DNA of 63,021 bases, counting the filler, from Rhabdomonas costata (lineage: Eukaryota), in assembly GCA_019059605.1 (NCBI GenBank). It is 37 parts of 37 records of this genome, joined end to end, with 100 filler letters (N's around TTAATTAATTAA, not from the genome) between each part and the next. Parts side by side here need not be neighbours in the genome. Positions count along the whole stretch, not along the records: positions 35,840 to 37,445 come from JAHMHO010012133.1; 36 more parts are not named here. One strand, 5' to 3'. The notes under the pieces are model-generated. The model saw only the letters and a program-made list of their open reading frames with translations, had not been told where the DNA came from and searched no databases. The position numbers and the translations under genes were made by a program. Positions 1-63,021 of the stretch are shown in pieces; position 1 is the stretch's first letter, and every line of letters starts with the position of its first letter.

Positions 1-41
1 TGTTTTTTGTGAAATTTCTGAAATGGGTGATGCGTGCGCAG

Positions 42-1144
42 TGGCAGGAGATCCTCGCGAAGGCCTCTCAATCCATGGAGCAGCTGAGGGAGCAGATCGT
101 GATGAGGGAGCTGGCCAACACGCTGAAGACCAACGTCAGAGTCTGCCGTGCCATCGGTACCTCTCGCCCCACCTCCCCCACATCCCGCCCACGGAGACAC
201 CTTCAGCTTCGATTTTTGGATCGCCGCTGGCATCGATTTCTGGGGTTGCAGCTGCTCTCATCTCTCTGAGTGGAGGAATCAATAAATGGTGTGCTGCATG
301 CCACAGGAGTGGGGTTTGTGTGTTCTGTGGGGATACCTTTTCCCCTGAATGTCGCTGCATGAAGGCGGAAACGAAGTTGATATTGTGGTAATTGAGCAAC
401 TTGGGGCCATAACGCCCATCGGCACACTTTTTACTCGGTGGACACAGGGCTTTCTCCCGCGGTGAGGGAGGGGAGCTTCTGTAGGGACAGGGACAGGTTA
501 GTTTTTAAGCCGGGGCTTTTTTTTTGCCAGCGTTTAATTCTACCCCCACCACCGACGTAATTTTACATTCTCAACCGGGACGCGCATCACTCCCCTAACT
601 ACCCAAGCGACAAACCCGTTCCCCACACCCCCTGAAGTAGTCACCAAGCTGGTAAGTGTATGTAAGCAAGCTGGTGGAGTTGGGAACAACCCGTACTTCT
701 GCCCGCGCATAGTACTGCGCGCGAACAGCATTACACATGGCTATGCACGTTGACCAGTCTATTTTGCTGTGAGTATGCGCCTGTGCTTGATTGCGCACAA
801 TTGTCTCGTTTTGGTTTTTACTCAGGGCACCCCTTTATTGTGCAGCTGAGGGTGATCTTTGGTCATTTGATGACACTCTACAAGATGTACTCTGGGATGA
901 TCACGGGTGAAGTTTCTACCCACGGTGTGTGTGCGTGTGTGCGTGGCCAGGCAGTGGTGAAGTATGCGAACGTACGGAGACAGAAAAGACCTCCACCAAA
1001 GCAGTGCCTCGTGCAGTGACTTGAGGCTTATGTTGTGCTCGCTGGACAATATGAAGTACAATGTGTCGGCACAAGATTGTTCTCTGCTCATCTGCGCAAA
1101 TAAGGCCTTTGAAAAGGCTTGTCCGTGACCTCATCCAGCTGATC
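42..1144 (+). CDS. XPO1: Exportin-1/CRM1, internal exons (partial)
   Basis: Exons 42-156, 826-924, 946-~988 and ~1117-1144 read WQEILAKASQSMEQLREQIVMRELANTLKTNVRVCRAIG|HPFIVQLRVIFGHLMTLYKMYSGMITGEVSTHG|QAVVKYANVRRQKR|LVRDLIQLI. This is colinear with the CRM1 segment LKTNVRAC..VGHPF..QL..IY.DML..YK...KRETLKLI. Intron 157-825 is GT-AG and in phase. Confidence 0.92.
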
Positions 1145-1607
1145 CCCTGGACCGGACCGGACCGGACTGCGATAGGGGCATTTGGGGGGGGGTCATTTTG
1201 GGCCATTTTGACCTTTTGGGTCATTTGTTGGCCTTCACGCTGAGCCTGAGCTTTCGGCCCAGCCTGCTTTGGTTGCCGATGCGCATCCTCAGGATTAATT
1301 TCTGCTGGCCTCGGCATGGGCGTCGGCTGGCCCACCTGCTTGCCTCTAAAAGAGAAATACATGCTAGTTTGCACTCGGGGAAGACAGCGGTTGGGTTGTA
1401 TGTGGTTATACCTCTGTGGTATCTGTGTTTTGCAGAGATAATACGGTAAATCCCGGATGGAAATGCAAGACCAGGGGGTCTGGTTCACAATAGAAGTCCA
1501 CGCATTGCACATTTTTGTCAGCATTCTCAGCATTGTTGTGTTTGTGCCTCAAAAAATTCCCGTGTGGAGCAGAAATCAATCTTCGGCACTTCCCACCTAC
1601 CACCCCC

Positions 1608-1707
1608 NNNNNNNNNNNNNNNNNNNNNNNNNNNNNNNNNNNNNNNNNNNNTTAATTAATTAANNNNNNNNNNNNNNNNNNNNNNNNNNNNNNNNNNNNN
1701 NNNNNNN
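1608..1707. other. Artificial contig-joining spacer (one of 36 in the window)
   Basis: N44-TTAATTAATTAA-N44 gives stops in all six frames and recurs about every 1706 nt. Flanking contigs are all about 1600-1611 nt, as in a length-sorted concatenation. Confidence 0.99.
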
Positions 1708-3414
1708 TGTGTTGGGGGTTGGGGTATAAGAGGAAGCGGCAAGGGCTTGCATTCCCGCATCGGTAAACCGATTAAAGCCCACATTCAAGGAGGTAAGGCT
1801 AGGTATCGGCCAAGACCTCCAAGCCCTTCACAGATCCATGACCTGTCCTCATATGACCGCGAATTCCAAGCCCCCTGCTAGGCTTCTGTTTAACCTGTCC
1901 GAGGGGACGCATAATGCTGGTGTGTGTGGAAGAGAGCTTGGGGAGAAGTAACACAACAACATCAACAGCTTAAAAAAGCGTTCGCGTTTTTTAAAAGCAC
2001 AGTTTGAGTCAGGCTTGCACTTGCTGACCCACACAGCCAAAGATGTAAACCTTCAGGGGTACAGTTGCCTTCCGACACGACAAAACAGTTAAACAGTGGG
2101 CAGGCTCCGTCCTCGCAGCTATTCCCTTCCCATTGAAGGGGTACGAGCAGTCGTCAATCAGAGAGGCTCCTCCGCTCCACTTCGATCTCGTGGTGACGGG
2201 GAGACACTGCGGAGGATTGTACTGACAACTCCATCCTCGGCGGGTGCAGATGCAGGTGCAGGGCTGGGCCTGTGTGAGCCACCACGAAATCCGCATAAAA
2301 CCCGCAACCGTGAAAATGGACCCGACATCTTAGGCGGGCACGGTGAAGTGCGGGTGGGTAAGTTCCGAATAACGTGCATGACGATGATATATGTTTTACG
2401 GCGTTATAAGACTCGGAACGTGTACCGCATACCTAACCACCTGCGAGACTAAATAATCTCACTCTGGGGCCCAATGGAAGTTGGGAGGGGGGGAGTGGTA
2501 ACGGTGGTAACAGAAAACTGGCTTAATTTTTTTTTTTGCTAAATTAACCAAAAGCAGTGACTTTAAGTATGCCAGCACTCTCGAAATAACTGCATTTTTG
2601 TGTAAGGGGTTCTGGATGATAGTTTTTGCCTAGTAGCTGAAAACTACTTCTGGCTAAGACCAATGGCTGGGATATGGGCGGACGAGTAGGGCAGCATTAG
2701 TTTAGGGGCTAAGGCCAGCGGGTCGGCAGCCGGAGCGGGCGGCTGGGGCGGGGACGTGACCTGGGGGCCCTTTAACAACTTTTTAAAATATGCTCCCATA
2801 GTAAATATTGTTACCAGTCCCCCCCCTCCAAATTCCATTGCACCCACTCTGGGGACACGTGCATCGCAAACCTAAACTCCTGCGAGACCAAGTAATCAGA
2901 TTCTGGGACCACGTTTTTCGCCGCCTAGGATCTTGGGCCGCGGAGCCGCTTTCTTTCGGCACCAACGATGGGGAAAACAATGAGGGTGAAAGCAGTACAA
3001 GGCATACGAGCGGCGATGCGGCTGGCCAGTACCGGAGTCCGCAAAAACCCGTCTGAAAGATAAATAACACAAACAAGCAAAAGACGCAACTCCGCCCCGA
3101 CCACTGCAGGGGACGATACATTCTTTGACTCACACATCCAACCGGCACAACGTACAATGCACAACAGCCAGAGCCAAAAGATGTTTTACAGAAAGGACAG
3201 AAACGTGCTGATGCATCCGCAACCTCACCGCTTTCATCAGCGAAGACGAAGAGGTCATGGCATAGCACGAATGACGGGCTTCCTAGCCCACCCAAGTTGC
3301 TGAACCCACCCCCCNNNNNNNNNNNNNNNNNNNNNNNNNNNNNNNNNNNNNNNNNNNNTTAATTAATTAANNNNNNNNNNNNNNNNNNNNNNNNNNNNNN
3401 NNNNNNNNNNNNNN

Positions 3415-5025
3415 TCAGGCTTCGTGTTCTTGGGTCGTAGGGTTAGCGCTTGTTGTGTTCTTGCTGCGTGGGTTCATGGCTGTTGGTGTCAGAGGGTGTC
3501 ATGGTGCGTAGGTTTAGGGCTAATCCTGTGTGTGTGTTTGGTTAAGTGCTTGTTGTGTGTTAGTGCGTTGGGTGTGATGTTGATGGTTTGTGTGCTTGGC
3601 TAATCCGGTGTTACGTGTTCCTGTTCCTGTTCCTGTTGCTATGCGTAGGGTTCGTGCTACTGTTGTTGTTGTGCGTAGGTTTAGGGCTTGTTGTGTTGAC
3701 GTCATGGTGTCTTGCGTTTCGGAGGGGCTGGTGTCGTGGTTCGTGGTGCTGTTGGTGTCAAGGGCTGTAGCTTGGTGTCATGTTGTCAGTGTGTGCTTGG
3801 AGTGGCTGGGGTTCATGGTGTCACGGTTTTACGGTCTGTGGGTTCATGGGTTCATGCTTTCTGTCTTCAGTGCTTCTACTACGCTTGTGTTGTGTCGATG
3901 GCTGTTGGGGTTCAGGGCTTCTTGTTTCGTGGAGTTGGGTTTGGGTGTCTGGATTCTGAGGCTAGGGGTGAGTTGAGTGTTGGCATTCCTACCTGCGGTG
4001 CCTTTACGTGTTACCCTCTATTACGGCATGACCGCTACGCACTCATGCCTTCATGCTTTTATGCGTAGGGTATACTCCGATTCCCTGACATCCTCGACTC
4101 GGGGACACTCACTACTACGGCATGTCGCTACGCACCATGCCTTCGTTCCTTCCACCTTAATGCATTCTGAGGGCCTTCTTGTATTCTAGGGTGTAAGGGT
4201 GTATTTTGTGTTCTTGCCGGTCGTGAGATCCTTGCGTCTCTCACTCCCTAAGAATGATGGTTCACTCGTTCCCCGGCATAAGCCGGTACGTGTCACTCCG
4301 ACCGGGCGTAGCCACGCAGGAATACCCTCTTCTTTCTTCTGCATCTAGGAGGAGATGCGAACGCAGTGAGCATCGACGACATCAAGAACCTTAGGGCCCC
4401 CACGAAACGCAGTGAGTGGGGATTGGAGGCATGAACGTAGTGAATGCCGACAGGATACAGGAACGAGGGAGCGCAGCGACCGAGTGACAAGCAACATCTT
4501 CTGTATCTGTGAGGGAGCGTAGCCGCACCGCGGTGGAGCGACCGAACCACTGCATTTAGGAGGAGATGCTGACCGTAGGGAGGCATCGACGACATCAACA
4601 TCTTTTACCCCTAGAGGCTCATCCCGTCGCTCCCCACCATTAGGTGGTACGCTCCTCTTCACAACCCCCTCAACTCATGCCTTTACTATACCTGTCTCTT
4701 CGCATCCTTACACCGTCATAAGACGCTTACAGGATGCTCCGACCGGGCGAGGCCGGAGGAAGAATACACCCTTAGACTTAGAACATGAAGGCATGAGTGC
4801 GTAGCGGTCATGCCGTAATAGAGGTAAAGACATCTCAGCACCGCAGGTAGGAATGCATAAAAGGGGTTGAAGATCCCTGGGTTACTTCTTGGCATTCTCT
4901 CAACGCTGGTAGTAGGCGTAACATTAGCCCTTTAACTCACCAGTAGCCATCAACCCGTAGACCTCCAACCCCAAAACAAGAACCCCAGAAACAAGAACAA
5001 GAAGCCCCTCAACCACCATGACACA
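3415..5025. repeat. Degenerate palindromic repeat region: G/T-rich left arm, C/A-rich right arm, nested inverted and direct repeats
   Basis: 3983-4055 is the reverse complement of 4784-4856 (a 19-nt and a 41-nt perfect block). Direct repeats lie at ~4339-4400 vs ~4550-4610 and at ~4294 vs ~4736 (ctccgaccgggcg). No credible ORF. Confidence 0.75.
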
Positions 5026-5125
5026 NNNNNNNNNNNNNNNNNNNNNNNNNNNNNNNNNNNNNNNNNNNNTTAATTAATTAANNNNNNNNNNNNNNNNNNN
5101 NNNNNNNNNNNNNNNNNNNNNNNNN

Positions 5126-5280
5126 TGTTGTGGTTGGCCAAGAGCACCAGGTTCCCCATGGCGTTCCGGAGCGGTGGCTGTACTGCGTCGGGGGTTGAAT
5201 TGGGACGGGACATCGACGCACAAGGATCTTTGCACGCTGTCGACGGGATTCTCACGCAGGACATAGTGGACACAGACGAT
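5126..5280 (+). CDS. Possible fasciclin (FAS1) domain C-terminal exon of a membrane/secreted protein
   Basis: RDIDAQGSLHAVDGIL resembles the FAS1 H2 motif DI.A.NG.IH.ID.VL, followed by a GT donor at 5281. A small downstream exon at ~6476-6498 (AG...GTGAGT) could encode CCCWRHK. Confidence 0.3.
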
Positions 5281-6832
5281 GTAAAATTTTGTTTTCCTAT
5301 TTGTTTCATGCCGTTGACCGACCTAACCAACATGGAAAGCTAGGCGCTTGTGGCGAAAGGCAGGAGAGAGTTTTCCATACCCCCAAAGAAGGAAAGGCTT
5401 ACGAGCTAAGTACCTTGCTTTGGTTAGATTTACGAAGCGGCTGGATGGATTTCCGGAGGGGGAAGGCTCTAGAACGATTGCGTTGCCGAACGGGAAAGAG
5501 GGAGTCTCCCCTTCCCCTTCCGTTTCATATCTTTTCTCCCTCACTGTTTTTTGCTTGCACTCTCTTGCCTTCCTTTGCCTTCCTTTGTTTGTGGAGTAGA
5601 CACTGGAGTATGTGGTATGTGTGGTCTTGTTTTTGTTTCCCTCTTTTTTTTGTGATATTTTTAGTGGTGGTTAATCTCGAGTATCCAATCAAACGCGCGC
5701 GCAAGCGAAAACAAGGTGGGACGTTTTCAGTCAAAAGAAATCTGCACATGACAACAGCGGCAAAGTTCGTGATGAACATTATTTGTCTTCGATTTGCTAA
5801 CTTCGAGAAGAAACTCGTAGAAGTCAAAACATCAAAGAATGTTAAATCGGTGGCAAGGAATGAAAATAGAAAAAGACTCGCGAAAAACTCGTAAACGGCC
5901 AACCCTGAATGTCTCTCCGAATCCCAGTCAATGTATAGTGGTGTATATGAGTTTTCGGGTGGAAATGGCCATGCGTGGAAAAAGGGGAGCACAGAGCTGT
6001 GCCAGCAGGACGAGGGGCATGAAGACCTGTAGTCAGTACATCTGCAAGATTTCACATGTTGACAGGTGACTGGAGGCTGGTCGGAACCGCACCAACTCAG
6101 TGGGGGCTCATGGGGTGAGGTTGCAGAGAAACTCAATTAACACGGCCATGGCTCTTTGCGGGTGAAAGAGGAAGAGCTGTTGGCCGTAGATATTGTGGCG
6201 GAAGTGCCATGACGGGAAGGGCAAGTGCGCAGTAATGAAGGCTCTGGAGGAGGACGAGACAACTCGGTCCGAATCCTCGATACAACCAGGGACCCCACAG
6301 CTTCTAACGCGGAAGGAGGTCGGGGAGTTTTGACCATCCCCTTTTAGGTTTCGAATGATGAACAGGGTAGTAAAAGAATGCCGAAGGCAGCGGAGAGATG
6401 TACAGACCTCTCACCCCGTATGATGTACCTTGGTGCTTAGTGCTTTCTATTTCATTGTGAGCTTTTCCCCTGCAGGATGTTGTTGTTGGCGGCATAAGGT
6501 GAGTTTTCTTGAATCTGTTTGTTCAAGATTCGCTCGTGAATGTTGGGTCTCAGCACAAGCTTTCGTTAAAGGTTTCAAATAATGTGGTAAAATGTTGTCT
6601 GCCATGTGTGGGTGGATCAGCGTCGCTTGCAGGATGACTGACCGTTTCGTTTGCTTGATCCTTCGTTGCCTTCTGCTGCGGCAGGTGAACGAAACGGTCA
6701 GTCATCCTGCAAGCGACGCTGACCCACCCACCNNNNNNNNNNNNNNNNNNNNNNNNNNNNNNNNNNNNNNNNNNNNTTAATTAATTAANNNNNNNNNNNN
6801 NNNNNNNNNNNNNNNNNNNNNNNNNNNNNNNN

Positions 6833-7057
6833 GGTTGGTGGGGCCCGTCCTCCTCGGGCTTCTTGCGGAAGCTTTTCCGGGCATACCGCTCGCGGCACCC
6901 AGGCTCCGGCCGCCTGGTGTACTCTGACCTTTGGTACCGAGTGTCGGTGGTGGTCGCCAAAGCAGTGGGGCGGCAGCTGGGTTTCGCGGTGGTACACGAC
7001 AGCCTTGATCTGTACTGGCCCCGCCACCCCTCCATCCCTGATGCTCACCCGTTTTAG
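6833..7057 (+). mobile_element. C-terminal end of an RLE-type non-LTR retrotransposon ORF (CRE/SLACS-like), followed by a pyrimidine-rich 3' UTR
   Basis: GWWGPSSSGFLRKLF...LWYRVSVVVAKAVGRQL matches the G.WG..A..FL..L...L..R.SV.V....A..L tail that follows the restriction-like endonuclease of CRE/NeSL/R2-group elements. Stop at 7055-7057. Confidence 0.65.
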
Positions 7058-8561
7058 ACGTAGATGTACAGTGTTTTGTCTATCTCTGTTCTGGGTTTCT
7101 TGTTTGACTTCCTTCCTCCGCTCCCGATCCCGACATTCGCCTGTCTGCTTTCTTCACAGGTTGCATCCCTGCGACTGGTTCCACCCAACCCTTTGCATTA
7201 CCCAAGTGCCTTATTCTGCGTCCCTTTCCCTCCCGTCCTCTCACACGCTTGTTGTCCTTCTCCTCCAACTTCTTCTCCCTCTACAGCCTCCAATCCCCCC
7301 AGTATTTCATCTGATCGGACCACCACCCACCTTACCGCTACTCACCCACTTTTTTCCATACAGTCCCCAGCCGTTTTGAACTATCCTCCACCCATTCCAT
7401 TTCTGTCACCATTCCTATCCTGTTTCAGTCTTTACATTAATTTTGTGCTTTATCGTCTTTTTTTCTTATGTGCTTAGTTCACCACAGCTATTTCATCGCG
7501 CCCCTTCCTGTAAACTGTTTTTTTGTGTTGCACTTTTCCCGAACCCCTGTGCCTGTCCCGCAGTGCCGTTTCTTTGCCGAAAAAAGTGCTTCTGCCAGTT
7601 TTTTCCTTAAATGTTACACTTCATTATGAAGAGAAGTGACCAATACGGGAATCTGTCAAGAGGAAGCAAAAGCCGCAACGTACTTCGTTGTAACCCGACC
7701 GAACCGTTGGCCAATCTGGATCTGGCTGTGCGACGGTTGCTCCCCAATTACCACCCTTGCGGGGGGACCAGCATCGCTGAAGAAGGCAACTACACCTTCC
7801 ACCGATCATGCTCTTTGTTTGTTGTGAGGTGTGCAAATGATGTTTCTGACCGTTACGCCTGTGCGCCGATATGAAGTGCATCAAGGTGCGGCAAGAACTT
7901 TTCTTTCTCTTCTGAAGTCATCTGTGGTTTGGTCCCAGGCAGTCTTCCCCTACAATCCCGAGCGGATGGTCTGGGTGATCGCGCCCGCCGCGCCCGAGGT
8001 CGGCCAACTCCGCCTGGGCGAACTGCACCGTGAGATTCCCGCCGTGGAGCTCCCGCCGAGTATACCAGGGTAAGCCTCGGCAGCGCCCCACGCGCGTTAC
8101 AGGCGTTCGGGTAGCGGTTGGTCAGGTACGCCGTCCTTTGAACCCACCGGGGTAGGTAAGTGGCCCGGCTGAGGCCTGAGCCTTCACAATACTGACGCCG
8201 TTTGGAAGTATTGGCCAATTTTACAATGTTGGAAGGGGAAAAGGGACTTGCGACAATGAAACGTGCTTGTAAACCTTCCAAAACTTTGTTGTGATGCGAA
8301 ACAAGAAATTGTTGGGAAATTGGATTGTGAAGCTTGTGTGCGGGATGGTCTGATTTTCTTTTCAAAAAAACCCAGATGGTCAAGTCGGGGCTTTTGTGTT
8401 TTTTTGAAAAGAAAATCAGACCATCCCGCACACCAACACNNNNNNNNNNNNNNNNNNNNNNNNNNNNNNNNNNNNNNNNNNNNTTAATTAATTAANNNNN
8501 NNNNNNNNNNNNNNNNNNNNNNNNNNNNNNNNNNNNNNNTGTTTTTGGGGTGTGCTTTCAG

Positions 8562-10140
8562 GGGTGGTCGCTCTGACCCAGACCATGCATTTGGCGTACT
8601 GGACTATGGATGCCACCCTGACGCTGCAGGAGAAGATGAAGGTGAAGATCTCCACCTCGCAGTCCGCTGAGGCTGCCGTTCCTCAGGTGCCAGGCAGGCC
8701 TTGATGCTTTGAAAATGATCTCCGGGTGGTGAATCGGCTGCCAATGACTTATCTCTACCACCAACACATCACCGTCGTCACCGCCGGGTACACACGACTT
8801 TGCCGTCGTATTCCCAAGACACATGCAACAAATTAGACAAGAGGCATACAGAAACGGTAGTCCAAGTGCATCCGTGTTTATCCTCCGCATTGAGAAGATC
8901 AGGCGGCACGTCATTAATGGGGCGGATCGTGCAGCTTTTTTTTTTCACTCGGTACACAAGGCACGAGCAATTGTTCCAAGAGCAGCCAAACAATGATTGC
9001 ATTGCTATTAATGCGTAGTGCTCCGACGGAGGCCGAACATCATATTTCTCATTACCAAACGTCGCAACGTCGCATTATGCAAAACAAACTCAGCAATGCT
9101 CAGCGCGCCAACAATGGCCAGAGGGTGGGGTGATGCCTCTGGTCGACAACAGAAAAACAGAAGCTGTTCAATTCCTGGAAACTCTGATTTAATTCTTCCG
9201 AAGCAGCGGAAAACGGAAGGAACATCCAAAATACTTTGCAGTAATCAATGACACCTGCTGACGAAAGCTTATTTTGTGTTTTTGAGCAAGTTGCCGCTGC
9301 GTTGTTAAGCTTAGGGGTGGTTCAGTGGGTCCCGCCTCCCTACCATATGAGCTCCTAAAAAGGGCATTTTAGGGAATGCACTGGTGGTTTGGTCGCAATG
9401 CTGATGCATACACAAGGATTGTCGGGGGTGGCGCTGACAGGTGATGTGGGTTGGCCCTGGCCTTCTGGCGACCTCCCATTGCGAAAGTGTTCTGCGGCTG
9501 TGGAACCTGGAGAAGGACGAAAACTACGTCCTCCACCTCACCGGGCAGGACGAGCGCGATATGGAAAGTATGCGCAGCCCTGCTCATTGGCTAGGCATCG
9601 GTTACTTCGCAGCCAACCCTCCAACCAAAGGTCTTCCACAAATCGTTTTGTTGTTGAAAGTTCTGCCCTGCTGGTGGGGATGTCCCTGTGTTCCTTCTGT
9701 GTTCCTTCTCACCTTTCAATTGCGTGCTGGTTTTGGAAGCAAGCGGATATCTGACACGTGTTATCATCGGTCAGGGGCCCCAGATAGCTTGCCCCCAGTC
9801 AGTACGTCGTTGTTTCTGACTTCCTTTTGGCCTCCATCTCCTTCGTGTGCATTCAAAAGAATTTAAACCAAGTCAGAGCGTTCCGCAAGTGGCAATAGTT
9901 GTTAGGAAGGGCCGGATTAGAATTGAAAAGGTCAGAGAGAGATGAACTTAACTTGTTTTTGTTGTTGAGCTGGGACTGGGTTCCGATGTTTTTGGCAATA
10001 CATCGGAAATGCTGAAATTCTGACCCCCTAGTGCGCATCCGTGACCCTGTCCCCGTCTCCTGCGTACACAGAGGACCGGAAGGGTCTCAGTGAGAAGCTG
10101 AGCTGCGTCTCGTACAACCCCAGGAAACGGGTTCTCGCAG
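8562..10140 (+). CDS. IFT140: Intraflagellar transport protein 140, WD40 region, three internal exons
   Basis: Exons 8562-8686, 9441-9567 and 10072-10140 are GT-AG and in phase. They read VMWVGPGLLATSHCESVLRLWNLEKDENYVL...EKLSCVSYNPRKRVLAG, matching the IFT140 motifs LR.WDLE..ENY.L and C..Y.P.K..LAAG. Confidence 0.88.
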
Positions 10141-10396
10141 GTGTGCNNNNNNNNNNNNNNNNNNNNNNNNNNNNNNNNNNNNNNNNNNNNTTAATTAATT
10201 AANNNNNNNNNNNNNNNNNNNNNNNNNNNNNNNNNNNNNNNNNNNNAAAATTCAATCTGCGTTCAAATGCGGCTGCGGGAACAGCAGTACATTGGTCTAA
10301 AGACGCCCTTCCGAAAGGTTCTGGTTTATTCTGCTGCTGCATATCTGCAGGGGCGTATGTATCCACAATAACACGCTCACACAAGATGACACCCAC

Positions 10397-11385
10397 CGTC
10401 TGGTGCCGGAAGGTGCTGGGGTCGACGTCTGTAGGCCTCAGCGAAGGCTCCAAGGTGTGCAGTAGGCGGTCCATGGGCATCGTGGAGATCACCGCGTCGT
10501 ACGCCACGATGGAGCCGTCGCGCAGCTTCAGCTTCTTTCCCGGAAGTACCTCGGTGACCGGGGAGTTCATCCGGATCTTCCCCGAGGGCAGCATCGCGAA
10601 CACGGCGTCCCAGATCTGTCCCGTGCCGTTCATCGGGTACCTGCCCGAGCAGCGTTATTCACAGTAAAAGTGCGATGGTCGAAAAATTGAATCTTTGGCA
10701 CCCGGTATTCCACCATTTGGAGCGATTAGCGAAGTGCAGGCTGCCACATCTCCAACAAAAGCAAATAGACGCAAAAAGGCACGACCCGCAAAGACCGGCG
10801 GAGGACAGATCCGTTGCAGAGCAAAGACCTGCCCAAGTACGCTTCGGAAAATTTCCCGCGGTGTTTCCTTTGCTTTCAGGCCTTGCCATCCTCCGCATTA
10901 CAACAGAAAGGTGAGCTCCCACAAACGTTCGGATTCGGGCAAGCCGTTCTACATGTTGGCCAGAGCGTCCCTATCAGCTTGAACCTGATCCTGCACTCCT
11001 TCAGCCATCACTCCCAACCCCAACCGAGAGAGAGGGAGAGAGAGGAGTTGCACAGCATCTTAGGATATCAAAAACCACCGCAAAGCCGTCACCGCGGTTT
11101 GCGTTGTACTACGTCGCCACCCCATGCCCTCGGTGGAAACGGCCCATTTGGAAAGGCCCGTTTTGGATATCCCCCCCCCACCATGTCCTCTCATCACAGC
11201 GCAGCGCACCGGAACATCGCGTTGGGGCCCCAGCTGCTCTGCGCCTTCTTCAGCAGGGTGTTGGCGACAATGTCCCGGACGTTCAGCGTGGCCACGCGCT
11301 CGCCCACCCACACGCTGTTCATCAGTCGCGCCGGGGTGGCCCACACCTTGAAGTTGTACGGCAGCAGGAAGGTGTCGGCCAGGCC
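10397..11385 (-). CDS. GLF: UDP-galactopyranose mutase (eukaryotic UGM), two internal exons
   Basis: Exons 11385-11210 and 10640-10397 (GT-AG) read GLADTFLLPYNFKVWATPARLMNSVWVGERVA...WGPNAMFR|YPMNGTGQIW...YDAVISTMPMD. PYNFKVW, GERVA, WGPNA.FR and GTG.IW are eukaryotic UGM signatures. Confidence 0.92.
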
Positions 11386-11952
11386 CTGTGAAGGGTGGGG
11401 TGGTTCACCACCACACTCTCACGCACACTTGTGGGGCGGTTCACCACGCATATGCACGAACAGCAACAAAGAAAATTTCTCACACACGCAGACAATCTTT
11501 CACAAAGAGAGAGAGAGAGACAGAGTGGGGACCACTCAGCACCCAAAGGGCCCCATACGGACAGCGTTGGCATGCATTGAAACTGAAAAGGCAGTGGGTA
11601 CGCTGAAAAGGAAGTCAACATAGACAGTGCCGACGTCACCTTTCCCGATTTACAAACGTGAATAATTGTTTTCCGGTATCTTTGTCACAAAATGCAGCAG
11701 CGCACACGGTGTTCAGGGTCCGGGCAAAAGGCAATGCAATAACTTGCACTGGCAACGAGGGAACAAAACAGAGGGTTGGATGCACACGGGATGTACACGG
11801 CAGCAACAGAGGCGCAAAAGCACAAGGATCAACGTGAATTACCCACAAAACCNNNNNNNNNNNNNNNNNNNNNNNNNNNNNNNNNNNNNNNNNNNNTTAA
11901 TTAATTAANNNNNNNNNNNNNNNNNNNNNNNNNNNNNNNNNNNNNNNNNNNN

Positions 11953-13322
11953 TTGTGTGGGGGGGTGCCTGGCCCGGGCCAAGGCCGCCCTGGCCAGCAG
12001 TGGGCTGGACGTGGTGGTGCCTCAGGTGTTCCCCGCGCTGTGCCGGTCGGAGGTGGTAGTGATGGAGTTCGTGCAGGGAACCAAGGTGTGACCCAAGATG
12101 GGCACTTGTCATGTGCATCTCCCTCCCGAAGAAAGCGAAAAGAAGACGACCATGAGGAAAAAGTGAAACAAAAATATCGAAGCGAAGAGGCTCGGTCGGG
12201 TGTAACGACACGGTCATCAGCTGCGGCCGAAGCAGCAAATGAAAGCGTATATTTTGAAGGAAAGGAAAATTACTGCGCTTCTGCAGCGGGAAAGTTGGAG
12301 ATTAATGTGCCTCTAGCGCAAAACGCCGTCGGCCACGGAGTTGCCAGCGTCGAACAAGTCACTCAGCAGGTACGAGGTTGACGAAGGTACCAGAGTGGCC
12401 ACCAAAACTCCGCAGCACCTCCCTTCGTACCCAACGTGAAAAAGGCATCCCTGCTCAGCTCTGGTGTTTGCTTGATGGGGTTCGCTTTCGATTGAACTTC
12501 ATGATCCGATGCACACATCAATAAACGATTGGCCGTTAAGCCTCCAAGTTGCTGGTTTATTCTGAAAATATTCGGTTGGATGCTTCTGTGAGGATGGCAC
12601 TGCACTGTTACCACGTGTCAGTGTCCCTCGCCAGCCGATATACTTTTGCCGTGTCCGCGATGTGCTATGGCAAGCCGCGTTTCCCTTCCCTTAACCTCTC
12701 TCCCCCCCCCCCCCCCCTTTTTTGTTAGGTTACGGATTACTTCCGTGGGGGCGCTTCGGGGGCGTCCTTGGCTCAGCGGGAACACTTCATGCGGGAAGTC
12801 TGCCAGGCCGTGGCATTCCAGCTGCACATCGACGGGTGCTGCCCTGCTCCGCAAACACACTCCCGCCCTACATATCTTTTCCGAGGATGAAATGGTACTT
12901 GGTGCCGCCGTAGTTCCCGGCTGGATGCCAACCGACGGAACTTTGCTTGGGATGGTTTTTCTTGTTGCTGGTGAGCCCACTCGTCTTTTCGACTTCTTCG
13001 GGTAAACCTGAAAAATGACAAGGGTTAACTGTGGATTGTTGGGAGTTTTCGTTTGTCGCAATTTTGCGCGGTTTTTCGCTGCCCTTTAGCCTCAAAGAGC
13101 ATTTGTTTTGGTAATTTCAGGTAATGCTACACTCGCTTTCTTGCTTCTCCCCTCCTCAACGGGGTGCATGTTTTCCAGGCACTTCAACACAGATCCCCAC
13201 CCGGGCAACATCTTTGTGCGGGAATGCTGCCGCGACGGTGGCGGGGGCGAGAAGGCTCAGCCAGTGCTGCAGCCCGTGCTGCTGGACTGGGGCTTGTGCA
13301 AGACCCTTGAGGACAGCCGAAG
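11953..13322 (+). CDS. ABC1/UbiB (ADCK) atypical kinase, three internal exons
   Basis: Exons ~11953-12085, 12729-12835 and 13179-13322 read VVVPQVFPALCRSEVVVMEFVQGTK|VTDY...FQLHIDG|HFNTDPHPGNIFV...VLLDWGLCK. DPHPGN and LLD.G are the family motifs. Confidence 0.92.
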
Positions 13323-14257
13323 GCATCCAGAACCCACCCTGTTGGATCCCACTGCCCCCTGTTGCCGTTGTGTTTCCTCAGGTTCCTCAGGTTTTTGGTG
13401 CGCACCTCTGATACCCTTTGCAGCAGGGGCTTTGTGCCTCTGCCGTCTGTGCGTCTGCGTCGACTATGTGAGCATAGAGGGAAGTTTTGTCTGCCTTCCC
13501 GATTTTTCTTTTTGCTTAGCAGGGTTCTCGCGCGAGAACCCTGCTAAGCAAAAACAAACNNNNNNNNNNNNNNNNNNNNNNNNNNNNNNNNNNNNNNNNN
13601 NNNTTAATTAATTAANNNNNNNNNNNNNNNNNNNNNNNNNNNNNNNNNNNNNNNNNNNNCAGGTTCCGCTGCAGCCCGTGCTGCAGGGGAGGTGAATCAC
13701 GGGTCACCGTTGAAGTGATCGCAATTGAAGACCCGCCCAGGGGTTAAGTGGTGGGCTTAGGAAAACATGTTTACAAATATTTTAGATCACTGCACTCACG
13801 CCTAATTCGCAGCGTTCCGGAAGGGGGGGGGGGGGGCGAACCCGCTACCTATGCTTTGAAACCTCTGGTAAAGGTATGCATTATACGGTGACGTGGGCAG
13901 AAAGCCGATTCGATTGTGCCGAGGACGCTGCAACTGGCGGATTCTTTCCCGGACATGATGGACTCTCTGCTGAAGAGCGTTGCGGCCAATCTGAGAGCCC
14001 TGAGAATACACTGACAATGTGCTGAGCTCCTGCTGGCGAAAGATTCAGCAATATGCCCCGACACCCTCTGTAAGCTGCTTCCCGCAATACAGTGAAGTCT
14101 CCAACAAAAGTTAACAGTTGGGTCATATCAGAACGTCCTACTCCTTGCGAGTTTACCGCTGCCGCACATCATAGCGACGTTTTAGTACACTCGAGATTGC
14201 GTTGCCGTTGTCTTTGTGAGATGTTCGCTGAAACACCCTACAACGCTCGCAAGGCAC

Positions 14258-14603
14258 CTCAGAAGTGATCACAGAGTTGGCCAGCCAGTAGTCCTCCCCA
14301 GCCAAGAACACGGTGATGGTGAGATCCGGGAAGTACTCCCAACTGACGTAGGTCTTCACCAGCCAGAATCCAGCCTGCTGGATGGTGGCGTCCGTGGAGT
14401 TGACGAGGGTGTATCGCTGGAAGTCTGCCACCGGAGGAGGGTTCACAAGGGGATTGAACTCGCTGAAGTCGATGTCACTAAAAGATAGCGCAGGGTACGT
14501 GTAAGGACAGCCCACTTCGGCCTGGATTCTGGAAAAAGATAATTGAATCTCCCACTCCGAGGCTAAGACCTGGGACGCGTCTCTCCCTCCCAATCGATCG
14601 AGT
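14258..14603 (-). CDS. Exon of a hypothetical protein
   Basis: Open frame with GC-rich third codon positions (YTYPALSFSDIDFSEFNPLVNPPPVADFQRYTL...), bounded by a CAG acceptor and a GAG|GT donor. No family recognised. Confidence 0.45.
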
Positions 14604-15451
14604 CTGATGAGAAATTACTGGAAACCATCAAGAACCAATGGGTCCATACCCACGACCACGTCGGCAACAGCAGTCATCAAAAGGGCAAATAAGTCCTTGG
14701 AAATACTAGGTCAAACCAGAGCCCATATATTTTGCAACAAGTAATAAGCCTGCCACCAACTCCTTCACTATCGAAGCGTAGCGAACCTCAACCCAACCCA
14801 AGAGCAAGCCGAATTCGAAAAAATCCACTCGTCGGCTTTGCGTCTGCGGTGCGGTCGGGCTTTGGGATTCTTCTTCTCCTGAATTCTCTTCAAACACAAA
14901 TCACAAGAAAACGCCGCACGAAGAAAAGAATACTCCTTCCCTTTTTGGCTCGGCATGCCAATGCTTCGGACTTTATCGGCTCAAAAAAGCTGTGTATGGT
15001 ATCGCAGGCGCCACCGCAAATGGCTTCGAGGGCTGCAGCAGCAAATTAAAAGCACGGCAAACAAAGGTCGGAGCCTTCTTTCTCTTTTGTCTTTCTCCGC
15101 CCCAAGTCGAAAACAATGCGCCTCCAGACTTCTGATTGACTGACTGAGGGCACAAACGAGCTCCAAAGGCCTCCAGAGCACCACCACAACTCGCGCAGAG
15201 GGAAGATGCTGCTCATTCAAAACAAGAGAAAAAACGGTCAGCACCAACAGCAGCAGCAACAAACCCNNNNNNNNNNNNNNNNNNNNNNNNNNNNNNNNNN
15301 NNNNNNNNNNTTAATTAATTAANNNNNNNNNNNNNNNNNNNNNNNNNNNNNNNNNNNNNNNNNNNNTTTTGTTGTGCGGAGACCTTGGACCTTGGACCTT
15401 CTCGAGGACTAAACTGAGGATGCAATATCGTTTATTAAAGTAATCGCGGAC

Positions 15452-16539
15452 CTCCGGAAGGGGTTCTGGGTTCTCTGTGAACCACGCTGCCGCCGGACCG
15501 AGGTCTCCGCACGACGAAACCACTCCCTCCGGGTATTCCGAGGCAATCTCCGAAAGTGTGAGCTCCGCACTCTGGCCCTAAGCGGAAAGCATTGGTAATC
15601 ACATTCTCCAGGAAACACTGACGTCACATAGGAACCCATCGACACTTAGCTACACTGTTTGTCATGTACAGGTTTCGTTTTTTCTGAAGGCCTCCCCTAT
15701 TTGTTTCGGTGAGACAAAAGAGCAACCAACGCAGCGTAATAAAGTACCTCCACAGCGTACATGCAGAAATTAGGCGCGAAGAATACTGAAAGGGAGCAGG
15801 AAAGACCCTGGGACTCAAAGCAGAAAACTGAAGGGACGTATGTTGAGAAATTATGGTATACAATAGGATAACCCAAACATTGCCCACCCGGCCACTGTGC
15901 ACTGTGAGGTAGAAAAAGAGGAAGGCAATAATGAAACTCTCTGCAACCTTGCTCTTGACTAGGCTCACTCTCCAAAATATTTAGTTGTGCAATCCGAACA
16001 GTGTTCGGTGATTTTCGTGCCCATTCACTCGAGAAGGCCACCCCACGTCACGACCACAAGTCAACGGATCGCTTCAGGTTAAAAGAAATGACAATGAAAA
16101 GGATTAGTAGAGGCTCTTACCTTCTTTACTTATTACTTATGTTAGCACAATGGAAGTTGGCGGGGTGGAGGAACCCGTTACCACTGGTACAGTTACCACC
16201 ACAAAACCGGTACCCCCCCTCCCCAACTTCCATTGCACCGTTATTTTTTTGCTTTTGCGTTACGTTTACGTACCTTAACGTCACAACATGAGCACAGCAA
16301 AGGAATGAAGAAATGCGGTCCAGGGCACACCCGGTCTTGGCCAGAGTCGAGGGCCTGCTTGACAGCCTCGATGGAAACCCGGGAAAGGTACACGATTTCC
16401 TCGATGGTGGCGGGCCTGCCCAGCTCAGCCAGGAGCGTCCTGGCCTCGTTGGGCAACGCCTGGGCAAGCAGGCGGCGCTTCATTGCCTTCCACGTGAAGG
16501 CCGTGTGGAGGTCGCTGAGAGTCTGCCACACATCAACCT
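15452..16539 (-). CDS. Hypothetical protein, two exons
   Basis: Exons 16539-16331 and 15577-15452 are GT-AG and in phase: VDVWQTLSDLHTAFTWKAMKRRLL...DSGQDR|GQSAELTLSEIASEYPEGVV. Codon bias is coding-like. Confidence 0.55.
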
Positions 16540-18778
16540 CTAAGGCAAAAGAGCACAGCGATGCGGTGCCGAGGTCCATTGTGGGAACAGTCCAAAAACC
16601 ACCCAAGAACCAAAGAAAACAGCCAACCCCACACTTCGGTAACGAACCGAGTGATAGCATTTCACATGGTGCAGAGAGAATTCTAATGATATAAATAGAT
16701 GAGAGCAAAGATGACCCTTTGGAAAATGACAAAGGGTAGAAAATTGTTTGGGTTGTACGTAGCAGTTCAATGGACTCTCTTCCGCAGGGCCTCAATGGGA
16801 ATTGACAAACGATGGCCGAGGGCGCACGATGGCTGCGATGACCCCCCCCCCTCAAAAAAAACCTCAACAGGTCAGCGAAAATGACCCCCACACACACACT
16901 CTCTCTGCACTCTGCAAAGAAAGAAAAGAATAATTAGGACATCGTACACAAAAGTTTGGTGTTGCCCAACACNNNNNNNNNNNNNNNNNNNNNNNNNNNN
17001 NNNNNNNNNNNNNNNNTTAATTAATTAANNNNNNNNNNNNNNNNNNNNNNNNNNNNNNNNNNNNNNNNNNNNCCGACTACCCCCAAAAGAGGGGGGGAGG
17101 AGGGTCCACCGAAAAAATGATTACACTCAGTTTTTTTTCACAAATTTGTCCCACTTTTTCAGTTTTTTTTTAAAAAGAAATGGTCAACGGCTGAAGCTGA
17201 AGCTGACAGAACAGTTGCGCCAATAAGAAAAAAAGCAGGGCATAGTGGGCGGAGGGTTGCCTCGGTGGATTGGTCCTAAGTCCAGGTCCACGGGGCGCAG
17301 GGCGAAGGCCTCCCGGCCATTCTCGCGCCGCCACGGCGTGCTTGCCGGGGCAGCGCTCGCCGTAGACACCATACCGCACTCTACCCTCGCCCCCCCGACG
17401 CTACCTCCGAGACCTTCACACTCGGAGAGGTCTCCTCACAGAGAAAACAGAGAAAACGGCGCCAGCAGCAGCTGCTTTTCCAAAAGCAAGCAAGACAACC
17501 GAATCCGAAAACGCGATGGCAGGGTGAGAAAAGCAGAAGCAGGAAGCACTGCAGTCACCAGAGAAGCGAGAACGGTGAATGGAGGTAACGGGAGCATCTC
17601 TTTCCTACCCCTACCCCTCCCACAAAACTTGAACATCAAGGTGAGCGTAGAAGGGACTGCCTAGCCTGGGATGCAAACCTTAGCTGGTGGAACGGACCAT
17701 TTGCCGTGCCAGGGATATAAAGAGAACAGTTTTCCAAAGAGGAGAATATTCTGTGTGTATTTAAAAAAAACTGAGGCGACCCAATCATTTTTGCGGCGGC
17801 TCCGTTCAGCGTTAGCGGGGGGGTTAACAGAGTGTGCAGAAATACCTGAACAACGCGCACAGGCAGCGGGGTGGTGTTCAGTTTCGAAACAGAAACGGCA
17901 AAAGGAACTCGGGGACAGTGTGTGTTGGCGGGGAGGGGGTTGAAATATTGACAGGCACTTCAAGCAGGGAACCTAAAAACGGAATATTTACAGCGCCAAA
18001 ATCACAAGACACCAGATGAAGCAAAGGAGAAGCGCAGATCACGGGATCACGGGACAGGACAGCAAAGGCACGCGCATGCAGAGAACCCGCCACAGCATGG
18101 AAGAACACTTCCCTTAATAGACGGAATCAATGGAGCCCATGGGGGGCACACCGGGCACACGGTGTGCAGCCCCAAGACCCCAAGCAACAAAACGTCAAAA
18201 CCGGGGGCGTGGGGGAGCGGGAAGTGAAGGCGCAACCGGTGGGGAAAAAGCACCCGACAATGATGAGAATCACAGTGTGGTAGTTGCACTGTTTGAGAAG
18301 GGAAGGAGGGGAACCGGAAAGCCACACGGGAGCAGGCACCTGTCCCATTAGATTGGAGTAAAGGATAGTGCACAGAGACACGGCACAGAAAAAGCAGCAG
18401 ATGGAGAGGCCTGAGGGGAAGGCACCGTGGCGCTTGTGGCGGCTGCCAGGCAGTTGGCGGTTGCCAGACAAAAGGTCTGTGCAATCACGCTGGAGGCGGA
18501 AGCCTTACCCAAGTGCCTCCTCCAATGGGGGTGGGAATAATGACGTGCAACTCTTCGTGCTTTTCGGAACACGGCTACAACTCAAGAGGTTACCCCGAGT
18601 AGCAGCACCAACACCACTAAAAGCCTTAACCGCTACCCGCCAGCCAACACAACACAACACAACCCCCAAACACCCCACNNNNNNNNNNNNNNNNNNNNNN
18701 NNNNNNNNNNNNNNNNNNNNNNTTAATTAATTAANNNNNNNNNNNNNNNNNNNNNNNNNNNNNNNNNNNNNNNNNNNN

Positions 18779-20023
18779 GTTGTGGTTGGCAACGTCTCGA
18801 TTACCGGGTCGGCAAGTGCGACGGCAGAGGGTGCTTCTGTTTCTTCTTCTCCGATTCCGATTTACCGTGCGTTGACTTGGAGCTGGGAGGAGATTGTTGA
18901 GAGACAATTTCCTGTCTCTCGAACATTCAACCGAGGCCTGAACCTGCACTGCGGGTACACGTTGGAGCCCCATGTTCGCAATTCTGACGGGCTATTCTCA
19001 ACATTGAACCAACTGGCCGGAGGCCTGTCTGTCTCGCTGAGATTGGGTCGCACACTGATTCCACGAGGCCCCCCGGCGAACTACGCCCCTCGTCATCTGT
19101 GCTACGCAAGTACTGTGCATACATTTTCTCTCACCCCTCAGGGAAGTGGGCTCCAACTTAGGGGGACATTTGTGGAATAAGAAATAAAGGAATCAGAAAA
19201 TTTCAAAGTTATCGAAGCAATCTTTTATCGTGCATTCGTTTTTTGTATAGTATATGGGGCTTGCTAACGTCTTGCTGCCACCGTTACCACCGTTATGTTT
19301 GTTTGATGCTGCCACGGTGTTTGTGTTGGCTTTGTGGTCTGGTTCATCTGCTGCGTCAATGTCATCTATCGCACAACTCACACAACGTAGCCTCCTGAAT
19401 ACGACGGAACATCGACTGAAAAGAGCATTCTGCTCTACAAAAAAATACCAGACCCCTGAAAGGTTGACTAAAAATAATATGCATGCAACATATCTAAAAA
19501 AATGCTTACCGTTTGTCAGTCCTGTCAGTCCTTTGTTTGTCAGTTTGTCAGTCGTTACGCGTTTTCCTCCCTCACCCTCCCGCACTTATCCCCGTTTTTG
19601 AACAATTTCCGCGGTATGTTGTTTCCTCTTTGCTGAAAAAGGCAATCTTTTGAAAACTGTTGAAGGAGTGGGCCGTTTCCTGATGTCCCGCGAAAATATT
19701 GAACGAGTATGATTGATTGATGTGATGACATTGATCGATATGATAGATGGTTGGTTTATTGTGCGCGAGCTTCTCTCTCTAAGGCATTGTTTTCCCGTGT
19801 TCTGGTATATTTCAGACCGAAAACCTGTGCCCCACGAATACTCTTGGGTAAACTGTCTATTTCGACCCATGACCAGCTGCGACCCTCGGTCCATCAAGTT
19901 TCAAAAGGGCAAGAAGGACTTTCTGGAAAAGGGTGTCAGGAACATCTACCAACACATCAATGCCTTCCCCGAGCTTGTTCGGGCGCACATGGAAACTCCA
20001 GCCTTGAGCGAGGCCAACCTTCG
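18779..20023 (+). CDS. Alpha-1,6-fucosyltransferase (FUT8/GT23)-like glycosyltransferase, two exons
   Basis: Exons ~18779-19109 and 19816-~20023 read GLFSTLNQLAGGLSVSLRLGRTLIP...NY...C...SWVNCLFRPMTSC. This resembles the GT23 pattern G..S.LH.L...L..A....RTL...Y...W.C.F.P.S.C. Confidence 0.55.
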
Positions 20024-23000
20024 GCACAACGCAAACGTGCTGGCCTTTCTTTTTCGTCCTGTGGGTGTGTTCCGCCTGCTTCCGTTTTTTTATTCGCCAT
20101 CGCCGTGGTAATTTCACAGGTGGGGGGTGTTAAAAGCGTTGGACGTCTGTCCACACGCTGACTCAGGGTTCGGATGATGAGCTTGCTTGGATATTTTGGT
20201 TGGGACTGCCCGAGTCTCTTCCTGCCCAGCTGTGAACCATCCAGTTTTTTTTCTTCCAACATGTTTATTTAACACCCCTGCGCTAGTCACTGATTGTGCT
20301 TAATAAACATGTTGGAAGAAAAAAAACTGGATGGTTCACAGCTGGGCAGGAAGGGACTCGGGCAGACCCAACCAAAATAACCAAANNNNNNNNNNNNNNN
20401 NNNNNNNNNNNNNNNNNNNNNNNNNNNNNTTAATTAATTAANNNNNNNNNNNNNNNNNNNNNNNNNNNNNNNNNNNNNNNNNNNNGGTTGGGTGTTTTCT
20501 GGTTGTTTTTGGAGAGGTGAGGCGTCCTCAGAGAGAGAGAAATATTTGCACTCTGCGAACAAGAAGAATGGGTGCGTCGGATCCCCCCCCCCCGCATGTG
20601 CAAAGCCTAATAACCCCATGAGACCCAAATAAACTAATCCTAAATAACAGGTGATGTCTCACAAGTGCGTGAGCCAGGGTTGTTTTGTCTGCTGGTTTAT
20701 GTGCAGTTTTCCTGCGTCCTTCGGTGCAGGAACCACGATGAGAAGTTTTTGTTCCTGGGGCCGTATACTCCCTTTCATATCTTTTCCACTAGGGGGGGGG
20801 GGCAGATAGTTCACTTGAGTGGGGGAAGGGCGAATATAATTCACGAGCACAATACTAATCCCAGAAATCTGGGGAATTATCTCAAGCACAGACCATAATC
20901 CTGATGCGGCTAGGGAGCAACTGGGAGCCTTGTAAGCGAATCTCAAAGGGACTCGCCACGACAACCACTGCCACAGGAAAATGGACCCAGAAAAAGTTCT
21001 TTCAGCGCAACGGCCATAGCACCCAGTGTACGGTTGCAGCGTTTCTGCTGAAGTTCGGCGTGCAGCAAAGGTCTTCATTCTCGAAGACAGGAATGAAGCT
21101 CACGGAGGTGTGAGCCGTGGACTGGACAGCTCCTCCGTGGGAAATGGATATGCCGCGCTGCTGGGGATCTTGCCCTCCAGAAGAGTGGTCACACATCGCG
21201 CCACTGGTCCGTCGACCTGAGGCGACAGGACATAAGGAGAAATGGAACCGCTGATAGAGAGATGCTCGCCCATTCGCTACAAAATAAACTGAACCCCCCC
21301 TGAGCCAGTTCAGCACGTTTGAGGAGGCTGAAAACCCACCACCATCTGGATGGCACTATATAGCAATCAAATAATAAATAAGCGCAATCAGAGCCAGTGA
21401 CATAGTACATTCGTCTATGGCGTTGCACAGGAAGGCGACTCGCAGGTGTCGAGGAGTGGGGGGCGTGTGCGTTGTGGGGGTTCCCTCCGAGGCTCGGTTC
21501 TCCTAGGGGCCCCGTACGGAAGCCCCAAGCTTCCACCTGCACGGGCCCTACAGTCATCCACTTTTGGGCCCGTAAATTCTCGCAGTCCAACACGTTCTAA
21601 AGCTGAAGCATGCGTGACCATCACTTTCACAGTGTACGCTCTCCGCGGGATCACCAAACTCTGATGTCTTGTTGGACTCTTTGCTGCGCCTTGCAAGGCC
21701 GCTGCAGGATTCCTCAGCGTGTGCGACATGGGTTACTGAGCGTTTTGCCCATGCTTTTATTGTTGCTACCGCTGGCTTCCAGAGAGACTGGAGCTTCACC
21801 ACCTCCAGGTGCTTCTAGGAGCTGTCCTTTTTTCCCCTGTGCGTCCAGGTCCTGGGCTGAAGGATCCATCAACGTTTCCGACGCATTGTGCGGATGGCTC
21901 AGGGGAGGGAGGATTCAGCTAGGCTGGTGGCAGGGCCGAGTGGCCATGCCACCGCATCCCAACTGCCGCGTTCCTCTCTCCCGTTGGGCAGAGCCCGCTA
22001 CGGGGTCTGGAGGCTCGTCGCCCCGGGCTCTTCAGATACTCTCAACTGGAGCCCTGGGCCATGCCACACTGGTCCGGCCGAGACACCCAACCNNNNNNNN
22101 NNNNNNNNNNNNNNNNNNNNNNNNNNNNNNNNNNNNTTAATTAATTAANNNNNNNNNNNNNNNNNNNNNNNNNNNNNNNNNNNNNNNNNNNNTGTTTGTG
22201 TGTTTGTGTGTGTTGGGCGCTGGCTCTTGCCTGGTTGACTGGTTGCTTGGTTGTTGGTGACCACTCTGGACTGACTGGCGCACGCGCTGTTGGTCACGGG
22301 TGCTCGCGAGAGGTGCCGTTAGAGCGAACGGTGCCGTGGGGAACCGGAACCGGCTCACCGCCGAACGTTCCATATCTGGTGACCTTCAGCCTCACGGGTC
22401 CCGGGCCATTGTCGCGCGGCTGCTCTTTTCCAGCGGCTACCTGCATTGCTCCATTGCTGCTAACGTCTCTACGACTCCACACGGGACGTGAGACATTACG
22501 CACTATCGGGGGGAAATAATGAAAATGAGTTGGTTCGCATTGCCATAGAAAAGGGAGCTGAAGAGTGACTTCATTAAGCTTGGATGAAAATGCGCCACAC
22601 CAACGCAAATGTGCAGCTCCCTCCCCACTCTCCCGTCCTTCCCTCACTCTCTTCCGACCCATCATGCCCTAGGCACACTCCCTGCATCCCCACCTCCGCA
22701 TACCTCATGCCTTCCACTTCCCTTCCTTTCCTTTCCCTGTGAAGCGTGTGCTTGCGGTTTGCCCACCTCAGACACTGAGCCTGAAGGGCAACCCCGTTGG
22801 TGCGGGCATGCCCTGTAGCTGGTGTGTTCCACTCCTCTACTGCACCAAATGAAAAACGCTGGCCACGCACACACCTTTCTTCACCAAGGCTTTAGCTTCC
22901 TGAATTTCAGTCATTCCCATGTCTTTCAACTCTGCGACGCAAACGAGCAGATGAGAAAACAACGCCGCATAAAAATCAGGTTCAAAAAAAGGCCAGGTTT

Positions 23001-23942
23001 ATGCGAACCAGAAAAATGCCCCAAATGCACTGTTGTAATCCAGGAAGTGGAGTGGGTCGCCAAGGGCTCAAGAACCCAGTTCATGCATCGCCTCCTACCC
23101 CCTGCCAAGGGGATAACAGAGTCCCACAGGGAGCGCCTGTCCCCCTCTAACCCGTTCTAACCACTAATGTTTTCTTCTCTTGTGCTGGAGGGGTGGGGTG
23201 GAGGCCTAATTTTAAGTTAGCACCGCCACCAATCTTTCTTTCACACCTCCTGAAGAAGTCAACAGCATAAACTTACAACGAAAAAACTGATGGTTCGGTC
23301 AAACATACCGACAAACTTAGGGGAATGCTCATTGGCAATGAATTCTGGCAGCTTCGCGCAGCAGGAAAACCCCAGCAATGGGCCTCCCCTGCGGTGAAGC
23401 AGCACCGCCCACCGCGAAAACATGGTCTTCCGACAACACAGATAAAAAGGATCCGCGGTGGATTGCAAAAGCTCATATAGAGAGAGATAGACAATACAAG
23501 CAGAACCTCATCCGTCAACGTCTGATTTTCAGCTGCAATCCACAACAACCACGGTTGCACTGATCTGCAACTCAACGCAACCCTGCACCGACTTCACTAC
23601 ATCTGCCCCAGCACCGCTTGTCTCCTCATTGCCCGAATTACCCTGCAGCGGCCCCATGCAAACATCCCGATTCCTCCTCCAAAGTGGGAAACGTCAGCTC
23701 CAGGCAAACCCAATATATATGACTTATATGACTTATTCAACTAATATATGACTTATTCAACTGAATTTCGAAAACAAATCCGTTCCTCCCCCCACCCCNN
23801 NNNNNNNNNNNNNNNNNNNNNNNNNNNNNNNNNNNNNNNNNNTTAATTAATTAANNNNNNNNNNNNNNNNNNNNNNNNNNNNNNNNNNNNNNNNNNNNGT
23901 TGGGGGGTGTCCTCCTCCCCTCCTTACACCCACCGCCGGCAG

Positions 23943-24134
23943 GAGGACGAGCTTGGGAGGCTGAAGCAGAGCGGGGGCCAGGCCCTGCTGGAGTTTCTGA
24001 TGACCCAGGTCCTCACCCAGGCCCCCGAGAACCCCGTGGAGTTCCTGCTGAGGGTGCTGCGGGACAGCCCAGACCTTCCTGCGGGGCCGTACTCCCCGTC
24101 CGCCAGGCCCTCCAGCCGGGGCACGGCTGCATGA
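23943..24134 (+). CDS. Terminal exon encoding a dimerization/docking (Dpy-30/RIIa-like) domain
   Basis: QALLEFLMTQVLTQAPENPVEFLLRVL matches the D/D motif LL..L...LL...P.DP..FL...L. CAG acceptor and TGA stop. Confidence 0.75.
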   Translation, partial: EDELGRLKQSGGQALLEFLMTQVLTQAPENPVEFLLRVLRDSPDLPAGPYSPSARPSSRGTAA

Positions 24135-26038
24135 GCGGAAGGGGTATGGAGGCGGAACCCCGAACGTTCGTTTGTGGGAAGGGTTCGTTGCTGCGCATTT
24201 AGTGAGGGAGGCAGGGAAACGAAAAGGAAGCGTGTTGCTTTTCACCTGTACGTGTATGTACTGTACATGTGTACATGCTCCAGACCATTCCGTACCTCTG
24301 CATAGGCTGTAAGTGTGCGTGGGTTTGTTAGCTGCTTCGCAGAGCAGAGAGGTGATGAGGCGGTCGGGATGGTCGTGTTCGCGAATTTTTAGTGTGAGTG
24401 GCATCCCATTCCCTCACAATATTGCTGATTTCACTTTCATCGCTCTTGCGACCCACAACGCCCAACGAATCAAATTTGCAGCACACCACAAAGGCACCTG
24501 TGGTGGAGTCCTCAGGAAGTTGCTTCCCACACCTTTACCCTTGTGCGACGTCAAGAACTGCGAGTAGAAAAACGCAGCTGGAGCTGCAACGAATCTTGTC
24601 GCCAGGAGGCGACATTATTTCTTCGCGAATCACTGTTAAAAAAAGCAGATGATGGCATTGGAGCACCTCATTATTAAGGGATTATCTTCTATGATTTAGG
24701 TACAGTTGCGTCTCTTTCGCTTGCTTTTCTGCTGCAGGTTGTTGGTCAATTACCCCCTCTCCCCTCCCCCTCCCTGACTCATTTTGTTCTGCTGGTGAAA
24801 TTGTACGTGTGAGTTGCGAAGTGGACGAAGCGCGGTGAGGGGACAGAGAGGAGTCTTTCACATTGTGTATGCGTCAGCGGTTTCTGCGTTGGTGACTTTC
24901 ACGTGACCTTCGCGGGACCCCCCTGAAGTCCCTTGTGCTGGGCTCTGCTTCAGAGCTTCTCCCCCTCTCCCTCGCATCCCTCTTTCTCGTAGCTGCTGTC
25001 CTTGGTGGGTTCACAGCATTTCAGATCATATTACAAACCTGATGTAAGGGCGGCTTGTTTGATGAAACTGGTCAGGCCTTTGCTAAATCTAAATCTATAT
25101 CAGTAACTCTCATTGCATCAGCAGTTGTCGTCACGGGTGCCCAACTTCACTTCGGATTAATGTCATTCCGTTACGCAGGCATGCTGTTGTGCCTGGGTTA
25201 GCGGTGGTCAGGCACCAGGCTGGCTCATAAAACTCTAATACATCATGAAATGCTGTGAGTCCTGCCCCTGGGCAATCCCTTCCTCTGTATCCTCCCCCTC
25301 TCCCCGTATTCTCGAGCGCAAGCCCTAACCGACTGCAGTGTGCCCGTTGTCAAACCCCACACCTTCCCCCCTCCCCTGCCTCCCAAGGGAAGCGCAGCAA
25401 TACAGCGCAGAACGTGACTGCTGTCTGCTTCTGTGCCCTATTACACACATTCCCACACCACCCGCCTACTCACCTTTCCTTCCTTTTTGGAAGACCCCAC
25501 ACACNNNNNNNNNNNNNNNNNNNNNNNNNNNNNNNNNNNNNNNNNNNNTTAATTAATTAANNNNNNNNNNNNNNNNNNNNNNNNNNNNNNNNNNNNNNNN
25601 NNNNACCCCGATTACCGCAAACTTTTCTTTTTTAGGATTTTTGAAAAATTACCCATTCGTTTTTTTTTCTTCTTAGTGATGCGAACGGCATTATGCTGCT
25701 TGTGTTGGGAGCATAGCGCGCGCTGGCTGTCGGCTAACGGGCTGTTGGGACCCGCTAACAACTGACAGGCCCACAAGCTGTTGGCCTCGGGTGCTCGAGG
25801 GAGGTACCATCGCAACGCAAGGTACCGTGGTGTCTTCATGCAGTGTGCGAGTATGTGTGTATGTGTGTGTGGGAGAAAGGAGGGAGGAATATTGATCCCA
25901 TTGCCCGACATTCATCATAGCGAGCTGCAGTGAACGGTGCAAAAGAAGTTACAGGCACAGTCCTCGCTTCAGCCGAGCGAGTATCACACCCCGCACCCTG
26001 CAAAGCTCTACATGCTTTCGGAATGAAGGGGACTTGAC

Positions 26039-26140
26039 CTGCAGCCACGGAAGCAGCACCGCAGCAAGAGTGGGGCTGGTACTGCTTCCCAACGATGACA
26101 CCCTACTCACCATGGACAAGATGGTCTCCATGGCCACGGC
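26039..26140 (-). CDS. Exon of a hypothetical protein
   Basis: TTTGCAG acceptor and CAG|GT donor bound AVAMETILSMVSRVSSLGSSTSPTLAAVLLPWLQ. Other candidate exons flank it. Confidence 0.35.
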
Positions 26141-27403
26141 CTGCAAACATCACCAACAGGGACGGACTCTGCAACTTGAACGCCTCACCACCATTCCTCT
26201 CTCTCTCTCTCTCTCAATCTCTCTCTTTAAAGTGGAATGAAGATGATGAAGAGCGGTGGCACGGGAAGTCGGGGTCCCACTAGAGCCGGATCCACGATAA
26301 TGATACTTGCTCTATGAGTGGCGGTTTCTGAGACTCGAAGGCTCCTGATTCCTGAAGGTATGGGGTGAAACATCCCAAATGTGTTGAGAGGGATATCGAA
26401 CACAGAAGCAAAAATTTTTTTGGTGAGACATCCTCCAGTTGATTGATACTTGATAGTGATAGTGATACTTGAGAGCGAGCTGCAGGCCGTATGAATCCCG
26501 ACTGTGATGCTCTCCCAAAGCATATCCCTCAAAAACACAAGGGCAGGAGTAGCAGGAGTCCAAAGGGAAGTGCAAGCACGATGTGAATTTAGCTCTCTTT
26601 ATGAAAGCGGTGAAGAAAAGTGCAGGCCACCGCATACGTCTCTCTGAACGGCTAACTCCCATAGCGAATCACCCGTGTCCGCGACGAGGTCCGCAATGGT
26701 CACCAACGTTTCTGACTTTGCCTTAAGAATCATCGGAAGAGTGAAGTTCTCGACCTATTTTTGTGAATGCACATGCATGCGCGCGAGCGAGAAAGCGCTT
26801 GATGGAGTGAAGGCCCGTGCGACGGTGCACAAATTACGGTCAGGTAAAATAGGAGGGCAAGAGTAAGCAAACGTGAGTTACTTGACTTGCGTTGGTTGAC
26901 TAAGGTCAACGCTTGGCAATCTAATGGGTGGTCCCAGACCAATAATTATATCGAATAACATTTTGGCTAACAACAAAGAGGTTTCTCCCACTTTGTTTGG
27001 AATGCATGTGTTGAGCTGATTCAGCGCGTTAGAACCCATTGCGTGAAATGGGTATATATTGTTTCTGGAAAAGAAACCAAGAATTGAAAAATAGCAGGAA
27101 ACACAACCTCATGATTGGGATACACCACACCATAGCCCAACCAAAAATGACTCCCCCTAATCCCTCTCGAAACTCAAGGACCACACCGCTAGCTACCAAA
27201 CCCCCAACACNNNNNNNNNNNNNNNNNNNNNNNNNNNNNNNNNNNNNNNNNNNNTTAATTAATTAANNNNNNNNNNNNNNNNNNNNNNNNNNNNNNNNNN
27301 NNNNNNNNNNTTCCACGCATACGCCAGCACGAGGCTCCTGGGCCTTTCTGGGCGTTGGCAAGGGGGGGGTGGTGCACACACTCACACAGCAGCACAAATG
27401 CAC

Positions 27404-27594
27404 CGGCCCCTGTGGGTGTCGAGCAGGGCGCGGGGGTTGTTAATCCGGGGAAAGCGAGTGACGGCCTGACACTTCCCGCATTGGTACAGCTCCACGCGCT
27501 GTGCCCACAGCTCCTCTGCCTCACGAGCAGTGGGCCCGGACATTCCCGCTCCAGAGGTCTCCCCTCCACATCGCTCACAGGCTGCACAGTGGAC
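27404..27594 (-). CDS. PNG1: Peptide:N-glycanase (PNGase), zinc-binding/transglutaminase-core exon
   Basis: CERCGGETSGAGMSGPTAREAEELWAQRVELYQCGKCQAVTRFPRINNPRALLDTHRGR has both CxxC pairs, RVE.Y, RFPR.N.P..LL.T and the RGR that precedes the catalytic CGEW. AG/GT bounded. Confidence 0.9.
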
Positions 27595-29065
27595 CTGCGA
27601 GATCAATGAACGTCACGCGAATCAAGGGATGACACGTGGTGTGGGGTCGAAAAGCAACTGCGAGTGCTTCTACACAAATCACCACAAAACGCAGCAAAAC
27701 GCAGTCAATGTTCCAGGGGACGTTTCCTCAGCTCATTGAAGATGGCCGAAAGCGGCTTTCTTGAGAAAAAAAGCACGCCTCTGAAGCAACCATGGCTGTG
27801 CGTCCCAGGAAGGTTGTAATGATCACACTTCCCCAATACAGTGTTTACCGTAAGGCCATAGAAACCATCCGGAGACATATCTACAACAAAAAAGTGAGTT
27901 GCTTGACTCTGTGGGGGAATTCCTGCATTCTTTGAGTGACGAGGGCTCCACCTTGGTGATCCAAGTGGTCCAGTACGCCGTGGCCGCTGACTCTCAGCTC
28001 TCTGGCGGGATTCAGCAGCGAGCGAACCCAAGTAAACCCACACACGTTCTGGCTGTGGCGTGCAAAAGACCACTGGGATGGTCGTTCTACCCAGGTTTCC
28101 CGAACCAAACCTGACTCGATTCCTGACGACAAGCTGTGAAGCAGAGGCAGCATCCCCATTGTCCCCATTCGTTCCATTTGTCTTGTTGTCATGTTATCAC
28201 GACCTGTTGACGTTGTGTTTTTTCTTCTTTTCACTCTCGCTGCAAGCCTGAAAGAGTTATTCACCCAGTGAAAAAGCTAACTCCGGATGCAGGCTGTCAA
28301 AGCGGGGGCGGTAAAGGTTGGAAAGTCGCTTGCGTGCCGCGAGCTGAACCCGTTGGTGTAAAGGCACGTCAATGTGCTTTGCTCTGTCCACTCCTGTGTA
28401 ATAAGCTTTACCAGAAAAAAGTGAGCCTTTTCAAATCGAATGCTCAGCACAATCAGGGCTTGCCGTGCATACTTGTCATTGTTAGGCGGATCGAAAGGAC
28501 CTGGAGAGAGAGAAGCGCCTTTCCAAAGTTCCAAAGTTGCTACCTTTCCCCCTGCAAATATTCGCTGACACCTTTAAGTTGGACGCGTTTTCTGGTTTCT
28601 GAAGCTTCGAGCATTTGTGCCAGCATTTGTCTTTGTTCGTATTTGGTGCGGGTGTCTGAAAATGTTCTGAATGCGTGGCTTTTTCAGCGTTGTACCACGT
28701 TTTTAGTTAATATTTGTCCCGTGCGCGGGTGATTTGGGGATAGCTGACGAGAAGGGCTTTTCAGCCCCTCGGCGAGAATAGGACTGTTATGCCCTTGCGT
28801 CTGCGACGTCTTTGTGTGCCTTCTTCGAGGTGCAAAGGTGATCCTGGACAACCCCATGTACCTTACGTTAGCAGACGCAGGGCAGCTGGAGGTGAGGGCT
28901 GAGCACCCCCACAACACNNNNNNNNNNNNNNNNNNNNNNNNNNNNNNNNNNNNNNNNNNNNTTAATTAATTAANNNNNNNNNNNNNNNNNNNNNNNNNNN
29001 NNNNNNNNNNNNNNNNNTGTGGTGGGTGTGTGTGGTGGTGTGGGTGTGTGTTTGGGTGGTTGGGT

Positions 29066-30610
29066 GTCCGGGAACTCCGACGCCAGCTCCACGCTTACCG
29101 CGGTGCCCGTCAGCTCTTCAATCACCGACCGTGCCGCCAGCGCGGCGTAGAAGCACGTGCCCACCCCGAACAACACAATCCGCCGAGCCTGTCACGCCCC
29201 AGCCCCCGAATCGCACACAGGCTGCAAGAGAAAGAGAATTGTTCTTGATTTTTAAATTCGGAAACACAAGAATTCGGAAATTAGAAAAGCATTTCGATCA
29301 CGCACGGTGCGCACGGTTGCGCCACAACAGTCACAGCAATTCCACTGGAAGAAGGAGCACGCAACCCGCAATCTGCACTTTTTCCAAGGGACTCACAGGA
29401 TAAAACTGCTCTTCGGCCGGCACACACAGAATGCCAAGCAAGTTATTGTGAGTTTTGCATTTGATGAGCAGGCGGATCCCAGCAAGGCCTTGCGAGTAAA
29501 CATGAAGAGTCCAATTCCTTTCCTTCGCCGGCGCTCACGGGCCTTTTTTTTTTAATAATTCAAATCAGCCAGCACTATAACACCACACTGGAAACGAACA
29601 CAGAGTCGGTGGGAGGGATGTGAACCACAGCAATTGCTCGCTGGTGAGGTTCCAGCCCGCCCAGCTTAACCTTCTGCGTCGCGAAGTCGATCCGTCTGAC
29701 AAAGAGAGTGAGCATGGAGCAAAGGAGGTGCAATTTTCGTGCAAGTGTGTGTGTGTGTGTGTGTGTGCGGGAAAATTGGAAAGCAGACACATTCACACAA
29801 ACAGGCCATTTCGGGTCGGACTTGCAAAAGTGCTGGCACGTCAGATTTTGGTCACAGCCAAGGCCATGCCAGAGTAGAGCTTTCATACGAACAGTGAGAG
29901 ACGACCATGAAGCGGTCACCTCCACCAAGGAAAGAAAAATGGACACGGATCTGAGAGTGTGCACTCAACTTGTTCAGTGATGAAGCAAAATTGTCAACCC
30001 ACAAAAACTAAAAAAAAGCAAAGCACAACTTCAACAGGTCGACACATTGCGACGCAGATAAAAACTCGTGTTGTGCGTAAGTGCATGTGTGTTGTGCCGT
30101 GCTTAGTGCCGGAGTCGGAGGTAATGAATGCTCATCGAGATTGGGCTGAGTAGCTGCGAGTGGCGGCCGTGGGGAGAGTTGGAACATCGACCGACCTGTC
30201 AATTAGCGTCCTGTGAATGAGTTTTCTTCCGCACCTCAAGTGCCATACCGAGCTGGCAATATCTTCTTCTTCGTTTTGGCTTTTCTTTTGTCACTGCTGG
30301 TACTCGTGGGCTGAAAACCGTACTTTGTATCTCCCGTGCAGGTCACCCGTGTGCAATTTTGTCTGTTAAGTATGGGGATTTTGTAATTTAAGGTTTCTCT
30401 GAACGCAAAAAGGCAGTGTTCATAAATGAGTAGTGTGCATCCAGAAGAGCATATTTGTCACAAACCCCCGCATGGTATTCCTCATGGCCGCAGGCTGGTC
30501 ATGGATCTCCTTCAGCAGGAAGTGCGGGTAGGGCCCCCTCATGATGGCCTCCAGTCCGGCGTCCAGCGTGGTGATGCCCCGCGTGATGGCCACCAGGGAG
30601 CTTCCCCGAG
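29066..30610 (-). CDS. GFAT: Glutamine:fructose-6-phosphate amidotransferase (GFAT), linker plus first SIS domain, three exons
   Basis: Exons ~30610-30466, 29695-~29626 and 29188-~29066 read LEAIMRGPYPHFLLKEIHDQPAAMRNTMRG|RIDFATQKVKLGGL...|ARRIVLFGVGTCFYAALAARSVIEELTGTAVSVELASEF. Confidence 0.92.
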
Positions 30611-30757
30611 CCCCACACACCCANNNNNNNNNNNNNNNNNNNNNNNNNNNNNNNNNNNNNNNNNNNNTTAATTAATTAANNNNNNNNNNNNNNNNNNNNN
30701 NNNNNNNNNNNNNNNNNNNNNNNGGTTTGTTTGTTTGTTAATGTTGTTTGTTTTCAG

Positions 30758-31517
30758 GTGGTTCGGAAGTTGAAGTTGCAACTGCAAGGTATTGCCCTGT
30801 GCGCAGGATTCCATGCGAGCTATTGCACTCTGATGACATTGGGGCTTTCTGTTTCGGCGCTATGGCTTGGCAGTTTCATGTCAGTAAATGACCGATCACC
30901 TTTGTGATGACCCCGCTCCCACACATACACACACACACACGCGTAAATGCGTCCCTTACCCCTCCGACCACCCTGTCTGATGCGCTAGTTTATCGACCAC
31001 CCCCTCCTTCCTTCCCAATGTGGAAAGTCTCAAACTTCAACCCAATGGATCTCTCAGAAAACTCAGAAAACTTGCTCGTGGCTCGTTTTCCCGCTTAATG
31101 TGCGTGGTTTGCCTTTTGTTTTGCAGAGGTGAGTGACTCTCGTGATCGCTTGGAGGCGATGCTGACCACCAGAGAGACGGCCAAGCAGGAAGAACTCGCT
31201 TGGTCTCGTGCCCCCCCCCCTCCACACACACGCCCACCGCCGCAAAGAAGCACTCTTTGCCTGAACTGCTGAACCGGTACCGCTAGCAGTGGTTTTGGGT
31301 GCTGCAGAGGTTGGATGAGACCACGGGAGAGCGGTTGGCAATGTCTCACAGCAGCAGCAGCAGCTCTCCGATTTGCAGCAAGCCAATCAGCAAGAAGCGA
31401 AAGCTGAGCGTGCTGGCGGACGTCACCAACATCAAGCCCGCATGCCTGGAGCAGAACTCTGCTGGCCCGACGTCCAGTGCGGAGGCGCCGGTGGAGAAGC
31501 GGCAGGCCTATGAATCG
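30758..31517 (+). CDS. Coiled-coil protein with a basic NLS-like segment and a D-box-like motif, three exons
   Basis: Exons 30758-30788, 31127-31197 (needs a GC donor) and 31308-31517 read VVRKLKLQLQE|VSDSRDRLEAMLTTRETAKQEEL|RLDE...SKKRKLSVLADVTN. Confidence 0.5.
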
Positions 31518-34133
31518 GTTCGTGTTTTTGTGGGCCAATGAGTCGGTTTGTGCATGCAGAAACATGTGCATGCGGAAAACATCGAGTGGCTCGTGCAGAA
31601 TCCGCAACTTGAGAGGCGGCCGAGGAACCAAGAGCCGCACCTTTGTTTTTGCACTGGTGGTGCTGGTGGGGCTGTAAACGGTTAGCTTCTCCACTTTTGA
31701 CTTTTTGTGCTCGGTAGTTGGAAAACCAGGGCCAACACTGCTTTCATGTTGATAACCTGAATGATTCAGGTTATCTGTTGACATCTGATGTTTAACGCCC
31801 ACCCCATCTATCCACGGAACGAGACTCCGGCCATTAAGCGCGCCGAGGCAAGTAATGTCCCCAACCAGGCACCTGCTGGCTCCCATGTTTCACAGGGGAA
31901 GTCCTGGTTGGGGTGGGGCCAGAGTTGCCTTTATCTTGACGCCTAATCGAGACCAGGGTGTTAGACCGTGATATGGATTCCCGTGCCCGCGCGCACGCCC
32001 TGAAAAAGGCGATACCACAAAAATGCACGACCACACAGTCACGGTGTTATGCTGCCAGCGTCGGCGTGGCTACGGAGAAAGGGTTTCGCGGAGGCACTTT
32101 ATATGATGAGGGAAGAAGGGAGGGAGGGTGTTTTCCACACAGCCGGCAAGACAGAGAATAAACGGGCTGTGATTTATGAGAGACCAAAAAAGCACGGAAA
32201 AACATCAGTTGCACCTCCGCGGGTTTCCTCCCTGGCCCTGTCTTTAGATGATGGCGCTGCTTCAGTTCACCAGTACCAACGCTGGCCGCCCCCCGCGTGA
32301 GCTGTACCGGCAGCCCCCCCCCACACANNNNNNNNNNNNNNNNNNNNNNNNNNNNNNNNNNNNNNNNNNNNTTAATTAATTAANNNNNNNNNNNNNNNNN
32401 NNNNNNNNNNNNNNNNNNNNNNNNNNNTTTGGAAGCGGTCCGAATCCCTCGGTCTTGGTTTCCGGTTTTCCATCTCGGTTGTTGCCCATCTGATTCGTAA
32501 CTAGGTGGCGCGCGAAAACCCCTTTGCACCGAGGGCCCAAAGTACCCCAAAGTCCTTTGCCATGCATGTTTTTTATGCCGCAGGCTTTGGGTAGCACATA
32601 CGCACCCTTGTCAATACGCAAGGTTGCAAACTCGATTTAGGTTGTGGCCTGCGATACTAAGAAAAGCTGGAAATGTGAGATTCCAGCAAAAAAAAAGATA
32701 ACTATACATCGATAGATTTATAGCAATGACCGCAACGGCAAAAACAGATGAATATTGGCTTGTTCGTTGGATTCCTCCTTGGTTTCGTCGTTTCACTTCA
32801 TTGCTCGTTGTATTGGCCGCGCTGCCAAAAGGCAAAAAAGTCGGGTCGAGCGTGGTCTCTTTCCATGGGAAGACGTGCAAAGCTCGGAACATGGCAACGC
32901 GGTTGGAGAAACCAAGTCCTGCAACAAAGCAGCCACCACGGCCGCGGGCAAATTCTGAAGTCTTTTCGCCAGCTGGAGTACAAACACAATCACATGTCCT
33001 CGACTTGAGAAAGGAAGTGCAGAAAAAAGACTGAGAATGGAGAGTAGGGAAGAAAGAAAGAGGGGGGGGGGCAGACAGGACACACAGAGCCTCCGACCCG
33101 CCAGAAAGCAACCTCAACAGGCCTCTCCCCGTCCCTTGCATTGCATTCTTTTACACTCACCCACCCCACGCACATCTCTCAGAAAACCCGTGCACAGCTG
33201 TGGAAGGAAGGCATTCCCGAAAAAGTACCCACTGAGCAATAGAACCATATGTCACGTGGAAAACGGAAGAGCAGCAACGAATATGGGAAAAGGGGTGAAG
33301 GGGCATCCACCAACCGCAACAAGATCCTCCAGCAGAGGAGGACAGCTTGCGTGAACCTGGCGTGAAGCAGGGCTGCCACTTTCCGCACTTCCAACCCGCG
33401 CCCGTCTCGTCCCAGAAATTCTCAGCTCCACCCTCCAATCAGGGAAGGCCCACTTTCCAGCAAAGAGTGGGCTCCAAGGAAAACGGCCAAGGTGGACGCA
33501 CATCTATCCGGCCGGAGTTGTGTACCACTGGAGGGGAGCACACGCACAAAGGTCATGCATAACTCATGGACCACAGGAGTAGCATGGACGCACTGCAAAT
33601 GCCATGACCATGGGGGGGATGATGGACGAACGGCAACAAAGCAAACGGAACAAACGAACGGAGATGCGACGGACGCGTAATGGAGACAACGTCATTCTGC
33701 GCATGCACACACCACCTGAACACTGGGACATCGCAGACTCCGGGCGGGAGGACTAGCTCCAAGTGCGGAAACCTTCCCCCTCCCTTCCCTTCCCTTCCCT
33801 TCCGTTTCATCACATGCACCTTTCCCCGTTCCCAGTGAGCACGCATCACAAGACCCTCTGTCCTTCCTGGTGAGGCTTCTGCCAGCTCAGAGAGTAGGCA
33901 AATTCCACATATGAAGAATTTGGTGCCAAAACCTCGGCGCCAAGAATGCCTCTCTGCTTTTTCCCCACAAAAACTGAGCCCCGACCCAGCTGTCGACTTC
34001 CTTCGGTGAAACTCAACTATCCCTCCCACCTAANNNNNNNNNNNNNNNNNNNNNNNNNNNNNNNNNNNNNNNNNNNNTTAATTAATTAANNNNNNNNNNN
34101 NNNNNNNNNNNNNNNNNNNNNNNNNNNNNNNNN

Positions 34134-35630
34134 TGTTGTTTTGCGAAGAAGAAGAGAACTTCAGATGCATCGCAGCTGTTCGGGTTGCATCCTCCTCCAA
34201 CAGCACACAGCTAACACTGCGCAAAACAGGGGAAGACTCACTGCTGGCCAACAACTCAGTCTGGCAGCGCGAAACCGCAGCCGATCCACAGGCATCCACC
34301 TCGCAAGCTCGGCGGATCGCCGCGGGTCGAGGAGCTGACGACACCGACAGGTCGTTCAATGTCACAGTGCTCGCAGTACGTGGGAAGTCCGCGGGGTCGG
34401 GCAACGGCGACGGGGACAGTGACAGAGAGAGATGCGAGGAGCTGAAGGATTTCGGGGAGCCTGCAGACTGTGCAGAAATCGAGTCGTCTGAGCCGTTCTC
34501 CTCTCGGGGCCTTTGAAAAGGGAAGAAGAACCGCGGGCCACCAGACGCACCTCGGCGGAGGGTTCGCTTGTCCTCTACAAGAAGGCTCTGGAGGGCACCG
34601 ACGCCTTGTCTCCGGCCACGTATTTCAGCCAGTACGTCCAATGCCCCGCCCGAGCCAAGCGGGACTCGCTCGGGAAGAAGCCCGAAAATCAGTTTCAGGG
34701 TGCCACACGTCCGGTCGGCTTCAATCACCGCACGAAGACCCTCGGTTCGAGCCACGGTGGGCACATTCGCACAGGGAATTTCCACCGAAGCAGCAGGGTC
34801 TGCCCCAGCGCCAGCACTTTGCTCAGGATAGGAGTCAGAATGTGGGGTTCCTTCCGAGTTGACTCGGGGAAGGGCAAAATGGACAGCATGGCCGGCCTGC
34901 TGCTTTGAGTTGGAAGGGGAGGTTTCCGGAGCGGCAGAGGAAGTAGCCCTCTCCTCCGCGAGTAGCTGCCTGAGCACCCTTAAGCTGCCATTGCGCACGC
35001 CAAGGCACAACAGTACATCCACTCCGGGAGATCCGGGGTGACAAAGAAGGCCCGGGGCGGACCTTTCCGCAACGGCCGGGCCAATTCTTCGGCGCCTTGC
35101 AGGACGCCGGATGTTATTCACCAGCAACCAAAGGGTGCGCACACCATGTCCCAGCTCCGCCACCACAGACAGGGCGGCCTTCGCCGAAGCCTCCTCGCAT
35201 GGGGTGGCCACCGTGGCGGACACTCCAGCTGCCAACTCAGCGGAACGAACAGATGATAAGGGAGGGGGTCCGGCACCCTGGAAAAAGCTCACCAGCTCAG
35301 GCACAGGACGGGTGGGCTCAGACAGAACGGCAGCCCGGGCAGTTGCACCACCTGCTGGCGACCGAGGCGGGGAAGAAGACCCCGTCAGCGAGGGGACTAT
35401 CATCGAGGGCACGGCTTCCGTAGAGCGCCCACACCCCTGGGAATGCAGCTCAGCACCCTCAGGGTGGTCATGCCCGAGCTCGGGCCCCAGACTTTTCACC
35501 AGGCCGAGCACAAGCTCCAGCGCTTCGTACTGCTTCCCTTGGGGGAGGCTCAACATGGACGACAGACCAGACTGAGGAAGTGTGGAGGTCAGCATGGTGC
35601 CCAACACACCCGATGCACACCCATCCCTTC
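34134..35630 (-). CDS. Large exon of a hypothetical Ser/Pro/Ala-rich protein
   Basis: About 1.5 kb of uninterrupted frame, preceded by a polypyrimidine tract and AG near 35631. No family recognised. Confidence 0.6.
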
Positions 35631-35889
35631 TTGCAGAAAAAAAAACAAAAACAAGTTAAAAGAGAAGGCCTAATGTTGAAACAAATGCTGCCGCTCTTAT
35701 AAATCCACAAAAACACTCTACAAAATACCACCCAACCCCNNNNNNNNNNNNNNNNNNNNNNNNNNNNNNNNNNNNNNNNNNNNTTAATTAATTAANNNNN
35801 NNNNNNNNNNNNNNNNNNNNNNNNNNNNNNNNNNNNNNNGTGGGTGGGGTGTACCGCAGAGTAGTAGGAAAAATAATTTGTTCCTGTAC

Positions 35890-37396
35890 ACAGTGGTACT
35901 TGAAGGCGTTGTAATCTTCGTTCTGCCAGTCATCCGGATTAGCCTATTAGTACCTGCTCCTAATGACGTTCTGGCTTGCAAACAGATACACCTGAGGAAC
36001 TAGATCGAAGTTCCGTGAGATGGCCAGGAACAGTGTTGGAAACAGAGTCAAATCCTTCTCACTTCCAAAGCTTGGATGCTGTTCCCATGCAATATTCATG
36101 AGCGGGTAACATATCGCGCTCACCACTGGAAGTGGACTCAACAGCTGTGCGAGAGGCGCACAGTTGCTTGATAGTACCAATACAATGAATTGCTCCACCA
36201 CTGGAAGTGGATCAGTCTCTTTGCGTTGGAAGTGTGAGTGCGTGAGTCGAAGCACAATTACCTCCGGATCAAAACGCACCACCTTGTGGTTAATGTTCAA
36301 TTTCTTCATGATGCTCTCAGTATGGGCACACTGAAATTCATACACCACAAATTGGCCATCGTCATAAACGGCATGACCTTGGATTCACTGCAAGCTTCTT
36401 GAGTTCTATGGATGGCTCTCAGCAAGCCCAATACCTGCAAACTAGGTGGCCAGAGGTTTGCACTCGCATCTCCGGGCTCGATACGCACGTGCTACTGGGG
36501 AACTGTATTGTTTGGTAGACTTTGCTGACATCTACACTCAACATCTGCTTTGGCGACTCCTCAGCCTAAATGTGCACTGGCAGTGTGGTCTTGGGAGCTC
36601 CGCACACCAAACAAATGTAGTCATCCGCCTGCATAGTGGCGTCCACGAACTCAGATTTTCGAGATCGATAGAGTCCATCTCCACAATACTCTACCACACT
36701 GACACCGTGGTTGGCGTGACACACAGTTTTCGGTCGATGAATCCCAAATTAACGACCTCTCACTTTTCACGACTGCCTTGAAACGGAGGATGCCGAACGG
36801 TGTGGTGTCCTCTCCCTTCTGCTCTTCCCGTGCCATCTCTCATCCTCCAGCTTCTTGAGACATGTGGAGGCCCAAAACAGGCTCTCCCGCTGGAGTCACA
36901 CGATGAATGCGGCAACGAGCGGAGTTTGATTTTTTCACTGAGCTATCTACTTCGCCGTATGTCGCCGTATCTGCGGTCTCGGCGATTTTTCCATGCAATT
37001 TCTAGCTTCAATGCTCCGCTATTTTTCTTAAAGAGTGGGAAGCTCTCTCTGGTATGAGTGTCGTCTGCTGGATATGGAAGACGCTGAGAATTTCCGAGAC
37101 TTCTGTGATGATGCAGGAGAGTGTGAGGTGAAGCTTCCACGATCCCTATGCTCTTCTCGCTTCATTGAACTATGCCAATATTTGCGCCGAGTCTCGAATT
37201 CTAGATGCACACTGAAGATCTGCGCAACCTTTCGGTGAGTAGAGCAGCTATTTGCGAAGGTTTGATCGACCGACATTCACAAAAGATTGTATTGCAACCT
37301 CGTCTGCACATTGGAGGACATTGGTGTGGACTCAAACGGAGAGTGACTCACGTGTCAAACTGCATTGGTTGCGGCTATGGATCCACTGGTGGCGAC
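35890..37396 (-). mobile_element. Decayed Ty3/Gypsy-like LTR retroelement: Gag C-terminus, protease remnant, Dam-like adenine methyltransferase
   Basis: ~37015-37396 aligns at nucleotide level with the Gag tail at ~40243-40630, including the PMQ(F/L)DT motif. ~36600-36830 gives protease-like pieces ILRFKAVV / GFIDRKLC / GDG in shifted frames. 36060-35890 gives EKDLTLFPTLFLAISRNFDLVPQVYLFAS...RY**ANPDDWQNEDYNAFKYH. Stops and frameshifts occur throughout. Confidence 0.7.
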
Positions 37397-39251
37397 CAAT
37401 GCAGTTTGACACGTGAGTCACTCTCCGTTTGAGTCCACCACAACCNNNNNNNNNNNNNNNNNNNNNNNNNNNNNNNNNNNNNNNNNNNNTTAATTAATTA
37501 ANNNNNNNNNNNNNNNNNNNNNNNNNNNNNNNNNNNNNNNNNNNNGTGTTGTGTGGGACAAGCAGGAGCGAGCAAGGACATCCCTGTTGCATCATTTAAG
37601 ACCTCTGCTTGACTGCATTCCAATCTTCGACAGCGTGCACTTTTTCGCCACGATGTACATCACCGGACCTCATGAATTGGGAAAAGCGCACATATTTTCC
37701 AATATCTATCGCAACTTGAAGTCAAAGTGTAACATGAAGTTTTATATGGTTTAGCTTAGAGCATTTCTATCTGAGAAGCTTGGCGGTGTTTATATTCACA
37801 TTCTTTTTGGATTTAGAGTTGAAAAGCAAAGACGAAAACCAGCAGCTTTCTTGTAAAGCTTAGATATTCAAACACTGACATTACGTACCATTCAAAAGAG
37901 AATGTTACAAGAGCTCCAAGTTCTCCTCGTAGACAAATTTGCTCAAGTTGTGGCGAAGCTGTTGGATGCAGTAGACATTCTTCTCCGCAAACTCAGTGAA
38001 AATGACAAGGTGTTTGTAGTAATCTGTATTAGCGCTTTTTGCGACCACTATCAAAATGAAAACGTTGGCAAACCATCTCCCCTGATATCGGGCCTTTTGA
38101 TATGCTTCTTCGCAATTTGCCTTACGACATTATACCGCTGGCGTAAGGACCAAGTGTTGCAAGACTGCATTCTTCAATGCCGGACACCACTCATGACAAA
38201 ATCTCAAATCTTATTCGTCTTCACCGAAACCAGCACTCGCTGCACCATGTAATCATCATTGTAAGTGCAAATGACCTTTGGTTGCTGCGCACACACCAGG
38301 GAGTAATTGCAGCGAGAGAACAAAAGTTCACATCTTCTTCAAAGGGAAAACACTCATATTCATCTGAGTACTACTTCCTTCACGCAGGGAACTGGAATAG
38401 AACCGCGGACGTCAGTAACATGAGAGAGATTGATTGTTTTTTTTACTAGAGATTGTTATTGCGGACTAGAAATTTGTTTTTCATCAATATGTGGGCTGCA
38501 AGAAAGCTGATTCCCAATGTGGCCTCCGACAACAAAATATCGCGGTTTCTTTCGATGATGGTTATTCTGTGTCCTTGACAAATGCATATTCGCTTTTTAC
38601 ATTCTCTTCTGAAACGTGCGTGTTTCCTAGTTTTGTTGCCTTAATTTTATTTTCTGTTGCCCCAACGTGGACAACCGCAGCTCAACTGGAACAGTTCCCT
38701 TTGGAATTGCCCTGTGCAACAACGGTATATGACCTTAATGGAAATACTGAGTCAAATACGCGTGGTAACCAGGTAAGACCTACCGGCCAGAGCCGACTTT
38801 TTGTTGTTGTTAGGAAGAAAACGGCCCTTTTTAAAAGAGGTTTTTGTATATTTGTAATGCTTTTCCACTACCTGTTTTCATGGGGAAGAAATTCTTTTGA
38901 AAGAGAAAAACGAGCGTACCACCGCAGCCCCCGTTGTCCCCAAGACTCGGGGCGCGCTTTTTTCCGAAACAACGCTTCTTTAAACGGGGGTAAGGCCAAA
39001 CGGTACCCAAACGAGACCGTACTCAAAGCATGGCCAAAACTGAGAAATGGGCTTCCCACGAGCCGTCAGCCAAACTTTTTTGACGCAAGCGGTTCGAACA
39101 GGAAAAATGTGATTTTTTCATCGGCTTTCAACTTTCAACCCCCCCCCCAACNNNNNNNNNNNNNNNNNNNNNNNNNNNNNNNNNNNNNNNNNNNNTTAAT
39201 TAATTAANNNNNNNNNNNNNNNNNNNNNNNNNNNNNNNNNNNNNNNNNNNN

Positions 39252-40857
39252 AGAGACATGTTGGAGAGCGGCTCCTCCATTAATCTGTGCGGGATTACCG
39301 CGGCCGAGGAGGCAGAGGCGGAGCAGCCGCCTTGCGCTTTAGAAAGGTTCGCTGATAACTCGACTTGTGAAACAGCACAGTGGTCATAGCCATAGTCCAT
39401 CCCCCTGGAGTTTCTGTTCTTCGTATCTTGTTTTACAGGGGACCGGTAGAGCAACTGAACCTCCACGTCGCGAATTAGGGAATCAGGCCGCTCCACTTGC
39501 CTTATTTCGTTGCAAAAAAAAAGAGCCCTCAGCTTAATTGGGTTAGGGTCGCTCCAACTTAACGGGATTACCAAGGCTAATTGCAATCAATGAGTGGACC
39601 ATCTCAGCCAGGAGGGACCGTTTACCTCGATCAGATCATCGCGCAATCAACGGCCGCTCCGCTGCAAGCGATGCGGCGCATGCAAGGTGAGATGCTTGCC
39701 GCGGAGCAGATGTTTTCCGAGCGCAGCTCAGAGCATCTCATCGAGCAGTTGGCATCCTCATCACAGGAAGACCAGCTCATGAAGCTGAGTGAGAAAGACC
39801 CTCAGTTCCCGGCCTACACAGGCACCACGCATCACTTCCTGCATTGGATCCTGGAGTACCAGTTCAGGAGAGCAACGGAAGCTGCCGGATGCATTGGCCA
39901 TCCAGTAAGCACTCATAGCTTTGGGGAAAATGTCATCTGGCTGTTCTCGAGTGACAAGGAGTTTGAGTCCTGGGAGCTGTTCTGCCAGGAACTCAAGCAC
40001 AAGTTTCTCCAGCACACAAATGAGTGGAGTAGATTGATGACACCGCCCACTGGAGCAGCGCAGTTTTATCCTTCATTGACGCTGAACATGATCAATGGTT
40101 TGGACCCCTACATTCATCGGAAAGTGATGAAACACCAAAAGCCAAGCACCCTCGACCAAGCAGTTGAGCGCGCGTGGGAATCTTTACGCACCACGCAGCC
40201 CCTCTACCACAACCTACGGCTGCCCCGTACGCGCCGTTCGCGTCGCCACCAGTAACTCAAGGGCCGCAACCAATGCAGTTGGACACGGTGAGGCACTAGC
40301 CGCTCGAGTCCACACCAATGTCCTCCAATGTGCGGACGAGGTCGCAATACAACGTTTTTTCGGGAATACATGTCGAGAAAACCTTCGGAAGGAGCTGCTC
40401 TTCTCACGGAGAGGTTGCGCAGGTCTTCAGCGTGCAGCGAGAACGCGAGCCTCGACCTGGAGATTGGCAGAGCTGCAGGAAGAGAGAAGAGCATATGGAT
40501 CGTTGCCTCTCCACCTCCAACTCGCCTGCCTCCTCCAAGAAGTCTCGGAAATCCTCAGCTTCTTCCAGCTCCATCAGACGACACTCAGAAAAGAGAGAGC
40601 GCCCCCATCTTCTAGAAAAAGAGCGGAGCAGAGTAGTTAGAGATAGCAGGGACAATGATCGCCGAGACAGAAGAGAAAGCGACAGAACGCGAGGAGGAGA
40701 GCGCAGGGAGAGCACAGCAGCATTGTTGACATCAGTCACGACACTGTCCACAGATCAATTGGACGTGGCCTCTACCTTTGACGAGGACTGGTCCCATCCA
40801 CCAGCGCCCATGCCTTTGCTCATTCTTTCAGTGACAGTTTGAGCCACCACACAAACC
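39252..40857 (+). mobile_element. 5' part of a Ty3/Gypsy-like LTR retroelement: putative LTR end/PBS and frameshifted gag
   Basis: ORF from ATG 39590 has the retrotransposon-Gag pattern FPAYTG....FLHWI / SWELFCQELKHKFL / INGLDPYIHRKV...PSTLDQAVERA. In another frame it continues GPQPMQLDTV. Upstream, ...CACA-G-TGG at 39376-39383 fits an LTR-end/PBS junction. Confidence 0.8.
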
Positions 40858-40957
40858 NNNNNNNNNNNNNNNNNNNNNNNNNNNNNNNNNNNNNNNNNNN
40901 NTTAATTAATTAANNNNNNNNNNNNNNNNNNNNNNNNNNNNNNNNNNNNNNNNNNNN

Positions 40958-41986
40958 TTCTAGGAAAGGTCTCTGTGAACACCGACTTGGCCTCAGAGTG
41001 TGTGGGGTGTCCTTTGGGCACGTGTTCCAACGGCACCTCATCGCAGTGCGCGGCCTGCCCCGCCGGTGTGCTCTGTTCTGCCGCGCTGGGGCCAGTCCCC
41101 ATATCATTTCTAGATTATAACATGATGGCATGTTGAGCATCCCCACCGCGAGTCGCGCAATGGTTGTGTTCATCAGTTCCTCCTCTTTTTCTGCGTTTGC
41201 ATTCGGCGGTCAGCTCATTGTAAAAGAAGTACCATGGCCAACTTTATCTGCCCAGTTTCTACATACCTCCTCTCCTTCAATCATTTTCAGGCAAAAAAAA
41301 ATCAAAACGTTCCTCCCCCCAACCATGTGCATGTGCGGCAGGAATGTACGGCGCCGTGGCCAATGCCACGGAATGCCTGCCCTGCCCCCCAGACACCATT
41401 GCGGCCTCTGAGGGGATGTGGGCGTGCGTGGCGTGTGACTCCTCGCACCAGCCCAACGGCGATGCCACGGATTGCGTGGCGAAACCCCAGCCCTGGCTGC
41501 CTGCGGCGATCATTGTCCCGATTGTGGTGTGCATGTGTGTGTAATTGCATCACGGCTTCGACGTGACTCCTGAGTTGCCGTATCGGCCAGTGTTGTTGTA
41601 GGTCTATTGAGGGACAAGTGAGGGACAAGATATAGCCCTCCACAGCATGTAAAATTAACCTATTCACTTGTTGTGTATTTGCTTGGGCAGCATACGGCAC
41701 CTTCTGACTGTCACCGTGCACCGCGTGATGCTTCGCAAGCAAAGATGTAAATTTGCCGTTGAAAGGCTTCCTTCATCATCCGCTACACCGCAGCTTTCAA
41801 ATTCTAACGTGTTTTGGACGGTTCGCCATTGTGTGAATGATTGTTTTCACATCGCCGGCAGTCGAAATAGTATCAAATAAAAAATAAATATAACTTCTGC
41901 TGTACTCAAACACACTGCTTTTTCCTCTTGCAGATCTTTCTGTGCGCCTTGGGCGTGGTCGTTTGGCTGCTTTTCCTGCGGCACAG
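40958..41986 (+). CDS. Single-pass membrane protein with Cys-rich (GCC2/GCC3, ephrin-receptor-like) repeats
   Basis: Exons ~40958-41065, 41342-41526 and 41934-41986 (GT-AG) read ECVGCPLGTCSNGTSSQCAACPAG|MYGAVANATECLPCPPDT...PAAIIVPIV|IFLCALGVVVWLLFLRHR, ending in a TM helix and a basic stop-transfer segment. Confidence 0.85.
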
Positions 41987-42899
41987 GTTTGTCTGGGCTT
42001 GAGTGTTTTGACGATCTCACAGTGCCCTGTTCTTGGCCGTTATTGCGTTTCCCAGAGTAGCGTCAGGCACAGTTCGGGAGATGGCCACCTGTGATCAAGT
42101 TCGAGGCCGGAGAGAATCCATTTAAGTAGCTGACTTCTTTGGGTGTCTCTTGAAGCATTGACGGAATTGACGGAAAGCATTTCCATGCGATACCGACGAA
42201 CGCCGTTGAAGGCGGACATCGGTTTACGTGCTTCGGTTTGACATTTATCGCGGACTGGGATTCGCCCCAAGAATAATTCTGTCCTTCTTTTGGCTAAAGC
42301 CAAGCAAGAAATGAGTGCCCACCACCAATAATGACCAGCATGAAAGACAAAGATAAGGCAAAAAACAGTTCTTTTTTCATATACCGCCCCACGGTCGCTT
42401 AACGGCTTTATACCGTTCAACGCCCCCCCCCCTCAAAAATTTACCAGATTGCGAACTGAGGGTGGATTCGCCTACACCCCCGAACGCAGAGTTTGCCCTT
42501 TCTCTGTCGTTCTCCTCGCACAACCTTCACCTCCTTTTTGCAAGTGTACCATTGGTTTTTGTCNNNNNNNNNNNNNNNNNNNNNNNNNNNNNNNNNNNNN
42601 NNNNNNNTTAATTAATTAANNNNNNNNNNNNNNNNNNNNNNNNNNNNNNNNNNNNNNNNNNNNAGTTTTTTGTTGCATCCGTACTTGTGACATTTTGTGC
42701 TCCTGTTGGATTCACGTTGTGCACCCACGATAGGTGCTTTATGCCGGACCTAGGACAGTGTGCTGTTTGTTTGATAACATAAAAAAACGTAACCAGGGAT
42801 GACACTTTTCACAATCCATGGCCCTGCAGAGAGAACTGTTCAGCCCCAACAGCAGGCCTCCATCAGACTGATCTCCATTTGTGCCACCGAACCCGCAAC

Positions 42900-44077
42900 C
42901 GCATGCCTCGTCCAGTATCGGGGAGGCGCTGGTCTGCAGCACAGCCTGCACGGCGGAGCTGGCGAGGCCGTTCAGAACATCCAGCTGGCAGGCAACTCGG
43001 GGGAAGGGCATTCCCGTGGTGGTGTTGAAGGCCAGAATGGAGCAGTTAGCACCGGAAACCGGGCTCAGCACAGTCACTTTCTCCACCCCATTGAAAAAGT
43101 CCCACAGCAGCCATACCTGCGGGGCGGGGCAGAGGATCGCGCACAATTCCAGATTTGCAGGCCGCAGGCAGAAGACTGCGTCAGTGTGGTTGAGGCACCG
43201 TGAATGAAGAATGGAGATTCACACCTGGTGAGCCACGGAGCCATCGGCCAGATTGGTGATGTTCATCGTCCATGTCACATTGGACCCAGCCACCACCGGT
43301 AAGGCTTCTGTGTGGGAAAGAGGAAGAGCCTGGAAAAAGACAAGGTAACGTGCATTTTGATGTCCTGATTTACGAATTGAAGTAGACATTCCTTGAAAAG
43401 CTCAGTTTTAAACAGAATATTGATGGAGACGATGAAGAGGTGAAAGGAGGTGCCAGATCAGACGTGGCCATGCGCAGAATCCTGACTCCACCAGTTCATT
43501 TTTTTGCAAAACCCCGAAGGAATCACGGGTCCCAGACAACAATTCTTCCCACTGGAATGCAGAACCCGCACACAATTAAATTGCATCGAATCGATTGGGA
43601 CGTCGGGGATTGTGGAAGAGCTGCGCTGCCGCCAACGTGTTTTTTTCGCACCTCAAATGACTAACCGCAACCGCACCCCCGCCGTTGTTGCCAAAAAGCA
43701 CCTGTGGTGTTGAGCACTGCACACGGCACAGGTGAAGTGACCCTAAAGGAGGTCTGCAGTGGTGGTGGGACCCCAAAAGTATTTGTGCTGCCCGCGGTAA
43801 AGTTCAGCTCCAGAATCCCCGCAAACGAGGGTTCCAGAAAGAACGCTACGGGCATGGCCATTGTAGCCCAGCTGTGGGGACCGACTACCCCTCCTTGGGA
43901 TGGGTCCCACGCGCAATACAGCCCCAGCTGGGCTGGGGCTGGCCCAGAGGTGGCCACGCAGTGGTTGAAGCTGGAGAAGGAGGGGTCTCCCCCACTGAGC
44001 ATCCACAACGGGGAACCCACAGAAGTCAGGCTGAGCCACAGCTGAGGCCCCGAGGCGACGGTGCCATTGTTGTAAAC
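42900..44077 (-). CDS. Extracellular protein with DUF11-like Ig-fold repeats, three exons
   Basis: Exons 44077-43702, 43307-43225 and 43116-~42900 read PVVAGSNVTWTMNITNLADGSVAHQ|VWLLWDFFNGVEKVTVLSPVSGANCS...VACQLDVLNGLASSAVQAVL. This matches the DUF11 pattern G..VTYTITVTN.G...A..V...D.LP.G...C...V.C.LG.L..G.S..V. Confidence 0.6.
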
Positions 44078-44539
44078 CTGTCGGCCCACCACACGCCACA
44101 CCCACACACCCACACCGCCAGGAGTAAAGCAAAAAAAAACATTCCATACAGTTGTGAACGGTCGACCCTCCCCCCAACAAAAAATGGTGCAGACCTATGA
44201 CCAAAAAAAAAAGATGAAAGGCTCCTCCTCCTCCTCTGCTCCACTGCCCCCCTATCAAGGAGCTGAGCANNNNNNNNNNNNNNNNNNNNNNNNNNNNNNN
44301 NNNNNNNNNNNNNTTAATTAATTAANNNNNNNNNNNNNNNNNNNNNNNNNNNNNNNNNNNNNNNNNNNNGGGTTTTGGGGACATTTATCGCGGAAACGGT
44401 ACTAAGGTAAGGCTATAGTCGCATTCTAGCGGAATACAGGTAGGTGCGTTCCAAAGCGTGAGAGTGAGTGCAGAGTGCAGGGCATCTCAGCATCGGTATG
44501 AAAGCATATGGCGTTGCGGAGAGGGGGCGGGACGGACAC

Positions 44540-45384
44540 CGTTTCATCAGAATCGCCAGCAGAAGGGTAGTGGTCATCCCACGGATCCGGTCGCCCACTC
44601 CTGTACCCCAAAGGGTAATTCCACAGAAACAAAAGAGGGAGAACATAATGATATGGCTTAAAACATACTTCCAATATATAAAACGCAAAGCGACCACTCC
44701 CAAGCAAAAGTCGTACCACAGTAACAATGTTCGGCAAATTTTTTTTAGGGGGTTGACGACCCAAAAAGGAAAGTGGGCTAAGCCGAAGCAGGCGTAGCAG
44801 GCGTGGGGTCTTTTGTAAATACAGCAGGCCTCCCGAACGGCTGTGTGGCCGGTCCTTGGGGTCAGTTTCAGGTCAGTGTTGGGTAGCACCAATCTGCGGA
44901 GTAGTGCCGGATGCAGGAAATGACCACATTAACAGCAGGCTCGGCATAGAAATCAACGCGCCAACGTCTTCGGGGTTCCCCATCGTATTGGATCAGTGGC
45001 TGCATGGTGGAACCGAAGTTCCCATCATATTAATGTAGCCGAGTTCCGTTTTGCGGCATGTTTGAGTCAAAGTGGTCTATACCTGCGAACGGTACCCTCA
45101 TTGGCAACGGAGTCACAATGCGCAGCACCACACATTCCCTCACGGATCACACCGCGGCAGCGCCTTCTGCAGGTGTAGGTCAGCGTGCCCACTCCTGGGC
45201 CGCGAACTTCCCTAAGGTATTGCCGTACCCCACGAGCCAGCGTGGGGTGGGCCTCACAGGTTGCAGGAAGGATCACTTCACCCTGGAGTGCGCCACAGGC
45301 CCATGGCAGGGTTTGCATCAGCAGGGGCACAGCCATGAGAAGCACTACGGCTCTAAGGCCGAAGTGAGGAAGAGGGCCACTCAT
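44540..45384 (-). CDS. Signal-anchored fucosyltransferase-like glycosyltransferase, first two exons
   Basis: Exons 45384-45129 and 44600-44540. A hydrophobic N-terminus is followed by LTYTC...MCG|GVGDRIRGMTTTLLLAILMKR, matching the GT-B fucosyltransferase start CGG.GDR..G....L.A....R. Confidence 0.7.
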
Positions 45385-46519
45385 TCACGGGGATCCTCTC
45401 ACTGAACTTTCTGCTCTGCAGGCTTAACTGCATAGCAGCGGACACTTGTATCCAAGCTGCACTCAGGCGAGCTGGGTGGTGAAAAAGCAGTGCCACACGA
45501 TTAAGAGCAAGTGAGCTGCGGTCCAATCACAAATCAAAGAGAAAGAAGGAATCACGACTCAGAGAGTACGTTTTGTGAAGAAAAAACAGCAGATTGGGCA
45601 ATTTTAGGATACGGTTACTCGAGTTGCCAAGCGCAGTTGACGGAGCATCTGGCTGATTTAGTATTAACCCATTGGCAGCGGATGACAACGAATACAGGGG
45701 GGGGGGGCGAGCTACATGACAACCAATGATTCAGCAATCCAGAGGTCGCTCGGTCACTCGGAAACTTCATCAGTTCTTCGTCCTCCCTCCACATGGTCAG
45801 TATTATCGTTAAATCTAAATTTGCATTATTTATGAAGGCTTTCAATTTCAGCACGCCAGAGGCCCGCCCAACCTTTTCAAGCTCACTGAATGGGCACGGA
45901 CCAACCCTCTAAGGGGTGTCCAGGTGCACCCAGGGCGAAGTATTCAGAGTGCTTCAGTGGCGAAGAAACACACAANNNNNNNNNNNNNNNNNNNNNNNNN
46001 NNNNNNNNNNNNNNNNNNNTTAATTAATTAANNNNNNNNNNNNNNNNNNNNNNNNNNNNNNNNNNNNNNNNNNNNCCTCAGAGAAGACGTCCCAAATCCC
46101 CCAGCGACAGGAGGGTGCGTCGGTCAGGGAACCCACGTTTTTGAGCGCTCTATGACTGGTTGTGTTTTGGAAGTGGAAGTGGAGGTGCGTGAATAGGGGT
46201 TGGGGTGGGGCCGGGAGGTTGAATATACATATTTATATAGATATTGGAGTTGCCCCTCCTGTCCTGTTTGCGTTTTGGGGGGAGGGGCTGTTTTAGTTCC
46301 TGTTTAGTTTTAAATACTAGATCTCACCAATGGATTTATTCACTCTACCTCTACACTTGTTCATAGGTGCCATTATTATTTTGCTCTGGCTGGTGTTCCT
46401 TCCAACTTTATGCTCCGGGTCCAACTTTCCTCAAAAGCAGCCCAACCTGAACGTGGGAGCTGGCAGTTGGGAGTTGGGGGTGGGTGAGATATGGAGGAGA
46501 AGGGTCCCTCGGCCGACGA

Positions 46520-47103
46520 ACCTGGCGACAATTGCCTCAGCCTCTGCCCCAGCCCATAGCTTTGCCCGTGCAGTCTCCGCTGCTCAGTGAAAGTCAGCCC
46601 AGTTCCCAGCCAGCGCCACTGCTCGCGGCACAACCTTCGGTCGCCCTTTCGGGCACCACTTTTCTACCGTCCCGGCCTCTAGGGATGGTTTCGCAGGCTC
46701 TTCCCTCCTTCATTCCTACGGCGCCCATGAGGTTCGCTGCCCCGGTTACAACGGGGCGATATCCAGGGATGCTCACGCGGGTCCAACAGATCCCGATGCA
46801 GTATCCCGTGATGACTACACCGACAGCCCCAGGCACCCTGGTGCACCAGAGTGTTTCTTTTTCATTTTTGAGTGAGTTGATTTTACACGGAGGCAGATTC
46901 TTGCAAATACAGCCCTATCACGTGCCGTTTAACTTTCAAGGGAGTTGGGCTGCGACTCAGGTTTGCGTTGCAAGTGCAGGGCATGTCTGCTGTGCATCTC
47001 TGCTGTATGAAAGCTGAGTGGGACTGTGCGGACATTCACGTCATTCACGTTTTTTTTTCAGATGCAGTGGACCTCCGGGCAGCGCATCACCACGCTTCGC
47101 TGA
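46520..47103 (+). CDS. C-terminal exons of a Pro/Gln/Ser-rich hypothetical protein
   Basis: QLPQPLPQPIALPVQSP...FNFQGSWAATQ is followed by a GT donor and a TTTTCAG acceptor, then MQWTSGQRITTLR and a stop. Confidence 0.45.
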
Positions 47104-49753
47104 AAATCTGTTTCTTTTTCCCGTTCGCGTTCGGTCAGCTGTAAATTATTTGCTTCTTGGGTTGTTCACTTGATTCTCTCGTCCCCCGTTCCGCCCCTGT
47201 TCCTGTTTGGGCGTATTTTTCTCACGTGTTGTTCAGTCGTTGATAAGTTGCGACGTGAAATCGGGATGCCCGTCCCCTTCTTCACGAACTTGTGAACAAT
47301 GGGATTTATTTCCAGCCCGTTTCTTCTGGAGCCACAGTATAGTTTTGTCTGGGGACGGGGAGGGTGCACATTTCGGTCAAGCCTTTTCTTTAGGTGATTG
47401 GAAGGGTTTTTAGGATGCGATTGGCCTTGGATGTTGCTTCAGTGCATTTCAACGGTGCTGTTGATTCCCTCCAGACCGTAACCCGCTGAAAGAACGCAAC
47501 GGAGTTTTGCCTGGACGCAACCATCGACGGGCGGTTCAGTGAATCTGCCGCAAACGAAAACATAAAAGAACAGTGGAAAAAAAAACAGTGAAAGTATACT
47601 TGGGGGAGGGGGTGCCCGTATAATAGGCTATTTTTTTTTCCACTGTTCTTTTATGTTTTCGTTTGCGGCAGATTCAACAAANNNNNNNNNNNNNNNNNNN
47701 NNNNNNNNNNNNNNNNNNNNNNNNNTTAATTAATTAANNNNNNNNNNNNNNNNNNNNNNNNNNNNNNNNNNNNNNNNNNNNGGGGGGTGTTTGGCACCTC
47801 ATCCGTTTTTTCTACTACTGCGGCCGTTGTGAAGATTGTGTTCTTTTTGGAGAAACATAATGATCCATAAAGCGGAGAGTGACAGTTCCAGCAACTGTTT
47901 GTTGCTTTCAGCGGACGCGGAGCCAGGAATCAGGGCGCCTTGTGTCATGCGTGTGGTCAAATCGTCGAGTTTTGTTTTGTTGGTCTGAAGTAGTTTGTCG
48001 TCATTGCGGATTTTGTTAACGTCGACGAATGGCCTATTGTATCCCTAACGCGCCTTAACTGCGTCGAGCAACGGCAAGGTTGGGATGTCTCCCCATATGT
48101 CGGGGGAAGGGAACAATCCGAACCGGGAAAGCCACACAGAAGAAAGATGCACAAACAACAAAGATGGCAAGCAAAACGGCATTTACAAAAGGAGGAAGGC
48201 GCCAGACCGCATGCGCAGCGCCGCCGCAAAAAAACGATGCAATACGGAATTTGCGCGTGGAAAAGGATGGGTTGTGCCGAAGGGTTCATACCCGTCCTCC
48301 GTGTATTTTCGCCCAATTTTTCGCATACAATGCATCGATTGCGTTTTGGTTATTTTTGCCCTTTTGGGGGCCTCCGTTGCTCAAAACGCCAATCCGCAAA
48401 ATTGCGCTGTTATTTTTCTCCAAAAAGAGCCTTGATGGTCGCATAAATCCCAATAAATTAAAGAATTAGCACATCGCGGTCGGCAGCGGGGGCCCGAGCA
48501 CGCAAACAAAGTGCGATTCGTCCGCCGTTTTCGCCTGAGGCGAGAACAAAACGTTACAATTTCCCAGCACACAAAAGACCACCACGGTTTAGGGTTTACC
48601 GGGAATTTGAAAATGAATTGGGTGACCACCCAGAAAAAAGCTTGCACAATGGCGCCGGGGAAAAATTTGAACAAAGAACAACCGCAAAAATGTACCGGTG
48701 GTGACATGTTATTGCGCCGCGCCTATAAAGTGACAAATTGATTTAGTGTGTTTACCTTCAGATCACCAGCAATTTCTAGAAAAGGGAGGTGCGTTTGGAG
48801 GTGCGTTTGCTTCAAGCCAAAAACGGGGTCATCATTTCATGGTTGTATTGTTTCTCAATTGTGGTAAGAATGAAATAATTGGAAAGGGCAGCCAAAGCTT
48901 AAAAAAACGCCACATTACTTGCACACAGCAATTCAAGAACATCAATTTTGATCTTTGCGTTTTATGCGATGATAATTAGGTTTATATGGGGATCGTACTG
49001 CCGCAATCAAACAGAGCTCAATAACGCAACAACGTGAAAAATAACCTCTGAAAAGCACTGAAAAGCTCTGAAACCCACAGGACAATCCGGAACATTTAAC
49101 ATGCAGAGACAGAAAACAGAAGTCGAGTGTGGTTTTTACCGAGTGCTGCCCTGGTGAAAACTCTAAAGCAAGGTGAAAATAAGAAAGACAAAAATAACAA
49201 AATATACTAGGCAAACGTGGTGCCGGGCAGTGTGACCGCATGGTGCTAGATCGAGCAGTGCAGGAGCAGAGTAGGGCCAGGTGAGAGAGACCGATGGCCG
49301 ATAGAGTGACAGTGTGGGAAGACCCCGGGTGAGACAGAGAGTCAGGCCACCGGGGGGTGGCCGCATGGAAGTAGAATGCGTGCACANNNNNNNNNNNNNN
49401 NNNNNNNNNNNNNNNNNNNNNNNNNNNNNNTTAATTAATTAANNNNNNNNNNNNNNNNNNNNNNNNNNNNNNNNNNNNNNNNNNNNGGTGGGTTGGGGTC
49501 TGGTTAGTGGTGGTTTCCGTGGTTGGCATTTTCTGCATCCATTAATGCTGTCGATTCACGGACAGGTACGCGTGATGGCCTTCCGTTAGCACCATGTCGG
49601 ATATTTCGCGCGTTGTCGCGATTCTGTTTCGCTGGGACGGATGCTGGTGAGCATTGGTGTGTGCGTTCATGAGTTGGTATGTGTGCGCATGCGCCGGTTC
49701 TTTACTCAGGCTTTGGCTCAGACCAAGCAAAGGCTGCCCCATGTCTTTGCCAG

Positions 49754-50438
49754 CTATCAGGGCAGAACTCCAGGGCGGCTGTTCCGCCAGGAGAGGTCCT
49801 TCCACACACATACTCAACCCGGAGGCCACATTTATTCGCTCCCTGTGGTTTAAAGGTGTTTTGAGTATTTGAAAATACTCGAAAAAAAAAAAGGGGGGGG
49901 GTTAAAATGGACAGTAATTCTGTGTCTCGTTACCCCCTTCTCCCGCCGGTAAAATGTTGGTCCCGAAAAAGTGCAGGGTCGGGAGGGACATACTACCACC
50001 ATAATTTCCGATCCAACATGACCATACGGGGGCAGGAGGGTCGAATTTTGGTGAAAAATGCCCAAGCAAAATGGGTCAGAAATGGGCCAAAAACAGGCGA
50101 GAAACGATCCTAAAATGTGGCCCAGGCGACATTGTCGGCGGAAGTGGAGTATTTTCAAAACGCTTCATGCGAACTAATCATTATCGGAGGGAACAGTACC
50201 AGAGAAGTGTTTGCACGGGAGAAGAGGAATTATTGTCCATTTTTTCCATAGTGATGGCCCCTTTTTAAATCGAGTTTTGTATATTTCTTCTTCTTTGCCC
50301 ACAATGATTTGTCGTTTCCCTCTGAAAAACAGTGAATTTCAATGCCAAAGTGTTTCCTTGAATACCCTGAATGATCGCTCTCTCATTTCGTTCTGTCTCC
50401 ATTTTGCAGGCAACAGCGATACGCTGAGCTGCGAGAGC
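49754..50438 (+). CDS. Two short in-phase exons of a hypothetical protein
   Basis: 49754-49795 and 50410-50438 have clean AG/GT sites and read YQGRTPGRLFRQER|QQRYAELRE. Confidence 0.3.
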
Positions 50439-53400
50439 GTATGTGTTCGACCTTCTTTGACAACGCAATATTTGCGTCACAGTCGACCTCTTGAAGCGGC
50501 GCTTTTCCATTGTGTGAGCTTGATTAGCCTCTTTGCTTGGACTCCTCTTTGATGTTTGCTGTGCTACTCTCCCACTTCTCCTGGCTCCCTTTCTTGCGCA
50601 CAGAGTTCCGGGGCATCGTTGGCTTTGAAGGACACGGTACGTGTGCAAGGGATTATGGTTTTTGTTGCCTCTTTCCTGTGCTCTTCACTTGTTGCTTGCG
50701 AAGCTCCTCTTTTATTCTTTTACTTTGGGGTGTCCTCCTCCCGTGTCTCTCCTCACATTGTTCAAGTCCCTCGTTTCTGCTGTGGCGCTGCACTTTCTCA
50801 GAAGCCAACTTCGAGTCCCTTCTGCTCTTGCACGTGATGCTTGACAACGAGCGGGCGACGTGTGCCTTGCTTTATTTTTGCGTGTTGCCTGCTCTAAATT
50901 ATGGTCCGTTTCTTTGCCAGAGAGATATTGGCTGGTTGTCTGCGGGTTGTGAGACAAAAGCCCCCAGGCTTATACAACCAGAATTGATTTATTTGCATAC
51001 GATCTCCTACGCTGTCCTCCAACTCAAAGGGAGGATTCAAAAGGTTCTCTGTTCATGGTCATCTGCTTACACGCCCAGCCACCGACCCCACCCANNNNNN
51101 NNNNNNNNNNNNNNNNNNNNNNNNNNNNNNNNNNNNNNTTAATTAATTAANNNNNNNNNNNNNNNNNNNNNNNNNNNNNNNNNNNNNNNNNNNNGTTTTG
51201 TAATTTTATGTCTTTGCAATGCAACGAGGTGTGACATCACGGAAGCCCACACCACGTTGCATTGCAAAGACATAAAATTACAAAAACAAAGCCCATACTG
51301 CGTGGCAACAATGACTTCTTGTCAACATCGTCTTATGAAAATTGTGCGCGTGGTAGGGTTGGAAACAAGAGGGCGGGTCAAAACTGGAAAAGCATCAGCT
51401 CTATCAAACTTAATCTCGCATGTAGTCTGCCATTGTCCACCAATTTCCACCACCATTAGCAGCTTCCATTTGGCCATCGGTAAGAAAAGATCCCTGAGCC
51501 GTACGTGTACTGGAATTCATTCAATTAATTATGCTCCGGCAGGTCAGTTAGACAAGTGGTATCCTTCATGGCAGCTTGCATTTCAAAATATCTTGTACCT
51601 ATTGTTGAGATTGATCACATCTAGTGGAATTAGAGATGTACGAACTGGATGTCCACAGGTCTCTGGATCATGGTTTTGATCAGATCACATCGAAGCAAAG
51701 CACGGCTGTCCAGATTGGAAGGCTTATCAGTTGATTTGAGAGAGATTACCGCATGGGATTTATGTGATTTATGACAAAGCATAGAAGCGCCTTGCTCTCT
51801 AGGCATCCCGTAGAATAATAATAAGTAGAGGTGACGGTGGAATGCATCGACTATCATATTGGGTGTGGGCATCTTCATCTTAAGGTGTTGGCGTCCATCG
51901 CCACTTCCTCACTACATCACGGTGACGCTTACACGTCTCAATATCACTCTAAATCTCCATCATGGTTCTCCCCACCATCCTATTGATTGCTACGCTCACT
52001 CATGCAGGATGGATGTTGAGTTGAGTAGCTCGGCGTACTAGTGCTGGCTCATCTGGGATGCCTAACAACTACGTCACCCTTTCCACTCTCACCAGGTGGT
52101 TCTAAGGTGGGTAGGGCATGTTGCTGCGTACCAGATGCTTCATTATACCACCATTCTCTGGTGGTGGTGGCATCGTGGCATAGACATCACTCCTGCACAT
52201 TGGCATCTACTACCGTAGCAGTTTGTCATGATCTTACTGCACCACTCGTCTGGGATTCTTCGCTCACCAGTTGTGGCCTGTTACCCCACGCTCCGATGCC
52301 TTTAGTGTGAGGCTACTACTACTTGCGGTTACAACCTCAGCTCCACCAGACATATGGTATCGCTACACCGACCAACCTTGTGTGTTAAGCGAACTGCACG
52401 CATACGCATAATCCACTGTCATACCGGTCTGCTTGCCATGTCAACGTAACGCTCTTTAGTATACGTGCTGCCTACTCCTACCACAGTCGTACAATTCCCC
52501 AACACATCACTTGAGATACTATTGTAGCCACTGTTAGTGTTACAATCACTCAATGAACGAGCAATAGAGGTCACGGGTTCTTATCCATCAGTGAGGTTGC
52601 TGATGTGACTTGCCTCTATCAACAGCGACTCAGCACACTGCCTGATGCCCCCTACGACTTTAGCATACGCTCAGATTCTCACGACACCATTCCAGTGCGT
52701 CCATATTCACAAAAACCAGTTCTCATACACGCATACACTTACAGTAACTCACACGCTCACAGATAGCCTTAACATCACATTTTTACCAAACCCCNNNNNN
52801 NNNNNNNNNNNNNNNNNNNNNNNNNNNNNNNNNNNNNNTTAATTAATTAANNNNNNNNNNNNNNNNNNNNNNNNNNNNNNNNNNNNNNNNNNNNCATCCG
52901 CTAGTGCAACACGTATAAGCAGGACCGTAAGGTAGATCTGCAAGCCAACCTGGGTGTACGAGCGCGAAGGGTTGTATGCCCACGAAGAATACTCCAAACA
53001 GGGGAGAGTAACATGAGGCACTTTGGCGTAGAGGAGACAGAGAAGGGGGTAAGGGCGGATGGGCTCATGCCCCATCGAGGGGGGTAGGGAGCCCAGGGTA
53101 CCCCCAAAATTCATTTTTGCCACCATGTGTGTGTGAGTGTGAGCGTGTGTCGTGGCGTTAACGAGCAGGTGAAGCACAGAACAGATCAAATTTTGTTGAA
53201 TGACAACAACATTTAACCAGCCTGGTTAACACAACCCTGATTCCCCAGGGCTGAAAACTTTGCGTGCGGCACGATGCCGCTGTCGGGCCGCCGGCCGCGC
53301 CTTTCATTGTTGTACTGCTACTTTTGACTTGGGCAAGCGATGACAATGCCTTCGCAGCGTTCCTTTTTCTGCCCCACGCCGTTGCACGCCATGGGGCACG

Positions 53401-53785
53401 TTGCAGGGCGCAAAGTGATTTCAAGGCAAAACACTTCCGAAACGATCCCATCGTAGTTTGTACTGATTTGTAAATTTCGGCTCTACTTTCCAGGCTTTGG
53501 TTTGGGACTGGGACTTGGATGTATTTGCATCTGGATGGGTTCGAGACGAATCAGGCGAAACAGATTGCACCTGTTATTCCGTTGTTTTCATCCTATCGCC
53601 CTCTTTCACCCTGCGAAATGTGTGTGCCAAAAGCTGCAAACATGAAAATGACGTTGATTTTGGTTTGGTTACTGTCTGAGAGATGTGCATTTTGTTCACT
53701 TTGTTATTTATATTCCCGACCTGTCCTGTCATGCGCGTTCTGGGCTGTATTACTCATCAGCGTTTTTCTTGTGGTTGGTTCGAGG

Positions 53786-54490
53786 ATGCTGAGCGAATTC
53801 CTGGAAAGGGTGGAACACCTGTGGCAGAGGATGACCCTGCGGTGTCCCCCTCCCTACATCATGCCTTTGCATGAGGAGGGGAACAGCCGCCCGCAAAACT
53901 ATGCAGTGGTTCTGGGGCAGCTCTATCTTTTGGATGGGGAGGATCTTACCCCTGGGGCTTCGGCACCGACGACGGCACCGACGAGCTCGACTTCCTCATC
54001 GTCCACCTCACCTCTGGAGAACCTCAAGCAAAGATTCTCGCTCATCGGCAGCCGCGGCAGCTCCGGTCGGCCCACCTCCCCAGGCACGCCTCCTCCTTCG
54101 GGCAAGCCTGCGGCCAGTTGCCCCAGCTCCCTCCCCGGGGAGGTTTCTGGAGACATGGCTAAACTTCGGGTCCATGTCTCGGGGCTGCTGAGATTCACCT
54201 ATCGCGGGGGCTTTGCGAGGATCGCTTCCACGACGATTACCTCGGACACGCACTGGGGATGCATGCTTCGAACGGGACAGATGCTCCTGGCCAACGCCCT
54301 GGTGACCTTGTGGGGCCTTCGAGCTGGCCGGAAGTCGCCCAAACCCGGGTTTGAATCCGGCTCTGCGGTGGTGCTTGCCGGGGGCTCGGAGGACTCTGCT
54401 GATCTGTGGCGAGTGGCCCAGCTGTTCTGTGACACGCCGGATGCGCCCTTCTCGGTGCACAACATGGCCATCGAGGGCACGGCGTACGGC
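53786..54490 (+). CDS. ATG4: Autophagy cysteine protease ATG4 (peptidase C54), 5' part
   Basis: FTYRGGF...TSDTHWGCMLRTGQMLLANAL...LFCDTPDAPFSVHNM carries the catalytic GCM motif. Likely start is ATG 53786. Confidence 0.95.
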
Positions 54491-54691
54491 ACAAACCACN
54501 NNNNNNNNNNNNNNNNNNNNNNNNNNNNNNNNNNNNNNNNNNNTTAATTAATTAANNNNNNNNNNNNNNNNNNNNNNNNNNNNNNNNNNNNNNNNNNNNG
54601 TGTTGGGTGTGTGGTTGTTTTTTATATGGTGCCCAGTGTTGGATGCTAGCCTTGGAGATGTGCTGTGATATCCGTGGGATTCTCCTTTTCA

Positions 54692-55719
54692 GGCTCCCAC
54701 CACCTGGGGCAGCTTCTGAGACTGGTCCTCCGCTACCACAGCCTGAAAAGGAGAATCCCACGGATATCACAGCACATCTCCAAGGCTAGCATCCAACACT
54801 GGGCACCATATAAAAAACAACCACACACTCTGACTCGAAGACCTGCTGTGAGTCTTGCGCAAGACGTTATTCCTTGCTGGTTGCCACATTTCACGCTGCT
54901 TCAGAGGGTTTCCGCTTCATAATTGGCGTAGGGGTTCTTTCCATAGTCCATGTCAACCTGATCTCAGCAACAATCAAAGCCCCAAAGCGTCTTGTATTCG
55001 GCCAAGGTGAGGTTATACGGGTTTAAAGTACTCTCCCTGCCGTTGAAACCACATACTTCAACCATCCAACCGAATCTGATTGCCGCCTACTCACGACAAC
55101 CCATCTGTGTGTGACCGGACCTTGAATAGGTGAGTGGGGACCCAGACGTCCGCCTTCCCCACGGTGGAGAAGCTGAGCCTCCGCGGCCTCACCGCAGGAC
55201 TGGACTGCCCTTGCGGCACAGCAGCAGCACTGGGATCTTCTGAGGGGATCCACAGCGGCCCCGTGACCACGTAGATATCTGCATACCACAGACAGGCCAT
55301 GCAGGGAAGATCGAAGAAATTAGGCAAATGAGACGCCAATGAAGTTCAGGTTGGGCGAGCGCAGAGAGGCTTGTGCTCTCCCCCTCGAACAAAAAACCGC
55401 GGCTTACGCAACAGCGAGGTATCTCAAGGACCTACCAGCAGCAGTATCTGGAGGCCAAGGAAGAGGGAGAAAAGTTCGAAATCCTACTGCAAGAAGAAGA
55501 AGCTACACAGCAGCAATGCCTCGTCAACAAAGTGTGTCTGTAGGGTCCGGAGAATTGGAGGCAGGGACAGAGGAGCAGGAAGGAAAGAGGCATGCCGGAG
55601 TAGCCTAGCTTCTGGATAAGGTTGCGGACGTGCAGCTCCACCCGGGCCCAGTCGCACCCGTTCTGCGAAACCTCCTGTGGCACAATATTGCTCAGCAGGA
55701 AGGTCGACGACAGAGACTC
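54692..55719 (-). CDS. ENDOG: Endonuclease G / sugar non-specific nuclease, three internal exons
   Basis: Exons 55719-55596 (GC donor), 55278-55121 and 54742-~54692 read STFLLSNIVPQEVSQNGCDWARVELHVRNL...SD|IYVVTGPLWIP...VGKADVWVPTHLFK|AVVAED. Confidence 0.93.
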
Positions 55720-56599
55720 CTAAGCCGCACGGAGGGGTGCACAGAGAGGTGAGCAGAACAAGAAAAGTGTACGTGTGTGTAATAAACCCAGCAGGAACCT
55801 AAGTGGTTGTATGTATTCATGTGTCCACCACCTCCAGGAAAACCGATATCCCAAGGCTTCTTTCTGGCACGCTGGTTGCGTTGAAGAGGAGCACCAGCAA
55901 CCGTCCTCATTGTGCATGGCTTTTCCCTCCATGCAAGTCCGGTCAAGGCAAGAGAGAGTTTCTCTCCCAATATTATGCTCCACGGGTTGTGGTTATCGCA
56001 CAATAGCGTGTCAGATCGCCCGTTGAGACCAAGCTTTCCCGACGTGCCACGGTTCTCGTCCAAAAATCGAATCCCATAAAACTCAGCACACCCTTCACCA
56101 CATTTATGCCTAATCACCACCCGCATCCATTATTCCGATGCCCATTCTTCTGCGGTAACCTTTGCACATGAATGTGGGCAACCCCCAACCAAACACACCC
56201 CCACNNNNNNNNNNNNNNNNNNNNNNNNNNNNNNNNNNNNNNNNNNNNTTAATTAATTAANNNNNNNNNNNNNNNNNNNNNNNNNNNNNNNNNNNNNNNN
56301 NNNNGTGGTGGGTGTGTTTGGTTGTGGGGTTCGGAGCAGCGGCGGCAGGAGCCCGTCGGGGAGGCGCCGGGCAGCCGGCCAGGAAAGCAATGAGCAATAT
56401 CAGCACGATGGCCATTGAAGAGCACCGCCAGGAAGGGCTCCCGACACCGGTTCTGCCGGGTCCCCCCTACCAGGAGGGTCCCCAGCGTTTCAGTTGAAAA
56501 TGGAAGGCAAGCGAGAAGGTGGCCTTAGCCAAAGCCTCAACGAGAAATCAAGGCACTGCAGAGACTTTCCCAGCAACCGGAAGACAAATTGACAAATCA

Positions 56600-57330
56600 C
56601 ATTCTATGGTCCGTCATTTGCGATTCTTTGAATGGGTTTTTTAATGCTCTGATACACAAAGAATGGTACTTACACAAACTGCGACGACGGTTTGCCGCCG
56701 AAAGAGCAGAGTGTCATTGAACTCCGCTGCCCTGACAGCAGCAGGGCAGACGAGTACGTTGTATTGGACTCGTATGGCCGAGAGATTCTTCTTCGATCCC
56801 GGCGAAGGCAGACTCTGCGGAGCTGCCCGCACCTCTGGAAGAAGCCCTTCTTCATCATCTGCACCCTTCCGCTGATTGAGTATTGTAACTTCTTGGATTT
56901 CTTGGAGATGGTCAGCAATCTGTCCCCCACATCAAAAGCAAGCACTTTGAAGGCAAAATACACTTGAAACCCATTTGGACTCGTGGTGCACCCCTGAACC
57001 TTCGTTCTATCCTGAAGAAAGAGCGGCTTTGGGTCATGATGGTGGAATTATACCCCAATCCTCCTCAAGGTCTCATTCAGAGGACTCGTGGACCAGTTGG
57101 TAGGCCAGCTGGATGGTGAGAGGTAGAGGCCTTGAACTTGTGGTGCAGCACCCCAACTGTGGGTAGCTCGGCTCCTCGAGATGGCTGGTTCATCAACTTG
57201 AACACGAGCTGAGGTTCTCCGGAGACTAGTACAACGCAAGGAACTCATGGAGATGACAGAGATGACACACCTTGTATTATGTGCTCATCAGGAACATGAA
57301 CAGGTTGACGACGCGCCGGGTGCTGGTGCA
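56600..57330 (-). pseudogene. Decayed hAT-like transposase C-terminus
   Basis: Frameshifted pieces LVFKLMNQ...LPTVGVLHHKF, VLVCPAAV/GQRS and FVYQSIK occur in the order expected for the hAT C-terminal region (PT.G.L; L..PA.S...ERSFS; FVY.N.R). Many stops. Confidence 0.35.
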
Positions 57331-58008
57331 TTCCTCGGAAATCGGAGTTAAGGCCGTCGTTGCATAAGGAGGGGTTCCTCTTAGTAAACTTGGCCAAGAC
57401 AGAACTGCAGACCCCCTTCTTTGCATACCCTACTTCTTCCTGTCTACCTCATCTCTACTCACCGTGCAACACCGCCCACAAAACCGTCCGGTATGTGTTG
57501 GCTGTCATACGGCAGTGGTAGCTGGTATTTAGGGTCACGCTCTGCGCGGAAGGAGGGCCATTTGCCAAAATTGCCAGAATGATGTCTTGACGCCTTCCTG
57601 CGTGTCACTCGTTTTCTCTCTCCTCATCTTTTTTCAAAAGGCTTTGATTTGCCACGCACAGAATTCTCATCCGAACAGCCCCCACTATGTGGAAGACTGT
57701 GAAGTGCAAACAAAAAGTGGCGTTCATCCCTTTCTTCCTTTCCCAGCAACGCCCTCACGATGCCCATCCATTTACTCATTCAGTTGTGTGCACAAGATTC
57801 GTTTCCAAAGTTTTTGGTAAGGAGAAAATATTCCTGGCGTGGTGCAGGAATTGATTTCCTACCGGAAACTTTTGTTTTTCAAGGTTTTTCAAGGAAACAA
57901 CACAACACNNNNNNNNNNNNNNNNNNNNNNNNNNNNNNNNNNNNNNNNNNNNTTAATTAATTAANNNNNNNNNNNNNNNNNNNNNNNNNNNNNNNNNNNN
58001 NNNNNNNN

Positions 58009-58802
58009 TGTTGGTTGGCGTTCGGGTCAGGGGGGACTTCCAAGGTGGGATGGCGGAAAGGGTTGGTGATGTTGCGCACAAAGGAGAGGTGCTGCTTATA
58101 CTGTTCCATCAAGGGCGGGTGCAAGGCCAGCGCACGATGGAGGGGCACCATGGTCGCGGTGAGACCATACACCGGCTCGTACTCCTGCTGAAGAAACCGA
58201 TCCTGCTGCCACACTGCGCCAAGCTCCTTGCTCCACGAGTAAAACGAGATGGGCTTCGACTGGCCTTCATCTGAGAGGAACTCCTCCCGCAAAGGTTTCC
58301 CCAGCTCCTGAAGCTCGGCTGCCATGCAGAAACCTCCGCCAAGCTCCCGGGCCACCCCCAGCACTGCACGAGGCTCTGCCTCGGTAAGCGCTTCCATCAT
58401 TCCGTTCAGAAGCGTTTGCTTCCTGCCCTGGCTCAGAAGCTCCACGGCGGCGTACAGGCCGTCATCGAACTGCTTTGCCTTGGCTCCGATCACGCAGGCG
58501 GGAAGAAAGGCTCTGGGAATGCGGTCTGGAGTGAGGACAAAAAGGGTGGGCTCATGTGACTCTGAATAGCTATAGGTCAAATCCACTGGGGCGTCAATGG
58601 AGAGAACTTGCGGGCCGAGGTCGAACGCAATTCCGTCCACCACGCGAATGGGAGTGGTTCCCTCCCACGCAAATGCCGCAGCATGCGCACCAGAAAACAA
58701 GCAAGAAAGCGCACAGAGCAGCAGCAGCACTCCAGGAACGAGGCCGAAGGCAAGTCCCTTCTTCTTGCGAATGGGGGTGGTTCTGCTCCACGCAAATGCC
58801 AT
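58009..58802 (-). CDS. Intronless secreted hypothetical protein of bacterial appearance (5' part)
   Basis: About 265 codons open from ATG 58802 to the contig end. It has a signal-peptide-like N-terminus and the blocks AKAKQFDDGLYAAVEL, KPISFYSWSKELGAVWQQDRFLQ and ITNP. Confidence 0.8.
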
Positions 58803-61800
58803 ACTCCTGAACGACTGGTGAAAAGCTGCGGATCCAGAACAAACCCTGGATCATACAGAGGTGTTTTTGTGCGCGCGAAAAATGAGTGGAGAGATGCCTT
58901 TCTTCAGTTCCTTCCTCGTGCACTCCATGCCGCCGCACCAGCAGAGCTGCCAGTATGGCAGGGATTGCCGCGAATTCGCGGTGCGAAGCACATGGAGGAG
59001 GAGGAGGGGGGGTGTTTAACAGTTTAAACTCTGTTGAACGTTCAGAACACTGCATTCTGTGCCTTTTTGTTGGGTATTTCTAGAGGTCTATTTTGGCTGG
59101 TTTCCTCATGGGTTTGAATGGACGAGTTATACAGATTTATTTTAGGGTAGAGAAAAGTGCCACGGCAGCCACAACGGTCGGCTGAGGCCGGGACATTGCC
59201 TGCGGATAACTTTTCCGGCCATATGCATGAAAAGCTACATAAATGTGTGGGGCGAAGCATCCCGCACCACCCTCCCAAGATCAATCCCATGTCAAAGCGC
59301 AACGGAAATCCGTATTTCGCATCAAATTCCTCAAATATCTCTAATTCCTCAATTATCTTTCTTATCTTTCTGATCAAATTTCTATGAATCCTTAAAAAAA
59401 AACCTCAAATCTCGTTTCAGGCTCCCACAAAGTCCACAAAGTCCGGTTGACTTTGTTTAACCGTGAGCCCCTTCCCATACTCTCCCACGTATCCTCACAA
59501 CGAAGTCGCTCCCTTTAAACATCCCTTTCCCCGAAACTGAAACCAAAGCTCGTAGCGCGTCGTGACAGTGACACGCTGTAGCTGCGCTGTGAACAAAAGC
59601 AGCAGCTCAAACCNNNNNNNNNNNNNNNNNNNNNNNNNNNNNNNNNNNNNNNNNNNNTTAATTAATTAANNNNNNNNNNNNNNNNNNNNNNNNNNNNNNN
59701 NNNNNNNNNNNNNGTGTGGGGTGGTAGAAGTGAATACTGCAGACTCACCTTCCCAAGAAGGCGCTGGCCTCGGCGTGGGCCGGTGTGTGTTGCTCTGTTC
59801 TTCTTTGTCCCGATCTCTCTTCCTCTTCCCTCTCAGCTGTGAAAACGTTAGAGAGGTGATCGGGTTCTGTCGTAACAGTTTTGTCCGGTCGCCTTTTCCT
59901 CCACTCACCCACTCAACCACCCATTCAGGTGGTGTCGGGGTTCTGCGACATCTGCGGGGTGCAGTACCCGCGCAGCCAGTCGCAGTTCTGTGTGGGTTGC
60001 GGCGCGAACCGGATTTCCGTGGTGCGGCCGAGTGGCCGTGGGATCCCTGCGCGGTGATTCTGCCGAGCTGGTGAGCTGGTGTTCCCGTGTTGAGTAACGA
60101 GTGCAGGGGTTGCTGTACAGCACTCCCTGTTTTGCATAAGGACCTCTCGTCATCGCTGCAGCTGCGGCAGTGAGGCGGGAGTAAGGGTTGCCACCTGCTC
60201 GTCTTTTTTTTTTTTGCCTTTGTAATCTTATTGTGTCCTTTGTTGGGATACCCCCCACTGCTGTTTTTTCTTCTGATTTCTGTACAAACACCGACCATCA
60301 CTCCGCAGCTCCAAGCGGCTCCTCCGTCTCTCTGCCTCTGCGCATAGCCATTGTGCTCAGTTTCTGCTGAGCCAACCCGTGTCCGCTTGCAACAGAAGGC
60401 ATAGGGGATTGAGGGCCCCGCTGGGGATGGAGGGAGTAGTTGTGTTGCAAATGCCGCCGTGGAGTTCCGTGTCCCGCCCCAATGCCGTTGCCACTTCCTC
60501 TTTTGTCAATACTGCTTTGCATGGGCGTAAGCGTGACCAGCTTGCGTCTCTCCGTGTTTGTACAGAACGGTAGCAGGCAGAGGCAGATGGAAAGTAAGGG
60601 AAGTGTTTCGGGAGTGCGTGAGGTGAGAGTTGATGGACAGAAGGGGAGTTGCGTCAACCCTCGTTGATAATGACACGGCCTCTGTCTACCGCCCTTGTTG
60701 TTCCAGTGTCCTGTCTAGTATCTGGATGGGAGAGGGCAATGTTTTTGCCAGTCGATACTTCAGAAGGTTCAGAATTCATATGCAGTCTTTTTTTAGATGG
60801 GTCCGATTTCGCTGAACTGTTCTCAAAGATCAATGATAAACCACAGCGCATTCGTATTTTGGTCGTTGTATGATATAATTGCTCTTTTCTCTCGCCCTTT
60901 CCTTTCTTGTCGCGTTCGCAATTGCACCAGTACCGTTTTCCGCTGTCTTCGTCTCTCCTTTCAAATGCAGGGCGCTCTTTTTGTACTGATTTCTTCGTGT
61001 AAAATTCACTCTTCGCCCCCCACCCCACCCCGCCTACAACTTGATTCCGCGTACTGTGCTCGGGGGGTCGCGTCAACCCCACTTTGACGACGCCTCCTTC
61101 ACCCTGACCCTTCTGTTTCTCTCTCTCTCTCTGCTTCTTTCTCTGAACCTTCCTCCCCCTCCCATTTTCCCTCCGCCTTCCGTCCACCACGCGACTCACC
61201 AACTCCCTCTCCGTCCGACCTTTGCTTAGCCAGATGTACACCTCGGCCTACGGAGCTTCGCCCCTGCGGCTGGGGACAACCTCTGCCCTCACCAGCACAC
61301 TAACCTACCCACCACAACNNNNNNNNNNNNNNNNNNNNNNNNNNNNNNNNNNNNNNNNNNNNTTAATTAATTAANNNNNNNNNNNNNNNNNNNNNNNNNN
61401 NNNNNNNNNNNNNNNNNNTGTTTGCGTGATGCTGATTTGTGCCTTTTTCTTCATCGAGTGGCATGCTTGTCTCCAGGCCGAACCTCCGAGTGAGGTTCCT
61501 GAAACGGAAATGCCGATGTCAATGCCACATCATTTTTAGGGATTAGTTTCTCCAATAACTGAACCCTGGCTCAACATCGTGACTTCGGTTACACCCTCCA
61601 GATAAAGGGTAAGATAAACTCTGCTTTTGCACCCCAGATGCGTTTCGCTCCCTGGGTTTGAAGTAGGATGCGTTCAGTTCAAATGGTGGAGGGCAGGGTA
61701 GCTGAGGCGGTAACGTAGCCTGTCTTTGCCACTCATCAATTTGCGTTCTTATTTTGGAGGAAATCGTTTTGCAACCTTCCCAGCGATCTGTCTGTGCGTT

Positions 61801-61865
61801 CTTTTTTGTTGCGGCGACTGCCGAGCGATTCGCCCACCCACGTTGCGGGGTTCTTTGTGGAAGCA

Positions 61866-63010
61866 ATGGGGCAAGCTCTGAACATCCTCCATCTCAACGA
61901 AGAGGAGGGCACCACGACCCTCTTCCTGGTCCGCCATGGGGAGTCGCAGAACAATGCCCTGGGTGTGTCCGGGTACCTGAAGTGGGTCATCGACCCCCCG
62001 CTCACCACCACAGGCATCCGGCAGGCCTCAATCCTCCACGAAAAGCTCACCGCGGTGGACTTCTTCCGGACATTCCAGATCAAGAAGGTGTACTGCAGCC
62101 CTTTGACCCGCGCCCTGCAGACTGCGCACTTCGCCACCGCCCCGCTACCGCTGGTGGTGCTGCCGTTGATCTCTGAGCGCCGGACGTCGTGCGGGGATGT
62201 TGGGCGGCCTTTGGCCGAGCTCAAGTCGGACCCCTTGCTGGGGGAGGTTGTGCCCCGGGTGCGGTTCCAGGGGTTTCCCAGCGACACCGAGAAGTGGTGG
62301 CCTACTGGAGAGGCTTTGAGCTTCCTCAAGGCGGAGACTCACAGTGCGCTGCAACGGCGGGTGGAGGGTTTCCTGGCATGGGCCCGGAAGAAGCTGGCCA
62401 GGAAGAATGTGCTGGTCGTGGGCCACTCTCATTTCTGGCAGCAAGTCTGATGCTGGGGAGGGAAGGGGGGGGGTGCTTTTCTCTGCTGTAACTGTACTGT
62501 AAAGCCAGAAAAAGACGGGGAGAGTATATATCCGGCACATTACCGTGAAATAGCAAAAAATAAAAAATAAAAGGAGATTGCTGCGTCTCGCACCCCTCTG
62601 CCCTAATTCACAGCCTTCCTTTTTTAGGCATTCCCTCACTGCTTCTGTTTTTTGTGTTTTTGTGAGGAAGGAAAGCCGTGCGTCGGGAGAGTGGAGGAAA
62701 GGGATGAAATGATGCCTCGTGGACCTCGTGGATTGAATCCAGACCCGTTGCTTCCGCGGATAATACAACGTCCCAGTTACCCAAACCATAAGCCAGTGTT
62801 TTTTAATGAGTGCGCCACACCGTTCTCTCTGTCTTCCTGTCGATGCTTTTTTTCAGGTGGAGATCACGCTTCTTGGGGATGAGGCTGCCGCGAAGCTCTC
62901 CAACTGCGCCATGCTGCAGCTGGTGTACGACGTGAAGACCTCGACCTTTATCAAGGTGCAGTCCGTGATTGAGGGCCTGCCCGCTCCCCTGGACCCCGCC
63001 AGCTTCCCTC
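61866..63010 (+). CDS. Histidine phosphatase (phosphoglycerate mutase family), two exons
   Basis: Exons 61866-62444 and 62857-~63010 (GT-AG) contain LVRHGES, DPPLT..G..QA, SPLTRALQTA, LVVGH and LSNC. The MGQ start suggests possible myristoylation. Confidence 0.95.
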
Positions 63011-63021
63011 CAACCACCCCC

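Follow-up and report, generated by a model that had tools for sequence, protein, structure and literature searches.

A probable dead DAM module of a Ty3/Gypsy-like DAM-LTR retrotransposon in Rhabdomonas costata

The Dam-like contig and its upstream sequence

The window (the whole stretch of Rhabdomonas costata DNA analysed here, 63,021 nt) consists of 37 contigs of about 1.6 kb apiece separated by N44-TTAATTAATTAA-N44 spacers and is not a single locus, so that solely positions 35840–37445 (contig A, 1.6 kb) are physically linked to the Dam-like finding. The Dam-like block lies near the 35840 end of this contig, and its module is cut off by the contig end (Table 1). The minus-strand frame 36384–35842 contains two stops in 181 codons, the two being adjacent, and the other five frames contain 5–12 stops each. 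The minus-strand peptide quoted in an earlier note on this DNA is indeed present in this frame, at 36060–35893 (EKDLTLF from 36060, KYH to 35893). The translation of the window copy, with stops read through as X (P0001), was used as a phmmer query against 1,835,955,588 representative proteins and gave six matches at E ≤ 0.001 (3e-15, 2.6e-14, 2.3e-10, 6.9e-07, 1.3e-05 and 1.6e-04), all over the peptide stretch; with six relatives and a best E-value of 3e-15 the peptide is beyond chance. In tblastn, residues 392–554 of the relative P0008 aligned to 36375–35896 (E 7.7e-20).

Table 1. Features of contig A and of the gag-bearing contig B
Feature	Position	Strand	Remarks
Pseudogenised DAM module of DAM-LTR-type Pol (probable)	35842..36384	-	N-terminal extension, then Dam-like core; phmmer, tblastn, open frame
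IIFPTTL	35857..35877	-	aligned to relatives' LY(I/L)NPPW, catalytic motif IV; motif gone in window copy
YNAFKYHC	35890..35913	-	cf. family GYNAFN(F/Y)xW; conserved W replaced by C
TAA TAG, adjacent in-frame stops	35944..35949	-	relatives have Y(Y/F/C)(T/S) here
YLFAS	35974..35988	-	degenerate (I/V)D(L/M)FAS, D replaced by Y; alignments with relatives
550-nt spacer	36385..36934	-	5–7 stops in each minus-strand frame; 'protease remnant' of the earlier note
Post-gag-like stretch	36935..37396	-	blastn 70–88% identity (78% overall) to contig B 40242–40709; 5–6 stops per minus-strand frame
Fold-back at contig A end	37321..37443		arms 37321–37372 and 37392–37443, 52 nt, 94% complementary, 19-nt loop
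Gag-like ORF, 224 aa	39581..40252	+	contig B (39252–40857), not physically linked to contig A; Atlas nearest named clusters Retrotrans_gag / Ty3_capsid, score 0.93

The window copy is no longer functional: YLFAS stands in place of the family motif, there are two stops, the conserved tryptophan has become cysteine, and NPPW is lost. The catalytic NPPx site had been thought to lie outside the contig; it is inside, in mutated form, a short distance beyond the NAF of the window copy (35910–35902, minus strand). The copy retains 18 of the 29 strongly conserved columns of its family. Pieces of the N-terminal extension are also recognizable (FDPEVIVLRL at 36273–36244 and FIVLVLSSNC at 36189–36160, minus strand), and residues 13–100 of P0001, which make up this extension, align with the integrase-linked proteins P0008, P0009 and P0023 as well as with P0003, P0006 and P0042.

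Upstream of the module the spacer had been read as a protease remnant, a reading that we dropped, there being neither a Pfam match nor, for the ORF at 36651–36839, a PDB match. In three frames the spacer gave nothing in Pfam at E ≤ 10 save a weak OTU match (E 0.045), treated as chance, and its similarity to the relatives is no higher than that of reversed-sequence controls. Beyond the spacer lies the post-gag-like stretch, whose counterpart on contig B starts at the stop codon of the gag-like ORF; the Pfam Ty3_capsid match of that ORF has an E-value of 0.054. The Gag tail claimed in the earlier note thus has indirect support from this 78% nucleotide identity to a post-gag region and no support of a more direct kind. 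The similarity between the two contigs stops abruptly, 550 nt short of the Dam-like domain, and the tails beyond this point score 20 against a shuffle mean of 19.0 (sd 3.0). No PR, RT, RNase H, IN or recombinase match was obtained in a Pfam scan of all frames of contig A. On neither contig A nor contig B did candidate remnants of integrase, SH3 or RT stand up, the sensitive tblastn matches being at the level of the reversed-sequence control, and an integrase-like match on the contig at 8540–10146 (E 0.019, tblastn) was likewise treated as chance. An Rfam scan of the whole window gave zero matches. The fold-back at the far end of contig A is possibly an assembly artefact. The contig A copy has probably undergone internal deletion or rearrangement, or else was mis-assembled. 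That the Dam-like block lies 550 nt downstream of decayed post-gag sequence is most likely due to deletion within an old copy or to its rearrangement, and nesting of a fragment or a join made in assembly would fit the same data.

Intact relatives and the ancestry of the domain

A profile search (A1) against 5.8 billion clusters recovered P0008 (E 2.4e-61), P0009 (E 1.9e-57) and a DIRS-type protein with RT, RNase H and MT domains, P0010 (E 1.9e-3); searches with residues 395–641 of P0008 for longer or neighbouring proteins returned P0008 and P0009 only. The relatives are not independent, since they fall into two clusters (≥90% identity) and a handful of short ORFs, and the family is known from protein ORFs alone, no DNA of relatives having been found in two metagenome scans and one viral scan. 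A DDE integrase (H2C2/rve/SH3) and the Dam-like domain share one ORF in P0023, P0011, P0031, P0008 and P0014; in P0023 the Pfam domains are Integrase_H2C2 (50–109), rve (125–226), SH3_Tf2-1 (379–427) and Dam (623–694). In all long relatives the Dam-like domain follows the Ty3-type integrase and closes the ORF, the distance from NPPW to the C-terminus being 73 residues in P0023, P0031, P0024, P0027, P0012, P0028 and P0009. At the Pol end of intact relatives, integrase (H2C2, rve and a Tf2-type SH3) is followed by a linker of low complexity, by roughly 140 family-specific residues and by a core of some 130 aa, in which the motifs IDLFAS, GYNAFNxxW, LY(I/L)NPPW and VAPHWP occur. The earlier note had predicted that intact copies would have DLFA and NPP(W/F), and the relatives do have DLFAS and NPPW. 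NPPW was found in 20 of the 40 family proteins retrieved, many of the remainder being fragments that end before the site; P0008, the representative, has NHPW where other relatives have NPPW. Judging from the ORF ends and the usual Ty3 order, DAM is probably the last domain of Pol.

A comparison with the Dam profile had been proposed in the earlier note as a check of the peptide, and it gave no match: the window copy matched no Dam or methyltransferase model in Pfam (E ≤ 10) or in NCBIfam and PHROGs (E ≤ 1), and aligned directly with the DIRS-type P0010 at E 0.079 in BLASTP, so that its assignment rests on a chain through the relatives. Eleven of 14 relatives match PF05869 (Dam), all below threshold (E 0.0022–0.057, 13.5–18.1 bits against a gathering score of 28.1; 17 bits for P0009), and six short relatives gave no match to this model. 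Five of five relatives match TIGR01712 (E 0.011–0.11, 12–15 bits against a cut-off of 97), and five of five match phrog_111 'DNA methyltransferase' (E 1e-5 to 4e-3). In tblastn against 50,697 phage records 11 records matched, and all seven matches with an annotated feature fell on DNA or adenine methyltransferase genes. Alignment of the family profile with three phage Dams by hhalign gave 89.6% and E 1.9e-6, a value that is flattered because the phage rows were preselected as best tblastn matches; with one phage Dam the result was 7.5% and E 0.0047. In the three-Dam alignment DLFAS, NAF..W and NPP(W/Y)S are in register, and PF05869 membership is firm for one of these phage sequences (3.7e-49). 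From these alignments the family core appears to be remotely homologous to phage Dam.

The link to DIRS elements is closer. The family profile without P0010 aligned with P0010 in hhalign at 97.4% (E 1.1e-11), and in BLASTP P0024 aligned with P0010 at E 1e-19 with 36% identity over 134 aa; on these alignments we take the family core to be homologous to the C-terminal 'MT' domain of DIRS-type Pol. The hhalign alignment begins at profile column 139, leaving the extension unmatched in P0010. The extension was considered as a DIRS RNase H remnant, since the BLASTP alignment of P0024 and P0010 starts at WIVAAHIPG, but hhalign starts only at the Dam-like core and this idea was rejected. The extension matches nothing known, the Atlas giving no usable match.

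When the family profile was searched against PDB sequences, only a DUF4827 protein came up (E 0.079). AlphaFold2 models from 13-row alignments were too poor for use (mean pLDDT 35.1 for the 283-aa module; 47.2, with pTM 0.42, for the 189-aa core). No PDB entry was matched by Foldseek at E ≤ 0.001 with the low-confidence core model; the best rows (E 0.2–1.6) were for the most part SAM methyltransferases, with RlmJ, PCIF1/CAPAM and T4 Dam among them, and are not counted as evidence.

Origin of the window copy and possible role of the module

The stretch in the window is most probably (about 0.8 in our estimate, from sequence comparison) a non-functional remnant of the DAM module found at the Pol C-terminus of a Ty3/Gypsy-like DAM-LTR retrotransposon. 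That it is a decayed Dam-like domain of an LTR-type family and does not come from a DIRS element was already claimed in the earlier note, and the claim stands: the relatives carry the domain in the same ORF as a Ty3-type integrase, and their profile matches the DIRS MT domain and, more distantly, a profile of three phage Dams. It is very improbable that the block instead stems from a DIRS-like (tyrosine-recombinase) element, as a fragment nested in, or adjoining, the gag remnant of an LTR element. The homology of the domain to the DIRS MT domain, the lack of an integrase on contig A and the description of the Euglena group as mixed, with both DIRS and LTR elements and recent exchange between them (bioRxiv 10.64898/2026.05.21.726589), are consistent with such an origin; however, the window copy has the extension common to the integrase-linked proteins and unmatched in the DIRS-type P0010, and RT/RNase H, expected before the domain in DIRS, leave no signal on contig A.

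The order of domains proposed in the earlier note, Gag-PR-Dam-(RT) with Dam between protease and RT, found no support. As a new architecture, or in the form of a recurrent non-autonomous gag-DAM family lacking Pol, it is very improbable. The DAM block of contig A does come after post-gag-like sequence, in the same orientation and with no integrase between, and according to the preprint just cited DAM lies between integrase and RT in a further lineage and the Euglena elements are chimeric. Every long relative, however, has the order integrase-SH3-linker-DAM-stop, the proposed protease is unmatched in profiles and PDB, neither the spacer nor the post-gag stretch has an open minus-strand frame, the similarity to the gag-bearing contig B breaks off abruptly, and contig A stops before an RT could appear, while the fold-back at its far end is suggestive of problems in assembly. 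We give a similarly low standing, as a long shot, to the proposal that the gag-tail/spacer/DAM order of 35840–37445 is a true recurrent structure (a Pol-less or PR-DAM ordered derivative) and that the parent integrase-linked family is a divergent DAM capture missed by a Pfam-threshold screen. If a recurrent gag-tail/spacer/DAM family without RT, RNase H and integrase did exist, the module would, by implication, benefit an element mobilised in trans.

In intact elements of the DAM-LTR family to which we assign the window copy, the Pol-borne domain might N6-methylate adenines in the replication intermediate of the element itself or in its new insertion; alternatively, it might recruit a host 6mA system. 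In either case 6mA would keep the element copy in permissive chromatin. This methylation or 6mA-recruitment model is that of the same preprint. We consider it possible, though somewhat unlikely, that the domain of the intact family lacks DNA adenine methyltransferase activity, being instead a PCIF1-like nucleic-acid-binding module that is either catalytically dead or directed at RNA. In line with this, DIRS1 methyltransferase domains have been grouped with PCIF1 as likely inactive (Iyer, Zhang and Aravind 2016), the preprint reports that DIRS and DAM-LTR domains did not raise 6mA in dam-deficient E. coli, the DIRS-type P0010 has FPPF in place of NPPF, and PCIF1/CAPAM and RlmJ are in the top, non-significant Foldseek rows from the low-confidence model. 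Against it, most integrase-linked members keep the Asn of NPPW (full motif in 20 of the 40 family proteins) and the Asp of (I/V)D(L/M)FAS, and DAM-LTR insertions are reported to carry more 6mA than other LTRs do, in E. gracilis as well (bioRxiv 10.64898/2026.05.21.726589). Retention of the NPPW asparagine in the LTR-borne family and not in P0010 bears on this question of adenine methyltransferase activity.

Comparison with known systems

The finding is genuine and for the most part ordinary. 'DAM-LTRs', Ty3/Gypsy elements whose Dam domains derive from DIRS, were described in five lineages in May 2026, in a preprint that also covers a Euglena gracilis group (bioRxiv 10.64898/2026.05.21.726589), and the view that no such element had been described from euglenozoans therefore falls. 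With a euglenozoan case already in this preprint and the window copy dead, there is little new here as a discovery. DAM-LTRs are of Ty3/Gypsy type, and their Dam-like domain, derived from DIRS, has a conserved Asn-Pro-Pro; the relatives described here likewise encode the domain in the same ORF as a Ty3-type integrase. The window copy differs in being a decayed piece that has neither IN nor RT. The hmmsearch threshold given in the preprint is 1e-5 and the relatives have E-values of 0.002–0.06 against Pfam Dam, so the integrase-linked family may or may not be within the preprint's DAM-LTR set. What merits attention is that a clean integrase-SH3-linker-DAM-stop family with NPPW intact nevertheless falls under the curated thresholds of Pfam and NCBIfam; screens with strict profile cut-offs may therefore undercount such elements.

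The DIRS1-type MT domain shares its motif order with the family (LCP..F..IC, IDLFA(S/T), HQLPRY, NAF..W, Y.xPP(W/F), VAP.WP). In DIRS elements this domain comes after RT/RNase H, and protease and integrase are absent (PMC2685390), whereas in the relatives it follows a DDE integrase. The single DIRS-type protein compared (P0010) has FPPF and the LTR family NPPW, and the LTR family has the additional conserved stretch of about 140 aa ahead of the core. Phage Dam (PF05869/TIGR01712), the sole methyltransferase family matched by the relatives in three libraries (Pfam, NCBIfam and PHROGs), agrees with the family in how its motifs are ordered and spaced over the part that runs from the 'D.AA(S/N)' strand through NPP(Y/W)S into the next helix. 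The relatives' matches to it are, however, all under curated cut-offs and cover profile positions ~17–81 of 169 only, and their Dam-like domain is fused to a retroelement Pol, with methyltransferase activity that is putative. Chromoviruses, finally, are Ty3/Gypsy elements with a chromodomain after the integrase (as stated in bioRxiv 10.64898/2026.05.21.726589). They resemble the family in carrying a chromatin-related accessory domain C-terminal to integrase at the 3′ end of pol, a position that for the relatives is deduced from the ORF ends; they differ in fold and presumed activity, and in Pfam the relatives have no chromodomain.

The decayed copy and its family

The minus-strand peptide quoted in the earlier note lies in a single frame of 181 codons (36384-35842) on contig A, in which there are only two stops, adjacent to one another (TAA TAG at 35949-35944), compared with 5-12 in the other five frames. 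Translated with X at both stops (P0001), this frame has six relatives by phmmer among 1.84 billion representative proteins (E 3e-15 to 1.6e-4), all of them short ORFs of 106-187 aa having (I/V)DLFAS, HQLPRYY and AEGYNAFN(F/Y)xW in common. As it combines such relatives with a near-open frame, the stretch is a genuine, once-coding member of a small protein family. That this copy is decayed had been recognized correctly: it has YLFAS (35988-35974) in place of the family DLFAS, the two stops at the place of Y(Y/F/C)(T/S) in the relatives, and YNAFKYHC (35913-35890), in which the conserved W has become C, and of the 29 strongly conserved columns of the family it retains 18. The catalytic NPPx motif had been placed outside the contig; its position in the alignment (35877-35857) falls within contig A, but the motif is indeed lost, IIFPTTL standing where the relatives have LY(I/L)NPPW. 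Contig A ends 17 bases past this site, so that the final ~70 residues of the domain are absent. The copy is a pseudogene and does nothing.

No methyltransferase model in Pfam, NCBIfam or PHROGs matched the window copy, and none in Pfam matched the six short relatives. The identity of its domain therefore follows a chain, from the window copy to the family and from the family to the MT domain of DIRS elements and to Dam.

Integrase-linked relatives and affinities of the domain

A family profile of seven sequences (the window copy and its six relatives) was searched against longer proteins in a collection of 5.8 billion clusters, where it matched P0008 (641 aa, E 2.4e-61), P0009 (395 aa, E 1.9e-57) and P0010 (699 aa, E 1.9e-3). 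P0008, P0009 and their cluster-mates are integrase proteins, and P0010 is an RT-RNase H protein of DIRS type, whose C-terminal domain carries IDLFATRLNHQLPRY, NAFVVHW, YIFPPF and VVAPFWP. In the relative P0023 (757 aa), Integrase_H2C2 (50-109), rve (125-226) and SH3_Tf2-1 (379-427) are followed by a low-complexity linker, a conserved stretch from ~484 and a sub-threshold Pfam Dam match (623-694). Every long relative has the order IN-SH3-linker-DAM-stop, DAM being the Dam-like domain, and NPPW lies exactly 73 residues from the protein end in P0023, P0031, P0024, P0027, P0012, P0028 and P0009. The ORF ends, taken with the order usual in Ty3 elements, would make DAM the last Pol domain. The association with an LTR element made in the earlier note thus holds through relatives that carry integrase and SH3 domains in the same protein, but its Gag-PR-Dam-(RT) order finds no support. 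The N-terminal part of the DAM module is a conserved stretch of ~140 aa (P0023 ~484-620; window counterpart 36375-36080, minus strand) with the motifs WDLN, DPF.IYYFQT, RVR.DPEVTVLQLPPPP, CMGLVLS.DC and PVWE; it matched no Pfam family and nothing in Atlas, and hhalign did not align it to P0010.

D(L/M)FAS occurs in 25 and NPPW in 20 of the 40 family proteins fetched, many of the others being fragments short of these sites and the 40 being non-independent (two clusters at 90% identity and a few short ORFs). The NPPx motif expected in other copies is thus found there, though not in the window copy. P0008, a cluster representative, has IELFAS and NHPW at the sites of IDLFAS and NPPW in P0023, P0013, P0024 and P0012, indicating that, in an otherwise intact family, both motifs are already altered in some copies.

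Homology of the family domain to the DIRS domain is solid. P0024, which has an intact core, matched P0010 by BLASTP (E 1e-19, 36% identity over 134 residues), and a family profile built without P0010 aligned to its residues 504-593 in hhalign with 97.4% probability (E 1.1e-11). The affinity to phage Dam is remote but consistent. The proposed check against PF05869 gave no match for the window copy; it gave matches for 11 of 14 relatives (not P0011, P0042 or P0039), always over profile positions ~17-81 of 169 and all sub-threshold (E 0.0022-0.057, 13.5-18.1 bits against a cut-off of 28.1 bits). All five intact proteins matched TIGR01712 ('phage N-6-adenine-methyltransferase'; E 0.011-0.11, far below cut-off) and PHROGs phrog_111 ('DNA methyltransferase'; E 1e-5 to 4e-3). 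A tblastn search of 50,697 phage records with P0027 produced 11 matches, all of them weak (E 0.2-1). The seven that have an annotated feature all fell on DNA or adenine methyltransferase genes, and one of the matched gene products is a true member of PF05869 (E 3.7e-49). In hhalign the family profile reached 89.6% probability (E 1.9e-6) against three phage proteins and only 7.5% (E 0.0047) against one alone, the phage rows having been pre-selected by similarity, which makes these values look better. In the three-protein alignment the motifs are in register (family/phage: DLFAS/D.AA(S/N), NAF..W/NA(L/I)..W, NPPWS/NPPYS). Two structure models (mean pLDDT 35.1 and 47.2) were too poor to help, and Foldseek returned nothing significant with a low-confidence model. 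The identification of the domain in the earlier note was right.

Surroundings of the copy

The window consists of 37 contigs of ~1,606 bases separated by N44-TTAATTAATTAA-N44 spacers (GC ~49%); it is not one locus, and contigs side by side in it are not genomic neighbours. Among its 132 stop-to-stop ORFs of at least 110 aa, five match eukaryotic host-type Pfam domains at E<=0.001, a set that points to a eukaryote with flagella and a highly fragmented assembly. A Sigma70_r3 match at 16244-16933 (minus; E 0.00037, below cut-off) was taken as chance, and an integrase-like match at 8540-10146 to P0008 residues 1-81 (tblastn, 31% over 81 aa, E 0.019) is probably chance as well. A 507-aa open frame at 34135-35655 (minus), with a high content of Ala, Ser, Pro and Gly and no Pfam match, spans its full contig.

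Contigs and host-type gene fragments in the window
Feature	Position	Strand	Remarks
Contig A	35840-37445	minus	carries the finding
Contig B ('sister' contig of the earlier note)	39252-40857	plus	
IFT140 beta-propeller fragment	9438-9863	plus	Pfam E 3.2e-09
Amine oxidase fragment	10247-10654	minus	Pfam E 3.8e-07
ABC1 fragment	13090-13557	plus	Pfam E 3.1e-04, below cut-off
ATG4-type Peptidase_C54 fragment	53474-54499	plus	Pfam E 7.8e-24
His_Phos_1 fragment	61719-62447	plus	Pfam E 1e-21

By tblastn, only residues 392-554 of P0008 can be placed on contig A (36375-35896). Integrase, SH3 and RT were not detectable on contigs A and B in a sensitive search against reversed-sequence controls; gag, protease, RT and integrase gave no Pfam match at E<=10 in the three minus frames of A and three plus frames of B, the sole match there being a weak OTU (E 0.045). 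The ORF containing the protease-like LIWDSSTENCVS of the earlier note also has no PDB relative. The stretches 37396-36935 on A and 40242-40709 on B are 70-88% identical (78% overall), the B stretch starting at the stop codon of a 224-aa ORF; the similarity then breaks off abruptly before the DAM block, and the tails beyond are at shuffle level (score 20; shuffles, mean 19.0, sd 3.0). The 224-aa ORF looks gag-like (nearest named Atlas clusters Retrotrans_gag/Ty3_capsid, 0.93; Pfam Ty3_capsid only E 0.054). Beyond it on B, 40300-40839 is a 180-aa Arg/Ser-rich open frame (RRHSEKRERP, RDSRDNDRRDRRESDR) with no Pfam match, and the homologous stretch of A is full of stops. No minus frame is open in either the post-gag stretch of A or the 550-nt spacer at 36385-36934 (5-7 stops per frame). 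The far end of A (37321-37443) folds back on itself (52-nt arms, 94% complementary, 19-nt loop), as a genuine hairpin or through an artefact of assembly; a matching 48-base stretch lies in inverse orientation on B.

Contig A thus carries a fairly well preserved DAM block and a post-gag remnant that looks older, connected by 550 nt to which nothing can be assigned. As ~3 kb of expected Pol are absent, and every long relative has DAM after integrase and SH3, we take contig A to be a copy that was internally deleted or rearranged, or else a nested fragment or the product of an assembly join, and not as support for an element in which Dam sits between protease and RT.

Comparison with known elements

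DAM-LTRs, Ty3/Gypsy-type elements with a DIRS-derived DAM, were described in May 2026 (Fernandez-Moreno et al., bioRxiv 10.64898/2026.05.21.726589), including, from Euglena gracilis, a DAM-LTR/DIRS group whose architectures are chimeric, as well as elements combining chromodomain, DAM and DNMT. The novelty suggested in the earlier note has therefore been overtaken: the kind is already known, though as a preprint only, and the window copy is a decayed new representative. In full-text searches, 'DAM-LTR' was found only in this preprint, as was Euglena combined with retrotransposon and adenine methyltransferase, and Euglena gracilis with LTR retrotransposon and Ty3 gave nothing relevant beyond it. 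The integrase-linked family may or may not be inside the preprint's catalogue; its relatives match Pfam Dam at E 0.002-0.06, weaker than the hmmsearch threshold of 1e-5 in the preprint's Methods.

Intact elements show the architecture and the retained Asp of DLFAS and Asn-Pro-Pro-Trp, and from family resemblance the intact domain would methylate adenine. The preprint proposes that the DAMs of retrotransposons methylate adenines (6mA) of RNA:DNA replication intermediates or act by recruiting the host's AMT1. Its authors report 6mA to be higher on insertions of DAM-LTRs than on those of other LTRs, E. gracilis included, and not to be raised by expression in dam-deficient E. coli. DIRS1 MTase domains have been grouped with PCIF1 and regarded as likely inactive (Iyer, Zhang and Aravind 2016, PMC4738411). 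DIRS elements are described with the order RT/RNase H/MT and as having neither protease nor integrase (PMC2685390, PMC6338049). As DIRS-type P0010 has FPPF whereas the integrase-linked family has NPPW, the active and inactive views may both hold, each for different lineages.
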